A DNA stretch of 64,000 nt, taken from the NCBI GenBank assembly GCA_963725155.1, contig CAVRXU010000005.1, positions 642,330-706,329 of the forward strand, written 5' to 3'. Numbering within the stretch: the stretch's first letter is position 1; each line of letters opens with the position of its first letter. Positions 1-64,000 of this stretch are shown here, piece by piece. The position numbers were made by a program, and so were the translations under genes. This DNA is from an uncultured Microthrixaceae bacterium (GTDB lineage: Bacteria; Actinomycetota; Acidimicrobiia; Acidimicrobiales; DATDAH01). The notes under the pieces are model-generated. The model worked only from the letters and a program-made list of their open reading frames with translations. It was not told the origin of the DNA and did no database searches.

Positions 1-705
1 GATTCCCAGGACTGGGCCGAGATGCTGGCCCGCATGTACCAGCGCTGGGCGGAGCAGCGCGGGTTCAAGGTCGAGATCGAAGAGGCGCAGGCCGGCCAGG
101 AGGCCGGCATCAGCTCGGTCACCTTCCTCGTCCAGGGCCGTCACGCCTACGGCTGGCTCCAAGGCGAGGGCGGGGTCCACCGCCTCATCCGCATCTCGCC
201 CTTCGACAGCCAGGCCCGGCGCCACACGGCGTTCGCCTCGGTGATGGTCGTCCCCGCCCTGGACCCGTCCGACGACGACGTCGAGATCGACGAGAAGGAC
301 CTCCGCATCGACACGTACCGCTCGTCGGGGGCCGGTGGCCAGCACGTCAACGTCACCGACTCCGCGGTGCGCATCACCCACCTACCCACCGGCATCGTGA
401 CGTCCTGTCAGAACCAGCGCAGCCAGCACCAGAACCGGGACAAGGCCATGGAGATCCTGAAGGCCCGCCTGGCCGATCTCCGGCGCAAGGAGCACCAGGA
501 CCATCTGAACGAACTGGCCGGCGACCAGCGCAGTGCGGAGTGGGCCAACCAGATCCGGTCCTACTTCATGCACCCCGAGCAGCGGGTGAAGGACCACCGG
601 AGCAACTACGAGATGGGCAACATCCAGGCCGTCCTGGACGGCCAGGTCGACCCCTTCATGGAGGCCTACCTGCGCTGGTCCCGGGCCGAGGGCGACGCCG
701 CATGA
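1..705 (+). CDS. prfB: Peptide chain release factor 2, C-terminal part (5' end lies outside the window)
   Basis: Frame 1 is open from nt 1 ([18 protein letters not shown]...). GGQ motif in [10 protein letters not shown]. Class I release-factor sequence throughout. Followed by ftsE-ftsX as in many bacteria. Confidence 0.95.
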
Positions 706-826
706 CCGCCGGGCATCCCGCGGTTCTGGCCGGGGCCACTGGTACATTCCCGGGTCGAGTACGCGGCCTCGGGCGGGACTGCGGTATTCGCCGACACCCG
801 ACCCTCCGGTATCTCTCTCCCCCCAC

Positions 827-1507
827 ATGATCAAGCTCGAGAACGTCACCAAGCACTACATGGGCGGGCAGGTCGTCGCCCTTCGCGACGCGAACGCCGA
901 GATCCAGAAGGGCGAGTTCGTCTTCCTGGTTGGCCCGTCCGGCTCCGGCAAGTCGACCTTCATCCGCCTGCTCAACCATGAGGAGGTCCCCGACGAGGGC
1001 CGCATCTTCGTGGCGGGCAAGGACATCGTGAAGCTCACCCCGTGGAAGGTGCCCTACCTGCGGCGCAACATCGGGTGCGTCTTCCAGGACTTCAAGCTCC
1101 TGCCCAACAAGACGGTGTACGAGAACGTGGCCTTCGCCCTCGAGGTGATCGGCCGCCCCAACAACGTCATCCGCAGCCAGGTGCCGGCGATCCTGGAGCT
1201 GGTGGGTCTGTCCGACAAGGACAAGAACATGCCCAACGAGCTGTCGGGTGGTGAGCAGCAGCGGGTCTCCATCGCCCGGGCGTTCGTCAACCGCCCCCTG
1301 ATCCTGCTGGCCGACGAGCCGACGGGGAACCTCGATCCCAACACCTCGGTGGGGATCATGCGCCTCCTCGACCGCATCAACCGCACGGGCACCACGGTGG
1401 TCATGTGCACCCACGACCGTTCGATCGTCGACAGCATGCGCCGCCGCGTGCTCCAGCTGGACCGGGGGCTGATCGTCCGCGACCAGGCCCGCGGCGTCTA
1501 CGAGTAA
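827..1507 (+). CDS. ftsE: Cell division ABC ATPase FtsE
   Basis: Walker [13 protein letters not shown] signature LSGGEQQR, Walker [14 protein letters not shown]. 226 aa. Directly upstream of ftsX. Confidence 0.93.
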
Positions 1508-1513
1508 CCGGCC

Positions 1514-2401
1514 ATGGCGATCAAGGTCAGTTATCTCTCGCGCGAGGTCGGCATCAACCTCAAGCGCAACATCACCCTGACGATCGCGACGATCGCCACG
1601 GTGGCCGTTTCGCTGACCCTGGTGGGCACCGCCTACCTGATCAGCCGCGGCGTCCAGGACGCCCAGCAGCAGTTCCAGGGCGGCGTGGAGTTCATCGTCT
1701 TCATGAACCCGAACGCGACCGACGCCCAGATCGAGGCCGTGCGCACCGAGCTGGACGACAACCCCCAGATCCGCGAGGCCGAGTTCTGCGACCAGCAGTG
1801 CGCCTACGCGGAGTTCCAGGACCTCTTCGCCGACGATCCCCAGCTCCTGCAGAACGTCGAGCCCGACATCCTCCCGCCGTCGTTCAAGGTGAAGCCGGAC
1901 AACGCCGAGGCCGACGCCGTCGAAGCCCTGGGCGCCGTCTTCGAGACCCAGCCCGGCGTGCGCGAGGTCGCCTTCTCCAGCGAGGCCATCAAGCGCATCG
2001 AGAGCTTCTACCGCTTCCTGTCGACCCGCTCGGCCATCGCCGCCGTCGCCCTGGTCGTGGCCGCCACCCTGCTGGTGCTCAACACCATCCAGATGGCGAT
2101 CCTCAACCGTCGTCGCGACATCGAGGTCATGAAGCTGGTCGGGGCCACCAACTGGTTCATCCGCATTCCGTTCATGGTGGAAGGCCTGATCCAGGGCCTC
2201 ATCGGCTCCCTCTTCGCCATCCTGGTCACCCGCATCTTCATCAACGATCTGGAGGGTCAGGCCGAGGGCGCCGGGCTGCTGTCCGCCTTCGCCGTCTCCA
2301 GCAGCGAGATGACCAAGGCCTCGATCCTGCTCATCGCCGCCGGCGCCGCCGTCAGCCTCGTCGGCTCCGGCATCGCCGTCAGCCGCTTCCTCAAGGTTTA
2401 G
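1514..2401 (+). CDS. ftsX: Cell division permease-like protein FtsX
   Basis: 295 aa. One N-terminal TM helix, an extracytoplasmic domain, then three C-terminal TM helices. Starts 7 nt after the ftsE stop. Confidence 0.9.
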   Translation: MAIKVSYLSREVGINLKRNITLTIATIATVAVSLTLVGTAYLISRGVQDAQQQFQGGVEFIVFMNPNATDAQIEAVRTELDDNPQIREAEFCDQQCAYAEFQDLFADDPQLLQNVEPDILPPSFKVKPDNAEADAVEALGAVFETQPGVREVAFSSEAIKRIESFYRFLSTRSAIAAVALVVAATLLVLNTIQMAILNRRRDIEVMKLVGATNWFIRIPFMVEGLIQGLIGSLFAILVTRIFINDLEGQAEGAGLLSAFAVSSSEMTKASILLIAAGAAVSLVGSGIAVSRFLKV

Positions 2402-2706
2402 ATCTCGATCAGCGCCCGCAACAAGGCGGTGGTTCCGGCGGCGCTGAGGACGACGACGAGGAACGGGGCCCGGAGGGCGACGGCGATGATGCCGGCGACG
2501 AGTCCGGCCGCCCTGGCGTCGAGGACCAGGGTGGTGCCGTCGGCGAAGGTCTGGACCACGACCAGGGCGGCCAGCAGCGCAGGTGGCAGCAGGGCGGTGA
2601 TCGTGGCGACGCTGTCCGGCAGCTTCACGTGGTCGAGGACCAGGAGCCCGGCGGCCTTGAAGGTATAGGCCAGCGCGCCCAGGAGCAGGATCGCCGTCCA
2701 GCTCAC
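2398..2706 (-). CDS. azlD: AzlD-like small hydrophobic subunit of a branched-chain amino acid exporter
   Basis: 102-aa very hydrophobic ORF. GTGA start/stop overlap with the upstream AzlC-like gene. Call rests on size, hydrophobicity and pairing. Confidence 0.7.
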   Translation of the reverse strand: MSWTAILLLGALAYTFKAAGLLVLDHVKLPDSVATITALLPPALLAALVVVQTFADGTTLVLDARAAGLVAGIIAVALRAPFLVVVLSAAGTTALLRALIEI

Positions 2707-3398
2707 GCCGTCTCCCGCCGCTGGACGACGAAGGCGGGGACGACGGCCAGCACGGCGAGGAGGATGGGAGCGCCGGCCGGGAGGAGGGGGATGGTGACGA
2801 AGGCGATGGCACCCCCGACGATGGCGGCGATCAGGCCCGGGCGCCGCCGGAGGTGGGGGGCCATCAGAGCGATGAAGCCGGCGGGAAAGGCGGCGTCGAG
2901 CCCGAACGTCTCCGGGTCACCGATGGCGTTGCCGGCGACGGCGCCGACCAGGGTCCCGAGGTTCCAGAACACGAACACGCCGATGCCCGTGACCCAGAAC
3001 GCCTTCTCCGCCTCGACTGCGTCCCGCTGGGCGGTGGCCATGGCGGACGACTCGTCGATCACGAGCTGAGCGGCCAAGAGGCGACGCCACCGCCCACCCC
3101 GGATGATCGGGTTCAAGGCCAGGCCGTACATCCCGTTGCGGGCCGCCAGGAGTGCCGCCGACGCGATGGCGGCGGCCGGCGTGCCGCCCGAGGCGATGAC
3201 GCCGACGGCCGCGAACTGCGACGCCCCGGTGAACACGAGCACGGACATGGCCTGAGCCTGTGGCGCACTCAGCCCCGCAGCCACGGCGAACACCCCGAAG
3301 GTCAGGCCGAACACCCCGACGGCGAGGGCGACGACCAAGCCGTCGCGTCGGCGGAACGGGCGAGCGCTCGGGTCGGGGGCAGAAGGCGGGTCGCTCAT
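2703..3398 (-). CDS. azlC: AzlC family branched-chain amino acid permease subunit
   Basis: 231-aa multi-TM protein with AzlC-like segments (FTGASQFAAVGV, FWNLGTLVGA). Coupled to the azlD-like gene. Confidence 0.8.
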   Translation of the reverse strand: MSDPPSAPDPSARPFRRRDGLVVALAVGVFGLTFGVFAVAAGLSAPQAQAMSVLVFTGASQFAAVGVIASGGTPAAAIASAALLAARNGMYGLALNPIIRGGRWRRLLAAQLVIDESSAMATAQRDAVEAEKAFWVTGIGVFVFWNLGTLVGAVAGNAIGDPETFGLDAAFPAGFIALMAPHLRRRPGLIAAIVGGAIAFVTIPLLPAGAPILLAVLAVVPAFVVQRRETA

Positions 3399-3423
3399 GG
3401 CCGGGCGGCCATCATGGTCGACC

Positions 3424-3519
3424 GTGACCTACGAGGAGATCGACTATCGGGTGCCGGAGAAGCTCAACGCCCTGACCGCGGTGATGGCCACCGAGCTGCT
3501 CGAGGTCTTCCTCGAGTAG
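3424..3519 (+). pseudogene. Possible remnant of an enoyl-CoA hydratase (crotonase) N-terminus
   Basis: A 31-codon ORF reads VTYEEIDYRVPEKLNALTAVMATELLEVFLE then stop. PEKLNAL...EL resembles the N-terminal NRPEKxNAL segment of crotonases. It is too short to be functional and sits in an otherwise unassigned 138-nt gap. Confidence 0.3.
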
Positions 3520-3536
3520 CAGGAGCCGGAGTGCGG

Positions 3537-3740
3537 TTAGTAGCCAGGTGGGAGGTTTCGGAAGTACTGGCTGGCCGCACCGCGGCCCAGCTCGCCGGAG
3601 CGGATGCTGGCGTCGGAGGGCAGGCCCTCCGTGCCGACCTCGCGCAGGTCGTGGGGCAGGTGCCGCTTGATGTGCCATTCGTAGGCGGCGCCGGCCGCGA
3701 GCACGGCGGCGAAGGCGAGGAGCAGGAAGGCCAGGATCAT
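3537..3740 (-). CDS. Small single-TM protein (67 aa), hypothetical
   Basis: [22 protein letters not shown]... is a hydrophobic N-terminal helix. Its ATG shares one base with the TGA of the upstream PPOX-like gene (TGATG), suggesting coupling. No family recognised. Confidence 0.4.
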   Translation of the reverse strand: MILAFLLLAFAAVLAAGAAYEWHIKRHLPHDLREVGTEGLPSDASIRSGELGRGAASQYFRNLPPGY

Positions 3741-4423
3741 CAGAGGTTTTCGGCGTAGTCGGTCTGGATGAGGTCGTCGATGGCGGTCACCAGGTCCTCG
3801 TCGGCGGCGCGGTCCATCTTGGCCGCGAACATGGCGCCGAAGCTGACCTTCCTCTTGGGGGGCCAGGTCTCGTGCTTCCAGAGATGGGAGCGGATGAAGG
3901 CCTTGGCGCAGTGGAAGAAGACCTCCTCCACGTGGACCCGGATGCCGAGCACGGCGGGCTTCCCCCGCGCCGCGAGCCGCTCCAGCAGGGCTGCGTCCCG
4001 GGTCAGGTCGGCCCGGCCGTTGACCCGCAGCGTCTCGGTGGTGCCCGGGATCACGAACAGCAGCCCCACGTGGGGGTTCTCGAGGATGTTGGTCAGCCCG
4101 AAGGCCAGGTGGTTGCCCGGCCGGTCGGGGATGACCAGGGTGTGGTCGTCCTCCACCAGCACGAAGCCGGCCTCGTCGCCCTTGGGCGAGGCGTCGCCCC
4201 TCCCGTCCGCCGCCGAGGTCGCCAGCACGAGGAACGGGCATTCGGCGATGAAGTCCCGGGCGAACTCGTCGAGGCTGTCGCCCAGCTTCATCGTCACCGC
4301 GTCGCCGGGTGGAGCGATGACCTCCCGCAACTCGTCGACGGTCCGGATCACGGAGTCGGCAGGAGGGGGCACGGGTTGCAGCCTACGATCCGGCGCAGTC
4401 GCGAGTGGAGGAGAGTCAGACAT
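3740..4423 (-). CDS. Pyridoxamine 5'-phosphate oxidase (PPOX)-family flavoprotein
   Basis: Segments typical of the split-barrel PPOX class: [65 protein letters not shown]. The start is uncertain; in-frame GTGs lie downstream of the ATG at 4423. Confidence 0.8.
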
Positions 4424-5504
4424 GGGTCAGCAGGTCCGGGGAGTCGTGTCCCGCGCCAAGGGCGAGCCGGTCACCATCGAGACCATCGAGGTCCCCGACC
4501 CGGGGCCGGGCGAAGCCGTGGTCGCCGTGAAGGCCTGTGGGGTCTGCCACACGGACCTGCACTACCGGGAAGGGGCCATCAACGACGAGTTCCCCTTCCT
4601 GCTCGGCCACGAGGCGGCGGGCGTGGTGGAGTCGGTCGGGGACGGGGTCGATGACCTCGAGCCCGGTGACTACGTGATCCTGGCCTGGCGGGCTCCGTGC
4701 GGAACGTGCCGGTCCTGTGTCCGGGGGAAGCCCTGGTACTGCTTCGAGTCCAAGAACGCGGCCCAGCCCATGACCCTCGACGGCGTGCCCCTGAGCAACG
4801 CCCTGGGCATCGGCGCGTTCGCCGACAAGACCTTGGTCCACGCCAAGCAGGCCGTGAAGGTCGACCCCGCCGCCCCGCCGGAAGCCGCCGGCCTCATCGG
4901 GTGTGGCGTCATGGCCGGTTTCGGTGCTGCGGTGAACACCGGCGAGGTGCGGCGGGGGGAGACGGTGGCCGTCTTCGGCTGCGGCGGGGTGGGCAACGCC
5001 GCCATCCTCGGCGCCTCGGTGGCCGGGGCCCGCCAGATCATCGCCGTCGACCTCGACGACCGGAAGCTGGAATGGGCCAAGGGCTTCGGCGCCACCGACA
5101 CGGTGAACGCGTCGGCGGGCGACCCGGTCGAGGCCATCCAGGCCCTCACCGGCGGTCTCGGCGTGGACGTGGCCATCGAGGCCATCGGCCTGCCCCAGAC
5201 CTTCGTCCAGGCCTTCAACGCCCGGGACCTGGCCGGCCGGCTCGTCCTCGTCGGCGTGCCGTCCCCGGACGCCAAGGTCGAGCTGCCGATGATCGAGATC
5301 TTCGGACGGGGCGGCTCCACGAAGTCGAGCTGGTACGGCGACTGCCTGCCCACCCGGGACTTCCCGCTGCTCATCGACATGCACCTGAGCGGTCGGATCG
5401 ATCTCGGCCTGTTCGTGAGCGAGACCATCCCGCTGGACGGGGTCGAGGAGGCGTTCCACAAGATGGAGCGGGGAGAGGTGCTGCGCTCGGTCGTCGTCCT
5501 CTGA
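4422..5504 (+). CDS. Class III Zn-dependent alcohol dehydrogenase, S-(hydroxymethyl)mycothiol dehydrogenase-like
   Basis: GVCHTDLH and [12 protein letters not shown] zinc motifs, Rossmann [15 protein letters not shown] Shine-Dalgarno 8 nt before the ATG. Followed by an MBL hydrolase, the usual actinobacterial pairing. Confidence 0.85.
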
Positions 5505-6118
5505 TGGCACTGCGCATCGACAACGTCATCACGTCCGGCATCTTCAGCCTGGACGGCGAGGACTTCGAGGTCGACAACAACATCTGGCTGGTCGGTGACG
5601 ACGACGAGGTGATCGTGGTCGACGCCGCCCACGACCACCGGCCGATCGTGGCCGGCGTGGGTTCTCGGCGGGTCGTCGCCGTCGTGTGCACCCATGGCCA
5701 CAACGACCACATCAACGTCGCCGTGCCCCTGGCGGAGGTGGTGGGCGCACCGATCTGGGTGCACCCCGACGATCGGATGCTGTGGGAGGTCGTGTGGCCC
5801 GACCGGGCCCCGGACGCCGAGCTGGTCGACGGCCAGGTCATCGAGGTCGGTGGCTCGTCCCTCGAGGTGCTGCACACCCCGGGTCACTCGCCCGGCGGCT
5901 GCTGCCTGCACGCCGAGGCGGACGGCGTCGTCTTCTCGGGCGACACCCTGTTCAACGGCGGGCCCGGGGCCACTGGTCGGAGCTTCTCGGACCACGACAC
6001 CCTCGTGGCCAGCATCCGGGATCGGTTGCTGGTGCTCGACCCGGCCACCGTGGTTCACACCGGCCACGGGGACAGCACGACGATCGGCGCTGAGGCCGAG
6101 CGCGCGGGCGACTGGTGA
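5504..6118 (+). CDS. MBL-fold metallo-hydrolase (glyoxalase II-like thioesterase candidate)
   Basis: HxHxDH motif in VCTHGHNDH, plus TPGHSPGG. ATGA overlap with the dehydrogenase stop. Confidence 0.85.
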   Translation: MALRIDNVITSGIFSLDGEDFEVDNNIWLVGDDDEVIVVDAAHDHRPIVAGVGSRRVVAVVCTHGHNDHINVAVPLAEVVGAPIWVHPDDRMLWEVVWPDRAPDAELVDGQVIEVGGSSLEVLHTPGHSPGGCCLHAEADGVVFSGDTLFNGGPGATGRSFSDHDTLVASIRDRLLVLDPATVVHTGHGDSTTIGAEAERAGDW

Positions 6119-6162
6119 CTGCAGCGCGAGCCGTCCCTGGTGCACAAGGCAGGGGATGATCG

Positions 6163-6963
6163 GTGGAGGTTCGGGGGGTCGATCTCGCCGTCGAGGAGTC
6201 CGGCACCGGGACGCCGGTTCTCTGGGGGCACGGGCTGACCAGCTCGATGGCCGCGGAGGTGGCGATGGGCTTCGGTGTCGTCGACCTCCCCGAGGACCGC
6301 TACCGGGTGGTGCGCTACGACGCCCGGGGCCACGGGGACTCGGGCGGCACGACCGACCCGGCCGACTACGCCTATCCGGGACTGGCGGCCGACCAGCTGG
6401 GCTTGGCCGACGCCCTCGGGATCGACCGGTTCGTCGTGGGGGGCCTGTCGATGGGCTCGGCGACGGCTCTGCACACCGCGGTCGCCGTGCCGGACCGGGT
6501 CCTGGCCCTCGTCCTCGGCATCCCGCCGACGGCGTGGGAGGGGCGACAGGCCCGGGGCGCCGCCTACCGGGCCCGGGGCCGGATCATCGAGGAGGAAGGG
6601 CTGGACGCCTTCATCGCGGTGGCGATGGCCGAGCCGCTGGCCGAGATCTTCGCCCCCTTCGCAGAGCTGGTCACGGCCGGGATCCGCGCCCGGTACGAGA
6701 GCTACGACGCTGCGATCCTGGCGCCGCTGCTCACGGGTGTCGGAGGTTCTGACCTCCCCACGCCCGAGGCGGTGGCGGAGCTCACGATGCCGGTCCTCGT
6801 GCTGGCCTGGGAGGGCGATCCCGTGCATCCGCAGGCGACGGCCGAGCGCCTGGGCGAGCTCCTGCCCCAAGCCGACGTCGTCGTCGCCCCGACCCTGCGC
6901 GACGTGCTGGCCTGGTCCGCCCGGGTGCGAGAGTTCCTGGACGGCGTGGTTCAGCCGACGTAG
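6163..6963 (+). CDS. Alpha/beta-fold hydrolase
   Basis: Nucleophile elbow GLSMGS, an HG-type oxyanion segment (LWGHGLTS), 266 aa. GTG start. Confidence 0.8.
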   Translation: MEVRGVDLAVEESGTGTPVLWGHGLTSSMAAEVAMGFGVVDLPEDRYRVVRYDARGHGDSGGTTDPADYAYPGLAADQLGLADALGIDRFVVGGLSMGSATALHTAVAVPDRVLALVLGIPPTAWEGRQARGAAYRARGRIIEEEGLDAFIAVAMAEPLAEIFAPFAELVTAGIRARYESYDAAILAPLLTGVGGSDLPTPEAVAELTMPVLVLAWEGDPVHPQATAERLGELLPQADVVVAPTLRDVLAWSARVREFLDGVVQPT

Positions 6964-7559
6964 TCGGGCTCGTCACCGGCTCGCCACTTGATGCTGCAGC
7001 CGATGCTGGGGACCTGGTCCTCGGCCACGGTGCCCCCGGCGAGCAGCGCCTCGACCGCGGCGACGACGTCGGCGCCGGTCACCGGCAGGCCGTTGCCGGG
7101 ACGGGAGTCGTCGAACTGGCCCCGGTAGGCCAGACGTTGCTCGCCGTCGAACACGAAGAAGTCCGGGGTGCAGGCGGCACGGAAGGCCTTGGCCACGTCC
7201 TGGGAGGCGTCGAGCAGGTAGGGGAACCGGAAGCCGTGGGTCACGGCCTGGGCGGCCATGCCCGCGGGGCCGTCCTGGGGATAGGCCTCGACGGCGTTGC
7301 TCTGCACGGCCACAACGGCGGCGCCCCGGTTCATGAGGTCGGCGGTGACCTCACCGAGGCGAGCCTCCACATGCTTGACGTAGGGGCAGTGCGGGCACAG
7401 GAACGCCACCACCAGGGCCGGGGCGCCGACGGCGTCCTCGGTCGACCAGGTGGTGGCGTCGGGGCCCGAGAGCGTGAACGGCGGCAGGGTCGAGCCGAGC
7501 GGGAGCATCGTGGACGGGGTGGCGACCATGGGTCCTCCAGGGTCGGTGAGGCGGGACAA
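6951..7559 (-). CDS. Thioredoxin-fold thiol-disulfide oxidoreductase / peroxiredoxin-like protein
   Basis: CxxC in FLCPHCPYVKH. AhpC/TSA-like layout. 202 aa. Confidence 0.75.
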   Translation of the reverse strand: MSRLTDPGGPMVATPSTMLPLGSTLPPFTLSGPDATTWSTEDAVGAPALVVAFLCPHCPYVKHVEARLGEVTADLMNRGAAVVAVQSNAVEAYPQDGPAGMAAQAVTHGFRFPYLLDASQDVAKAFRAACTPDFFVFDGEQRLAYRGQFDDSRPGNGLPVTGADVVAAVEALLAGGTVAEDQVPSIGCSIKWRAGDEPDYVG

Positions 7560-7599
7560 ACGCGGCGGCGACGGTGGGGCGAGCGCCTACCGTGCCGCT

Positions 7600-8364
7600 G
7601 TGACTCCAGGTCTACCCCCCGAGGCCGAGGCCCACTACCGGGGCTACGACGAGGACGCTCGCCTCGACCACCACTGGCTCGAGCGGGTACGCACCCAGAT
7701 GCTGCTGGAGCGGCTCCTGCCCGATGCCCCCGCCGACGTCCTGGATGTGGGCGGCGGCACCGGTGTCCACTCGATCTGGCTGGCCGGGCAGGGCCATCGG
7801 GTCACCCTGGTCGACGCCATGCCCGAACACGTCGACCAGGCATTGACCATCGGTACCTTCGCCGCCATTGTCGGCGACGCCCGGGCCCTCGACCAGGCCG
7901 ACGCCTCGGCCGACGCCGTGCTCCTGCTGGGGCCGCTCTACCACCTCGTCGAGGCTGCCGACCGCGCCCGCGCTCTGGCGGAGGCTCACCGGGTGCTCCG
8001 TCCCGGCGGCGTGCTCGTTGCCGGGGCAATCAGCTATGCCGCGTCGCTCCTGGACGGCGTCCGGGAGGGTTGGATGGACGTCCCGGCGTTCGTCGAGATC
8101 GTTCGGGCGGACCTGGCGACCGGCCAGCACCGGAACCCGGTCGCGGATCCCCGCTGGTTCACCACCACCTTCTTCCACCGGCCGGAGGAGCTGCGGGCGG
8201 AGTTGTCCGAGGCCGGTTTCGCCGTCGACGATGTCGTCGGGGTCGAGGGGCCGGGCTGGATCGTGGGGGAGCCCGAGGGTTCGCTCGTGGCGGCCGAGCT
8301 GGCCGACGCCCATCCCGAGCTGGCGCTGCTGAGCGCCCACCTCGTCGCGGTCGGGCGCCGTTGA
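7600..8364 (+). CDS. Class I SAM-dependent methyltransferase
   Basis: Motif I VLDVGGGTGVHS; LLLGPLYHL post-I region. The start is ambiguous. The track ORF opens at 7450, there is an ATG at 7528, and GTG 7600 avoids overlap with the divergent gene. Confidence 0.75.
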   Translation: MTPGLPPEAEAHYRGYDEDARLDHHWLERVRTQMLLERLLPDAPADVLDVGGGTGVHSIWLAGQGHRVTLVDAMPEHVDQALTIGTFAAIVGDARALDQADASADAVLLLGPLYHLVEAADRARALAEAHRVLRPGGVLVAGAISYAASLLDGVREGWMDVPAFVEIVRADLATGQHRNPVADPRWFTTTFFHRPEELRAELSEAGFAVDDVVGVEGPGWIVGEPEGSLVAAELADAHPELALLSAHLVAVGRR

Positions 8365-8696
8365 TGGCGGACTGGGTGGAGGTGGCGGCCGAGGTCGCCC
8401 CCGGTGAGATCGTGGACGCCGCCCACGGCGACCTGGACCTCGTCGTCTGGCGGACCTTCGAGGGCGAGCCGTGTGTCATGGAGGCCCGCTGTCCCCACGA
8501 GTGGTCCCACCTCGGTGCCGAAGGGGTCGTCGACGGTCCCGAGATCGTCTGCGCGGCCCACTTCTGGCGCTTCACCACCGAGGGGACGGGCAGCAAGGTC
8601 GGCATGACCGGCCGCCGGGACCCGAAGGCCGACATCGCCGTGTTCCCGTGCCGGGACGTCGACGGCCACATCGAGGCTGAGCTCCCCAGCGAGTAG
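8364..8696 (+). CDS. Rieske [2Fe-2S] domain protein
   Basis: CPHEWSH ... CAAHFWRF gives CxH-x(n)-CxxH. 110 aa. ATGA overlap with the methyltransferase stop. Confidence 0.8.
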   Translation: MADWVEVAAEVAPGEIVDAAHGDLDLVVWRTFEGEPCVMEARCPHEWSHLGAEGVVDGPEIVCAAHFWRFTTEGTGSKVGMTGRRDPKADIAVFPCRDVDGHIEAELPSE

Positions 8697-8707
8697 AACG
8701 AACGCCG

Positions 8708-9625
8708 ATGACCGAACTGGACGGCACCCGCATCCTGATCACCGGCCCGACGGGCCAGGTCGGCCTGCCCGTGGCTCTCGCGCTGGCCGAGAGGAACGAC
8801 GTGATCGGCGTGGCCCGCTTCGGCGACACCCGGGCCCGGGAGCGGCTGGAGGCGGCGGGGGTGACCTGCATCACCGCCGACCTCGTCAGCGGTGATCTCT
8901 CCGCCGTGCCCGCCGATGTCGACCACGTCGCCAACTTCGCCGTCGCCAAGACCGGCGACTTCGAGAAGGACCTGGCCGCCAACGTCGAGGCCCTCGGGAT
9001 GCTGATGCACCACTGCCGAGGGGCCACGTCCTTCCTGCACTGCTCGTCCACGGCGGTGTACGAGCCCGCCGGCCATCACGACTTCGCCGAGGGCGACCCG
9101 CTGGGGGACAACCACCGCCCGTTCGGCTTCCTGCCCACCTACTCGATCACCAAGATCGCGGCGGAGGCCATGGCCCGCTACGGCGCCCGCCAGTGGGACC
9201 TGCCCACCACCATCGCCCGCCTCTCGGTGCCTTACGGCGACAACGGCGGCTGGCCCGCCTTCCACTTCGAGATGATGCTGGCCGGCCAGGCCGTGCCCGT
9301 CCACGAGGACGCGCCCAGCGAGTTCAACCCGATCCACGAAGACGACATCGTGGCCCAGGTCCCTCGCCTGCTGGAGGTGGCCTCGGTGCCGGCCACCGTC
9401 GTCAACTGGGCCGGCCCCGACCCGGTCAGCATCGAGGACTGGTGCCTGTACCTGGGCGAGATGGTCGGGATCATGCCCACCTTCGCCCCGACCACGGCGA
9501 CCATCGAGAGCGTGCGGGTGGACACGACCCGCATGCACGAGCTGATCGGTCCGGCCGAGGTGCGGTGGAGGGAAGGCCTGCGCCGGATGGTCGAGGTCCG
9601 TCGTCCCGACCTGTTCGTCGATTGA
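8708..9625 (+). CDS. NAD-dependent epimerase/dehydratase family protein
   Basis: N-terminal Rossmann ILITGPTGQVG. 305 aa extended-SDR layout. Confidence 0.8.
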   Translation: MTELDGTRILITGPTGQVGLPVALALAERNDVIGVARFGDTRARERLEAAGVTCITADLVSGDLSAVPADVDHVANFAVAKTGDFEKDLAANVEALGMLMHHCRGATSFLHCSSTAVYEPAGHHDFAEGDPLGDNHRPFGFLPTYSITKIAAEAMARYGARQWDLPTTIARLSVPYGDNGGWPAFHFEMMLAGQAVPVHEDAPSEFNPIHEDDIVAQVPRLLEVASVPATVVNWAGPDPVSIEDWCLYLGEMVGIMPTFAPTTATIESVRVDTTRMHELIGPAEVRWREGLRRMVEVRRPDLFVD

Positions 9626-10533
9626 TGGACGACCTCTTGCCCAGGGTGGACCTGGCCGGTCGCATCGCCCTGGTCACCGGCTCGTCCCGGGGCTTGGGGG
9701 CGGCCACGGCTAAGCGCCTGGCGGCCATGGGCGCGGAGGTCGTCATCACCTACCGCAGACAGGCCGAAGCCGCAGCCGAGGTGGCGGCGGCGATCGCCGA
9801 GGGCGGAGGTCGGGCCCACGTGCAGCCCCTCGACGCCGGCGATGTCGGGTCCATCGACACCCTGTTCGACTGGATCGAGGCCGACGGGCCGGGTGGGCTG
9901 GACATCCTCGTGGCCAACGCCGCGGCCACGAGCCTGAAGCCGCTGCTGGAGCAGGCGCCCCACAACGTCGAGCGCACCTTCGCCATCACCGTGACCGGCT
10001 TCCTCCACGCGGTGCAGCGGGCGGTCCCGCTGATGGAAGCCCGGGGCGGCGGGCGCATCGTGGCTGTCTCCGGCATCGACACCGTGTCCTGGGCACCGGC
10101 CCATGGGCTGCTGGCCGCGGCGAAGGCGTCGATGGAGATGCTGGTCACGTACCTGACGATCGAGCTGGGCAAGCGCAACATCACCGCCGTGGGGGTCAAC
10201 CCCGATGCCTTCTTCGGCGACTCGCTGAAACTGATGCTGGGCGACCACTACGACGTGATGCTCGGCATCCACGAGCGCAGCCACCCGCTGCGCACGGCGG
10301 CCACGCCCGAGGACATCGCCGAGGTGGTGGCCCTGCTCTGCACCGACGCCGCCCGCTGGCTGTCGGGCCACACGGTGATGGCCGATGGGGCGGCGTCGTT
10401 CGCCGCCCGGGGGAATCTCATCGGGACCACCGCGAAGCTCCCGATGGACGAGCAGCGCCGCCAAGCCGGCTTGGGCCCGGTCGAGCCGGCGGCCGAACGC
10501 CCCGGCACGGCTCCCAGCGTCCCCGACCTCTAG
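9625..10533 (+). CDS. Short-chain dehydrogenase/reductase family oxidoreductase
   Basis: ALVTGSSRGLG cofactor motif, NAAA segment. I could not find the classical YxxxK (region reads AHGLLAAAKAS). ATGA overlap with the previous gene. Confidence 0.8.
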   Translation: MDDLLPRVDLAGRIALVTGSSRGLGAATAKRLAAMGAEVVITYRRQAEAAAEVAAAIAEGGGRAHVQPLDAGDVGSIDTLFDWIEADGPGGLDILVANAAATSLKPLLEQAPHNVERTFAITVTGFLHAVQRAVPLMEARGGGRIVAVSGIDTVSWAPAHGLLAAAKASMEMLVTYLTIELGKRNITAVGVNPDAFFGDSLKLMLGDHYDVMLGIHERSHPLRTAATPEDIAEVVALLCTDAARWLSGHTVMADGAASFAARGNLIGTTAKLPMDEQRRQAGLGPVEPAAERPGTAPSVPDL

Positions 10534-11903
10534 CGGGCCGCGGTGAAGCAGGTGAGCATCGCCTCGACGGAGCGGTCGATGTCGGCGTCGGTGGTCGACC
10601 AGTTGGACACGGAGATGCGCATGGCCGCTCGGCCCTGCCAGACCGTGCCGCCCACCCAGCAGGTGCCGTCCTCCTGAACGCGGGTGATGACGTCACGGGT
10701 GACGTCGTCGTCGTCGCCGAAGCGGACCAGGACCTGGTTCAGGACGACATCGTTCAGGACCTCGACCCCGTCGGCGGCGCCCAGCTGATCGGCGGCACGT
10801 TGGGCGAGGGTGCAGAAGCGGACGACCAGGTCCTCGACACCGTCCCGGCCGAGGGCGCGCAGGATGGCCCAGGTGGGGACGGCCCGGGCCCGGCGGCTCA
10901 TCTCCGGGTTCCAGTCGATGGGCTCCCGGTGGCCGCCCAGCGTCAGATAGGCGGCGGACATGGCCATGGCCGCTCGGTGGGCCTCGGGGTGGGCGGTGAG
11001 CGCCACCGCGCAGTCGTAGGGGGCGTTGAGCCACTTGTGCATGTCGACGGCCCAGCTGTCGGCCGCCTCGTAGCCCTCGAGCAGGTGGCGGTGGTGACCG
11101 CTGGCCGCGGCCCACAGGCCGAAGGCGCCGTCGACGTGGACCCAGGCCGCGTGCTCGTGGGCTATGGCGCAGACCTCGGCGATCGGGTCGAAGGCCCCCG
11201 TGTTCACGTTGCCCGCCTGGGTGCAGACGATGGCCGGGCCGCCGTCAGCCTCACCGAGGACCCGGGCCAGATCACTCGGGTCGAGGGCCCCCTGGTCGTC
11301 GACGGCAAGCGGGACCACCCCGGAGGTCCCGAACCCGAGGTAGCGCAAGGCCCGGTCGACGGCGGCATGGCGCTCGCCCCCCACGACGACGGTGACGGGC
11401 GGCGCCCCGAACAGGCCGTCGACCTCCACGTCCCAGCCCGCCTGTTCGAGCACCTGGTGGCGGGCGGCCATGAGGCCCGTGACGTTGGCCATCTGGGCAC
11501 CGGTGACGAATGCCCCTGACCCGTTCGCCGGCAGTCCCAGGAGGTCCCGCAACCAAGCCAGGACCACCTCCTCGATGACGGCGGCCGCTGGTGCGGCCAC
11601 GTGCATGCCCGCGTTCTGGTCCCACGCCGACACCAACCACTCAGCGGCCAGGCCCACCGGGAGCGAGCCCCCGATCACGAACCCGAAGTACCGCGGCCCG
11701 GCCGTGGCCACGATGCCGTCCTCGGCCCCGGCGACGAGGGCCTGCAATGCCGCGTGGTTCCCGTCACCCTCGTCGGTGAGCGATGCCCCCAGCGCCTCCC
11801 GGAGGGCGTCAACGTCGGCCGGGCGCCCGACCGGTCGATCGGGAAGTGAATCGATGTAGCCGATGGCAGAGCGCACAGCTTCGTCGAGCAGCGGATGGTC
11901 CAT
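10530..11903 (-). CDS. PLP-dependent (group II-like) amino acid decarboxylase
   Basis: 457 aa. PLP-lysine context DMHKWLNAPYDCA. Fold-type I layout. Confidence 0.8.
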   Translation of the reverse strand: MDHPLLDEAVRSAIGYIDSLPDRPVGRPADVDALREALGASLTDEGDGNHAALQALVAGAEDGIVATAGPRYFGFVIGGSLPVGLAAEWLVSAWDQNAGMHVAAPAAAVIEEVVLAWLRDLLGLPANGSGAFVTGAQMANVTGLMAARHQVLEQAGWDVEVDGLFGAPPVTVVVGGERHAAVDRALRYLGFGTSGVVPLAVDDQGALDPSDLARVLGEADGGPAIVCTQAGNVNTGAFDPIAEVCAIAHEHAAWVHVDGAFGLWAAASGHHRHLLEGYEAADSWAVDMHKWLNAPYDCAVALTAHPEAHRAAMAMSAAYLTLGGHREPIDWNPEMSRRARAVPTWAILRALGRDGVEDLVVRFCTLAQRAADQLGAADGVEVLNDVVLNQVLVRFGDDDDVTRDVITRVQEDGTCWVGGTVWQGRAAMRISVSNWSTTDADIDRSVEAMLTCFTAAR

Positions 11904-11929
11904 GGCGTGGAGTCTGCCAAGCTGACCCC

Positions 11930-12379
11930 ATGGGGACGCTGCGTTTCAACCACATGGAGCTGACGCTGCCCAAGGGCGCGCTCGGTGACGACGGTCGGGC
12001 CGACATCAAGGCCTTCTACAGCGAGGTCTTCGACTTCGAGGCCCTGGACGTCCCCATCTTCGACCAGCTCGGCCTGCTCCTGCGCACCGACGAGGCGACC
12101 AGCCAGTTCCTCCTGCTCATGGAATCGGAGACGCCGATCGACTCGCCCGGGTACGACCACCTCGGGTTCCTCTACGACACCCGGGAGCAGGTCGACGACC
12201 GGCTCGAGCAGGTGAAACGCTGGCAGGAGAAGGACGACCGGGTCCGCATCAAGGAGTACGAGGACCTGGTCACCGGCGCGACAACCGTGCACGCGTTCTA
12301 CGTGCGGTACCTGCTGCCCATCTGGTTCGACGTCCAGCACATCGAGCACGCCGAGCCCGCCCCGGCCCGAGAGGACTGA
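11930..12379 (+). CDS. VOC (glyoxalase/bleomycin resistance/dioxygenase) family protein
   Basis: 149 aa from ATG 11930. FNHMELTLP... and GYDHLGF segments are typical of VOC beta-alpha-beta-beta-beta modules. Weak call. Confidence 0.6.
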   Translation: MGTLRFNHMELTLPKGALGDDGRADIKAFYSEVFDFEALDVPIFDQLGLLLRTDEATSQFLLLMESETPIDSPGYDHLGFLYDTREQVDDRLEQVKRWQEKDDRVRIKEYEDLVTGATTVHAFYVRYLLPIWFDVQHIEHAEPAPARED

Positions 12380-12380
12380 C

Positions 12381-13601
<1,221 letters not shown>

Positions 13602-13608
13602 GGTCGGG

Positions 13609-14466
13609 TCAGGACCACGGGTCGTCGCGTCGGCTCAGGCGACGGAAGAGGTTGTTGATCGTCCAGCGCTGAGGGTCCCACTTCGGGGACAGGGCCTCGT
13701 CCCACTCCAGGGGGGCGGCCACGGGCGCGCCAGGGAGCGCCCGCAGCGAGTACGGGGCGACGGCGTGCTGCTGGTAGGCGTTGCGGTTGATGTCGAGCAG
13801 GAGGCGGTCGCCCCGGTCCTTCTTGAAGAACGCCAGGGTGAACTCGTCCGGCTCTTCGGCGACCAGCTGCTGGCTGACCTCTTCGGCCAGGCCGCGGGCC
13901 GCTTCGAAGTCGGGCAGGTCGACGTCGACCACGACGTGCAGCCCGCGGGAGCCGCTGGACTTCACGCGGGGCGAGTAGCCCCGCTCGGTGAACAGCTCCC
14001 GGAGCCGCCCGGCCGCGGCCCGCACCGGCCCCCGATCGGGCGTCGAGGGGTCGAGGTCGACCATGACCTCGACCGGTCGGTAGGGGTCGGCGGCCCGGCT
14101 GAAGAGGGTGTGGAGCACCAGGACGCCCTGACCGGCCAGGTAGACGACCGTCGCCGCGTCCTCGATGACGACGAACTCGGTGCTGCCGTCCCGGGTCGTG
14201 AGCTCGACCCGGGGGATCCAGTCCGGGAAGTGCTTGCCGGCCTGCTTCTGGAAGAACCCGCCCTTGCCGATCCCGTCCGGGAAGCGGTGAAGGGCGACCG
14301 GTCGCCCCCGAGAGTGCTGCACCAGTGAGGGCGCGATGCGCTCGTAGTAGCGGACCATCTCGGCCTTGGTGATGCCGTCGTCGGGGAAGAGGACCTTGTC
14401 GGGATTGGAGATCGACAGCTCGCGGCCGTCGACCTCGAGCTCCAGTCTTTTCGCCTTCGCCGCCAT
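13609..14466 (-). CDS. Stand-alone LigD polymerase domain (archaeo-eukaryotic primase-type NHEJ polymerase)
   Basis: ISNPDKVLFP, catalytic MVDLDPS (DxD), SGSRGLHVVV, FFKKDRGDRLLLDINRN. 285 aa. No ligase or nuclease domain attached. Confidence 0.85.
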   Translation of the reverse strand: MAAKAKRLELEVDGRELSISNPDKVLFPDDGITKAEMVRYYERIAPSLVQHSRGRPVALHRFPDGIGKGGFFQKQAGKHFPDWIPRVELTTRDGSTEFVVIEDAATVVYLAGQGVLVLHTLFSRAADPYRPVEVMVDLDPSTPDRGPVRAAAGRLRELFTERGYSPRVKSSGSRGLHVVVDVDLPDFEAARGLAEEVSQQLVAEEPDEFTLAFFKKDRGDRLLLDINRNAYQQHAVAPYSLRALPGAPVAAPLEWDEALSPKWDPQRWTINNLFRRLSRRDDPWS

Positions 14467-14475
14467 GGGTGCGAC

Positions 14476-14793
14476 CTACCCCGGCTTCCGTCGGACGACC
14501 TCGACCACCGCACCCAGGGTCAACGGCCCGTAGACGTGGGGGAACAGGGTGCCGTCCTCGGCCGGCTCGTCGACCACCTCGGCGTCGAGGCGGTCGGGGT
14601 CGAGCGTGAGGACGACCACGTCGTCCAGGTCGCCGTAGATGCGGTTGAGCGTGCCCTCGACCTGCTCGGTGTAGGAGCAGTGGATGAAGCCCTCGTCCGC
14701 CAGCGTGCGGTCCCGGGTGGACTGGACGGACAGGCCCGAGGCCTCGAACCGGTCCCAGTCGTCGAGCGTCATGACGTGGTGGAGGTGGCGCAC
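14476..14793 (-). CDS. DUF952 family protein
   Basis: 105 aa with the family-typical DEGFIHCS and FPHVYGPL segments. Confidence 0.8.
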   Translation of the reverse strand: MRHLHHVMTLDDWDRFEASGLSVQSTRDRTLADEGFIHCSYTEQVEGTLNRIYGDLDDVVVLTLDPDRLDAEVVDEPAEDGTLFPHVYGPLTLGAVVEVVRRKPG

Positions 14794-14798
14794 CGCCG

Positions 14799-15749
14799 TC
14801 AGCCTCGCAGGTACTGGTCGGCTGTGGTCCCGAGAGCGTCGGCGAAGCCCTCAACGAGGTCGGCGAGGATCTCGGCCACCGGCAGGACGCCGTCGATGCG
14901 CCCGGCGACCTGACCGGCCATGGGGATGGCCGCCTCCATGTCCCCGCCGAAGTAGAGGTCGGCCGGCGAGCCGAACTGGCCCCAGACATTGCCGGGCTCC
15001 TGCTCCAGGCGGGTCGTGCGCTCGGTGCGCAACGCCCGCATGCCCGGCTTGGCGAAGCGGTTGAGCAGCACGGTTCCCGTCTCGGCCGTGTCCACGATGG
15101 CCTGCTTCCAGTTGTCGTGGACCGGGGACTCGATCGAGGCCACGAAGCGGGTGCCGAGCTGGACCCCTTCAGCGCCGAGGACGAACGCGGCTGCCATCGT
15201 CGGCCCGTCGACGATGCCTCCCGCGGCGATGAGGGGGACGTCGACGTGTGAACGGATGAGCGGGAGGAGCACCATCGTCGACGCCCCTTCCGGCGTCTTG
15301 AAGCCACCGCCCTCGATGCCCTCCACGACGAGGCCGTCCACGCCGGCGTCGACCGCCTTGAGGGCGCCCCGGAGGGTGGGCACGACGTGGAAGACGGTGA
15401 GACCCGCGGCCTTGAGCTGGGTGGTGAACCGGTTGGGGTCGCCCGCCGAGGTCGTGACGAAGCGGACCCCGGCGTCGACGACCACGTCGATGACCGAGTC
15501 GTCCCGCACCAGGTTCTGGGCGATGTTCACGCCGAACGGGCGGTTGGTCAGGTCCCGCATGGCGCCGACCTCGCGGACGAAGGCATCCAACTCGCCCGAG
15601 GATGTCTCGATGATCCCCAGGCCACCGGCCGAGGAGACCGCCGAGGCCAGCCGGGAGCGGGCGATCCACCCCATCGGTGCCTGCACGACGGGGATCTCCA
15701 CCTCGAGCAGCCGGGTGATGCGGTTGTCGAAGGTCAGCCCGGCCGTCAT
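14799..15749 (-). CDS. Nitronate monooxygenase (NMO / 2-nitropropane dioxygenase family)
   Basis: VVQAPMGWIA, GGLGIIE, and TIM-barrel FMN-binding segments (IAAGGIVDG). Confidence 0.85.
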   Translation of the reverse strand: MTAGLTFDNRITRLLEVEIPVVQAPMGWIARSRLASAVSSAGGLGIIETSSGELDAFVREVGAMRDLTNRPFGVNIAQNLVRDDSVIDVVVDAGVRFVTTSAGDPNRFTTQLKAAGLTVFHVVPTLRGALKAVDAGVDGLVVEGIEGGGFKTPEGASTMVLLPLIRSHVDVPLIAAGGIVDGPTMAAAFVLGAEGVQLGTRFVASIESPVHDNWKQAIVDTAETGTVLLNRFAKPGMRALRTERTTRLEQEPGNVWGQFGSPADLYFGGDMEAAIPMAGQVAGRIDGVLPVAEILADLVEGFADALGTTADQYLRG

Positions 15750-15771
15750 CGCGGCATCGTAGAGAGTGCGG

Positions 15772-16335
15772 TCAGGGCGGGTGGACGTCCAGCCAGGCGA
15801 GGACCTGGTCGATCCGGTCCCAGCGGTCGCTCACGGCCTCGATCCACGGTGCCGGCTGGTTGGCGAGGGCCGACCGGAACCAGGTGGTCATCGGGCCCCG
15901 GACGTGCTCGCCGTCCCGCAGGCCATCCTGGACGAAGGGCACACCGTCGGGGGCGGTCAGGACGTAGAGGCGCGGGGGCACCGCTCGGGCCGCCAGCTCC
16001 GGGGCGTCGACCCCGAGATAGCGGAGGTGCCACACGGCCACGGCCAGCACATCGTTGTCGCAGACGAGCAGGGTGTCCTTCCGCTGCGCGGCTTCGGCGA
16101 CGGCCTGCGCCTCGAGCGCGGCTTGGCCGTCGGCCACCGCCTCGAAGTCGGTCGAGGTCCACTCGACGGCCCAGATCGAGCCCACCTCGGCGGCCCGGCG
16201 GTCGGCGTACGCCCGCAGGTACTCCGGCACGCAGGCCACACCGAGGCGGCGGGCCAGATCCCGGGCCAGGGTCGTCGAGCCGGTCGACTCCGAGCCCAGG
16301 ATCACGACGCGGGAGACGGGTGTGACCTCAGGCAC
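15772..16335 (-). CDS. NadR/AAA_28-type P-loop protein with non-canonical Walker A
   Basis: VVILGSESTGSTTLARDLA resembles the ribosylnicotinamide-kinase-type P-loop (GGESSGKS), but Ser replaces the Lys. 187 aa. Confidence 0.6.
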   Translation of the reverse strand: MPEVTPVSRVVILGSESTGSTTLARDLARRLGVACVPEYLRAYADRRAAEVGSIWAVEWTSTDFEAVADGQAALEAQAVAEAAQRKDTLLVCDNDVLAVAVWHLRYLGVDAPELAARAVPPRLYVLTAPDGVPFVQDGLRDGEHVRGPMTTWFRSALANQPAPWIEAVSDRWDRIDQVLAWLDVHPP

Positions 16336-16416
16336 GTCCTTTGGCTACCACCCGGCGGATGAGACGAGGGCCAACCGGGTAGGGCCGGGTGTCCGCCGAA
16401 GCAGAGGAGGCCCGTC

Positions 16417-16485
16417 ATGGGCTGGGCCTACAAGGACGCCATCGAGCGGGGAGCGGCCCAAGAGGGCGAAGGGCGCATCCCCTAG
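16417..16485 (+). CDS. Candidate 22-codon upstream ORF
   Basis: GAGGAGG lies 6 nt before the ATG. Peptide MGWAYKDAIERGAAQEGEGRIP. The TAG stop is 9 nt before the next gene's ATG and in the same frame; that ATG lacks its own SD. Confidence 0.25.
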   Translation: MGWAYKDAIERGAAQEGEGRIP

Positions 16486-16494
16486 CCTCTCGGG

Positions 16495-17229
16495 ATGGCC
16501 GGATCGCGCGCGTGGTTCTTCCGGCGCCGCATCCTCAACGAAGCCATCCACCGGAGCTGGGACTGGGCGCGGTCCCGGGGGGCCATTCACCCCGGCACGA
16601 TCCGGGCCGAGCGCTTCGGGTCGTTCGGCGAGAACAGCCTGCTCGGCTTCCCGGTGGCGACGCTGTTCGGTGAGTCACGGATCCACATCGGGGCGGGCAC
16701 GCTCATCGCCAGCTGGGTGACCCTGTCGGCCGGCTACGGCCCCGACCAGGTCGATGTGCCGGCGCGGGCGCTGGTCATCGGGGACCGCTGCCTGATCAAC
16801 ATCCGGTGCGGCCTCGTGGCCCACGAGTCCATCGAGATCGGCGACGACGTCTGGTTCGGCCAGGGCGTCTACATCACCGACGCCAATCACGGGTTCGAGG
16901 ACTTCGACGTCCCGATCGGCAAGCAGCTCGGTGACCACCAGCCGGTGTCGGTGGGCCGGGGGTCCTGGCTGGGCCACGGATCGGTCATCCTCCCCGGCAC
17001 CCGTATCGGCCGGCAGTGCGTTGTCGCCGCCGGGTCGGTCGTCCGGGGCGAGGTGCCCGACCACAGCGTCGTGGCCGGCGTACCCGCGAAGGTGATCCGG
17101 ACTTTGACCGATGGCCGCCCGGCGCACGAGGAGGGTCGGCTGGACGAGTTCGTGGAGCCCCTGGCCAGGGGCTTCGGGACCTGGTCGGCTGACGCGCGCC
17201 ATCCCCGGCGCTCGTCCCGCCGCGCCTGA
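16495..17229 (+). CDS. Hexapeptide-repeat (left-handed beta-helix) acyltransferase
   Basis: Repeated [LIV]-G-x4 units: IGDDVWFGQGVYI, VGRGSWLGHGSVILPGTRIGRQCVVAAGSVV. Confidence 0.8.
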   Translation: MAGSRAWFFRRRILNEAIHRSWDWARSRGAIHPGTIRAERFGSFGENSLLGFPVATLFGESRIHIGAGTLIASWVTLSAGYGPDQVDVPARALVIGDRCLINIRCGLVAHESIEIGDDVWFGQGVYITDANHGFEDFDVPIGKQLGDHQPVSVGRGSWLGHGSVILPGTRIGRQCVVAAGSVVRGEVPDHSVVAGVPAKVIRTLTDGRPAHEEGRLDEFVEPLARGFGTWSADARHPRRSSRRA

Positions 17230-17230
17230 C

Positions 17231-17482
17231 CTACTGCCGGTAACCCTCGACGGTGCCCTCGGGGCGCACCGCGGCCTCGTCGGGGTCGAGCCCGGCATTG
17301 CGCCGGGCCCGTCGTTGCCGGAGCAGGTCCCAGCACTGGTCGAGGGCGACCTCGACCTCGGCGAGACGGTCCTTCTCCTCGTCGGAGAGGCCTTCGCCGA
17401 CGTGGCTCTCCTCGAGACGGTGCTCCTCGTCCACGAGGGCGGTGATGCGGCTCAGGATCTCGGCGTCATCCATGACCTCCAT
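17231..17482 (-). CDS. DUF2630 family protein
   Basis: 83 aa. DDAEILSRITALVDEEHRLE...LDQCWDLLRQRRA is typical of this small actinobacterial family. Confidence 0.75.
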   Translation of the reverse strand: MEVMDDAEILSRITALVDEEHRLEESHVGEGLSDEEKDRLAEVEVALDQCWDLLRQRRARRNAGLDPDEAAVRPEGTVEGYRQ

Positions 17483-17495
17483 CCGACACCCGATG

Positions 17496-18803
17496 TCAAG
17501 CAGCCGACTCCCGTAGCCGTGGAACGGACTGCTCGCCCAGGGGCAGGCCCGAGTGGGCCGGCGTCCAGTCCTCGTCGGGCGAGGCGGCGTACAGCGGGGG
17601 TTCGTCCAGGAGGTGGAGGCTGCGGGCCGGGATGGCGGCCAGGGTCACCAGGACCAGGCCGGCGCTGAGCAGGATGAAGGCGGGACGAAGGCCGAGGGCT
17701 TCCACGAGCGGGCCGACCAGCAGGTAGCCGACCGGACCCGCGGCGTAGGCCGCCGAGGTGAGGACGCCGAACGCCCGACCCCGCAACTCCTCCGGCGTGC
17801 GGGTCTGCATGGCGTAGTTCTCCAGCGGGGCGATGGGCCCGTACAGGAACCCGGCGATCGTGGCGAACGCGACCATGACCGCGAACGGCGGGAGCAAGGC
17901 CATGCCGAAGAGCGGGACCCCGACGCCGACCATGGCCAGGACGAAGGCCGTCCGGCGGCGGAGCCGCGTGCCCCACTTGCCGTACGCGAGCGAGCCCGCG
18001 ATGCCGCCGATGCTGAGGGCCATGAGGACGGTGCCGAGGCGCGCCGGTTGGCCCTGCTCGTTGAAGTAGGTCGGCAGGATCACCCCCTCGACGGGCAGGT
18101 AGAGGGCGACGATGGCCATGCTGAGAAGCGCGGTCGTGCGCAGCAGCGGCTCGTGGCGGATGAAGCGCAGGCCCTCGAGCGTCCCGGTCCAGAACCCCTC
18201 CGGCCGCTCGTGGGCCTCGGGGACGCCGGCGCCGGGTACGCGGATCCTCGACGTCAGGGCGAGGGAGAGGGCGAAGCCGGCGGCGGTCACCCAGAGGGTG
18301 CTGGCCGCGCCGACCGTGGCGATGAGCAGGCCCCCGATGCCGGGACCCACGAGGAAGGCCACGTTCCAGACGGCCTCGTGCACGCTGTTGGCCCGCTCCA
18401 GGCCCCAGCCCGCGCCGTGGGCGGCGGCGGGCAGGAGGGTCTCCCGGGCAGTGATGCCGGCCGGGTCGAAGGCGGCCCCGAGGGCGGCGAACACGATGAG
18501 CAGGCCCAGGGAGAGGCCGACGGTGGCGTCGGCGATGGGGATGGCGGCCACGGCCACGAGGGAGAGGAGGTCGGACACGACGGCAGTGCGGCGGCGGCCG
18601 AAGGAGTCCACGACCGTGCCCGACACCAGGCTGGCCACGATCAGCGGGAGGGCGGCCGCGGTGGCGACGATGCCGGCGGCGGATGCGCTACCGGTGCGCT
18701 CGAGGGCGAGCCAGGGGAGGGCGACCATCGCGACGCCGTTGCCCACGCCCGAGACGAGCGTGGCCGCCTCGAGCAGCAGGAAGGATCGGCGCTGGGGACT
18801 CAC
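17496..18803 (-). CDS. MFS transporter
   Basis: 435 aa, about 12 hydrophobic segments. The loop 2-3 motif is like DSFGRRRT. Confidence 0.85.
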   Translation of the reverse strand: MSPQRRSFLLLEAATLVSGVGNGVAMVALPWLALERTGSASAAGIVATAAALPLIVASLVSGTVVDSFGRRRTAVVSDLLSLVAVAAIPIADATVGLSLGLLIVFAALGAAFDPAGITARETLLPAAAHGAGWGLERANSVHEAVWNVAFLVGPGIGGLLIATVGAASTLWVTAAGFALSLALTSRIRVPGAGVPEAHERPEGFWTGTLEGLRFIRHEPLLRTTALLSMAIVALYLPVEGVILPTYFNEQGQPARLGTVLMALSIGGIAGSLAYGKWGTRLRRRTAFVLAMVGVGVPLFGMALLPPFAVMVAFATIAGFLYGPIAPLENYAMQTRTPEELRGRAFGVLTSAAYAAGPVGYLLVGPLVEALGLRPAFILLSAGLVLVTLAAIPARSLHLLDEPPLYAASPDEDWTPAHSGLPLGEQSVPRLRESAA

Positions 18804-18863
18804 CGATCCAGGGTGGCAGGTCGCGCGCCTGTTCCCCCCGTGATTTCCGTCACCCGTGTGTCG

Positions 18864-19616
18864 TCAGGCCTCGTTGACCAGGTTCCATCGGGTGCCCTGC
18901 TCGACGAAGCCGAGGGCCTCGTAGAGACGACGGGCGGGGTTGCCGACCGTGACCGCCAGCCCCAGGCGGTCCCGGCCCGAGGCGGTCAGCTGGGTGAGGG
19001 CGTGGCTGAGGAGCGCCCGACCCACGCCGTGGCCCTGGGCCGACGGATCCACGAAGAGGTCGGTGATCCACGGCCCGCCGTCGTACTCGTCGTCGGCGGG
19101 CAGGTCGGAGACGATGTTCACGCCGACGAGGACGCCGTTCAGGCGCGCCTCGGCCGAGGCCCGGGTCAGGAGCGGGCCGACGATCTCACCGGCGAGGTAG
19201 CCGCGGATCGTCGCCGCCGCGCCCTCGGGCGTCGCGTCACCCATCTCATGGTCCGGGTGATCCGGCGGATAGGCCCGTCGGACGATCTCGCCGTACTCGA
19301 ACGGTGTGTCCTGCACCGGCAGCAGCTCGACGCCAGGGCCAGGGGCACCGGGAGACGGAGCCGGCAACCGGAGGACCATGAGTGACGAGGCCCGGACGAG
19401 CGTGACCCCCTGGCTGATGAGCGCATCCGCCAGGGCCGGGTCGTCGACGATGAACCGGTGGCCCCGCAGCGTGCCGATCGCCGCCGCGGCCACGTCGGCC
19501 GGTGGTGCGGCGTCGACGGGTGTGAGGACGGCCCGGGGGAACGGCTCGGCGCTCGGATCGATCCGCGCGGTGCCGACTGAGGCCCCTGCGGCGTCGGTCA
19601 GTTCGAAGTCGTGCAT
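18864..19616 (-). CDS. GNAT family N-acetyltransferase
   Basis: The C-terminal domain has the acetyl-CoA motif VDPSAQGHGVGRALL and ARRLYEALGF. I prefer ATG 19616 (MHDFELTD) because the longer track ORF (to 19733) is antisense to the HNH remnant. Confidence 0.7.
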   Translation of the reverse strand: MHDFELTDAAGASVGTARIDPSAEPFPRAVLTPVDAAPPADVAAAAIGTLRGHRFIVDDPALADALISQGVTLVRASSLMVLRLPAPSPGAPGPGVELLPVQDTPFEYGEIVRRAYPPDHPDHEMGDATPEGAAATIRGYLAGEIVGPLLTRASAEARLNGVLVGVNIVSDLPADDEYDGGPWITDLFVDPSAQGHGVGRALLSHALTQLTASGRDRLGLAVTVGNPARRLYEALGFVEQGTRWNLVNEA

Positions 19617-19832
19617 GTCTTGATGGAGGAGAAAATCGGCCGGTTCTTGCTCGCCGAGGAGTCGGTCCATCACCTCAGTGGGGTGAAGGACGACAATCGC
19701 CCTGAGAATCTTGAGCTGTGGGTACGACCGCAACCGAGCGGCATCCGAGTCTCGGATGCGGTGGCGTGGGCCCGAGAGATCCTCGCTCGGTACGAAGGGG
19801 CCACGGTCAGCTCCAACAACGCTCGAACCTGA
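19611..19832 (+). pseudogene. HNH endonuclease remnant (C-terminal HNH part only)
   Basis: LMEEKIGRFLLAEESVHHLSGVKDDNRPENLELWVRPQPSG matches the HNH_3-like VHHxNGxxxDNRxxNLELW core. The N-terminal half usual in such proteins is missing. It overlaps the GNAT start, is visibly less GC-rich than its flanks, and ends 13 nt from the tmRNA 3' end. Confidence 0.55.
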
Positions 19833-19845
19833 GCTCGAGCGCTCT

Positions 19846-20213
19846 TGGAGCTGGAGGGAATCGAACCCTCGTCCGCGAAGTGCGAGACGTACGCGCTACG
19901 ACCATTCCCGAGCTACGGCTTACGGCCGCCGAGAGGTCGGGTCCTCATGACCGCCGGGTCTTTCCCCGGTGTCAGTGGTCTTTCCCACCGTCAGCGGTCT
20001 CTCCCTGCGGTCCTCCACTGCTTCTGTTGCCGGGCTGCAGTGGACAGGCCCCGCGTGCCCTTGCGGGTCGCTGTGACTCTCTACCTACTGACTAGGTCAG
20101 GCGGCGAGAGCGAAGTCGCCTTCGGCGCTTCTTTGGGTGCCCCGTTTTAGGAGTCTGAGCAACTCCGGTCGCACACACGCCTGACGGTCTCCACGTCGAA
20201 ACCGATCAGCCCC
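19846..20213 (-). ncRNA. ssrA: tmRNA (SsrA)
   Basis: The reverse strand reads GGGGCTGATCGGTTTCGACG at the 5' end and GGGTTCGATTCCCTCCAGCTCCA at the 3' end. This gives a tRNA-Ala-like acceptor with a G3:U70 pair; CCA is not encoded. An internal tag frame ends ...EGDFALAA-TGA (20097..20141). smpB is nearby. Confidence 0.93.
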
Positions 20214-20290
20214 GTGTGATTCTCAGATGTCAAGCAACTCCCGGGGGCCGGAGCCCCTGGGGTGACCAGTCTACGGAGCGCAGCGACGGC

Positions 20291-20518
20291 TCAGCCGACC
20301 CAGTTCCCGGGCTGGCTGGCCTGGTTGGGGTCCTGCTTGGGCTCGACCGCCTTTGCCATCCAGAACGAGAAGGCGGCGGCGACGATCCAGCACACCCCCA
20401 TGATGAGGAACGTCGGCCCGACCAGGGACGACATGGTGAAGGACAGGCCGATGAACATGAGGCCCGCGATCCCGAAGATCAGGGCCTTGCCCTTCATGAA
20501 GCCACCCATGTAGATCAT
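20291..20518 (-). CDS. Small two-TM membrane protein (75 aa), hypothetical
   Basis: AAGGAG lies 6 nt before ATG 20518. Two hydrophobic helices (ALIFGIAGLMFIGLSF; FLIMGVCWIVAAAFSFW). Located between smpB and ssrA. Confidence 0.55.
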   Translation of the reverse strand: MIYMGGFMKGKALIFGIAGLMFIGLSFTMSSLVGPTFLIMGVCWIVAAAFSFWMAKAVEPKQDPNQASQPGNWVG

Positions 20519-20601
20519 TGCGTTCTCCTTGTCGCCGCGGCGTGGTGCGGTAGGAGGTGAACCTACGACGGGCCAAGGTGGCGGTCCTGAGTAGGCGCTA
20601 C

Positions 20602-21087
20602 TCAATCTTGGGGGCGGCGCCGGGCCCGGGCCACCTCGCGCTGGGCTTCTCGCTCGGCGTCGCGGGTGGCGATGTGGTGGCGCTTGTCGACTCCGGTGCG
20701 ACCCTTGCCCAGGCCCAGTTCCAGCTTGGCCCGGCCGTCCTTGAAGTAGAGCGCGAGGGGCACCAGGGTCAGGCGGTCCTGGTCGAGGCGGGCCTTGATC
20801 TTGTCGATCTCGCGGCGGTGCAGCAGGAGCTTGCGATCCCGTTCCGGGTTCGCGTCGCCGAAGGTGTCAGCCGCGTGGCTGTACGGCGTGATGTGCAGTC
20901 CGATCACCCACGCCTCGTGGTCGATGATGCGGGCGTAGGCGTCGCTCACGGTGACCTTTGCCTCCCGCAGCGACTTCACCTCACTGCCGCTCAGCACGAG
21001 GCCGGCCTCGAAGGTGTCGAGGATCTCGAAGTTGCGTCGGGCCTGGCGGTTGCTCGCCACGACCTTGACGCCGTCAGGGCGGGCCAT
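20602..21087 (-). CDS. smpB: SsrA-binding protein SmpB
   Basis: 161 aa. NRQARRNFEIL, SGSEVKSLR, LLLHRREI, and a basic C-terminal tail. Confidence 0.95.
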   Translation of the reverse strand: MARPDGVKVVASNRQARRNFEILDTFEAGLVLSGSEVKSLREAKVTVSDAYARIIDHEAWVIGLHITPYSHAADTFGDANPERDRKLLLHRREIDKIKARLDQDRLTLVPLALYFKDGRAKLELGLGKGRTGVDKRHHIATRDAEREAQREVARARRRPQD

Positions 21088-21117
21088 GGCGGCCAGTCAA
21101 GCGCGGGAACGGAAGGA

Positions 21118-21624
21118 TCAGGCCTCGAGGTCGGAGGCGCCACCCGTGGCCCACCAGGACGCGGTGAGGCGCAAGCCCTCGATGGAGGCCCGAGGAAAGA
21201 TCTCCTCGTAGGTCCGCTTGTAGCCCGTGCGCTCGATCTTCCACTCGCCGGCGACCTTGCGGTAGTCGTCCTCGTAGAAGGCGGCGCCCTGGATCGTGAC
21301 GCCGTACGCCGTCTCCACGACGGTGTCCTCGAGGGCCCAGGTGCCGTGTGCCGTGTCCGGGCCGGTGAGTCGGATCTCGGGATGGTGCATCCGGTGTGAG
21401 GACAGGAAGGTCTCGGCCTTCATGGCGTCGCTGATCCAGCCCACGATGGCGTCCCGCCCTTCGTGGCGGTACTTGCCGGCCGAGTACTCGGCCACGGCAT
21501 CCTCGGTCAGCAGGTCGCCCATCTCGTCCCAGAGCTTTTGGTCCAGGCAGCGGGCGTAGCGGTACTTGACCTGCTTGATGGCCTCGATCTCGACCAGGTC
21601 TTCAGGGGTCAGGGGTTTCGTCAT
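21118..21624 (-). CDS. NTF2-like / SnoaL-like fold protein
   Basis: 168 aa. IKQVKYRYARCLDQKLWDEMGDLLTEDA is typical of SnoaL_4-type proteins. Confidence 0.75.
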   Translation of the reverse strand: MTKPLTPEDLVEIEAIKQVKYRYARCLDQKLWDEMGDLLTEDAVAEYSAGKYRHEGRDAIVGWISDAMKAETFLSSHRMHHPEIRLTGPDTAHGTWALEDTVVETAYGVTIQGAAFYEDDYRKVAGEWKIERTGYKRTYEEIFPRASIEGLRLTASWWATGGASDLEA

Positions 21625-21658
21625 CGCCGCGGACAGTACCGGTACGATCCGCGCCGCC

Positions 21659-22078
21659 GTGACGAGTGACGCCTTGAACCTCGACCGTGGGCCATGGCGC
21701 CAGATGCTGGCCCACGCCTACGACGGGCTGCCGCTGGAGGCCTGTGGGCTGCTGGCCGGTCCGCTCGGCCGGGGCGACATCACCGTCTTCTACCCCTGCC
21801 GCAACGCCGAGGCGTCCAGCCGCATCTACACGGTGCACCCCCAGGACCACCTGCGGGCCGACCGGGACGCCGAGGACAGGGGGCTGGCCATCGTGGGGGT
21901 GATGCACAGTCACACCCACACCGAGGCCTACCCGTCGCCCACCGACGTGGCCCAGGCCCCCGACCCCGACTGGCACTACATCATCGTCTCCCTGCGTCAG
22001 CCCGAGCCCGTGCTGCGCTCGTACCGGATAGCCGACGGGAACATCGCCGAGGAGCCGGTGGTTCTGATCGACCGGTAG
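21659..22078 (+). CDS. mec: JAMM/MPN+ metalloprotease (Mec-like)
   Basis: EACGLL and the JAMM motif HSHTHTEAYPSPTD. Immediately upstream of cysM as in M. tuberculosis. GTG 21659 is the proposed start; the track ORF opens at 21566. Confidence 0.8.
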   Translation: MTSDALNLDRGPWRQMLAHAYDGLPLEACGLLAGPLGRGDITVFYPCRNAEASSRIYTVHPQDHLRADRDAEDRGLAIVGVMHSHTHTEAYPSPTDVAQAPDPDWHYIIVSLRQPEPVLRSYRIADGNIAEEPVVLIDR

Positions 22079-22122
22079 ATTCCCTACCTGTTCGGTCAAC
22101 AATCGAGGGGGTGGAGCGCAGA

Positions 22123-23073
22123 ATGACGGTGCACGCGTCGATCCTGGACCTGATCGGGAACACCCCGATGGTCGACCTGAGCTCGTTCAGCCCCACACCG
22201 GGCGTGCGCATCATCGGCAAGCTCGAGGGACAGAACCCGGGCGGATCGGTCAAGGACCGCATCGCCAAGAAGATGATCGAAGAGGCGGAGGCGGACGGGA
22301 CGCTCACCCCCGGGAAGACGATCATGGAGCCGTCGTCGGGCAACACGGGCATCGCCCTGGCCATGATCGGCAGGATCAAGGGCTACCCGGTCAAGATCGT
22401 GCTGCCGGGAAACGTCTCGCCCGAGCGCCGCCAGTTGCTCGAAGCCTTCGGGGCCGAGATCATCGACTCGCCGGCTGAGGAAGGCTCCAACGGCGCGGTG
22501 CGTCGGGCCGAGGCCCTGGCCGCCGACCACCCCGAGTGGGCGTTCCTCTACCAGTACGGCAACGAGGCCAACCCGCGGGCCCACTACGAGGGCACGGGCC
22601 CGGAGATCTGGGCCGACTGCCCGGAGATCACCCACTTCGTCGCCGGCCTCGGCACCAGCGGCACGCTGCTCGGCGTCGGCACCTTCCTGAAGGAGCAGAA
22701 CCCGGCGATCCAGGTCTTCGCCGTCGAGCCCCCGCTCGGCGAGACCGTCCAGGGCCTGCGCAACATGGACGAGGGCTACATCCCACCGGTGTACGAGAAG
22801 TGGGGTGGCCAGGACCTGCTCGACGGGAAGCGCATCGTCCGACCGCGGGAATCACTCGAGTACACCCGTCGCCTGGCCCACGAGGCCGGGATCTTCGCCG
22901 GCATCTCCTCCGGGGCGGCGCTGGCGGGAGCCGTCCGGGTGGCCGAGCGCATCGACGAGGGCGTGATCGTCGTCATCGTGTGCGACGGTGGCTGGAAGTA
23001 CCTGTCCACCGGGGCCTGGACCGACGACCTCGATGTGGTCGCCGAACGGGTCGAGCGGGTGATCTACTTCTGA
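22123..23073 (+). CDS. cysM: Cysteine synthase, CysM-type (PLP-dependent)
   Basis: PLP-lysine GGSVKDRIA, SSGNTGIALA, and a C-terminal DGGWKYLSTGAW like mycobacterial CysM. 316 aa. Confidence 0.9.
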   Translation: MTVHASILDLIGNTPMVDLSSFSPTPGVRIIGKLEGQNPGGSVKDRIAKKMIEEAEADGTLTPGKTIMEPSSGNTGIALAMIGRIKGYPVKIVLPGNVSPERRQLLEAFGAEIIDSPAEEGSNGAVRRAEALAADHPEWAFLYQYGNEANPRAHYEGTGPEIWADCPEITHFVAGLGTSGTLLGVGTFLKEQNPAIQVFAVEPPLGETVQGLRNMDEGYIPPVYEKWGGQDLLDGKRIVRPRESLEYTRRLAHEAGIFAGISSGAALAGAVRVAERIDEGVIVVIVCDGGWKYLSTGAWTDDLDVVAERVERVIYF

Positions 23074-23076
23074 GCC

Positions 23077-24288
23077 GTGCCCGTTCCCTTCCCGACTGAC
23101 GCCGAGGCCGACCGGTCCCGACCCACCAAGGAGGAGGCCTGGCTCAACGCCCGGGCCTTCGCCAGCGCGGCCGCACCGGCCGACGGCCTCACCCGGTTGC
23201 AGGGCTTCGCCCTCCGGGGCCTGACCCAGGCCCTGACCGCCGATCTCCTCGAGCTGGGCGACCTCTCGCTCCTCGAGCCCATCACCCCTGAGGCGTACGC
23301 CGAGGTCAACGCTCGGCGGGAGAAGGGCTACCGGATCCGCCGGGTGCAGACGATGGTGTTGCTCGAGCTGCTCCTGCGGCCACTGCCCGACGACGTGGCG
23401 GCCCGGGTGGAGGCCTTCGCCGACGCGCTGGGCGTCGGCGACGACTGCCGGGACGTGGTCGCCGCGACCCGGCACCTGGCGGCGGGCGCGACCGACATCG
23501 CCCTGGCCGATTTCATGCGCAACGGCTACGAGGTGCTGCACCTCGAACGGGCGGGGGAGGAGCCCCCGGAGGATGTCAGCGCCTACTGGGCCCCGGCGCA
23601 CGACGACCCCGGGTTGGCCGCCCGCTGGGACGCCATGCGGGACGGCTCGCCCACCTCGCTCGGCCGGTGCGTCTGGGAGTTCTACAAGGGTCGGGGGTTC
23701 AACTTCCCCGGGACCCCCAACAGCGTCCCGCCCCGCCTGGCCCAGCACGACTTCGTCCACGTGCTCGCCGACTACGGCACGACCGTCGAGTCCGAGATCG
23801 AGGTGTTCGCCCTGATCGCCCGGGCCGATGAGGACCCGCGCTCGTTCAGCCTGCTCGTCGCCGTCCTCGCCCTGTTCGAAGGTGGGTACCTGGAGCGGGG
23901 CCTGGGCGCCTTCCGGGCCGACCCGGGCCACTTGAGTCACGACTCGTCGGGTATGGGCGTGCGCCTTGGTGACGCCATCGCCCGTGGCGGCGAGGTGGCG
24001 TGGCGGTTCCACGAGCAGGCGGGGATCGACCTCTTGGCCGTCGACTGGCACGACCGGGCCCACGAGGGCATCGACGATCTGCGCCGCGAATTCGGCTTCG
24101 ACGGGCCCGGGGCCAAGTCCCTGGAGGCCAAAGCGGCCGGGTCGGCCGGCCCCTTCCAACCCGGCGGCGTCACCGTCGCCCAGCTCCAGTGGGGCCGGGA
24201 CATGGCCCAGGCCGAGGGACGGGAGTACGACGCCTTCGGAGCATCGCTGTCGACCGATCGGTCCGAGCCACCCGAGGGCGCGGATTGA
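23077..24288 (+). CDS. Hypothetical protein, paralogue 1, with COQ4-like HDxxH-x11-E motif
   Basis: 403 aa. Starts 4 nt after the cysM stop. AQHDFVHVLADYGTTVESEIEVF at 23746..23796. Clear paralogue of the next gene. Coding status is confident; the family call is tentative. Confidence 0.6.
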   Translation: MPVPFPTDAEADRSRPTKEEAWLNARAFASAAAPADGLTRLQGFALRGLTQALTADLLELGDLSLLEPITPEAYAEVNARREKGYRIRRVQTMVLLELLLRPLPDDVAARVEAFADALGVGDDCRDVVAATRHLAAGATDIALADFMRNGYEVLHLERAGEEPPEDVSAYWAPAHDDPGLAARWDAMRDGSPTSLGRCVWEFYKGRGFNFPGTPNSVPPRLAQHDFVHVLADYGTTVESEIEVFALIARADEDPRSFSLLVAVLALFEGGYLERGLGAFRADPGHLSHDSSGMGVRLGDAIARGGEVAWRFHEQAGIDLLAVDWHDRAHEGIDDLRREFGFDGPGAKSLEAKAAGSAGPFQPGGVTVAQLQWGRDMAQAEGREYDAFGASLSTDRSEPPEGAD

Positions 24289-25472
24289 TGCCGGTCCCGT
24301 TCCCCGACGACGCCGAGGTCAACCTCGACCCGCCTGAGCCGCCGGAGATCCTCCACATCGCCCGCGGTGTCATGACCGCCGTCGCCCCACCGGAGGGGCT
24401 CACCCGGATGCAGACCCTCTGCTTTCGGTCCCTGTCCGACGCCATGACCGGGCATCCGCTCGACCTGGCTGCCGTCACGCCCATCTCGGCCGAGGACTAC
24501 GCCCGCGGCCTGGCTCGACGCGACCGGGCCTTCCGGGTCCGCATGGTCCAGATGATGATCGTCCTGGCGCTGCTCCTGCGCCGGGTGCCGCGTGAGGTGG
24601 CCGCCCGCCTCCAGGAGTTCGCCGACGAGCTGAGTGTCGGCGAGGACTGCCGGGACCTGTTGAACGCCACCCGCCACTTGGCGGCCGGCGCGCTCGGCCT
24701 GGCCATGGCCGACTTCGAGCGCAACGGCTACGAGACGATGGCCTATGAGCGGTCGGGGGACGGGGCCGAGCACACCGCGGCCGAGTACTGGGCCGCGGCC
24801 CCCAACGACCCGGAGTTGGCGGCTCGGTGGCAGGGCCTCGAGCGGTGCGCCGCCGCCACCCTGGGCCGTCGGATGTGGGAGTTCTACCGGGCCCGGGGCT
24901 TCGCCTTCCCGGGCACCCCGGGGAGTGCCCCGCCGGCGCTGGCCCAGCACGACTGGATCCACGTCATCGGCGACTACGGCACGACGGTCGAGTCCGAGCT
25001 CGAGGTGTTCGGTCTCATCGCTCGGGCGTCCGACGATCCCCGCGCCTTCACCCTGCTCATCCAGGTGCTGGGGCTCTTCGAGTCCGGCTACCTGCAGGCG
25101 GGCATGGGGCTGTTCCAGATGGACGTCGGCCACCTGTCGGCCGACGAGGAGGCAATGGCCCTGCGCCTCGCCGACGCCTTCCGCCGCGGGGCCCGGGCGG
25201 CGTGGTCCTACAACGACGCCAACGGCACGGACACCGGCATCGATCTCTTGGCCGAGGACTGGTTCGCTCACGCCGACCAGACCCTCGACGAGGTCCGGGC
25301 CACCTTCTTCCTCGACGGTCTGGCAGCCAAGTCCGACGAGGCGGTGGCGGTCGGGTCGGTCGGGCCGTGGGAGGCGGGCGGCATCTCCCCGTACCAGGCG
25401 CAGGCGGGGCGGGACCGGGCTGAGGCCGAAGGTCGACCGTACGAGGCCTACGGGGCGACACCGGTTCTTTAG
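24288..25472 (+). CDS. Hypothetical protein, paralogue 2, with COQ4-like HDxxH-x11-E motif
   Basis: 394 aa. ATGA overlap with paralogue 1. AQHDWIHVIGDYGTTVESELEVF at 24948..24998. Same MPVPFP-DAE N-terminus. Confidence 0.6.
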   Translation: MPVPFPDDAEVNLDPPEPPEILHIARGVMTAVAPPEGLTRMQTLCFRSLSDAMTGHPLDLAAVTPISAEDYARGLARRDRAFRVRMVQMMIVLALLLRRVPREVAARLQEFADELSVGEDCRDLLNATRHLAAGALGLAMADFERNGYETMAYERSGDGAEHTAAEYWAAAPNDPELAARWQGLERCAAATLGRRMWEFYRARGFAFPGTPGSAPPALAQHDWIHVIGDYGTTVESELEVFGLIARASDDPRAFTLLIQVLGLFESGYLQAGMGLFQMDVGHLSADEEAMALRLADAFRRGARAAWSYNDANGTDTGIDLLAEDWFAHADQTLDEVRATFFLDGLAAKSDEAVAVGSVGPWEAGGISPYQAQAGRDRAEAEGRPYEAYGATPVL

Positions 25473-25552
25473 GAGCCGAGCCGAAGGCGAGGCGAGTCAA
25501 CCGGGCGCCGCGACCACGCTGAGGTGTTCGTCGAGGTTCCTAGGCTGCTGCG

Positions 25553-26359
25553 GTGCAGGATCGGCCGATCGGGATGTTCGACAGCGGCTTCGGTGGCCTG
25601 ACCGTCGCCCGGGCCACGATCGACCTCCTGCCCGCTGAGGATCTCGTCTACGTCGGCGACACCGGGCGTTACCCGTACGGGCCTCGGTCCCAGGACGAGG
25701 TCGCGGGCTTCGCCGAGCAGATCACCAAGCGCCTGGTGGCCGAGCACGACGTGAAGCTGGTCGTGGTGGCCTGCAACACCGCCGCCGCCGCGGCCCTGGC
25801 CCGGTTGCAAGCCGACACCCCGGTGCCGGTCATCGGGGTCATCGAGCCCGGCGCCCGGTCCCTGGTGAGTGCCACCCGCAACGGCCGCGTGGGTGTGATC
25901 GGCACCGTGGGCACGATCCGCTCGGGCGCGTATCAGCGGGCCGTGGCCGACACCGGGGCCACGGTCGACCCGGTGTTCGCGGCATGCCCTGGGTTCGTCG
26001 AGTTCGTGGAGCGGGGCGAGGCCGACAGCGACCAGGTCCACGTGCTGGCCGAACGCCTCCTCGCCCCGGTCCGGGACCATGGCGTCGACACGCTCCTGCT
26101 CGGCTGCACCCACTACCCGTACCTCGCCCGGACCCTGTCCGACGTGATGGGCCGGGAGGTCGTGCTCGTCTCCTCGGCCGACGAGACGGCGTTCGCCGTT
26201 TCCCGGGTGTTGGCGGAGCTGGACCTCCGGAGGGACGATGCGGAGCGGATCGGCTCGCACCGGTTCGTGTCGTCGGGCGACGTCGGCTCCTTCGCCCGGC
26301 TCGGCCAGCGCCTCCTGGGTCCCGAACTGGTCGACGCCGAGGGGATCACGTGGGATTGA
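25553..26359 (+). CDS. murI: Glutamate racemase
   Basis: [24 protein letters not shown] (the two catalytic Cys contexts). Confidence 0.93.
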
Positions 26360-27087
26360 CCCTCACCGTCCTGGGCTCTGGCGGGACCTACGCCGGGCCG
26401 GACAACGCCTGCAGCGGCTACCTGCTGCGCACGGCGACGACGGCCGTCCTCGTCGACCTCGGTTCCGGTGCGCTGGCCAACGCCCAGCGCCACATCGACT
26501 TGATCGATGTCGACGCCGTCGTGTTGACCCACGAGCACCCGGACCACTGGCTCGACCTGCCCGTGGCCCGCAACGTCTACCGCTACGTCCTCGACCGCAA
26601 CGGCGTCCCGGTGTTCACGACGGCCGGCACCCGGGCCCTGGCGGTGCCGTTCTGCGACGACGCCACCTTCGCGTGGACGATCGTCGCCGACGGCGACCGG
26701 GCGAAGGTCGGCGACATCGACCTCCGCTTCAGTCGCACCGACCACCCCGTCGAGACCTTGGCCGTCCTCGCCGCGGCCGAGGGTGCTTCGCTCGTCTACT
26801 CCTCGGACACCGGGCCGGGCTGGTCGCCGGCGGCCTTCGCCGTTCGCCCGGACCTGGCGCTGCTCGAGGCCACGTTCGGGCGCGGCCACGGGCTCCCCGT
26901 CCACCTGACCGCGTCCGAGGCGGGGGAGCGGGCCGCCGAGGTCGGGGCCCGTCACCTGGTCCTCACCCACCTCCTCCCGGGGACGGATCCGGCCCGCCAG
27001 AAGGCCGAGGCGGAGGAGGCCTTCGGAGGTCCCGTCACGGTGGCCGAGCCGGGCCTCACCTTCACGGTCGAGGCCGAGCGGCGGTAG
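26350..27087 (+). CDS. MBL-fold metallo-hydrolase (same position as M. tuberculosis Rv1339)
   Basis: [11 protein letters not shown] (HxHxDH). GTG 26350 overlaps the murI end. Sits between murI and rph. Confidence 0.8.
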
Positions 27088-27098
27088 ACACTGCGGCC

Positions 27099-27851
27099 AT
27101 GAGCAACTCTTCGCCCTCGCCCCGCGCCGACGGGCGCCTTCCCGACGAGCTCCGCCCCGTCTCCTTCGAGCGGGACTTCACCGACATGTCGGCCGGGTCG
27201 GTCCTGGTCACCTTCGGCCGGACCCGGGTGCTGTGCACGGCCTCGATCGAGGACGACGTGCCCCGCTGGATGCGCGGCAGCGGCAAGGGGTGGGTGACCG
27301 CTGAGTATTCGATGCTGCCCGGCTCCTCCCCCGAACGGATCCGCCGCGAGGTCAAGGACGGCAAGCCCTCGGGCCGGACCCAGGAGATCCAGCGCCTGAT
27401 CGGGCGGTCGCTGCGATCGGTCTGCGACATGGTCGTGCTGGGGGAGCGGTCGATCATGGTCGACTGCGACGTGCTCCAGGCCGACGGGGGCACCCGCACG
27501 GCGTCCATCTCCGGGGGCTACGTGGCGCTCCACGACGCCCTGAGCCGTCTCGTGGCCAAGGGCGAGCTGGCCGAGCACCCGCTGATCGAGAACTGCGCCG
27601 CGGTGTCGGTGGGCATCGTCGAGGGCCGACCCCTCCTGGACCTCCCGTACGTCGAGGACTCGACGGCCGAGGTCGACATGAACGTCGTGATGACCGCCAG
27701 CGGGCGCTTCGTCGAGGTCCAGGGGACGGCCGAGGGGCTGGCCTTCAGCCGGGGCGAGTTGGACGAGCTGCTGGACCTGGCCACCGGGGGCATCAACCAG
27801 ATCGTGACCCTCCAGAACGAGGCCGTGGCCTCACCCCCTGCGCCTCGGTGA
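27099..27851 (+). CDS. rph: Ribonuclease PH
   Basis: [38 protein letters not shown]. 250 aa. Confidence 0.95.
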
Positions 27852-28474
27852 GCCTGGTCCTCGTCCTCGCCTCGGCCAACCCCGACAAGGTGGCCGAGAT
27901 CGCCGCCATCCTCGGCGACGACATCGACCTCCGGCCCCGTCCGGCCGGGCTGGCCGACGTGGTCGAGGACGGCGACACGCTCGAGGCCAACGCCCGGCTG
28001 AAGGCCGTCGCGGTGGGCGCCGCAGCCGGCGCCGCGGCCGTGGCCGACGACACCGGCCTCGAGGTCGACGCCCTGGGCGGGGCGCCGGGCGTCCACACGG
28101 CCCGCTTCGCCGGTGAGGACGCCACCTACGCCGACAACGTGGCCAAGATGCTGGCCGACCTCGCCGGCGTGCCCGAGGCGGAGCGGGGCGCCCGCTTCCG
28201 CACCGTCGCCTTGGCCCGCTTCCCCGACGGATCCGAGGTGCTGGCCGAGGGAGTGGTCGAGGGGATGATCAGCCCCGAAGCCCGTGGCGAACGGGGCTTC
28301 GGCTACGACCCGCTGTTCGTCCCCGCCGACGGCGACGGGCGCACGTTCGCCCAGATGACCGCGGACGAGAAGCACGCCATCTCCCACCGCGGCCGCGCCT
28401 TCCGCGCCCTCGCCCAGTTGCTCGCCGCTCGTTCTGGGACCGGATCAGGACCCCAGGACGGGAGTCACCAGTGA
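27848..28474 (+). CDS. rdgB: Non-canonical purine NTP pyrophosphatase (RdgB/HAM1)
   Basis: [27 protein letters not shown]. 4-nt overlap with rph. Confidence 0.92.
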
Positions 28475-29454
28475 CGGAGGTCGATGGGCCACTCATCGAC
28501 GACCTCGTCGCCGCGCACGAGGTGGAAGCGCTCATGAAGGGCGATGGTCGGGTCACAGTGGGCGGGGGTCACCCCGATGCGTTCACCGACGGTCGGTGTC
28601 CACCCCTCGTGGGGGATGAAGGCGATGTGCTCGTCGGAGCAGTAGAGGACATCGGCGCCGTCGACGGTGGGGTCGCCGTGGTCCATGGCCAATGACTTGA
28701 TTCCGGCGTCGGCCACGGCGGCGCCGGGGCTGGTGGAGATCACCGTGGCGGCGACCGTGATCGCCTGGCGGAATGGGAGTCCCAGAGCCGTGTAGGCCGT
28801 GTCCATGACCAGGTAGCTGCCGGCCTGGAGCTCGGTGACGGTGTCGTTCAGGTCCCAGGAGCCGGTGCCGCCGCCGGAGACGACGTCGCCGCCGACCTGG
28901 TCGTGTGCCGTCCGCGCTCGGGCCATCGCCCCCTCGACGAGCTGCGCTCGGACGGCGCGATCGGCGTTGAGCACGGCGTGGGCCTCGTAGGCCATGACGC
29001 CGCGGACCGCGAGCCCGGCCCCTCGGGCCCGGTCGGCCAGACGACCGGCGTCGGCCGGGTCACAACCGCAGCGGAAGCCCACGTTGACGTCGATCAGGAC
29101 CTCGGACACACCCCCGCTCGCGGCCGCGTCCACCGTTTCCTCGGAGTCCACGGCCACCGTGATGCGGTGGCCGTCGTCCGCCAGGACGCCCAGTCGGGTG
29201 GCGTCGACGATCTCGTTGGCCAGCAGGAGGTCGGTCCCCAGCCCGGCGCCCGCCAGGCCCTCCATCTCCCGGATCGTGGCGCAGCAGAAGCTGGTGTGGC
29301 CGGCCACGGCCAGTTCGCGGGCGAGCGCGGTCGACTTGAAGCACTTGGCGTGGGGCCGCAGCGCCGTACCGGGCCAGCGGCCGGCCATGGTGTCGACGTT
29401 GTGCCCGAGCGCGTCGACGTCCAGCAGCAACGCCGGTGTGGGGAGCTCCGCCAC
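28465..29454 (-). CDS. Alanine-racemase-fold PLP enzyme (DSD1 / D-threonine aldolase-like)
   Basis: LPTPALLLD..., PLP-lysine context RPHAKCFKS, and a C-terminal beta domain. I prefer GTG 29454 (G-rich SD upstream). The track ORF extension to 29574 overlaps the divergent gene. Confidence 0.75.
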   Translation of the reverse strand: MAELPTPALLLDVDALGHNVDTMAGRWPGTALRPHAKCFKSTALARELAVAGHTSFCCATIREMEGLAGAGLGTDLLLANEIVDATRLGVLADDGHRITVAVDSEETVDAAASGGVSEVLIDVNVGFRCGCDPADAGRLADRARGAGLAVRGVMAYEAHAVLNADRAVRAQLVEGAMARARTAHDQVGGDVVSGGGTGSWDLNDTVTELQAGSYLVMDTAYTALGLPFRQAITVAATVISTSPGAAVADAGIKSLAMDHGDPTVDGADVLYCSDEHIAFIPHEGWTPTVGERIGVTPAHCDPTIALHERFHLVRGDEVVDEWPIDLRHW

Positions 29455-29485
29455 CTGCACCCCCTGCAACCTACGCTGCCGCGTC

Positions 29486-32400
29486 GTGGACGTAAGCCGG
29501 GTCGCGTCGGTGCTCGTCGTCGACCTCGTCGGCTCGACCGAACGCCTGGTCGCGCTCGGGGACGAGAAGGGCAACCGAGATCAGGTCGGGGTGCTCGCCG
29601 CGTTCTCCACCGCGATCACCGACGCCGGGGGCCGAGTGATCAAGGACATGGGCGACGGGGTGCTGGCGGTCTTCGACAGCGTGCGCCACGCCGTCGCCGC
29701 CGCGATCGAGTTGCAACGGGCGACCGCAGGCTTGCCGGCAGTGGGTGACCGCCCGGCCCAGGCTCGGGTCGGCGTCTCGGTGGGCGAGGTCGGCCTCCGA
29801 GGGGATGACCTCGTCGGGCTGCCGGTGGTCGAGGCCGCTCGACTCTGCAGCACCGCCTCCGCGGGCCAGGTCCTGGTCAGCGACGTCGTGGTGGTGCTCG
29901 GTCGCCTGGAGGTCCCGACGCAGTCGGTCGGATCGCTCGCGTTGAAGGGCCTCCCCGAGCCGGTCGCGGTTTCGGAGGTCCTCTGGGAGCCGCGGCTCAC
30001 CCCGTCCCCGGTCCCCGCCGGCCTCCTCGGCAACGGCCTGCCGTTCAGCGGTCGGCTGGAGCCCCTCACGCGTCTGCGCCAGGCCTGGGAGGCCGCCGGC
30101 GCCGGCGGTGGTGTCCTCGTGCTGGTCTCCGGCGAGCCGGGCGTCGGCAAGACCCGCCTGCTGGCGACGCTGGCGGAGGAGATCCAAGGCGACGGGGCGC
30201 TGGTCGTGTACGGGCGCTGTGATGAACTGTCCGCGCTCACGTACCAACCTTTCGTCGAGGCCGTACGCGGGCTGTTGGATGCCGCCGCGTTGGATCCGAT
30301 TCCGGAAGGCCTTCGCTGGCTCCTGCCCGAGTTGGCCTCGGGAGGCGACGGTGGTGGTGATCTGGGACGAGCCCAAGTCGAGCTCCTCGACGGGGTGGTT
30401 GCCGCGGTGCGGGGTGCTGCGACGGCCCAGCCGCTGCTGCTCGTCCTCGACGACCTGCACTGGGCCTCGGCGCCGACCCTGGCGGTGCTCCTCCACCTCC
30501 TGGGAGCGGTGGAGGACGTACCGGTCCTCGTGGCCGGTACCTACCGGGACACCGACGTCGATCGCCGGCATCCCCTGGGCGTGGCGTTGGCGGACATGCA
30601 TCGCTTCGACCCGGTCCGGGTCGCCCTGGCCGGCCTCGACGACGACGAGGTGGTCGAGTTCGTGCGGGCTGCGGCCGGCCACGAGCTCGAAGACGGCCGG
30701 GAGCTGGCCCGCGCGGTCCGCCAGGCGACCGGTGGCAACCCCTTCTTCATCGGTGAGCTCCTGGCCTGCCTGGTGGAGCAGGGGGCGCTCGAACAGAGCG
30801 ACGAGCGATGGCGCCTGGCTGGTGACCTGGCCGACCTCGGGCTGCCGGAAGGCATCCGCGACGTGCTCGGTCGGCGACTCTCCCAGCTCCCCGACGGAGC
30901 CGACGACGTCCTGGCCGTCGCCGCCGTGATCGGCCGGGCGTTCGACGCCCGCCTTCTCGACGAGGTCAGCGATCGAGGGATCGACGAGGTCCTTGACGCC
31001 GTGGAGGCCGCGGTCACGGCCCGGCTCGTGATCGAGGAGCCCGACCGGCCCGGCGCCTTCGCGTTTGCCCATGCACTGGTCAGACAGGTGCTCCTGGAGG
31101 AGCTCTCGCTCATGAAGCGGGCCCGAGTCCACGAGCGGGTCGGTGACGCCTTGGCCGCAGGGGCAGCCCGGGATCCGGTGCGGTTGCGTTCGGCGGCACT
31201 CCACCTCCTCGAGGCGGCGCCGTTCGACACCCTTCCCCGGGCCCTCGCCCTCGTCCGCCAGGCCGAGGAGGCCACGGTTCGCCCCGTTCCCGCGGAGACG
31301 TCGGCCATGGTCAGGGCCGTGAGCCGGGCCGTGCAGGACAGCGATCTGCCTCCGTCGGAGGACCTGGCCAGGGTGTTCGTCGACGGGGCGATCGCCGAGT
31401 TCATGTGCGGGAACCGCGATGCGGTGGCCCACTATGCGCAACGAGCCGTTGATGTCGCCCGGGCGGCCGGGGCCGACGCCGCCTTCGCCGCGGCCGTGGC
31501 CGTCGGCGGACAGGCGACCGGCTTCGGGCTGGACGTGCAGTTCCTCCCGCTGATCCCTGAGGCCTTGTCGCGGGTCGACGCCGACGCCCCCGAGCGACTG
31601 GCCCTCCTGGCGCAGGCTCACCTGGCGGCCTGCTTCTTCGCCGACGGGACGGATCCGGTCGCCCGCACGGAGGCGCTCGTGACCGAGCTGGAGTCGTCGC
31701 GCTCCCAGGGACCGGTCGTCGGGTTGACAGCCAACACCCGGGCGATGGCCTGGTGGATGGCGCCGTGGGGTTACCTGGCCGTCGCCGACCTGGACCGGCA
31801 GACGGAGCTGGTCGGCCGGGCGGTGCAGTACTCGACCGAGCTCGGCCGGGGCGGACCGGAGCACCTGGCCGGGGCGTACGCCGCGTTCCGGCGGGGGGAC
31901 CGGAAGGGCGTGGCTGATCACATCGTCGGCCTGGCCAACGGGGACGTCAGCCGGGACATCCCGCTCTACCTGGCCGCGGGGGCCCAGAACGAGGCCACGC
32001 TGGCGATGTTCGAAGGACGGCTCGAGGACGCCCCCGGGCTGATCGACCGGGTGGCGGAGGCCGTGCCCGGAGAGCCGATGTTCCTGGCCGGGGTGGCCTG
32101 CCAGCGAGCCTGGTTGGCTTACGTCGGCGGGCGGTTCGGAGACGCCGTGTCCGCCGGCGACGAGATGGCGGCGCTCCTGCCGTTCCCCCGCCTGGTCGCC
32201 GCGACCCGAGGATTGTTCGCCCATGCGGCGGGTGACGACGTGTCATCCCGGAGCTTCTTCGACCAGGCCTGGCTCGACGGCGTCGAGTCGATCGGTCGCG
32301 ACTGGTGCTGGGTCGGCACGGTCCACGCCCTCGGTGAGTTGGCGGCGGCGCTCGAGGATCGCGAGCGGGGGGCCGAGGTCGAGGAGGCGCTGCTGTCGTT

Positions 32401-32596
32401 CCGGGGCCAGTTCGTCATGGCGGCGTGCACGTACGTGTCGGGGTCGGTGGACGCCACCCTCGGTCGCCTGGCCCGACTCCGGGGTGACGAGGTCGAAGCC
32501 CGTCGTCGGTTGGAGGCCGCGCTCGACCTCGAAGAAGGATCCGGCGCCGTCCTGTTCGCCGAGCAGACGCGGCGGGAGCTCGCGACCGAGGGATAG
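29486..32596 (+). CDS. Class III cyclase-homology domain + STAND P-loop NTPase + TPR-like C-terminal region
   Basis: Cyclase segments: VLVVDLVGSTE, IKDMGDGVLAVF, GLPVVEAARL. Walker A LVSGEPGVGKTRL. Walker B LLLVLDDLHWA. A long helical C-terminus with no recognisable HTH. The first 164 codons of the track ORF are antisense to the neighbouring gene and were dropped. Confidence 0.8.
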   Translation: MDVSRVASVLVVDLVGSTERLVALGDEKGNRDQVGVLAAFSTAITDAGGRVIKDMGDGVLAVFDSVRHAVAAAIELQRATAGLPAVGDRPAQARVGVSVGEVGLRGDDLVGLPVVEAARLCSTASAGQVLVSDVVVVLGRLEVPTQSVGSLALKGLPEPVAVSEVLWEPRLTPSPVPAGLLGNGLPFSGRLEPLTRLRQAWEAAGAGGGVLVLVSGEPGVGKTRLLATLAEEIQGDGALVVYGRCDELSALTYQPFVEAVRGLLDAAALDPIPEGLRWLLPELASGGDGGGDLGRAQVELLDGVVAAVRGAATAQPLLLVLDDLHWASAPTLAVLLHLLGAVEDVPVLVAGTYRDTDVDRRHPLGVALADMHRFDPVRVALAGLDDDEVVEFVRAAAGHELEDGRELARAVRQATGGNPFFIGELLACLVEQGALEQSDERWRLAGDLADLGLPEGIRDVLGRRLSQLPDGADDVLAVAAVIGRAFDARLLDEVSDRGIDEVLDAVEAAVTARLVIEEPDRPGAFAFAHALVRQVLLEELSLMKRARVHERVGDALAAGAARDPVRLRSAALHLLEAAPFDTLPRALALVRQAEEATVRPVPAETSAMVRAVSRAVQDSDLPPSEDLARVFVDGAIAEFMCGNRDAVAHYAQRAVDVARAAGADAAFAAAVAVGGQATGFGLDVQFLPLIPEALSRVDADAPERLALLAQAHLAACFFADGTDPVARTEALVTELESSRSQGPVVGLTANTRAMAWWMAPWGYLAVADLDRQTELVGRAVQYSTELGRGGPEHLAGAYAAFRRGDRKGVADHIVGLANGDVSRDIPLYLAAGAQNEATLAMFEGRLEDAPGLIDRVAEAVPGEPMFLAGVACQRAWLAYVGGRFGDAVSAGDEMAALLPFPRLVAATRGLFAHAAGDDVSSRSFFDQAWLDGVESIGRDWCWVGTVHALGELAAALEDRERGAEVEEALLSFRGQFVMAACTYVSGSVDATLGRLARLRGDEVEARRRLEAALDLEEGSGAVLFAEQTRRELATEG

Positions 32597-32609
32597 CGCG
32601 GCCGCACGG

Positions 32610-32694
32610 TGCGGGCGAGAGGACTCGAACCTCCAAGGGGCAGGGCCCCACCGGGACCTAAACCCGGCGCGTCTTCCAGTTCCGCCACGCCCGC
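32610..32694 (-). tRNA. tRNA-Leu (anticodon TAG)
   Basis: The reverse strand folds by eye: acceptor GCGGGCG/CGCCCGC, anticodon stem CCGGG/CCCGG with loop TTTAGGT, long variable arm, GGTTCGAGTCC T-loop. CCA is not encoded. Confidence 0.9.
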
Positions 32695-32730
32695 GTGGCA
32701 ACCGACGGGCCAACGGTAGCCTCCGCCCCC

Positions 32731-33336
<606 letters not shown>

Positions 33337-33345
33337 TCCGGACGT

Positions 33346-33879
33346 TCAGCCCGAGACCGCCGGCACCGTCGTCGGCAACACGGTGGTCGGGGCCACCGTC
33401 GGCTCGGTCGCCGCGGTTGTGGGCGGGACCGGCAACACGGTGGTCACCGAGGCGGCGTTCATGGCGGCCAGGTCGATCCGGCACTTGTCCAGCGCATAGG
33501 CGCTGACCTTCGCCTGCGCGGCGGCGATCTCGTCCTCATCGATGTCCAGCTCGGCCAGTCGGTCGGCCGCCTCCGGGTCGGAGGGGTTGACGTCGTCGAG
33601 CACCTCGACCACCGCCGCGAACGTGTCGGCCAACAGGGCCATCTCGGTGGCGACGGCCTCGGGGGCCGCGTCGGCCAGGCGGTCCGTGGCCTGGCTGGTG
33701 TCCTCGCGGCTGACGGGCTGGAGCGGGTCGAAGATCGTGAGGTGCGCCTCCACCGCGGCGCGGAGCTCGGCGCAGAACTCGTCTCGGCTCCCGCTGGCAG
33801 AGGACCCACTGTCGTCCGAGCAGCCCGCTCCGGCGCCGACCACCAGGGTGAGGGCGAGCAGGAGCCGGAGACGCCACAT
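33346..33879 (-). CDS. Putative lipoprotein, hypothetical
   Basis: Signal peptide with lipobox (LLLALTLVVGAGAGC-SDD). Acidic helical body. Thr/Pro-rich C-terminal tail. Confidence 0.7.
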   Translation of the reverse strand: MWRLRLLLALTLVVGAGAGCSDDSGSSASGSRDEFCAELRAAVEAHLTIFDPLQPVSREDTSQATDRLADAAPEAVATEMALLADTFAAVVEVLDDVNPSDPEAADRLAELDIDEDEIAAAQAKVSAYALDKCRIDLAAMNAASVTTVLPVPPTTAATEPTVAPTTVLPTTVPAVSG

Positions 33880-33921
33880 CGGGCGAGTATCCCCGATCGG
33901 CCCCCGCCGAAGGTGTCACTC

Positions 33922-36900
33922 ATGGTGGGTACTGTCCGAGGCATGGCTCGGCTGGTCCTCACTCCGTTCGGCCGACCCGCGCTCGAGGCCCTGGCCGACG
34001 TGGTGGCCGAAGCCCAGGGCGACGATCCGCTGGCCCCGGTCACCGTGGTCGTGCCCTCCGCTCCGGCGTCGGTGTCGGTCCGCCGGGCGCTCGGCCGCCA
34101 CGCCGACACCGGCCTGGCCAACGTGCGCACGCTCGCCTTGCCCCAGCTGGCCGACCTCTTGGCCTCGCCCCTTGCGGCGGCGGGGGGTCGGTGCCCCCTG
34201 AGCCCGACGTGGAGCGCGGCGACGGTGCGGGCCGGCTTGGCCGACGCCCTTCCGCCGCTGTCGCGGGTCCCTGGGTCGGCGGCGGTGGAGGAGGCCCTCA
34301 CGCTCACGTTCGCCCGCCTCCGCGAAGCCAGCGACGCCGAGCTGCGGGCACTGGAGAAGCGCAGCGCCCGGGCCGCCGCGGTCATCGACCGCTTCGCGGA
34401 CCATCGCTCACGCCTGGCCGGCCACCTCGACCGCCACGATCTGCTCGTCTTGGCGGCCACGGCCGTCCGGGACGGCCGTACGGCGGTCGACGAGCTGGGC
34501 CCCGTGATCCTCCACCTGCCCCGCCGGCTGGGCCGCTCGGACCTCGCGCTCATGGAAGCCCTGGCTGCTCGGACCGAGGTGGTCGCAGTCCTGGGCGTCA
34601 CGGGCGACTCGGATGGGGACCGACCACTCCGGCGCCTGCTGGAGCAGCTGGAGCCCGTCCTCGGCCCCGCGCCGGCGCCCCCGGAGGTGCCCGACCCGGT
34701 CCCGGCCCGGATCGTCCTGGCCCCGGACCCGGATGAGGAGGCCCGAGAGGCCGTGCGCACGGTGCTGGCCCGCCTGGAGGCCGATCCCGTGGACCTCGAT
34801 CGCATCGCGATCGTCTCCCGGGTGGCCTCGCCCTACCGGTTGCTGCTCCACGAACATCTCGAGACGGCGGGTCTGCCCCACCACGCGGACCTGCCGTGGT
34901 CGGTCGCCCAGAGCACGCCGGGCCGGGTGCTCCTCGGCCTGCTGGACCTGCCCGAGCACGGGTACCGCCGAGCTGACGTCGCCCGGTGGCTGCGCTCGGG
35001 GCCCATCCAATGGCAGGGGCGACCGGTTCCCGCGTCTCGCTGGGACGCCGTCGCCCGCCGTTCTGGCGTCGTCCAGGGCCTCGACCAGTGGCATGACCGG
35101 CTGGACCAGCGTCGCGCGGAGCTGGCTGCCGCCGTCGAGGCCGGCTGGAGCGATGCCGAGTACGCCGAGTCCCGAACCCGCCAGGTCGACGAGCTGCAGG
35201 CCTTCGTCGCCGAGATCGCCGACCACCTCGGGGCGGGGCGCCGGTCCTGGTCGGCGTGGTCCGCCTGGTCACAGGAGGTCCTGGACCGCTACCTCGTGGG
35301 CGACGACACCGGGGACTGGGCCGAGGACGACCTCGCCGACCTGCGCGACGTCCGGGCCCGGGTCGCGGCCCTGGCCGAGCTGGACGCGGTCGACGGACCG
35401 TCCGAGGCCGGACGGTTCCGGCGGGTCCTGGCCGACGAGCTGGCCCGCTCACCCCGGCGGGTGGGCCGCCTCGGCCGGGGCGTGCAGGTCGGCGACCTCG
35501 AGAGCGTGTACGGGCTCGACCTCGACCTGGTCGTCGTGGTCGGCATGGCCGAGGGTTGGTACCCGCCGCGGCACCGGGACGACCCGCTGCTGCCGGATCA
35601 CGAGCTCAGTGACGCCGGCCTGGCCGATGCCCTCGGCCGACCCGATCGGTCCGACGAGCGGCGTGACCACCTGGCCGCGCGCGCCGCCGGGGCCGAGGTG
35701 GTCCTCATGGCCCCTCGCAGCGACCCCCGTGGTCAGCGTGAGCTCCAGCCCGCCCGCTGGCTGCTCGAAGAGCTCGCCGATCGCACCGGTCGGCCCGTCG
35801 GCGTCGGCGACGTCGCCGACCTCGAGGTCGGCTGGCTGGAGCGGCCGCGGTCCTTCGAGGAGTCGGTGCGGCGGGTGACCGTGCCCCTCGACGCGGGGGA
35901 GCGGGACCTGGCCGCCGTACTGGCGTCGACCGTGGCGGGGTCCCCGGAGTTGCACGACCATCCCGTCGTGACGGCCGACCCCCGCCTCGCCCGAGGCCTG
36001 GAGGCGGTCGCCGACCGGCGGGACCGCGCGTACGGGGAGTGGACGGGCCACATCGGTGTCCGGGACGAGCTGCGCATGGACGACGAGGCCTTGGCCTCGG
36101 CCACCCGCCTCGAGCGGTTCGCGCTGTGCCCGTTCCAGTACCTGTTGGGCAACGTCCTCGGGGTCCGGGCCCACGAGGACCCGGTGGACGAGGAGGGGAT
36201 CACGCCCCGCGACCGCGGCTCCCTCGTGCACCAGGTGCTGGAGGAGTTCTTCGCCGAGGCCCTCGACCGAGATCCCGAGGCGGGATGGACCGATGCCGAC
36301 CTCGAGCGCCTCCACGCCATCGTCGACCACGTGGGTGAGGCCTACCGGGCGCGGGGGATGACGGGCCGCGACCTCGGGTGGGAGCTCGAGTCCTCGGCGA
36401 TCCGCCGGTGGCTCGGCGCGGTGCTCGATCGCGATGCCGACGAGCGATCGGCCCGCCAAGCCCGTCCCGCCGCGGTCGAGCTCCTCTTCGGTGGTGACCA
36501 CGAGCACCCGGCGGCCGAGGTCGGCCTGCCCGACGGGCGGCGGCTGCGCTTCAAAGGGGCGATCGACAGGGTCGATCGGGAGGCCGACGGGTCGCTGCTG
36601 GTCATCGACTACAAGACCGGGCGAGGTGGCCCCTACCGCAATGTCGACGACGACCGCCTGGACCGCGGCAAGCGCCTGCAGCTGCCGATCTACGCCGATG
36701 CCGCCCGGCGGGCCCTTGGTCCCGCCGACGGGCCACCCCCGCCGGTGGAGGCCTACTACTGGTTCGTCGAGGAGGGTGGCAAGAAGGCTTGGCGCGGTGG
36801 CCCGGTCGACGAGGCGGTGCAGAACCGGTTCGAGGACGTCGTGGCCACGGTGGTCGACGGCATCGAGGGCGGCGACTTCCCCGCCAACCCCGGAGAAGAC

Positions 36901-37041
36901 GGGTTCTACGGGCCCAGCCACTGTGGCTACTGCGACTTCAACCGGGTGTGCCCGAGCAGTCGCGTCGACCTGTGGGAGGGCGTGCGCAAGGATGAGGCGC
37001 TGACCCGGTACGTCGAGCTGGCGCAGGGTGAGCTGCCGTGA
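33922..37041 (+). CDS. AddB-like helicase-nuclease subunit (PD-(D/E)XK nuclease with Fe-S cysteines; no Walker A seen)
   Basis: RecB-type nuclease motif GAIDRVDREADGSLLVIDYKTGR. Four Cys arranged C...CxxCx5C (FALCPFQ; HCGYCDFNRVC). 4-nt overlap with the UvrD-type partner. ATG 33943 is an alternative start. Confidence 0.8.
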   Translation: MVGTVRGMARLVLTPFGRPALEALADVVAEAQGDDPLAPVTVVVPSAPASVSVRRALGRHADTGLANVRTLALPQLADLLASPLAAAGGRCPLSPTWSAATVRAGLADALPPLSRVPGSAAVEEALTLTFARLREASDAELRALEKRSARAAAVIDRFADHRSRLAGHLDRHDLLVLAATAVRDGRTAVDELGPVILHLPRRLGRSDLALMEALAARTEVVAVLGVTGDSDGDRPLRRLLEQLEPVLGPAPAPPEVPDPVPARIVLAPDPDEEAREAVRTVLARLEADPVDLDRIAIVSRVASPYRLLLHEHLETAGLPHHADLPWSVAQSTPGRVLLGLLDLPEHGYRRADVARWLRSGPIQWQGRPVPASRWDAVARRSGVVQGLDQWHDRLDQRRAELAAAVEAGWSDAEYAESRTRQVDELQAFVAEIADHLGAGRRSWSAWSAWSQEVLDRYLVGDDTGDWAEDDLADLRDVRARVAALAELDAVDGPSEAGRFRRVLADELARSPRRVGRLGRGVQVGDLESVYGLDLDLVVVVGMAEGWYPPRHRDDPLLPDHELSDAGLADALGRPDRSDERRDHLAARAAGAEVVLMAPRSDPRGQRELQPARWLLEELADRTGRPVGVGDVADLEVGWLERPRSFEESVRRVTVPLDAGERDLAAVLASTVAGSPELHDHPVVTADPRLARGLEAVADRRDRAYGEWTGHIGVRDELRMDDEALASATRLERFALCPFQYLLGNVLGVRAHEDPVDEEGITPRDRGSLVHQVLEEFFAEALDRDPEAGWTDADLERLHAIVDHVGEAYRARGMTGRDLGWELESSAIRRWLGAVLDRDADERSARQARPAAVELLFGGDHEHPAAEVGLPDGRRLRFKGAIDRVDREADGSLLVIDYKTGRGGPYRNVDDDRLDRGKRLQLPIYADAARRALGPADGPPPPVEAYYWFVEEGGKKAWRGGPVDEAVQNRFEDVVATVVDGIEGGDFPANPGEDGFYGPSHCGYCDFNRVCPSSRVDLWEGVRKDEALTRYVELAQGELP

Positions 37042-40000
37042 CCACGGTCGACCTCCCCTCGGATCAGAAGGCGCGCGAGCGCATCCGTTGCGATCTCGAC
37101 CGGACGCTGTTCGTCGAAGCCGGCGCGGGCACGGGCAAGACCACGGCGCTGGTGGGGCGGGTCGCCGAGCTCGTCATCCGGGGCCGGGTCACGAACCCCC
37201 GCGACCTGGCCGCCATCACCTTCACGGAGGCCGCCGCCTCCGAGCTGCGGGACCGCGTGCGCGAGCAGCTGGAACGGGAGGCCGATCGCCTCGACCTCGA
37301 CGTCGACGCCCGGGCCCGGGTCCGAGCCGTACTGGCCGATGTGGACGAGATCACCATCACCACGCTCCACGGCTTCGCCAGCCGCCTGCTCGGGGAGTTC
37401 CCCCTGGAGGCAGGCCTGCCCCCGGGCTTCGAGGTGGAAGACGAGATCGACGCCTCGGTCCGGTTCGACCGCCGCTGGGTGGAGCTGGTCGACGACCTCC
37501 ACACGGACCCCCAGCTCCGCGAAGTACTCGGTCGGGCACTGGTCCTCGAGCTCCCATTGCGCCGGCTGAGCGAAGTGGCCCGGATCTTCGACGACAACTG
37601 GGACCGGCTGGGACCGCCTCGGGGAGCGACGGCCTTGAGCCCGGTCGACGTCTCGAGCGTGATGGCTCCGCTCGGTGAGGCCCTCGGTCACGTCGGCGCC
37701 TGCACCGACCCGGACGACAAGCTCTGTGAGCACCTGGAGAACCACGCGGGGCCGATCCACCGAGAGCTGGTCCTCTTGACCGAGGTCGGGGACCCCGAAG
37801 CGCTCCTCACCGCCTTGGTCCGCGCCGGGAAGCTGACCAGCTCGGGCGGCCGCAAGGACGTCTGGCACGGGGCCAAGCCGCTCATCGCGGAGGCCCTCGT
37901 CGTCGCGGAGGCGGCCCGGGTCGACCTGGTCCACACCCATCGCAGCGAGGTGCTCGGGATGCTGACCGACCGCCTCCGACGCTTCGCCCTGGAGGGCGCC
38001 GAGGACCGTCGGCGTCGAGGGCTGGTGTCGTACCACGACCTCCTCGTACGGGCCCGGGACCTGCTCCGGGCCGACGGCGAGGTCCGAGTCGCCCTGGCCC
38101 GTCGGTACCGGTACCTGCTCATCGACGAGTTCCAGGACACCGATCCCCTGCAGATCGAGATCGCCGCCCTCCTGGCGGCGGCCGACCCCAGGAGTGTTCC
38201 CGAGCGCTGGCAGGACGTCGCCGTCGTGGCGGGGAAGCTGTTCCTCGTCGGGGACCCGAAGCAGTCCATCTACCGCTTCCGGCGGGCCGACATCGCTCTC
38301 TACGCCCAGGCCGAGGACGCATTCGCCGCCGATCCGGTCCGGCTCACGGCCAACTTCCGGTCGGTGCCGGACGTGCTGTCGTGGGTGAACCAGGTCTTCG
38401 GCGAGCTCATCGCCGACGACGGCGACGCCCAACCGCCCTACGTCGACCTGGCCCCGCACCGGCGGGCGGTGGGCAGCCGACCGTCGGTCCTGGTGGTGGG
38501 CGGTCCGGTGGAGGACCGGTCCATCGGCGACATCCGCGACGACGAATCCGAGGAGCTGGCCGCCCTCATCCGCCGCATGCGGGCCGAGGGGTGGGAGGTG
38601 GGGCGGACGGACCGGGCACCGGTGCGCTACGACGACGTGGCCCTCCTCGTGCCCACCCGGACGCCCGTCGGCCAGCTGGAGCGGGCCCTGGAGAACGAGG
38701 GGATCCCGTATCGCATCGAGAGCCGCTCACTGGTGTTCCAGACCGACGAGGTGCGCGAGCTCCTCGCCCTGCTGGCGGCCGTCGACGACCCCGCCGACGA
38801 GGTCGCCCTCGTGACGGCCCTGCGATCGCCCGGCCTGGCCTGCTCGGATGCCGATCTGGCCGACTGGCGCCTCGCCAAGGGCCAGTGGCGCATCGACGGA
38901 ACCGTTCCCGAAGGCTTCGAGGAGCACCGGGTGGCGGTGGCCCTGCGCGAGATCGCTCGACTCCACGAGGTACGGGACTGGAAGCCGGTCAACGAACTGG
39001 TGGCCCAAGTGGTGCGAGAGCGCCGGTTCGTCGAGTTGACCCTGGCCCGTCGTCGGCCCCGGGACCATTGGCGGCGCTACCGCTTCCTGACCGATGCCGC
39101 CCGGGCCTTCGTCGAGGCGGGCGGGGCGTCCCTGGCCGAGTTCGTGGCCTGGGTGACGGCGCAGGCCGAAGGCGGGGCCGACCGCATCGAGAGCGTCGTC
39201 CGCGAGACCGACGACGATGCCGTGCGCATCATGACTGTGCACGGCTCGAAGGGCCTGGAGTTCCCCGTAGTGGTCCTGGCCGGCCTCAACGCCGACCGCG
39301 ATCCGCGCTCGCCCGTCGTCACCTGGGGCCGGGACCGGCCGGAGGTGCGGTTCGGCCGGAAGGACGACTACTTCGAGACGGCCGGCTACGTCGACGTCCG
39401 CGAGGCGGACAAGCGCTTCGAGGAGGCCGAGCAGCGCCGACTGCTCTATGTCGCAGCCACCCGGGCCCAGGACCACCTGGTGGTGAGCCTGCACCACAAG
39501 GCGGGCTACCCCAGTCATGCCGCGCTGCTCCACGACGTCTGTAAGCGCCCCGCCGACGCGGTCGCCCCGCCCGCCGACACCCAGCTGGCCCTGCGGCTCA
39601 CCCCGGATGCCGTCGCCCCGGACCGAGCCGTGGAGGGCCCGAGTGCGGCGGCGGACTGGCAACGGGCGCGGGGGGAGCTCCTGGCCCGGGTCCGGCCATC
39701 GGGAGTGGAGACACCGAGTGGCCTCGGCCACGAGGATCCGCCGCCCGTGCCCGAAGAGGACCGGCGCGTGCCCGGGCGGGGCGAAGGGGGCACGGCCCGT
39801 GGCCGGGCCGTGCACGCGGTGCTGCAGTCGGTCAGCCTGCCGGACGCGGTCGATCTGGACGACCTCGCCCGGCTCCAGGCGGCGGCGGAAGGTCTCGCCG
39901 ATCCGGGCGCGGTGGCGGACATCGCCCGGTCTGCGTTGGCGGCCTTGGTGGTCCGGCGAGCCATGGAGGCGCCCCGCTACTGGCGGGAGCTGGCCGTCCT

Positions 40001-40280
40001 GGCCGAGATCGGCGGACGCCTGGTGGAGGGCTTCATCGACCTCGCCTTCGAGGACGCCGACGGCCGCCTCGTGGTGGTGGACTACAAGACCGACGCCGTC
40101 GTGAACCCCGACGCCTACCGACTCCAGATCGCGGCCTACGCCGCGGCGCTGGCCCGAGCCACGGGTCGGGAGGTGACCGAGGGCTGGCTGGTGTTCGCCG
40201 GCGTCGAGGGGGCCGAGGAGCACCAGGTGACGGATCTCGACGTCGCAGTGGCGGAGGTCGAGGCGCTCGTCGCCGGCTGA
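37038..40280 (+). CDS. AddA/AdnB-like UvrD-family helicase with C-terminal RecB-type nuclease
   Basis: Walker A EAGAGTGKTT, DEFQDTDPLQ, helicase motif VGDPKQSIYRFRRAD, nuclease GFIDLAFEDADGRLVVVDYKTD. Confidence 0.88.
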   Translation: MTTVDLPSDQKARERIRCDLDRTLFVEAGAGTGKTTALVGRVAELVIRGRVTNPRDLAAITFTEAAASELRDRVREQLEREADRLDLDVDARARVRAVLADVDEITITTLHGFASRLLGEFPLEAGLPPGFEVEDEIDASVRFDRRWVELVDDLHTDPQLREVLGRALVLELPLRRLSEVARIFDDNWDRLGPPRGATALSPVDVSSVMAPLGEALGHVGACTDPDDKLCEHLENHAGPIHRELVLLTEVGDPEALLTALVRAGKLTSSGGRKDVWHGAKPLIAEALVVAEAARVDLVHTHRSEVLGMLTDRLRRFALEGAEDRRRRGLVSYHDLLVRARDLLRADGEVRVALARRYRYLLIDEFQDTDPLQIEIAALLAAADPRSVPERWQDVAVVAGKLFLVGDPKQSIYRFRRADIALYAQAEDAFAADPVRLTANFRSVPDVLSWVNQVFGELIADDGDAQPPYVDLAPHRRAVGSRPSVLVVGGPVEDRSIGDIRDDESEELAALIRRMRAEGWEVGRTDRAPVRYDDVALLVPTRTPVGQLERALENEGIPYRIESRSLVFQTDEVRELLALLAAVDDPADEVALVTALRSPGLACSDADLADWRLAKGQWRIDGTVPEGFEEHRVAVALREIARLHEVRDWKPVNELVAQVVRERRFVELTLARRRPRDHWRRYRFLTDAARAFVEAGGASLAEFVAWVTAQAEGGADRIESVVRETDDDAVRIMTVHGSKGLEFPVVVLAGLNADRDPRSPVVTWGRDRPEVRFGRKDDYFETAGYVDVREADKRFEEAEQRRLLYVAATRAQDHLVVSLHHKAGYPSHAALLHDVCKRPADAVAPPADTQLALRLTPDAVAPDRAVEGPSAAADWQRARGELLARVRPSGVETPSGLGHEDPPPVPEEDRRVPGRGEGGTARGRAVHAVLQSVSLPDAVDLDDLARLQAAAEGLADPGAVADIARSALAALVVRRAMEAPRYWRELAVLAEIGGRLVEGFIDLAFEDADGRLVVVDYKTDAVVNPDAYRLQIAAYAAALARATGREVTEGWLVFAGVEGAEEHQVTDLDVAVAEVEALVAG

Positions 40281-40281
40281 C

Positions 40282-42738
40282 TTACTCCGTCCGCAGGACC
40301 TCAGCGGGTCGGAGACGGGCGACTCGCCGCCCGGGCCAGACGGCCAAGCCGTTGGCCACGAGCAAGGCGAGCGGGACCAGGGCCAGCACGGCGAAGGCGG
40401 CAACCGGGCGGACGACGGCGAGCGGCACGCTCTCGGCGACGACCGCCCAGCCCAGTCGCCCGAGGACGATTCCGGCGGGGATGCCCACGATCAGGCCGAC
40501 GAGGCCGATGGCGGTGCCTTGGACGTTGAGCACGATCCGGGAGTCCCACCGGGTGAGGCCCAGGGCCCGGAGGACCGCGAAGTCCTTGCCGCGGCGCCGA
40601 GCGGACGTCGCCAGCACGTGGCCAAGGGCACCCACCGCCAGCAGGGCCAGGAACCCCGCCAGCAACCGGGGCAGCGTGCGCACGTTCTCGAGGTTGGTGA
40701 GCTCCACGGGCGGCACAGCCGGTCCGAAGTCCTCGAACTGGTCACCGACCGACGTCTGGAGCGAATCCAGCACCTCCTCGGCCGAGGCGTCGTCGGCGAT
40801 GTCGAAGGCGACCTGTCGTTCGACCGGGTCGTCGACGGGGATCTCCTCCGGTGGCGCGGCCGCATCGAAGCCTTCTGCGTCGAGCCACAGCCCCTGGTCG
40901 AAGGTGGCATGGACGTCGGAGGGGAAGAGGGCCTCGCCCACGATGGTCACCCGGTGATCGGTCGCGCCGATGGTCACCTCGTCGCCCACCCCGACGTCGA
41001 GGTCGGCCGCGCTGGCCGGTCCGATCGCTGCCTCGTCGGGTCCGCTGGGGGCCTGGCCGGATGTGAGGACCAGTTGGATCGCTGCCTCGGCCGCGCCGGG
41101 CGGGGGTCGGACCGCGAACGTCGGCACCCCGACACCGTTGACGGGCATGACCTGTCGGTCGATCGCGGCCACGGTCGCGACCCCGTCGGTCGCGGCGATG
41201 GCCTCGATCAGCTCAGGGTCGACGGCGGCGGGATGCGACGGGTCGCCGGCGACGATCCCGCCGGCATCCCAGGCGACGCCGGCCCGCTCGGGATGGTTGA
41301 GCGCATCCTCGAGCCCGGCGTTGAGCGTGACCGTGGCCACGACGCCGAGGACGCCGACAACGGCGCCGATCAGCGCCTGACGGGCTGGGATCCGGGCCCG
41401 CCCCTCCCCGGGGCCGAGGGCCATCGTCGTACCGAGGCCGACAGGAACCGACGCCACTCGGCGGATCCCGGTCAGGGCTCGGGACGGCGAGCCGGCGCGG
41501 GCGAGGGCCGGTCGGTTCGATCGGGCGGTCACCGCCGCGCCGGCGAGGACGGCACCGGCCACCAGCAGCGTGCCGGGGACGAGGATCGCCCACATCGGCT
41601 GGATGCCCCGATCGGGATCGAGCTGCCCGGCCATCCCGATGGGGAACCAGAGAGACGCGATGACGGCTGTCGCGGCAGCGGTCACTGCAGCGGTGATCGC
41701 GGTGGGGAGGTGGACGAGCACCGCAGTCGCCGTGATGCTGCGGCTGGTCATGCCCACGGCGGTGAGGGCCGTGCGGTCGTCGGTGGTCGCGGCCGCGGAC
41801 TGCACGACGGCCTGTCCCACCAGCGCCAGTCCGGCCAGCAGGACCACGCCGGTCAGGACGAGGAGGGCGGTGTGCTCCACCGAGGTGGTGGTCTCCACCC
41901 GACGGGCGGCCGCGTGCAGGTCGAGCACCGGTGTGCCCGGGGCCACGACCTCGTCGACGGCACGCTGGAGGGCCGCCAGATCCGCAGCCCCATGGCGGAG
42001 CTGCACGTCAGCGTTCTCGGCGATCAACATCTCGTCGCCGTGCTCGGCCACGAGCCCCGGGCCCACGAACCCCTGCCCGTCGGGGACGAACAGGAACTGA
42101 GAGACGGTCTTCACCCGCCCGACGACCCGGACGTCGATGTGGGGCCCTTCGGCCTCACCACTGAAGGGCACCTGGTCCGGGCTGTAGGCGGTGAAGGGGA
42201 TGACGTCGCCGACCTCGACCTCGTGGACGTTCTCGTCGATGACCGCCTCGTCGTCGGCCTCGGGATCGAACAAGCGACCTTCGACCACGATGGGACGGCC
42301 CATCTCGCCGAGGTAGCGGTCGTCCATCGCCGCGAACAGCAGGGTCGGGCCCGGCGTCAGTCGAGGGGGGCCGCCGGCGTCGAAGGTCCCGAAAGCCAGG
42401 CCCCACGGGGCCACGGCGCTCACTTCGGGCCGGGCTTCGAGCTGCGACCAATCCGGGTGGGGGCCGGCGTCGACCTGGCTGGCGAAGACCACGGCGTCGG
42501 CGGCGTTCTCCCGCTCTCGAAAGCGGTCCAGCGCCGAGTCGGTGCGGATCGCGCCCGACAACGTCGCCATCACGAGGCCGGCCGTGATCCCGGCGAGCGC
42601 GCCCAGCAGCAGAAGGGAACGCAGCCGGGTCCGGACCTGGGACCGGGCCACCAGCACGGAGGGACTGTCCGCTCGCCGCACCCCCGCAACGTAGGACGGC
42701 CCGGCCGGATCGACCAGGGCACCAGCCTCGGCCCGCAT
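40282..42738 (-). CDS. ABC-type permease with two tandem MacB/FtsX-like modules
   Basis: 818 aa. The pattern TM, large extracytoplasmic domain, three TM helices occurs twice. No ABC ATPase gene is adjacent. Confidence 0.8.
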   Translation of the reverse strand: MRAEAGALVDPAGPSYVAGVRRADSPSVLVARSQVRTRLRSLLLLGALAGITAGLVMATLSGAIRTDSALDRFRERENAADAVVFASQVDAGPHPDWSQLEARPEVSAVAPWGLAFGTFDAGGPPRLTPGPTLLFAAMDDRYLGEMGRPIVVEGRLFDPEADDEAVIDENVHEVEVGDVIPFTAYSPDQVPFSGEAEGPHIDVRVVGRVKTVSQFLFVPDGQGFVGPGLVAEHGDEMLIAENADVQLRHGAADLAALQRAVDEVVAPGTPVLDLHAAARRVETTTSVEHTALLVLTGVVLLAGLALVGQAVVQSAAATTDDRTALTAVGMTSRSITATAVLVHLPTAITAAVTAAATAVIASLWFPIGMAGQLDPDRGIQPMWAILVPGTLLVAGAVLAGAAVTARSNRPALARAGSPSRALTGIRRVASVPVGLGTTMALGPGEGRARIPARQALIGAVVGVLGVVATVTLNAGLEDALNHPERAGVAWDAGGIVAGDPSHPAAVDPELIEAIAATDGVATVAAIDRQVMPVNGVGVPTFAVRPPPGAAEAAIQLVLTSGQAPSGPDEAAIGPASAADLDVGVGDEVTIGATDHRVTIVGEALFPSDVHATFDQGLWLDAEGFDAAAPPEEIPVDDPVERQVAFDIADDASAEEVLDSLQTSVGDQFEDFGPAVPPVELTNLENVRTLPRLLAGFLALLAVGALGHVLATSARRRGKDFAVLRALGLTRWDSRIVLNVQGTAIGLVGLIVGIPAGIVLGRLGWAVVAESVPLAVVRPVAAFAVLALVPLALLVANGLAVWPGRRVARLRPAEVLRTE

Positions 42739-42776
42739 GGTGGTGGAGGCCCTCCCTCTGCGGGCAGGCCCTCACC

Positions 42777-42810
42777 CTCGTACCGGTCGGGGACCGCTCG
42801 TACGGTCGGG
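42777..42810. repeat. Direct repeat CTCGTAC(C)GGTCGGG x2 in a divergent promoter region
   Basis: 42777..42791 (ctcgtaccggtcggg) and 42797..42810 (ctcgtacggtcggg), with starts 20 nt apart. They lie between the permease start (42738) and the lipoprotein start (42842). Confidence 0.35.
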
Positions 42811-42841
42811 TGGAGGTTCGCACCGGCGAAAGGGTTGGCTC

Positions 42842-43583
42842 GTGTGCACGAAGTTGACAGGAACGGTCCTGATCCTGGTCTTGGCCGCGGTGGCGTGTTC
42901 GTCTGACGACGCCACGTCGGGCACCACGGCCGTCGCGGAGACCTCGACCTCAACAACGGCGGTAGCGGACACCGTGGCCGACGCGTCGTGCTTCAGCTGC
43001 CTGCCGGCAGGGCCGTTCACGAGCTTCGGGTTCGTCCCCGAACTGACGATCACCATCCCTGGATGGTTGGCAGATCGGCGAGGACACATCGGCGGAGGTC
43101 AAGATGAACCTCGTCGACGACCCCGACGAGGAGCTCAAGTTCCTCCCCCAGCCGATCCCCGTCACCAACGTCGACCAGGAGGTCGTCGAGGGCATCGAGC
43201 CCACGCCGGACGGTCTGGTCGCCTGGCTGCGGTCGAACCCGGATCTCGTGGTCGGGGAGCCGACCCCCCGGACCATTGCCGGCGACATCGAGGCCACCGC
43301 CGTGGACGTGAGCGTGGCCCCGACGGCGGAGAACGGCGATCCGGGCTGCCCGCCCGGACTGGAGCCGTGTGTCAACTTCTTCGCCTTCGTCGGCCCCGAC
43401 TACGACTTCGGCTTGGCGATCGCCAGTCAGCAGACGGTCCGGCTCATCTTCGCTCCCGTCACGGTCGATGGCAGCCCCACCACCATGCTGATCGTTCTCG
43501 ACCCCGGCACCCCCGACCGTCTCGAGCACCTGGTGGCGGTCACCGATCCGATGCTGGACGAGCTGGTGGTGGCGGAGTCCTGA
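42842..43583 (+). pseudogene. Lipoprotein gene with an apparent frameshift near 43061..43070 (or a sequencing error; or a separate 159-aa ORF from 43104)
   Basis: One frame (from GTG 42842) encodes a lipobox signal (LILVLAAVAC-SSDD) and reads sensibly to ...ITIPGW. The next frame over (+1) continues sensibly as QIGEDTSAEVKMNLVDDP... to the stop at 43583. See finding. Confidence 0.5.
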
Positions 43584-44261
43584 TCAGCGCTGGGCGCTCG
43601 TCGCCCGCTCCCGCAGGTCCGCCACGGCGTGCTCGAGGCCGTCGGGGTCGCGGAACAGCGAGCTGCCGGCGACGAGGACATTGGCGCCGGCGGCGGCCGC
43701 CCCGGCGATCGTCTCGGGGCCGATGCCCCCGTCCACTTCGATGTCGACGTCGTGGCCCTGCCCGTCGATCAGGGCCCGGAGGGCGGCGATCTTGGGCTCC
43801 ATCGTGGCGATGTAGGCCTGGCCGCCCCAGCCCGGGTTCACCGTCATGATCAACACCATCTCGACCAGGTCGAGCACGTGGGCCACGGCGTCTATAGGCG
43901 TCGAGGGGTTCAGGGCGACCGCGGCGCGGGCCCCGAGCTCGCCCACCGCCCCCAGGGTGCGGTGGAGGTGGATGGTCGACTCGGCGTGCACGATGAGCAA
44001 CTCGCAGCCGGCCTCGACGTAGCGGTCGAGCATGAGCTCGGGGGTGTTCACCATGAGGTGGGCCTCGAAGGGCACGGTCACCTGGTCGCGCACCGAGGCG
44101 ATGACATCGGGGCCGAAGGTCAGGTTGGGCACGAACTGGCCGTCCATGACGTCCCACTGGATGCGATCGACCCCGGCCTTCTCGAGGGCGACGCACTCCT
44201 CGCCGAGACGGGAGAAGTCGGCGGGGAGGACGGAGGGGACGATCGAGATCGGGCGGGCCAC
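43584..44261 (-). CDS. rpe: Ribulose-phosphate 3-epimerase
   Basis: PSVLPADFSRLGEE, DVMDGQFVPN, HLMV, MTVNPGWGGQ, EVDGGI. Confidence 0.93.
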   Translation of the reverse strand: MARPISIVPSVLPADFSRLGEECVALEKAGVDRIQWDVMDGQFVPNLTFGPDVIASVRDQVTVPFEAHLMVNTPELMLDRYVEAGCELLIVHAESTIHLHRTLGAVGELGARAAVALNPSTPIDAVAHVLDLVEMVLIMTVNPGWGGQAYIATMEPKIAALRALIDGQGHDVDIEVDGGIGPETIAGAAAAGANVLVAGSSLFRDPDGLEHAVADLRERATSAQR

Positions 44262-44301
44262 GACCGGAGGTTAGGGCTGGACGGCGGTGTCGTAGCGCGG
44301 A

Positions 44302-44850
44302 TCAGGTCGAACGGGCGTCGAGCAGGTCGAAGTCCCGTTCGGCGTACAGCCGGTGTTCCCACTCCTCGTTGAGGACGGCCTGGAGGCCGCGACTGACGGG
44401 GTAGCTCTCCGGCTCCGGGTACCCCGGCTCCAGGATCGGTTCGGTCATCTCCGCCAGCTTGTCGTCGGTGAGGTCGGCGATCACCTGTCGCACGGTGGAC
44501 ATCCGGTCGGCGCGCAGGGCGAGGACCTCGTCCAGCGACGGCCGTGCGTCGTGGTCGCGCGGGACGCTCGGCTCGTCGCCCATCTCGTCGTGGGGCAGGT
44601 CCAGCGGGTCCCAGGGCGACGGCTCCCCCAGGATGACGCGCGTCACCCAGGCGTCGGTGGCGAAGACGAGATGGCGCAGGGTCTCGATGAAGGACCACTC
44701 ACCGTCGACCCGCTCGTGCAGCAGATCCGGATCCATGCCGCGGGCCCGGTCCACCGTCTGTTCCCACAACCGCTCGAGGACCTCCCACGCCTCGCGGTAC
44801 CCGTCGGCGTCGGCCGGCCGCATGAGGTCTTCGTTGGCGACGTCAGCCAT
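44302..44850 (-). CDS. DinB family (DinB_2 / mycothiol-dependent-enzyme-like) protein
   Basis: 182 aa from ATG 44850. EWSFIETLRHLVFATDAW and EEWEH segments look like the DinB four-helix-bundle His sites. The 51-codon upstream extension in the track ORF is Arg/Ser-rich and was dropped. Confidence 0.65.
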   Translation of the reverse strand: MADVANEDLMRPADADGYREAWEVLERLWEQTVDRARGMDPDLLHERVDGEWSFIETLRHLVFATDAWVTRVILGEPSPWDPLDLPHDEMGDEPSVPRDHDARPSLDEVLALRADRMSTVRQVIADLTDDKLAEMTEPILEPGYPEPESYPVSRGLQAVLNEEWEHRLYAERDFDLLDARST

Positions 44851-44970
44851 CGGAGCAGGATACGAAACAAACGCAGGGTCAGACTCGAGCCTGGACCACC
44901 CTTGGGTCATTGCCGGCGGCCGAACTCTGCGTGAGTGTGGGTCGCTGATCTGCGCTGACCGAGCGCTGTC

Positions 44971-45001
44971 GGTGCCGAAGCACCTCCGCCCCGTCAGGGG
45001 C
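44971..45001 (-). terminator. Two adjacent GC hairpins downstream of tRNA-Lys (candidate terminator of the tRNA-His/Lys transcript)
   Basis: On the reverse strand these read GCCCC-TGAC-GGGGC (44988..45001) and GGTGC-TTCG-GCACC (44971..44984, a UUCG loop). There is no U-tract. Confidence 0.35.
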
Positions 45002-45025
45002 ATTCCGGCGGTAGCCGGAGCAGGG

Positions 45026-45100
45026 TGGTGGGCCCCCTGGGATTCGAACCCAGAACCTGCGGCTTAAGAGGCCGTTGCTCTGCCGTTGAGCTAGAGGCCC
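45026..45100 (-). tRNA. tRNA-Lys (anticodon CTT)
   Basis: The reverse strand reads GGGCCTCTAGCTCAACGGCAGAGCAACGGCCTCTTAAGCCGCAGGTTCTGGGTTCGAATCCCAGGGGGCCCACCA. Anticodon loop CTCTTAA. CCA is encoded. Confidence 0.9.
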
Positions 45101-45160
45101 GACGCCCGGGGAGGGTAGCGGTCGGCACGGAACCGCCCGCCAACCTCCCGGACTTCGGTA

Positions 45161-45239
45161 TGGGGTGACCGAGGGGACTTGAACCCCCGACCTCCAGGGC
45201 CACAACCTGGCGCTCTAACCGAGCTGAGCTACGGCCACC
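45161..45239 (-). tRNA. tRNA-His (anticodon GTG)
   Basis: An encoded G-1 is opposite discriminator C. Anticodon stem CCAGG/CCTGG with loop TTGTGGC. T-loop GGTTCAAGTCC. CCA is encoded. Confidence 0.9.
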
Positions 45240-45300
45240 AAGAGCCGCTCAGCATAGGGGCAGCCCGGCCGACTGCCCCAGGGATAGCGTCACGTGGTCC

Positions 45301-45378
45301 GCCCCCGTAGCTCAGTCCGGACAGAGCAGCGGGCTTCTATCCCGAGGGCCGCAGGTTCGAATCCTGCCGGGGGCGCCA
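45301..45378 (+). tRNA. tRNA-Arg (anticodon TCT)
   Basis: Acceptor GCCCCCG/CGGGGGC, anticodon loop CTTCTAT, T-arm GCAGGTTCGAATCCTGC. CCA is encoded. There is one mismatch at the top of the anticodon stem. Confidence 0.88.
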
Positions 45379-45570
45379 CACACGCGGGGCGTGAACGATC
45401 GGCCCAGCCGGCTCGTCTCACCCCGTGTGACCTACGACGGGCGGTTCCGGCGACGGCGGCGTGACCTCGACGACGGGCCGCCCTGCCTGCCCCTGGCCCC
45501 GGGCGAGCTCTCCAACGGCGAGTTCATCCCCCGACCGCCGACGGCTGGAGACCGGGCCGTCGCCCGGGCG

Positions 45571-46980
45571 ATGCACGAGCGCTCCTCGGACGCCGCGGCC
45601 CGCATCGGCGTCGACCGGCGGCGCTTCCTGCAGGGCGCCGGCGGCATGGCCGCCAGCCTGGCCGTGCTGAACGGCTGCTCGTCCGGCCGCGAATCCGGCG
45701 CGCCGACGACCTCGGTCGCCCCAACGACGAGTGGCTACGTCGTGCCCCCGCCCGAGGAGGTGGCGCAGTGCGAGCAGGCGCTCGGGGGCCAGGGCGAGTT
45801 CATCTTCGACCTCCACACCCATCACGTCATGCCGGGTGGGCCGTGGCGAGAGGCGTCGCCGCGCATCGCCGAGATGATCTTGACCCTCGTGCCCGAGGGC
45901 TGCGCCGAGGCCGACCCGATGGTCTGCCTCGACCGGGCCGCGTACGTGGAGGCCATGTTCCTGGCCAGCGACACCACGGTGGCCCTCCTGTCCGATGTCC
46001 CCAACTCGGGCGACGGCGATGCGCCGGTGCCGTTCGCGGCGAAGCGGGGGACTCAGGACATGGTCGACGCTCTTTCCGAGGGCGGGGCCCGCCGTCTCCT
46101 GGTCCACGACGTGATCGCACCGAACTTCGGCTCCCTCGAGCAGCGGCTGGACCTCATGGCGGCCACCGCGGCCACGGGTGACGTCGCCGCCTTCAAGGCC
46201 TATCCGGCCTGGGGCCCGGCGGGCACGGGCTACGCCCTCGACGATCCGGCCATCGGCATCCCCGTCGTGGAGCAGGCGCGGTCGCTCGGGGTGAACGTGT
46301 TCTGTGCCCACAAGGGCCTGCCCCTCCTCGAGTTCGACCAACGGTTCAACGGCCCCGAGGACATGGTCCGCCTGGCCAAGCGCTACCCGGACATGGACTT
46401 CGTCGTCTTCCACTCGGCCTTCGAACGGGAGACCCACGAGGGGCCCTACGACCCGGCTGCCGCCGAGCGGGGGGTCAACTCGCTGATCGGGGCCATGGAC
46501 GAGGTCGGCGTCGCCGCCAACACCAACCTCTGGGCCGACCTCGGGACGGCGTGGCGGGAGGTGCTCGGCGATCCGGACCAGGCCTCGCACCTCCTGGGCA
46601 AGTTGCTCAGTCGGGTGGGGGAGGACCGGGTGTGCTGGGGGACCGACGCCATCTGGATGGGCTCCCCCCAGCCCCAGATCATGGCGTTCCGGGCCTTCCA
46701 GATCGGCCGGGACCACCAGGAGCAGTTCGGCTACCCGCCCCTCACCGACGACGTGAAGGCCAAGGTCCTCGGCCTCAACGCGGCGCGGCTGTTCGGCCTC
46801 GACCCGGAAGCGACCCGCTGCGCCGTCACCCCGGGCGCACTCACCGAGGCCCGGGCCACCTACGCCGGGCTGGTCGCCGACGGTGCCGTCCCCGCGCCCT
46901 GGCGCCCCCACGGCCCGGTCACCCGCCGCGAGGTCCTCCGGTGGCTCCGCACCGACCCCACGGCCCGCCGCCCGGTGTGA
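45571..46980 (+). CDS. Tat-exported, lipobox-bearing amidohydrolase-family (TIM-barrel metal hydrolase) protein
   Basis: Twin-arginine motif DRRRFLQGAGG followed by LAVLNGC. Metal motif DLHTHHV; later FCAHKG and VVFHSAFE. ATG 45571 is preferred because the GTG 45391 extension would begin 13 nt after tRNA-Arg. Confidence 0.72.
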   Translation: MHERSSDAAARIGVDRRRFLQGAGGMAASLAVLNGCSSGRESGAPTTSVAPTTSGYVVPPPEEVAQCEQALGGQGEFIFDLHTHHVMPGGPWREASPRIAEMILTLVPEGCAEADPMVCLDRAAYVEAMFLASDTTVALLSDVPNSGDGDAPVPFAAKRGTQDMVDALSEGGARRLLVHDVIAPNFGSLEQRLDLMAATAATGDVAAFKAYPAWGPAGTGYALDDPAIGIPVVEQARSLGVNVFCAHKGLPLLEFDQRFNGPEDMVRLAKRYPDMDFVVFHSAFERETHEGPYDPAAAERGVNSLIGAMDEVGVAANTNLWADLGTAWREVLGDPDQASHLLGKLLSRVGEDRVCWGTDAIWMGSPQPQIMAFRAFQIGRDHQEQFGYPPLTDDVKAKVLGLNAARLFGLDPEATRCAVTPGALTEARATYAGLVADGAVPAPWRPHGPVTRREVLRWLRTDPTARRPV

Positions 46981-46988
46981 CCGACGGT

Positions 46989-47062
46989 TGGAGCGGGTGA
47001 GGGGAATCGAACCCCCGTCACCAGGATGGAAGCCTGGCGCTCTGCCATTGAGCTACACCCGC
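46989..47062 (-). tRNA. tRNA-Gly (anticodon TCC)
   Basis: The reverse strand reads GCGGGTGTAGCTCAATGGCAGAGCGCCAGGCTTCCATCCTGG...GGTTCGATTCCCCTCACCCGCTCCA. CCA is encoded. Confidence 0.9.
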
Positions 47063-47063
47063 G

Positions 47064-47140
47064 TGGTCGGGGAGGGGAGATTTGAACTCCCGACCTCCTG
47101 CTCCCAAAGCAGGCGCGCTGCCTAGCTGCGCCACTCCCCG
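47064..47140 (-). tRNA. tRNA-Pro (anticodon TGG)
   Basis: The reverse strand reads CGGGGAGTGGCGCAGCTAGGCAGCGCGCCTGCTTTGGGAGCAGGAGGTCGGGAGTTCAAATCTCCCCTCCCCGACCA. It is separated from tRNA-Gly by a single nucleotide. Confidence 0.9.
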
Positions 47141-47194
47141 ACGTTTCCACTCAGGCTAGGGGACAGGCCGCGTCCGAGGGCAGGGATCGGCCGG

Positions 47195-50100
47195 TCAGCT
47201 GCGTTGGACGATGAAACGCACCACATCTTTGACCAGCGGGTCGCTGGCCGAGCTGATGGTGACCAGGCGGCTGGCCTCGCTGCCGGCGGGGGCGCGGGAC
47301 CCCACCGTGACCACGACCTTGACCGTCCGCGTGGCGCCGGGAGCGAGCACCGGCGTCTGGTAGGTGCCGTTGTTGGCCGGCAGGGTGATGTCGACCCCTC
47401 CGGTGAAGTAGCCGATGGTGTAGTTGGTCGTCGAGGGCTGGCCGCGGAGCCGGAAGGCCTCGGGGCTGGTGCCGTCGTTCTGGATGGTGACGTAGAACGT
47501 CGCCGTGGCGTTTCGGGCGGTCCGAGCGGTGCGGGTCTGGCCGACGCCGGTCAGGTTGTAGACATCGTCGCCCACGATCGCCCCGTTCGCGCCGAGGCTG
47601 ATCCGACCGTCGGGTCGGCGGACGGCAACGGTGTAGATGTGGGTGACCGTCGCCTCGTTGCCGGCGCCGTCGCTCGCGGTCACCCTGAACGTGTGCGCTC
47701 CGGGAGTGGCGGTGTCGATCGCCTGGCCATCGGCCACCGGGCCGTCACAGTCGACGGGTCCGGGCTGGTCGTCCGTGCAGGTGAAGTCGGCGGCGACGAC
47801 CTGTCCCACGCTGTACACCGCGTTGTGGACCGGGGTGGTGACGGCGATGGTCGGCGCGGTGATGTCGAGCACCTCCACCGAGACCGGGTCGGCCGCCACC
47901 GGTCCGGCGACCTGGGTCGTGGCCACGCTCGCCGTACTGGTCCACGTCCCGAGGGCGTCCGGCGTGTGGATGCAGTCGATCGTGTCGTGGCCGCCGACCG
48001 GGATGGTGGCGATGACGGCCTGGTCCTCACACTCGGGCGCCTCCGGGGCGCTGATGGCGGCCCCGGTCAGGTCGACGTTGCCCGTGTTCTGGATGGTCAT
48101 GTGGAGCGTGACCGGCTGACCGAGTCCGACGCTCTCCTGGTCGGCCACCTGATCGAACGTCAGCTGCGGCGTTCCGGGAGCGAGCACCGCCACGTTGACG
48201 GTGTTCGAGCTCTGCGCCGTCGGGAACTGGTCGGCGCTCACCGTGGCCTTGGCCGTCCAGGTCCCGAGGTCGTCGGGGTCGACGGTGGTGTACTCGCAGT
48301 CGAGGACGACCGTGGCGCCCACCGCCAGGTCGGCGAGGGGCTCGGTGCACCCGTCCACGTTGACCTCCGCCCCCGTGATCAGCACGTTCCCGTCGTTGTG
48401 GACGGTGGTGTGCAGGTGGATCACGTCGCCGACGGTCACCATCGACTCGTCGGCGGCCAGGGTGACCTCGACGCTGGGGTTCGCCGGCTCAGGGCTGCAG
48501 GTGTAGAGGCGGACGTCGTCGATGAACCAGCCGTAGTTGGTTCCACCCGTCTCGTCCTCGCCCATGCGGAAGCGGAAGCGGACGGACTGCCCGGCGAGGC
48601 CGGCCAGGCTGGCCCGGCTGGAGACGTACCCGCGGCTCGATCCGACGAACGCCGACTTGCCGGCCAACGGATTCGCGCCGCCACCGACGAGGGCGCCGTT
48701 GTAGCCGTTGGCGGTCGCGCCGGCGAACAGGGGGCCGACGTCGGTCCAGGTCGTGCCGTTGTTCGTGGAGTACTCGACGACGCCCCCGTCCCGGTTCACC
48801 GACCCGCTCCTCTCGAACCCGTAGGCGTGGCGGAAGCGCAGGAACGGTGTGCTCCCGGCCGGCAGGGCGACGCTGTGGGTCATGTGGACCCGCCGGTCCG
48901 ACGTCGCGCCCAGGTCGGGCCCGTAGAGGCCGTTCTCGCCGCTCGTCGCGAACCCGACGCCCACCTCGGACTGGTAGGACCAGCGGAAGAAGCCGTTCGG
49001 GTTCAGGTTGATGGTCTGGTAGCCCCAGTCACCGGACTCCTCGTCCTCGAAGTCGTCCGTGAAGAGATCCGAGGGGGCGTCCCCGGGGGCGCACACCGGC
49101 GCCTCGGGCGCCGACGCGTTCGGCGGGTCGGTCGCCAGCTCCGTCGCCACCACGGCGGCCTGGACCTGGGTGCAGTTCGCGTTGGTCATGCCGGCGACCC
49201 CGCCGGCCACCAGGTTGGCGCAGGCCTGGGGGAGGGCGACGCCCAGGTCGGCGTAATCGCTGCCGGAGGTCAGCAGCGTGGTCAGGGCCTCGTAGTAGAC
49301 GGCGGCCGTCTTCTCGAGCCCTATGCCGGTCACCGTCGGGTGCCCGCTGATGGTCCCGCCGCTGGTGATCAGGACCGCGGTCCGGTTGCCGACCCCGCTG
49401 TTGGTGTGGACCCCCCCGCTGTCGGTGCCGGCGGCATCGGCGGTGTACAGGCTGCTGGTCATCCGGTCCGGGTCGCCGAAGGCACCGGGGTTGGACATGG
49501 AGCGCAGCGAGGGGCCGATGAGGTCCTCGCCCACCTGCCACTTGACCGCGGCGGTGTCGTCGCCCAGGCCATCGGTCTGGTCGACGAACTCGCCGAACAC
49601 GTCCGACATGGACTCGTTGATGGCGCCGGACTGGTACCAGAAGAAGAGGTTCGCCGTGTGTTCGGTGACCCCGTGGGTCAGCTCGTGGGCGACCACGTCG
49701 TCGGCCCGGGCGAAGCCCTGGCCGAAGGTGACCTGCTGGCCGTTCCAGAAGGCGTTGTCGTAGGGACACGGCGTGGCGAGGTCGGTCTTGCAGAACCGCA
49801 CCTTGGAGAGGATCGGGGCCCCGTCGTCGGCGATGCCCTCCCGCCCGAACCGGGAGGCGTAGAAGTTGTAGGTGGCGCCCGAGTAGTCGTAGGCGAGGTC
49901 GACCTCGTTGGCCGTGGCCGGATTGGTGATGAGGCTGAGGCGGGGCTGGCCCTCGACCCGGGCGTACGGGGCGGTGCAGGGCTGGGCCTGACGGGTGTTG
50001 GCCGCGTCGCACACCTTGCGTTCGAGGCCGAGGGCCAGCTGGCTGAACGAGAGGGCGATCGTGCCCTCCTCGGCGTCCACCAGCACGAGTTGGCGGACGG

Positions 50101-50764
50101 CGTCGGTCGTCGAGGTGACCTCGACCCGCCACGTCAGGCGGGGCGACAACCGCGATGGCGGCCCGATGACGGCCGGGTCGTAGATCCACGGCTCGGGCGC
50201 TGAGGCGCGGAGCGTCGAGGGGTCGGCTTCGACGGCCCGGGCGGTGGCGGCGACGGCGGCCCGCCGGGCGTCGACCGGTCGGACGGCGGGCGTCATGTCG
50301 ATGTCCGATCCCCCACGGGACAGGTCGGCCAGGCTGGACAGGATCCCGCCGTCGGCGTCGACCTGCACGCTGAGCTCACCGCCCAGTACGGGGACGTCGT
50401 CGATCGTCTGCTGGTACCGCGTCGCCGTGCCGCCGCCCAGCGTGGGCTCGTCACTGATCGGGACCAGGTCGGCTCGGTCGGCGCCGAGGAGGCGTCCGTA
50501 GCGGTCGAGGAACGTCCCCGCGGGATCGGTGCCGCCGACCCGGATCGGGCTCCCCGCCCGGGTGCCCACCGACCGGACCGCGGCGCCGTTCGCCGTCCGG
50601 ATGACCGTGAGCGGGGCGTCGGACCGGCCCCGGAGGTCGTGCTCGAGATCGGCGGCGACGGCATCGTCGTCGCGCAGCACGCGCAACGTGATCGGCACGA
50701 TTGCGGCGGTGGCGGCCACCACCACCGCCGCGAGGACGGCGAGGAACTTCACGGTCCTCCGCAC
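47195..50764 (-). CDS. Secreted multidomain M4 (thermolysin-like) zinc metallopeptidase, 1189 aa
   Basis: N-terminal signal/anchor (FLAVLAAVVVAATAAIV). HELTH at 49673..49687 with downstream NESMSDVFGE, the M4 HExxH...E arrangement. This is followed by a jelly-roll-like domain, two tandem ~100-aa DUF11/CARDB-like repeats, and further Ig-like domains. GTG start. Confidence 0.88.
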   Translation of the reverse strand: MRRTVKFLAVLAAVVVAATAAIVPITLRVLRDDDAVAADLEHDLRGRSDAPLTVIRTANGAAVRSVGTRAGSPIRVGGTDPAGTFLDRYGRLLGADRADLVPISDEPTLGGGTATRYQQTIDDVPVLGGELSVQVDADGGILSSLADLSRGGSDIDMTPAVRPVDARRAAVAATARAVEADPSTLRASAPEPWIYDPAVIGPPSRLSPRLTWRVEVTSTTDAVRQLVLVDAEEGTIALSFSQLALGLERKVCDAANTRQAQPCTAPYARVEGQPRLSLITNPATANEVDLAYDYSGATYNFYASRFGREGIADDGAPILSKVRFCKTDLATPCPYDNAFWNGQQVTFGQGFARADDVVAHELTHGVTEHTANLFFWYQSGAINESMSDVFGEFVDQTDGLGDDTAAVKWQVGEDLIGPSLRSMSNPGAFGDPDRMTSSLYTADAAGTDSGGVHTNSGVGNRTAVLITSGGTISGHPTVTGIGLEKTAAVYYEALTTLLTSGSDYADLGVALPQACANLVAGGVAGMTNANCTQVQAAVVATELATDPPNASAPEAPVCAPGDAPSDLFTDDFEDEESGDWGYQTINLNPNGFFRWSYQSEVGVGFATSGENGLYGPDLGATSDRRVHMTHSVALPAGSTPFLRFRHAYGFERSGSVNRDGGVVEYSTNNGTTWTDVGPLFAGATANGYNGALVGGGANPLAGKSAFVGSSRGYVSSRASLAGLAGQSVRFRFRMGEDETGGTNYGWFIDDVRLYTCSPEPANPSVEVTLAADESMVTVGDVIHLHTTVHNDGNVLITGAEVNVDGCTEPLADLAVGATVVLDCEYTTVDPDDLGTWTAKATVSADQFPTAQSSNTVNVAVLAPGTPQLTFDQVADQESVGLGQPVTLHMTIQNTGNVDLTGAAISAPEAPECEDQAVIATIPVGGHDTIDCIHTPDALGTWTSTASVATTQVAGPVAADPVSVEVLDITAPTIAVTTPVHNAVYSVGQVVAADFTCTDDQPGPVDCDGPVADGQAIDTATPGAHTFRVTASDGAGNEATVTHIYTVAVRRPDGRISLGANGAIVGDDVYNLTGVGQTRTARTARNATATFYVTIQNDGTSPEAFRLRGQPSTTNYTIGYFTGGVDITLPANNGTYQTPVLAPGATRTVKVVVTVGSRAPAGSEASRLVTISSASDPLVKDVVRFIVQRS

Positions 50765-50786
50765 CCCCCCAGCTTACGGCCACGGA

Positions 50787-50813
50787 GCGCGGCGCGTCAC
50801 GCGCCGCGCGTGA
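50787..50813. promoter_or_regulatory. Overlapping perfect GC palindromes between the MBOAT and peptidase genes
   Basis: GCGCGGCGCG-tca-CGCGCCGCGC (50787..50809) overlaps TCACGCG-ccg-CGCGTGA (50797..50813). Confidence 0.3.
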
Positions 50814-50869
50814 TCTCGCTGAGCGTCACCGCCCTTGACGCGGAGCGTCGACCATCCGGCCGTTCGGGC

Positions 50870-52297
50870 CTAGAACTGGAAGTAGATGAACGGGACCGTG
50901 GCCCCGCCCGAGAACAGGACGATGGCCACCACGAAGGCGCCGTAGACCGCCCCCTGCAGAGCCGGTGGGAGGTCGAGCATCGGCGTGTGGGTGTCGGTGT
51001 TGCGTTGGGCGATGTCGATGGCGATGGTGACGATCCCGAGCGCGCCGACGAGGAAGAGCGAGCCCCACTCGGTGACCCCGCCCTGCAGGGTCAGGATCCC
51101 GGTGATCACGTCGAAGGCCTCGGCGAAGCTGGCCGACCGGAAGAAGATCCAGGCGAACACGACGAGCTGGAAGGTGCCGATGGCCGGGAGCACGTCGCGC
51201 CACGTGAAGCGGCCGACGCCGTTGTGGGCGTCGCCCGCGCCCCCCGGTCGTTCGGTGAACCATCGGTGAGCGCAGAGGTACAGGCCGTGCAGCGTCCCCC
51301 AGGCCACGAAGGTCCACGCCGCCCCGTGCCACAGGCCGCCCAGCACCATCGTGAGCATCAGGTTCCGGTACGTCTTGGCCCGTGATCCCCGGTTCCCCCC
51401 CAGGGGGATGTAGAGGTAGTCCCGCAGCCAGTTGGACAGCGAGATGTGCCAGGTCCGCCAGAACACGGTGATGTTCCGGGACAGGTAGGGCTGCTCGAAG
51501 TTCAGCGGCAGCTCGATGCCCAGGAGGCGGGAGGACCCGCGGGCGACGTCGGAGTACCCGGCGAAGTCGCCGTAGATCTGGAGGGCGAACGCGTACGCCC
51601 CGCCGAGCAACGAGATCCACGACGCCCGCCCGGGCTCGGTGAACGTGCGGTCGACGAAGGGCGCGAGCGCGTCGGCGATGGCGACCTTCTTGAACAGGCC
51701 GAGCAGGATCAGGCAGAGGCCGGACCGAGCCTGCTCCCAGCGCAGGGGTGGCCGCTCGTGCTCGAACTGGGGGAGCTGGAGGTGAGCCCGGCCGATCGGC
51801 CCGGCCACCAGCTGCGGGAAGAAGGCGACGAACACGGCGAAGTCGAGGAGGTCGTCGGCGGGTTCGATGTCGCGGCGGAAGACGTCGAACGTGTAGCTGA
51901 TCCCGTGGAACGTGTAGAAGCTGATCCCGATCGGCAGCAGGACCCGCAACGTGGGCTCGCTGGCGTCGACGCCCGCGGCCCGGAGCAGGTCGGCGGCGGA
52001 GCCGATGAAGAAGTTGAAGTACTTGAAGAAGCCGAGCACGGTCAGGTTGAGTCCGAGGCTCAGGCCGAAGGCCAGCTTCCGCTTCTTGTCGTCCTCGGTC
52101 ATCGCCAGGTAGCGGCCCACCCCGAAGTCCACGCCGGTCGTGAGCAGCATCAGGCCGAGGAAGCGCCAGTCCCACATGGCGTAGAAGAACCACGACGCCA
52201 GGAGGAGCAACAGGTTCTGCGCGCGGCGCTTCAGCTGCCAGTAGACGACGAAGACGAGCGGGAAGAAGAGGAGGTACTGCAGGGAGTTGAAGACCAT
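50870..52297 (-). CDS. MBOAT family O-acyltransferase (AlgI/DltB/PatA-like)
   Basis: 475 aa polytopic protein. N-terminus MVFNSLQYLLFFPLV. The conserved His context WHISLSNWLRDYLYIPLGG. GLWHGAAW. Confidence 0.9.
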   Translation of the reverse strand: MVFNSLQYLLFFPLVFVVYWQLKRRAQNLLLLLASWFFYAMWDWRFLGLMLLTTGVDFGVGRYLAMTEDDKKRKLAFGLSLGLNLTVLGFFKYFNFFIGSAADLLRAAGVDASEPTLRVLLPIGISFYTFHGISYTFDVFRRDIEPADDLLDFAVFVAFFPQLVAGPIGRAHLQLPQFEHERPPLRWEQARSGLCLILLGLFKKVAIADALAPFVDRTFTEPGRASWISLLGGAYAFALQIYGDFAGYSDVARGSSRLLGIELPLNFEQPYLSRNITVFWRTWHISLSNWLRDYLYIPLGGNRGSRAKTYRNLMLTMVLGGLWHGAAWTFVAWGTLHGLYLCAHRWFTERPGGAGDAHNGVGRFTWRDVLPAIGTFQLVVFAWIFFRSASFAEAFDVITGILTLQGGVTEWGSLFLVGALGIVTIAIDIAQRNTDTHTPMLDLPPALQGAVYGAFVVAIVLFSGGATVPFIYFQF

Positions 52298-52364
52298 GAC
52301 CGGGGCCGGAGCCTAGTGACCGTCCCTGAGGTCCTCGCGGGCGCGCCGGTACACTCCCCGCTCC

Positions 52365-53753
52365 ATGAAGGCCACGGTCGAGACCCTCGAAGGCAACAAG
52401 GTCAAGGTCTCGGTCGAGGTCGACGAGACGGAGTTCGAGTCCGCGGTGGACGATGCGTTCCGACGCATTGCCCGAGAGGTGCGCATCCCCGGGTTCCGCC
52501 CGGGGAAGGCTCCCCGCCGCGTGTTGGAGGCCCAGCTGGGCAGCGGCTTCGCCCGGGAGGAGGCTCTGCGCCACGCTCTGCCGGAGTACTACGCCAAGGC
52601 CGTGCGGGAGAACGACGTCGATGTCATCGCCCCACCCGAGATCGACATCACCGGTGGCGAGGAGGACGGTCCCGTCGTCTTCGACGCCGTCGTCGAGATC
52701 CGTCCCGAGATCGCCATCAGCGGCCACGACGACCTCACGGTGACCATCCCCTCACCCCTCGTCTCCGACGAGGAGGTCGACGCCCAGGTCGAGCGCCTGC
52801 GCCAGAACTTCGCCGAGCTGGCCACCGTCGACCGGGCCGCCCAGGACGGCGACAACGTCAGCATCGACATCGCCGGCTGGGAGGACGACGAGCCCGTCTC
52901 CGGCCTCACCGCCGACGACTACCTCTACGAAGTGGGCGCGGGGGCCGTGGTGGCCGAGATCGACGACCAGCTCCGGGGGGCCAAGGTCGGCGACATCCTG
53001 GAGTTCGACGCCGAGCACCCGGACCCGGACAGCGATTCCTCGCTGCGCATCCGGATCATGGTGAAGGAGATCAAGGAGAAGGTCCTCCCCGAGGTCGACG
53101 ACGAGTGGGCCAACGAGGCCTCGGAGTTCGAGACCGTCGGGGAGCTGCGTGAGGACCTACGCAAGCGGTCGGCCATGACCCGTGTGATCATGGCCCAGAT
53201 GGGACTGCGCAACGGCGCCGCCCAGGCCGCCGGCGACCTGGTCGACGCCGACGACGTGCCCGAGGCGATGGTGTCGGCCGAGATGGAACACCGCCTCCAG
53301 GACCTGGCCATGCGCCTCCAGGCCCAGGGCATGGACTTCGACGCCTACATGGCGGCCAGCGGCCAGGACCAGGAGGGCATGGTCGCCGAGCTGCGGGACG
53401 CCGCCGTCATGGCCACCAAGGCCGACCTCGCCCTCCGGGGCATCGCCGAGGCCGAGGGCCTCGACGCCACCGAGGAGGACCTCGACGAGGAACTGGAGAA
53501 GCTGGCCGAGCGGGTCGAGCAGACGCCCGCCGAGGTCCGGCTGGCCCTCGAGGAGGGCGACCAGATCCCGGCGGTACGCTCGGACCTACGCAAGCGCAAG
53601 GCCCTGGACTGGCTCGTCGAGCACGTGCAGATCGTCGATGAGGACGGGACCCCGGTCGACCGGGCCGACCTCGAGGCCCCGGAGATCGAGGAGCCCGATG
53701 ACGAGGCCGAGGACGAAGTAGCAGCCGACGAGCACGAGGAGGAGCAGGGGTGA
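52365..53753 (+). CDS. tig: Trigger factor
   Basis: [32 protein letters not shown], and an acidic C-terminal tail. Upstream of clpP-clpX. Confidence 0.93.
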
Positions 53754-54391
53754 TGGATCCGGTACGCAACTACCTCGTCCCGACGGTGGTCGAGCAGAGC
53801 AACCGGGGTGAGCGGGCCTACGACCTCTACTCCCGCCTGCTCAAGGAGAACATCATCTTCCTCGGCACGCCGATCGACGACACGATCGCCAACCTGGTCT
53901 GCGCCCAGCTCCTGCACCTCGAGTCCGAGAACCCGGACAAGGACATCAACATCTACATCAACAGCCCCGGCGGTGACATCACGGCGCTGTTCGCCATCTA
54001 CGACACGATGCAGTACATCAAGCCCGACATCGCCACCATCTGCTACGGCCAGGCCGCGTCGGCCGCCGCGGTCCTGCTGGCCGCCGGGGCGCCGGGAAAG
54101 CGCCTCGCCCTCCCGCACTCCCGGATCCTGCTCCACCAGCCCTACGCCGGAGCTCAGGGCCAGGCCACCGACATCGAGCTGGCGGCCAAGGAGATCCTGC
54201 GTCTGCGGGAGCTCCTGGAGGAGATCCTGGCCGAGCACACGGGTCAGCCGATCGAGCGTCTGCACAACGACACCGACCGGGATTTCGTTATGACCGCCGC
54301 GGAGGCCCGCGAATACGGCATCATCGACGAGGTGATCGACACCCGCTCGATGGCCGAGGCCGGCGCACCGATCGCAGCCGTCAGTTCCTGA
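53750..54391 (+). CDS. clpP: ATP-dependent Clp protease proteolytic subunit
   Basis: Ser in [11 protein letters not shown], His in ILLHQPYAG, Asp in DTDRDFVM. 4-nt overlap with tig. Confidence 0.93.
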
Positions 54392-54412
54392 CACCGACAG
54401 GGGGATCTCGAG

Positions 54413-55687
54413 GTGGCCAAGTTCGGAGACGGGGGGGAGCTTCTCAAGTGCTCCTTCTGTGGCAAGTCCCAGAAGCAGGTCAAGAAGCTCATCGCCGGTC
54501 CCGGCGTCTACATCTGCGACGAGTGCATCGACCTCTGTAACGAGATCATCGAGGAGGAGCTGGCCGAGACCTCCGACGTCAGCTTCGACGAGCTCCCCAA
54601 GCCGCGGGAGATCTTCGAGTTCCTGAATGACTACATCGTCGGCCAGAGCCACGCCAAGAAGATCCTGTCCGTCGCCGTCTACAACCACTACAAGCGGATG
54701 CAGATGGGAGGCGCCGACAGTGAGGTCGAGCTGGCGAAGTCCAACATCCTCCTCATCGGGCCCACCGGCTGCGGCAAGACGCTGCTGGCCCAGACCCTCG
54801 CCCGGATGCTCAACGTGCCCTTCGCCATCGCCGACGCCACGGCACTGACCGAGGCCGGCTACGTCGGGGAGGACGTCGAGAACATCCTGCTCAAGCTGAT
54901 CCAGGCCGCCGACTACGACGTCAAGAAGGCCGAGACCGGCATCATCTACATCGACGAGATCGACAAGATCGCCCGCAAGAGCGAGAACCCGTCGATCACC
55001 CGGGACGTGTCGGGCGAGGGTGTGCAGCAGGCCCTGCTCAAGATCCTGGAGGGGACCACCGCCTCGGTCCCGCCGCAGGGCGGCCGCAAGCACCCCCACC
55101 AGGAGTTCATCCAGATCGACACCACGAACATCCTGTTCATCTGTGGCGGGGCCTTCGCCGGCCTCGAGAAGATCATCGAGTCCCGCGTCGGGCGTAAGGG
55201 CGTGGGCTTCGGCGCCGACATCCGGGGCATCGACGAGAAGGACCTCGGCTCCATCTACGGCAACGTGCTGCCCGAGGACTTCCTGAAGTTCGGGCTGATC
55301 CCGGAGTTCGTCGGGCGCCTGCCGGTGGTCGGCGCGGTGTCCAACCTGGACGCAGAAGCCCTCATCGAGATCCTGGTCGAGCCCAAGAACGCCTTGACCC
55401 GCCAGTACAGCCGGCTGTTCGAGTTCGAGGACGTCGAGCTGGAGTTCAAGGACGACGCCCTGGAGGCCATCGCCGAGCTCGCCCTGCTCCGCGGCACCGG
55501 TGCCCGAGGCCTGCGGGCCATCCTCGAAGAAGTGCTGAACGAGGTCATGTTCGAACTGCCGAGCCGCGGTGACGTCTCCAAGTGCGTCATCGACCGCCAG
55601 GTCGTCGAGGAGAGCGCGGTCCCGACGTTGGTGCCCCGCACCGACCCGTCGACCCGTCCTGCTCGCCCCCGCCGCGCCGCCTCGTGA
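54413..55687 (+). CDS. clpX: ATP-dependent Clp protease ATPase subunit ClpX
   Basis: Zinc finger CSFCGKS...YICDECI. Walker [21 protein letters not shown] start. Confidence 0.96.
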
Positions 55688-56109
55688 ACCGAGTCGCCCG
55701 CGGCGCCCTGATCGGGGGCGCGGTCGGCGCGCTGGTCGCCGTCGCCCAGACCGTGAGGGCCGAGGACGACCCACCGGAGGTCGTGGCCCTTCATGCCGCC
55801 CGCGGTGCCGCCCAGGGCGCCTTGGTCGGGGCTCTCGTCGGTTGGGTGCTGGATCGCACCTCGGCCCAGCCGACCTCCGGTGTCGCGGCCTACGCCGAGG
55901 TGGCCAAGGACGCGTGGACCGGTGCGGTGGACACCGCCGAGCAGGCCTACGAGGTGGCCCGGCCCCGGCTGGAGCACGCGTACGAGGTGACCCGCCCGCG
56001 GGTCGAGCACGCCGTCGAGGTCGCCCTGCCCGTGGTCGAGATGGCCACCGAGCTGGCCCGCGACCGGGCCCAGGACCTCGCTGAGGCAGCTCGCCGCCGC
56101 GCCGCGTGA
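55684..56109 (+). CDS. Hypothetical small protein with Gly/Ala-rich hydrophobic segments and an internal repeat
   Basis: 141 aa from GTG 55684 (GTGA overlap with the clpX stop). [14 protein letters not shown] and [12 protein letters not shown]. Repeat [11 protein letters not shown] / [11 protein letters not shown]. Its end overlaps the folC start by 4 nt. Confidence 0.5.
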
Positions 56110-57413
56110 ACCCGCGCGAAGCGCGGTCGTGGCTGGACGGCCACCTGAACCTGGAGTCGGGCCCGGTCACCGCTGGAGTGGTCGACGACCTCTCGCTGGA
56201 CCGGATGCGGTCCCTGGTCGCAGTCCTGGGTGACCCCCAGACCGCCTACCCCGTCATCCACCTGACCGGGACCAACGGCAAGGGCTCCACTGCCCGCATG
56301 CTCGAAGCGATCCTGCGGGGTCATGGCCTGTCCGTCGGTCTCTACACGAGTCCCCACCTCGAGGCGCTCAACGAGCGCCTGGTCTGGGACGGCCGCCCGA
56401 TCCCCGACGAGGAGCTGGCCGAGGTGTTCGCCGAGCTGGCCGCCCTCGAGTCGCTGGTCGACGGCGAGCCCACGTGGTTCGAGCTGGTCACCGCGGCGGC
56501 GTTGGCCTGGTTCGCCCAGCAGGCCGTCGATGTCGCCGTGGTCGAGGTCGGCCTCCTCGGTCGGTACGACGCCACCAACGTGGCCGACGGCCTCGTCGCC
56601 GTGGTCACCAACGTCGGTCGAGACCACACCGACGGGGCCGAGGGGTGGCGGGAGGCCATCGCGGGGGAGAAGGCCGGGATCATCAAGCCCGGTTCGACGC
56701 TCGTCCTCGGCGAGACCGACTGGGAGCTGCAGAAGATCTTCGAAGCCGAGGGCCCCGAGCGGACGTGGCGTCGGGACCGCGACTTCGCGGCCGAGAACAA
56801 CCGGGTGGCCGTCGGCGGCCGGGCCCTGGACGTGCGCACACCTCGCGGTCGCCTCGAGGACCTGTTCCTGCCTGTCCACGGGGCCCACCAGGGTGACAAC
56901 CTGGCGTTGGCCGTCGCCGCCGCCGAGGCCTTCTTCGACCGACCTCTCGACGCCGAGGTCGTGGCGGAGTCCCTCGCCGACCTGAAGGTCCCCGGCCGCT
57001 TCGAGATCATGGGCCGGGAGCCCCTGCTCGTCCTCGACGGCGCCCACAACCCCGAAGGCATGGCTGCGCTCACGACCACTCTGCACGACGACTTCGCCGA
57101 TGTCACCAGCACCATCGTCGTCTTGGGCATGCTCGCCGGCCGCGACCCCGACGCCATGCTCGAGGCCCTCGAGCTGACGGCCTACGACGTCGTGATCTGC
57201 ACCACGCCACCCTCGCCCCGGGCCCTGCCCGCAACGGAGGTGGCCGAGGCCGTCGCCCGGGCCGGCCTGGAGGTCGAGGTCGTCCCCGACGTCGCCCAGG
57301 CCCTGGAGCGGGCCAGAGGGATCGCCACCAGCGAGGACCGCATCCTCGTCACCGGCAGCCTCTACGTCGTCGGCGCCGCCCGCTCGTCGCTGGGGTCCTC
57401 GGAGGGCCGGTAG
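56106..57413 (+). CDS. folC: Folylpolyglutamate synthase / dihydrofolate synthase
   Basis: P-loop HLTGTNGKGST. VVEVGLLGRYDATN. Mur-ligase-family C-terminal domain LVLDGAHNPEG. Confidence 0.9.
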   Translation: MNPREARSWLDGHLNLESGPVTAGVVDDLSLDRMRSLVAVLGDPQTAYPVIHLTGTNGKGSTARMLEAILRGHGLSVGLYTSPHLEALNERLVWDGRPIPDEELAEVFAELAALESLVDGEPTWFELVTAAALAWFAQQAVDVAVVEVGLLGRYDATNVADGLVAVVTNVGRDHTDGAEGWREAIAGEKAGIIKPGSTLVLGETDWELQKIFEAEGPERTWRRDRDFAAENNRVAVGGRALDVRTPRGRLEDLFLPVHGAHQGDNLALAVAAAEAFFDRPLDAEVVAESLADLKVPGRFEIMGREPLLVLDGAHNPEGMAALTTTLHDDFADVTSTIVVLGMLAGRDPDAMLEALELTAYDVVICTTPPSPRALPATEVAEAVARAGLEVEVVPDVAQALERARGIATSEDRILVTGSLYVVGAARSSLGSSEGR

Positions 57414-57841
57414 CGGATGAGGGCGGCGTTCTCGTAGGAGAAGACGCGCTCACCGCGCTGGTTGGAGAGGGTGTTGCGAAAGGTGACGATGCCGACGCCG
57501 GGTCGGCTCTTCGACGGGCGGCGGTCGGTGACCTCGTTCACGTGGGACAGGACGTCACCGGGGCGGACCGGGGCGTGGTTCACCATGTTGGACGTCCCGA
57601 GCGCGGATATCGCCGCGGTGCGGATGCTGCTCTTCACGCCGAGCGACACGTGGATGGCGAAGATGTGGACGGTGGAGGCGATCAAGCCGCCGAACTCCGA
57701 GGCGGCCGCCGCGTCCCGGTCGACGTGGAACGGCTGGGGGTCGAACCTTCGGCCGAACTCGAGGATCTCCTCCTCGGTCACCAGGTAGGTGGCATCGCTC
57801 GCCGAGATCGAGCCCACCTCGAGGTCCTCGTAGTAGCGCAT
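57362..57841 (-). CDS. MaoC-like (hot-dog fold) dehydratase
   Basis: 159 aa from ATG 57841. FDPQPFHVD hydratase-type motif. The 3' end overlaps the folC 3' end by 52 nt. Confidence 0.8.
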   Translation of the reverse strand: MRYYEDLEVGSISASDATYLVTEEEILEFGRRFDPQPFHVDRDAAAASEFGGLIASTVHIFAIHVSLGVKSSIRTAAISALGTSNMVNHAPVRPGDVLSHVNEVTDRRPSKSRPGVGIVTFRNTLSNQRGERVFSYENAALIRYRPSEDPSDERAAPTT

Positions 57842-57896
57842 GATCCCCTCCCCCCGTGCGGCGGCGTCAACGTAGGCCGTTAGCCTCGGCCGCCGC

Positions 57897-58304
57897 ATGA
57901 ACCGGACACTTGTCATCGCCAAGCCGGACGCCGTGGAGCGCGGTCTCGCCGGTCAGATCCTCGCCCGCTTCGAGGCCAAGGGGCTCACGCCCGTGGCCGT
58001 GGAGCTGCGGCAGGTGGACCGGGAGACGGCCGGTCGCCACTACGCCGAGCACGAGGGCAAGCCCTTCTACGAGGGCCTGATCGACTTCATCACCCGCTCG
58101 CCGGCCCTGTTCATGGTCATCGAGGGCCCGGACGACACGTGGCAGATCGTGCGCACGATGATGGGGGCCACCAACTCCGCCGAGGCCCTGCCGGGCACGA
58201 TCCGGGGCGATCTGTCGCCCTCGTTCACCGAGAACCTGGTGCACGGATCCGACTCCGCCGACTCCGCCGAGCGCGAGATCGGGATCTGGTTCCCCGACCT
58301 GTGA
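57897..58304 (+). CDS. ndk: Nucleoside-diphosphate kinase
   Basis: RTLVIAKPDAVERGL, TIRGD, NLVHGSDS (catalytic His). Confidence 0.95.
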   Translation: MNRTLVIAKPDAVERGLAGQILARFEAKGLTPVAVELRQVDRETAGRHYAEHEGKPFYEGLIDFITRSPALFMVIEGPDDTWQIVRTMMGATNSAEALPGTIRGDLSPSFTENLVHGSDSADSAEREIGIWFPDL

Positions 58305-58461
58305 CCCCTGCCCTGTCAGGGCCGCTCGCCCCGACGTTGCAATATGGTTACAATCCCGCACTGGCGAGTGGAGTGGGGATGTCCAAGGGAACCGGGTCAC
58401 CTGACCTAGGCTGGCGGGCAGCCGGCGCTTCGCTGACTCGACAGCGACCCCTGAGGACCTG

Positions 58462-59499
58462 ATGTCCGAGAGCATGTTCACCACGGTCATGGGGCGGGAC
58501 ATGGCCGTCGACCTTGGCACCGCGAACACGCTCGTGTACGTGCGCGGCCGGGGGATCGTCCTGAACGAGCCCTCCGTGGTGGCCATCAACACCAAGGACG
58601 GCCGTCCGTTGGCCGTCGGGGCCGAAGCCAAGCGCATGATCGGTCGCACCCCGGCCCACATCCAGGCCATCCGCCCGCTGGCCGACGGCGTCATCGCCGA
58701 CTTCGACATCTGCGAGAAGATGCTCCGTTACTTCATCCACAAGGTGCACCAGCGCCGGTGGGTGAAGCCCCGCATGGTCATCTGCGTGCCCTCCGGCATC
58801 ACCGGGGTCGAGCAGCGGGCCGTCCAGGAAGCGGCCGAGTTCGCCGGTGCCCGCAAGCCCGCCTACATCATCGAGGAGCCCATGGCCGCGGCCATCGGGT
58901 CCGGCCTGCCCGTCCAGGACCCGACGGGCAACATGATCGTGGACATCGGCGGCGGCACGACCGAGGTCGCCGTCATCTCCCTCGGCGGCATCGTGGCCGC
59001 CCACTCCTCGCGGGTCGGCGGTGATGAGCTGGACGAGGCCATCGGCGCCTATATGAAGAAGGAGTACAGCCTCGTCATCGGCGAGCGCACGTGCGAAGAG
59101 GTCAAGATCGCCCTCGGTTCGGCCTGGCCCCTCAAGGAGGAGCTCGAGGCCGAGATCCGCGGCCGGGACCTGGTCAGTGGGCTGCCGAAGACCGTGACCG
59201 TCTCCACCGGCGACCTGCGCGAGGGACTCGAGGAGCCGGTGTCGTCGATCATCGACGCGGTGAAGTCCACGCTGGACAAGACGCCGCCCGAGCTGGCGGC
59301 TGACGTCATGGAGAAGGGCATCATGCTGGCCGGGGGCGGGGCCCTGCTGAACGGCTTCCCGCAGCGCCTGGCCCACGAGACCGGGATGCCGGTCCGGGTG
59401 GCCGAGCACCCCCTCTTCGCCGTGGCGTTGGGGTCCGGTCAGTCGCTCGAGGAGTTCGAGGCACTCAAGGGGGTCCTCTTCTCGTCGAACCGCCTGTAG
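58462..59499 (+). CDS. mreB: Rod shape-determining protein MreB
   Basis: Actin-fold motifs DLGTANTLVY, VDIGGGTTEVAV, MLAGGGALL. Confidence 0.95.
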   Translation: MSESMFTTVMGRDMAVDLGTANTLVYVRGRGIVLNEPSVVAINTKDGRPLAVGAEAKRMIGRTPAHIQAIRPLADGVIADFDICEKMLRYFIHKVHQRRWVKPRMVICVPSGITGVEQRAVQEAAEFAGARKPAYIIEEPMAAAIGSGLPVQDPTGNMIVDIGGGTTEVAVISLGGIVAAHSSRVGGDELDEAIGAYMKKEYSLVIGERTCEEVKIALGSAWPLKEELEAEIRGRDLVSGLPKTVTVSTGDLREGLEEPVSSIIDAVKSTLDKTPPELAADVMEKGIMLAGGGALLNGFPQRLAHETGMPVRVAEHPLFAVALGSGQSLEEFEALKGVLFSSNRL

Positions 59500-59511
59500 C
59501 GGTTCCTCGTC

Positions 59512-60327
59512 GTGTTGTCCCGAGGTCCGGGCCAGTCCCGCTTCACGCTGGCCGTGCTCGTCGTCATCTCCATCACCATCCTCGCCGTCGACCTGTTGGG
59601 CATCGGCCCCGTCGACCTGGTCCGGAGCGGGGTCAGCGGGGTCCTCAGCCCCGTACGGGCCGTCGGTGACGCCGTCTTCGGGCGCGACGACAGCGCCGAG
59701 GTGGAACGCCTGCGCAACCGGATCGCCGAGCTGGAGGGCGTCGAGGCCCGGGCCGCCAACGCCGAGGCCGAGCTCCGGCGCCTCCAGGAGCAGCTGGGCC
59801 TGACCCCGCCCGAGGGGGTCGAGGTGGTGGCGGCCAACGTCATCAGCGAGGCCGTGTCCAACTTCGACCGGACCATCGAGATCGACAAGGGGGCCGACGC
59901 CGGCATCGAGGTCGACATGCCGGTGCAGACCGAGGCGGGCCTGGTCGGCGTGGTCGACTCGGTCACCTTCACCAGCGCCCGCATCCGCCTGATCACCGAC
60001 AGCACCGTGAACGTCGGCGTCCGTCACGCCGAGAGCGGCGACGTGGGCATCGCCCACGGACAGGGTGAAGGCCAGCCGCTCTTCATCGAGAGCGCCTTCC
60101 CCGCGGGGACCGAAGTGGCCGACGGCGACGTGTTCGTCACGGCCGGCCCGGACGGGTCCAACTTCCCCCCGGGCGTGCCCGTGGGCCGGGCTCTGGCCCG
60201 ACGGGGGGCGGCCAACCCCCTGGAACAGGAGGTCTTCCTCGACCCCTACGCCGACCTCGACCGGCTGACCCAGGTCGGCGTCCTCCTCTTCACGCCCTCG
60301 TCCGCGGGTGAGGGCGAGAACCCGTGA
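59512..60327 (+). CDS. mreC: Rod shape-determining protein MreC
   Basis: N-terminal TM helix, a coiled-coil (RLRNRIAELE...ELRRLQEQL), and beta-rich domains (GLVGVVDSV). Positioned between mreB and mreD. GTG start. Confidence 0.85.
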   Translation: MLSRGPGQSRFTLAVLVVISITILAVDLLGIGPVDLVRSGVSGVLSPVRAVGDAVFGRDDSAEVERLRNRIAELEGVEARAANAEAELRRLQEQLGLTPPEGVEVVAANVISEAVSNFDRTIEIDKGADAGIEVDMPVQTEAGLVGVVDSVTFTSARIRLITDSTVNVGVRHAESGDVGIAHGQGEGQPLFIESAFPAGTEVADGDVFVTAGPDGSNFPPGVPVGRALARRGAANPLEQEVFLDPYADLDRLTQVGVLLFTPSSAGEGENP

Positions 60328-60908
60328 CCAACACCACGACGATCCTGCGCACCGGCGTGGTCCTCGTCACGGCCCTGCTCCTCCAGGTGGCCGTGGTCCC
60401 GTGGCTGACGATCGCCGGGGTCCAGGTCGACCTCCTCCTCTTGGTCACCCTCGCCGCAGGCCTGTCCGGTGGACCCGAGCGCGGGGCCCGCGTCGGCTTC
60501 GTCGCGGGGATCCTGTGGGACCTCGTGGTCGCCGGCCCGCTCGGCCTGTCGGCGCTGACCTACTGCCTCGCCGGGTACTTCGTTGGGAGTGCCCAACGCT
60601 CCGTCGTCGGCCCGACCTGGTGGGCCCCGATCCCCAGCGCGGCCCTGGCCAGTGCCGCCTCGGTGCTCTTCTACGCGGCCTTTGGCGCGGCCCTCGGCCA
60701 CGAGGAGTGGCTCGACGGGCAGACCCTCGTCATCGCCGGCGTGGTCGCACTCTCGGCCGCGGTCTTAGTGCTGCCCGCGATCCGTATCCTGGCCTGGACC
60801 GAGGGGGAGTCGCTCGGACTGCGGCTCCCCGGACGACCGCACCGCCGGGGCAGCTTCGCTCCCGGGCGGGGGCGGCGCCGCTCTCTGACCACCGGATTCC
60901 GTCGATGA
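60324..60908 (+). CDS. mreD: Rod shape-determining protein MreD
   Basis: 194-aa polytopic membrane protein. 4-nt overlap with mreC. The call rests on its position in the mreBCD-PBP2-rodA cluster. Confidence 0.75.
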   Translation: MTNTTTILRTGVVLVTALLLQVAVVPWLTIAGVQVDLLLLVTLAAGLSGGPERGARVGFVAGILWDLVVAGPLGLSALTYCLAGYFVGSAQRSVVGPTWWAPIPSAALASAASVLFYAAFGAALGHEEWLDGQTLVIAGVVALSAAVLVLPAIRILAWTEGESLGLRLPGRPHRRGSFAPGRGRRRSLTTGFRR

Positions 60909-60927
60909 CCGCTCCCCCCACCAGCCT

Positions 60928-63081
60928 GTGAACCCGTCCACGGGCATGCGCCTCTCCGCCTTGGCCATCGTGGCCCTGTCGCTCATCGGCGCGCTCACGG
61001 CCCGGCTGTGGTTCCTCACTGCGGTCGAGGGCGAGGCGTCCGTGCAGACGGCGCGGGAGAACTCCATCCGCACCATTCACATACAGGCCCCGCGAGGGCG
61101 GATCTATGACCGCAACCGGAACGTGCTGGTCAACAACCGGCAGGTCCGGCAGCTGCGCGTCGACACCAAGGCCCTCGACGAGGCCGCCGATTTCGAGGAC
61201 GACGCCCGAGCCGAGATCTACGGCCGGATCGCCGAGCTCCTGAATCGCTACGCCGTGCCGGTCGATCCGAAGGACGCGGCGAGGGCCGCCGAGGTGGCGG
61301 CCGAAGCGGCCGGCGAGGACCCGGATGCCGCGGCCGACGCCGCGACGGAGACGGCCGAGGACGCACGGTGGGACGTGGGCGTCATCGAAGCCGCCCTGCA
61401 GAACAACTTCCTCGGGGCCTTCGTGCCCACGCCGCTCGCCAGTGACGTGCCCGGGGACCTCGAGGTCCTGGTCGCCGAGAACCAGATGCTGTACCCGGGA
61501 GTCGACGTCGACCGGATCGCGGTGCGCTCCTACCCCCACGGGAGCCTGGCCGCCCACGCCCTCGGGTACGTCGGTCGGATCACGCAGGAGGATCTGGACA
61601 CCGACGCAGTGATCCATTCCGACAAGCCCTACGCCGCGACCGACGAGATCGGCCGCACCGGGGTGGAGGCGTCCTACGAGCCGTGGCTGCGGGGCCAGCC
61701 GGGCGTCCGCGTCCTCGAGGTCGACGCTGACAACAACGTGGTCCGGCAGGTCCGCTACCGGGCACCCACGCCGGGCATGGATGTGATGCTGACCCTCGAC
61801 ATCCAGGTGCAGACCCTGCTGGAGACCCAGCTGGCGGCCACGGCCGAGGCCAATGCCTCGCCCGGCGCCGCCGCGGTGGTCGAGGACCCCCGGAACGGCG
61901 CCATCATCGCCATGGCCAGCTACCCGACCTACAACCCCCAGGACTTCATCGACGGCATCTCCGACGAGGAGTACGCGATGCTGACCGACGAGGAGAACGG
62001 CAACCGGCTCAGCAACAAGGTGATCTCCGGGGTCTACGCCCCGGGGTCGACGTTCAAGCCGGTCACCGCCCTCGCCGGGCTCCGGTCGGGCCTGATCACC
62101 CCTGGCGACACCTTCAACGACGACGGCGTGTACGAGGTCGTGGGCTGCGAGGACCAACCGTCCTGCCAGTTCCAGAACGCCGGTGAGACGGCGAACGGGA
62201 CGGTGAACCTCCAGCGATCCCTCACCGTGTCGAGCGACTGGTACTACTACCACATCGGGGACAACCTCTGGGGCAACAAGGGCTCGCTCGGTGAGGACTA
62301 CCTCCAGGACACGGCGGTCGACTGGGGGTTCACCGAGGACACCGGCATCGACCTGCCCCAGGAACAGAACGGTTTCGCCTACACCCCCGAGCGCATCGCC
62401 GAGCTGCACGACGAGAACCCCACGGCCTACCCCTACGGGGACTGGCACACCGGGAACACCGTCAACATGTCCATCGGGCAGGGTGACCTCGGCGTCACGC
62501 CGATGCAGCTGGCCAACATGTACGCCGCGCTGGCCAACGGCGGCACCCTCTACCGGCCCCATGTCGGCATGGCGACCCTCCGACCCGTCACGGGCACCTG
62601 GGAGGAAGATCCCGGGACGCCGTGCATCGCCAACGACGGCGCCGTCGACGAGGGGGCGCTCTGCACGGTCGATCCGACCCAGGTCGGCGCCGTCGAGATC
62701 CCGGCCCGGTGGCGCGACCCGATGATCGCCGGCCTGTTGGGCGTCGCCCAGAGCAGCCAGGGCGGGACGTCGGGCCCGGCCTTCGACGGGTTCGACCTGG
62801 CGGGCTTCCCGATCGCGGGGAAGACCGGGACGGCGCAGGTCTACGGCAAGGGGGACTCGGCCCTCTACGTCGGGTTCGGGCCGGTCCGGCCGGGTCAGAA
62901 CCCGGAGTACGTGATCGCCGTCATCTACGAGGATGTCGACCAGTTCGGTGGTGAGGTGGCGGCCCCCGTCGCCCGCGCCGTCTTTGACGGGCTGAGCAAC
63001 CAGGTGCCCCTGCCCCACGTGGAGATGATCCCGGCCACGCCCGAGCCGTCCCTCGACGTCCAGACCGAGACGGACTCGTGA
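60928..63081 (+). CDS. mrdA: Penicillin-binding protein 2 (elongasome transpeptidase)
   Basis: SxxK in GSTFKP, SSD (as in the E. coli PBP2 SAD motif), KTG in AGKTGTA. N-terminal TM anchor. Confidence 0.9.
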   Translation: MNPSTGMRLSALAIVALSLIGALTARLWFLTAVEGEASVQTARENSIRTIHIQAPRGRIYDRNRNVLVNNRQVRQLRVDTKALDEAADFEDDARAEIYGRIAELLNRYAVPVDPKDAARAAEVAAEAAGEDPDAAADAATETAEDARWDVGVIEAALQNNFLGAFVPTPLASDVPGDLEVLVAENQMLYPGVDVDRIAVRSYPHGSLAAHALGYVGRITQEDLDTDAVIHSDKPYAATDEIGRTGVEASYEPWLRGQPGVRVLEVDADNNVVRQVRYRAPTPGMDVMLTLDIQVQTLLETQLAATAEANASPGAAAVVEDPRNGAIIAMASYPTYNPQDFIDGISDEEYAMLTDEENGNRLSNKVISGVYAPGSTFKPVTALAGLRSGLITPGDTFNDDGVYEVVGCEDQPSCQFQNAGETANGTVNLQRSLTVSSDWYYYHIGDNLWGNKGSLGEDYLQDTAVDWGFTEDTGIDLPQEQNGFAYTPERIAELHDENPTAYPYGDWHTGNTVNMSIGQGDLGVTPMQLANMYAALANGGTLYRPHVGMATLRPVTGTWEEDPGTPCIANDGAVDEGALCTVDPTQVGAVEIPARWRDPMIAGLLGVAQSSQGGTSGPAFDGFDLAGFPIAGKTGTAQVYGKGDSALYVGFGPVRPGQNPEYVIAVIYEDVDQFGGEVAAPVARAVFDGLSNQVPLPHVEMIPATPEPSLDVQTETDS

Positions 63082-64000
63082 CCGCCCCCGCCGTGGCCCG
63101 AGGTGGATTGGCCCCGTCCCGGAACCCGACGAGCCGCCGGTCGTTCGCCGTACCCGAGCCCCTCGAGCACGTGGACTGGATCCTCGTGGCGTCCACGGTC
63201 GCCGTGGCCCTGCTCGGGGTGGTGATGGTCTACAGCGCCACCAAGGGGACCGACGACGATCCCACCACCTACTTCCTCCAGCGCCAGGCCATGTTCGTGG
63301 TCATCGGCGTAGGGCTGATGGCGGCGATGGCGGCCTTCGACTACCGGCGATTGCGGGACTGGGCCATACCGATCGCCGGCGCCGCCCTGTTCCTCCTCTT
63401 CGCCGTCCTCACCCCGCTGGGCACCGAGTCCAAGGGCATCCAGGCCTGGTTCGAGGTGGCCGGCTTCCAGCTCCAGCCGGCCGAGCTGGCCAAGCTGGCC
63501 CTGATCATCGGACTGTCGGCGTTCCTCACCCTGGAGAAGGAGGACATCGACGGCAAGCGCCTGGCCACCATCCTCGGCGTCTCGGCCGTGCCCATGGCCC
63601 TGATCATGCTGCAACCCGACCTGGGCACGGTGCTGGTCTTCGGTGTCATGTCGTTGGCCATCGTCTTCGTCGCCGGCGCCCGGCCCCGCCACTTCGCCGT
63701 CCTCCTGCTCATCGGGATCATCGGGACGATCGGCATCCTGAACAGCAACGTCCTCGCCGACTACCAGCAGGACCGGCTGACCAACTTCGCCAACCCCGAG
63801 CTCAACGCCGACGGGAGCGGGTACAACCAGGCCCAGTCCCAGACCGCCATCAGCGCCGGCCAGCTCCGCGGCCAAGGTCTGTTCAAGGGCACGCAGACCG
63901 GACTGGGCTTCGTGCCCGAGCAACACACCGACTTCATCTTCACGGTGGTCGGCGAGGAGCTCGGCTTCGTCGGTGGCGCCATCGTGCTCGGCCTCCTGTC
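63078..64000 (+). CDS. rodA: SEDS-family peptidoglycan polymerase RodA (3' end outside the window)
   Basis: Not in the ORF track because it is open to the window edge. My translation from GTG 63078 (GTGA overlap with the PBP2 stop) gives ...VMVYSATKG..., FQLQPAELAKLALII, MLQPDLGT, PEQHTDFIFTVVGEELGF. Confidence 0.9.
   Translation, partial: MTAPAVARGGLAPSRNPTSRRSFAVPEPLEHVDWILVASTVAVALLGVVMVYSATKGTDDDPTTYFLQRQAMFVVIGVGLMAAMAAFDYRRLRDWAIPIAGAALFLLFAVLTPLGTESKGIQAWFEVAGFQLQPAELAKLALIIGLSAFLTLEKEDIDGKRLATILGVSAVPMALIMLQPDLGTVLVFGVMSLAIVFVAGARPRHFAVLLLIGIIGTIGILNSNVLADYQQDRLTNFANPELNADGSGYNQAQSQTAISAGQLRGQGLFKGTQTGLGFVPEQHTDFIFTVVGEELGFVGGAIVLGLL

Follow-up and report, generated by a model that had tools for sequence, protein, structure and literature searches.

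Two adjacent genes from an uncultured Microthrixaceae bacterium, here called X1 and X2, encode tandem paralogues related to Coq4. They are best explained as lineage-specific divalent-metal enzymes without a role in the cysteine pathway whose genes lie next to them, and we give this reading as a whole a probability of roughly 60%. Their common core is supported as a remote homologue of Coq4 at the superfamily level. The family they belong to is large, widespread in Acidimicrobiia and has no database name. Both genes were found in a 64,000-nucleotide stretch of DNA (the window), together with the flanking genes listed in Table 1.

Table 1 Features of X1, X2 and their surroundings in the window.
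Feature	Coordinates	Strand	Description and basis
JAB/MPN metalloprotease (Mec-like)	21671..22078 (start codon approximate)	+	Pfam Prok-JAB E 1.4e-23; NCBIfam desampylase model 70 bits, below cutoff
PLP-dependent cysteine synthase, CysK/CysM subfamily	22123..23073	+	Pfam PALP E 4e-70; TIGR01136 cysKM 336.5 bits vs cutoff 344; stop TGA 23071-23073
X1	23077..24288	+	403 aa, diverged paralogue of Coq4-like family; ORF, start GTG 23077, stop 24286-24288
X1 Coq4-like core, residues ~86-351	23332..24129	+	hhalign 96.2% vs bacterial Coq4; Foldseek 3msq, 6e12
X1 core, confidently aligned residues 185-346	23629-24114	+	hhalign 92.5%, E 5e-7
X1 predicted metal-ligand motif, H224-D225-x-x-H228-x11-E240	23746..23796	+	conserved in relatives; sole stretch matched by Pfam Coq4
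X2	24288..25472	+	394 aa, keeps ancestral family character; ORF, start ATG 24288, stop 25470-25472
X2 Coq4-like core, residues ~182-347	24831..25328	+	mapped from X1 185-346 via BLASTP pairwise alignment; Foldseek
X2 predicted metal-ligand motif, H221-D222-x-x-H225-x11-E237	24948..24998	+	invariant alignment columns
Glutamate racemase MurI	25553..26359	+	80 nt 3' of X2; Pfam Asp_Glu_race; TIGR00067 217 bits, above cutoff
MBL-fold protein	26356-27087	+	Pfam
RNase PH	27099-27851	+	Pfam
RdgB/Ham1	27848-28474	+	Pfam

X1 and X2 are tandem paralogues under purifying selection

X1 and X2 share 53% identity over 394 columns (BLASTP, E 4e-137), far above chance, and are therefore paralogues. This bears out the initial annotation, which had described them as neighbouring duplicates at the same coordinates, both starting with MPVPFP.DAE. 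Three nucleotides separate the cysM stop codon from the GTG of X1. The next junction had been read as an ATGA overlap; its sequence is in fact TGATG, and the two genes overlap by 1 nt. In the orthologous loci L002, L005 and L007 the X1-X2 gap is ~8-11 nt, without overlap. The spacing between cysM and X1 is conserved in all loci with cleanly readable coordinates (L001-L005, L007), across a dS of ~0.65.

Both are real genes kept by purifying selection: measured against orthologues, X1 has a dN/dS of 0.13-0.29 and X2 one of 0.11-0.23. Orthologues are 72-92% identical to X1 and 71-95% identical to X2. Their GC3 of 0.93 is that of the neighbouring genes. X1-X2 are probably co-transcribed with cysM. 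A consensus scan for promoters and terminators between 20500 and 29000 gave no site, a result that is uninformative at a genomic GC content of ~72%.

The core of both proteins is remotely related to Coq4

The kinship with COQ4 proposed in the initial annotation holds as superfamily homology, seen in profile-profile alignment, structure comparison and an invariant motif, but not at the level of the Pfam family, where both proteins stay below threshold. The Pfam Coq4 model (PF05019, gathering threshold 22.9 bits) matches X1 at 18.6 bits (E 1.2e-3) over just 21 residues, 224-244, and gives no match to X2. It is still the only Pfam model to recur in the family, with 29 of 48 members matched at E <= 1 (best E 7.7e-6), and one distant member scores 22.7 bits. 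NCBIfam models match neither protein, so that in Pfam and NCBIfam the pair is without an existing named model, in line with the initial description.

A PDB search with a single sequence returned no match, whereas the family profile retrieved from the PDB sequences one entry only, the Coq4-type 3msq_A, aligned through LPxGSLG...GF...HDxxHV...E. Profile-profile alignment was done with hhalign. As a reference, nine annotated bacterial Coq4 genes (217-272 aa) were collected by tblastn against plasmids; four of the nine proteins were checked with Pfam, and all four lie above the Coq4 threshold. This set replaced an alignment seeded from a 72-aa fragment of 3MSQ against a large protein database, which had four fragments among the matches listed. 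Plasmid homologues of X2 were not found.

An alignment of 133 columns, covering X1 185-346, links the family to bacterial Coq4 with 92.5% probability (E 5e-7). With a more diverse profile the probability rises to 96.2% (E 2e-9) over 195 columns, pairing X1 86-351 with Coq4 13-226 of 230. Landmarks shared in the alignment are LPxGSLG, GF, HDxxH-x11-E and a C-terminal W..W...R..L.

AlphaFold2 models of X1 (pLDDT 89.5, pTM 0.90) and X2 (pLDDT 93.2, pTM 0.91) both have an all-helical fold. The Foldseek comparison with COQ4 structures that had been suggested puts Coq4-type entries on top for the two of them: 3msq for X1 (prob 1.00, E 6.6e-3, TMt 0.50), 3msq_A for X2 (prob 1.00, E 2.2e-3, TMt 0.51) and, at prob 0.99-1.00 for each model, 6e12 (Alr8543). 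No other PDB entry reaches prob >=0.99 with either model, and the remaining full-length matches have prob <=0.07. The target-normalised TM score is ~0.46-0.51 and the overlap is partial, with TMq ~0.28 and rmsd 10-12 Å over the whole Foldseek alignment.

Coq4 proteins (PF05019; Alr8543 in 6E12, the Nostoc punctiforme protein in 3MSQ) thus have in common with the X1/X2 family an all-helical core and its landmarks LPxGSLG, GF, HDxxH-x11-E and a C-terminal W..W..pl.e.R. They differ in size and architecture: bacterial Coq4 proteins used here measure 217-272 aa, against 330-400 aa in the X1/X2 family, which has 85 aa or more of its own at the N terminus and an insertion around X1 125-165. Long forms of the family further carry a conserved tail (~352-403) with the motif GSVGPWEPGGIS. 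The single-domain Coq4 architecture of ~220-270 aa is therefore not that of X1 or X2, and their extra ends are conserved in relatives.

The N-terminal ~200 residues had been described as belonging to no named family. This stands for residues ~1-85 of X1, and up to 184 at the strictest, but the Coq4-like part probably starts at ~86 and confidently at ~185; together with the tail ~352-403, these are the parts of X1 outside the hhalign assignment. For the N-terminal region there is a possible match to TerB-like helical domains, in the X2 model and one distant family member only. With Foldseek, the X2 model matches 2h5n (PG1108), which we take to be TerB-like, at prob 0.75-0.77, TMt 0.57-0.59 and rmsd 3.5-4.4 Å over ~105-113 columns; this match is absent from the search with the X1 model. 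The distant member matches the Pfam family DUF533, likewise taken as TerB-like, at residues 6-111 (E 1.3e-3 to 6.6e-3), and in a Pfam scan of 31 N-terminal fragments DUF533 came up once. An N-terminal profile gave other, unrelated weak matches among PDB sequences, e.g. 3nuf at E 3e-3. Internal duplication was not detected in the family by hhalign (probability 0.2%).

The predicted metal-ligand motif is invariant across the family

The motif HDxxH-x11-E is present in X1 and X2 at exactly the positions initially given. Across 48 close relatives its H, D, H and E never vary, and the same residues (H224, D225, H228 and E240 in X1 numbering) are invariant in 34 diverse representatives with 27-54% identity, without exception in either set. 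Six further residues, Q42, W184, P211, G212, R303 and R336, are likewise strictly invariant down to relatives at 27% identity. All nine bacterial Coq4 proteins compared carry HDxxH-x11-E as well. Both Zn-dependent decarboxylation at C1 (PMC7615680) and complementation (10.1101/2023.11.13.566839) by COQ4 require the same four residues.

The family is widespread in Acidimicrobiia and duplicated in one lineage

Searches returned at least 1390 cluster representatives at E <= 1e-3 and at least 575 genome loci with a family gene, almost all of them in Acidimicrobiia. Members are all-alpha proteins of ~330-400 aa, and 72 of 80 genome loci carry a single copy.

In a neighbour-joining tree (midpoint-rooted, without support values) the X1 clade is sister to the X2 clade. 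At nine sites where the rest of the family is conserved there are clade-specific substitutions, all nine of them in X1 and none in X2. Judged from these sequences, the duplication is confined to the Microthrixaceae lineage of the window, X1 being the diverged copy and X2 the ancestral-like one.

The position next to cysM is a local feature

Pfam and NCBIfam assign the neighbouring genes as they had first been named, from the JAB/Mec-like protease and the CysK/CysM synthase to MurI, the MBL-fold protein, RNase PH and RdgB. The last three, all on the same strand (26356..28474), continue a conserved actinobacterial block. In M. tuberculosis this block presumably reads mec-cysO-cysM-rhomboid-murI-Rv1339-rph-rdgB. 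The window keeps the flanking order of JAB protease, CysM-type synthase, MurI, MBL-fold protein, RNase PH and RdgB, but has X1-X2 between cysM and murI and is without cysO: the 44-nt gap between mec and cysM contains no ORF, and nowhere in the window is there a plausible coding candidate for a ThiS-like ...GG protein. In one lineage, X1-X2 would have been inserted between cysM and murI, into a conserved but functionally mixed housekeeping block.

Among the 80 genome loci, cysM lies beside the family gene in eight (L001-L008), all from close Microthrixaceae relatives, and mec accompanies it in L002-L008. The gene order of the block recurs in L002-L004 and L008, the only ones with the full block, and partly in L006; in L003 and L004, X1 alone occupies the slot from cysM to murI. 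At the other 72 loci mec, cysM and murI are all absent within 7 kb, and these include L024 and L041, themselves titled Microthrixaceae. Distant family members occupy varied contexts, none cys-linked among those examined. The location of X1/X2 beside cysM is accidental and specific to a single lineage, and offers no evidence for a CysO/CysM role.

All ORFs flanking the family gene at the 80 loci were clustered in search of a conserved operon partner, and none emerged. No neighbour cluster is present at more than 15 of 80 loci, and the clusters have unrelated functions (ABC ATPase, PNPOx-like, WS/DGAT-like, patatin-like, kinase, MutY-like HhH-GPD, HxlR-SCP2, glyoxalase/VOC). As there is no consistent partner, nothing in the gene context indicates the substrate. 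Individual loci show some neighbours of small-molecule or aromatic metabolism: a VOC/glyoxalase gene lies directly upstream of the family gene in four loci and at P0216, a 4HBT thioesterase precedes P0245, and the distant member P0199 is flanked by an Amidohydro_2 gene and a TctC-type binding protein. These are a hint, too few to count as evidence.

Proposed function and alternative explanations

We propose that X1 and X2 are most likely, by analogy with COQ4, Coq4-type divalent-metal enzymes acting on a hydrophobic or aromatic acid, possibly in a decarboxylase-like manner. The H, D, H and E of each protein probably bind a divalent metal, most likely Zn2+, and each protein probably uses this metal as a Lewis acid in converting a carboxylic acid of hydrophobic or aromatic character. 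Acidimicrobiia are expected to use menaquinone, and we infer that the usual ubiquinone precursors are therefore not the substrate; no linkage to ubiquinone genes was seen at the loci examined. The two paralogues may have different substrates or form one heteromer.

COQ4 itself, an enzyme of ubiquinone synthesis, removes the C1 carboxyl group from a prenylated hydroxybenzoate, and the metal-dependent (de)carboxylases of the amidohydrolase superfamily have served as its mechanistic model (PMC7615680). These non-oxidative enzymes use a divalent metal as Lewis acid towards aromatic carboxylates, chemistry like that proposed here. The analogy would be mechanistic only: they are TIM barrels and X1/X2 a helical bundle, with no sequence or structural similarity between the two.

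Could the resemblance to COQ4 be a chance motif match in an unrelated helical protein? The sub-threshold Pfam match of 21 residues in X1, its absence in X2, the modest Foldseek E values (2e-3 to 4e-2) and the high rmsd would fit this. But the profile-profile alignment spans 133-195 columns with several landmarks, and two independent models rank Coq4-type structures first at prob >=0.99 with every other full-length match at <=0.07. Because hhalign probabilities of 92-96%, the top Foldseek matches and the invariant motif agree, we read the relation as remote homology, and coincidence as extremely improbable. Also very unlikely is an accessory function in the Mec-CysO-CysM cysteine pathway, with mec-cysM-X1-X2 as one translationally coupled unit, although the initial annotation had suggested a possible tie of this kind. 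The 3-nt gap to cysM, the 1-nt overlap, a cysM-X1 spacing constant in L001-L005 and L007 across dS ~0.65, and the lack of terminator-like sites in 20500-29000 (an uninformative scan at ~72% GC) all speak for a unit, and the tight spacing in the eight Microthrixaceae loci is compatible with local functional recruitment. The link to the pathway fails because mec-cysM adjacency is confined to those 8 of 80 closely related loci and the other contexts are heterogeneous; cysO, moreover, is missing from the window. Adjacency within this block is functionally little informative in any case, since murI, rph and rdgB share no common pathway.

That leaves the question of what a Coq4-like protein does in these bacteria. 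It is unlikely, in our estimate, that X1/X2 act on an isoprenoid-quinone precursor such as a prenylated aromatic acid, as a COQ4 counterpart outside the ubiquinone pathway. Homology to COQ4 with every catalytic-motif residue invariant would suit such a role, as would a very wide spread within one class, expected of a core metabolic enzyme; but men, mqn and ubiA-type genes were not seen beside any examined locus, and the menaquinone routes known to us either need no Coq4-like step or use UbiD/UbiX-type enzymes. In the plasmid search, the cyanobacterial and Novosphingobium Coq4 homologues were mostly plasmid-borne accessory genes, which speaks against a tie of the superfamily in bacteria to core quinone synthesis. 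We also find it rather unlikely that X1 and X2 are non-catalytic scaffold or lipid-binding proteins, with a structural metal site, that assemble into a heteromeric scaffold. The fold is all-helical, yeast Coq4 was originally proposed to organise the CoQ complex, and the retention of both paralogues, one evolving faster, is a pattern often seen in heteromeric partners. However, COQ4 has now been shown to be catalytic and to need the same motif, and the invariance at 27% identity of the four ligands together with Q42, W184, P211, G212, R303 and R336 fits an active site. A heteromer is also not the ancestral state, since only one copy is present in most genomes.

Returning to the Coq4-type enzyme reading, a more specific version is conceivable, if doubtful: the family would be an undescribed Acidimicrobiia branch of Coq4-type proteins carrying out metal-dependent decarboxylation, or a related step, on a lipophilic aromatic acid, with a specialised pair or heterodimer in Microthrixaceae. 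The pathway, yet to be assigned, could for example be a route without UbiD in the metabolism of isoprenoid quinones or aromatic lipids. If true, the newly discovered COQ4 chemistry would extend beyond ubiquinone and beyond eukaryotes.

Implications

It was not until 2023-2024 that COQ4 came to be seen as an enzyme, and whether it works by plain Zn-dependent decarboxylation or by O2-dependent oxidative decarboxylation is still debated. The X1/X2 family, being large, confidently predicted to be well folded and in possession of all four motif residues, may provide an experimental handle on this chemistry. For annotation, several hundred 'hypothetical proteins' can be renamed 'Coq4-superfamily, HDxxH-x11-E metal-site protein', with the caution that neither ubiquinone-biosynthesis nor cysteine-pathway labels should be applied to them. 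Ubiquinone synthesis is not expected in its hosts, and the family may point to a reaction yet to be assigned in Acidimicrobiia, among them relatives of Microthrix, an organism of wastewater.

X1 and X2 are genuine genes under selection

The initial annotation had placed two adjacent paralogous reading frames between cysM and murI, and both are present. X1 and X2 share 53% identity over 394 columns (BLASTP, E 4e-137) and are the only two copies of their type in the 64-kb window; the positions claimed for their HDxxH-x11-E motifs are exact. Their junction has to be corrected: instead of an ATGA overlap, the genes share a single base, the last of the X1 stop and the first of the X2 start codon, within TGATG. 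X1 and X2 are genuine genes under selection. Their GC3 of 0.93 is similar to that of cysM and murI, and comparison with orthologues in three related loci (L001, L002 and L005) gave dN/dS of 0.13-0.29 for X1 and 0.11-0.23 for X2, next to 0.06 for cysM and 0.11 for murI.

Flanking genes were identified with Pfam and NCBIfam. On the 5' side of X1 lie the genes for SmpB, a SnoaL-like protein, a JAB/Mec-like protease and a CysK/CysM-subfamily synthase (336.5 bits, just under the cysKM subfamily cutoff of 344). X2 is followed, in order, by those for glutamate racemase, an MBL-fold protein, RNase PH and RdgB. Further features of the window are listed below; among them, the product of the long AAA_16 reading frame resembles a large LuxR/STAND-type regulator.

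Features of the X1-X2 region and of the surrounding window
Feature	Position	Strand	Remarks
tmRNA gene, full-length	19845-20213	-	Rfam RF00023, 78.2 bits, E 1.2e-28; just downstream of smpB
Hydrophobic ORF, 104 aa	20291-20605	-	Between tmRNA gene and smpB; 4-nt overlap with smpB
smpB	20602-21087	-	Pfam/NCBIfam
mec-like JAB gene and cysM-type gene	21566-23073		Adjacent, 44 nt between
cysM stop TGA	23071-23073	+	3 nt before X1 start
X1	23077..24288	+	GTG start, 403 aa
X1 motif H224, D225, H228, E240	23746..23796	+	HDxxH-x11-E
X1/X2 junction TGATG	24286-24290		One shared base
X2	24288..25472	+	ATG start, 394 aa
X2 motif H221, D222, H225, E237	24948..24998	+	HDxxH-x11-E
Very long ORF	29480-32596	+	~1040-1200 aa; AAA_16 ATPase domain, E 8.7e-28
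Single tRNA gene	32610-32694	-	Immediately after the long AAA_16 ORF
Five clustered tRNA genes	45029-47140	both

Remote homology to COQ4

X1 and X2 are remote homologues of COQ4, on the concordant testimony of four independent lines: Pfam, PDB sequence search, profile-profile alignment and predicted structure. Coq4 is the sole Pfam family matched by more than one member of the X1/X2 family (29 of 48, best E 7.7e-6). Searched against PDB sequences, the family profile matched only 3msq_A, a Coq4-type protein of Nostoc punctiforme, in an alignment that spans LPEG(S/T)LG...ARGF...HDxxHV...E. For profile-profile comparison, the Coq4 reference alignment was built from nine genes annotated as 'Coq4 family protein' on cyanobacterial and Novosphingobium plasmids; four of these proteins were compared with the Pfam Coq4 threshold, and every one exceeded it. 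With hhalign, the family aligned to the nine with 92.5% probability (E 5e-7, X1 185-346). A more diverse family profile raised this to 96.2% (E 2e-9) over 195 columns, pairing X1 86-351 with Coq4 13-226 of 230.

The AlphaFold2 models of X1 (pLDDT 89.5, pTM 0.90) and X2 (pLDDT 93.2, pTM 0.91) are both of high confidence and all-helical. Comparison of such models by Foldseek had been suggested in the initial annotation, and Coq4-type structures do rank first for both: the top three PDB chains are 3msq_A, 6e12_A and 6e12_B (Alr8543), at probability 0.99-1.00, E 2e-3 to 4e-2 and target-normalised TM 0.46-0.51, while the remaining full-length matches all have probability ≤0.07. Conservation of the H-D-H-E residues was likewise borne out. 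All four are invariant across 34 representatives of 27-54% identity, as are Q42, W184, P211, G212, R303 and R336. Human COQ4 needs this motif to bind Zn and to function, and in E. coli COQ4 can substitute for UbiD and UbiH (10.1101/2023.11.13.566839). Reconstructed COQ4 catalyses Zn-dependent decarboxylation at C1 and is inactive as H/H or D/E double mutants (PMC7615680).

The original COQ4 proposal thus stands at the level of the superfamily, but not at that of the Pfam family, whose threshold X1 and X2 both miss: the X1 match, confined to residues 224-244, reaches 18.6 bits where 22.9 are needed, and the Pfam search of X2 gave no match. Compared with bacterial Coq4 proteins, X1 and X2 are 130-190 aa longer. 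Their family adds 85 or more residues of conserved sequence at the N terminus and an insertion near residues 125-165, and high per-column confidence in the alignment to Coq4 starts only around residue 185. The Acidimicrobiia forms also differ from Coq4 in a conserved tail with the motif GSVGPWEPGGIS...GR..AEAEGRPY.

For the N-terminal region of the X2 model (~24288-24700), Foldseek returned 2h5n (PG1108) at probability 0.75-0.77, target TM 0.57-0.59 and rmsd 3.5-4.4 Å; this structure was absent among the matches listed for the X1 model. DUF533 was matched by one family member only. Profile searches with the N-terminal region backed neither match.

Bacterial Coq4-family genes themselves, in the nine cyanobacterial and Novosphingobium loci L081-L089, frequently reside on plasmids, with TetR regulators, SDRs, P450 fragments and methyltransferases among the products of neighbouring genes. 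Novosphingobium pNL2 has two Coq4 genes, and in their vicinity genes for an AtuA-type terpene-utilisation protein and a TonB receptor. Plasmid location and such neighbours suggest that these bacterial Coq4 proteins serve accessory metabolism and not the core synthesis of quinones.

Spread of the family and history of the pair

X1 and X2 belong to no named family: no curated model covers either protein, and neither matched any NCBIfam model. A search of 5.8 billion proteins gave 998 matches among scored candidates; those listed are all named 'hypothetical protein', and their named organisms are all Acidimicrobiia/Acidimicrobiales. Exhaustive profile search of 1.84 billion cluster representatives retrieved 1390 at E ≤ 1e-3, of which 267 reach E ≤ 1e-30. 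In a scan of one genome per species, at least 575 loci hold a member, nearly all in Acidimicrobiia MAGs, together with one Nocardia genome and one Jatrophihabitantaceae MAG. Distant members are 322-352 aa long, without the C-terminal tail.

In a midpoint-rooted neighbour-joining tree without support values, the X1 and X2 clades are sisters, apart from all other members; the duplication is therefore lineage-specific. Tandem pairs occur in L001, L002 and L005-L008; judging from these and from the matching lengths of contigs in the protein search, both clades seem to be represented, by one member each, on several metagenomic contigs. X2 is the conservative copy: its identity to outgroup members averages 53.3%, and at conserved sites it has no changes of its own. 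X1 (47.5%) has diverged, with nine private changes, mostly conservative, among them W226F inside HDxxH. Both copies keep all four ligand residues, and the pattern fits subfunctionalisation or a heteromeric pair.

Genomic context and the cysteine pathway

The initial annotation had also tied the pair to mec-cysM and possibly to the cysteine pathway, which its genomic context does not bear out. All window neighbours were compared by tblastn with 80 genome loci holding family members, each with flanks of up to 7 kb. The full block smpB-snoaL-mec-cysM-X1(-X2)-murI-MBL-rph-rdgB was found in L002, L003, L004 and L008 and parts of it in L001 and L005-L007; none of it occurs in the other loci. With 68-92% identity to X1, those eight hold the closest relatives, and six are titled Microthrixaceae (L001 and L007 stand under broader names). 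In the Microthrixaceae MAGs L003 and L004 (7001-9100), an X1-type gene stands alone between cysM and murI, without X2; their proteins are early branches of the X1 clade. The remaining 72 loci carry a single copy nearer X2 (~45-54% identity), and mec, cysM or murI lies within the flanks in none of them. Nor does the window contain cysO, either in the short gap between mec and cysM or as any credible ThiS-like frame ending in GG. The conserved actinobacterial block that has taken up X1-X2 is functionally mixed, covering cysteine synthesis, peptidoglycan, RNA processing and nucleotide sanitation; close spacing within it speaks for co-transcription rather than for a common pathway.

Clustering of all flanking ORFs revealed no common partner gene: the largest neighbour cluster covers 15 loci, and the recurring clusters have unrelated functions. 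Within one subclade, a glyoxalase/VOC gene may recur as a partner, since L018, L038, L051 and L060 (Actinomycetota/Acidimicrobiaceae) carry a small gene of this fold in the same orientation, 33-42 nt upstream of the family member. The distant member P0216 has a Glyoxalase_6 gene 9 nt upstream (L098 5551-5991). Two other distant members have settings that look like aromatic or lipid catabolism. Amidohydro_2 and TctC-type genes flank P0199 in one of them (L090 618-4457). P0245 (L097 5497-7059) directly follows a 4HBT thioesterase within a catabolic cluster of a CoA ligase, thiolase, ChsH2-like proteins, SDRs, a ring-hydroxylating dioxygenase beta subunit and a MarR regulator. Acyl-CoA carboxylase, MCM and SDH genes neighbour one distant member, and SDR and GT4 genes the Nocardia one.

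A possible mechanism

In each protein the H, D, H and E residues would coordinate a divalent metal, probably Zn2+. By analogy with what is proposed for COQ4, this metal could be the Lewis acid in a reaction on a carboxylated substrate, hydrophobic or aromatic in character; the genes of catabolic type scattered around distant members give only hints of what that substrate is. The family-specific N-terminal region and the tail may shape substrate access or oligomerisation.

Nothing in these results speaks for a system of a new kind. The X1/X2 family is an unnamed, widespread and expanded branch of the Coq4 superfamily, and it merits a biochemist's attention because the enzymology of COQ4 is itself new and unsettled.
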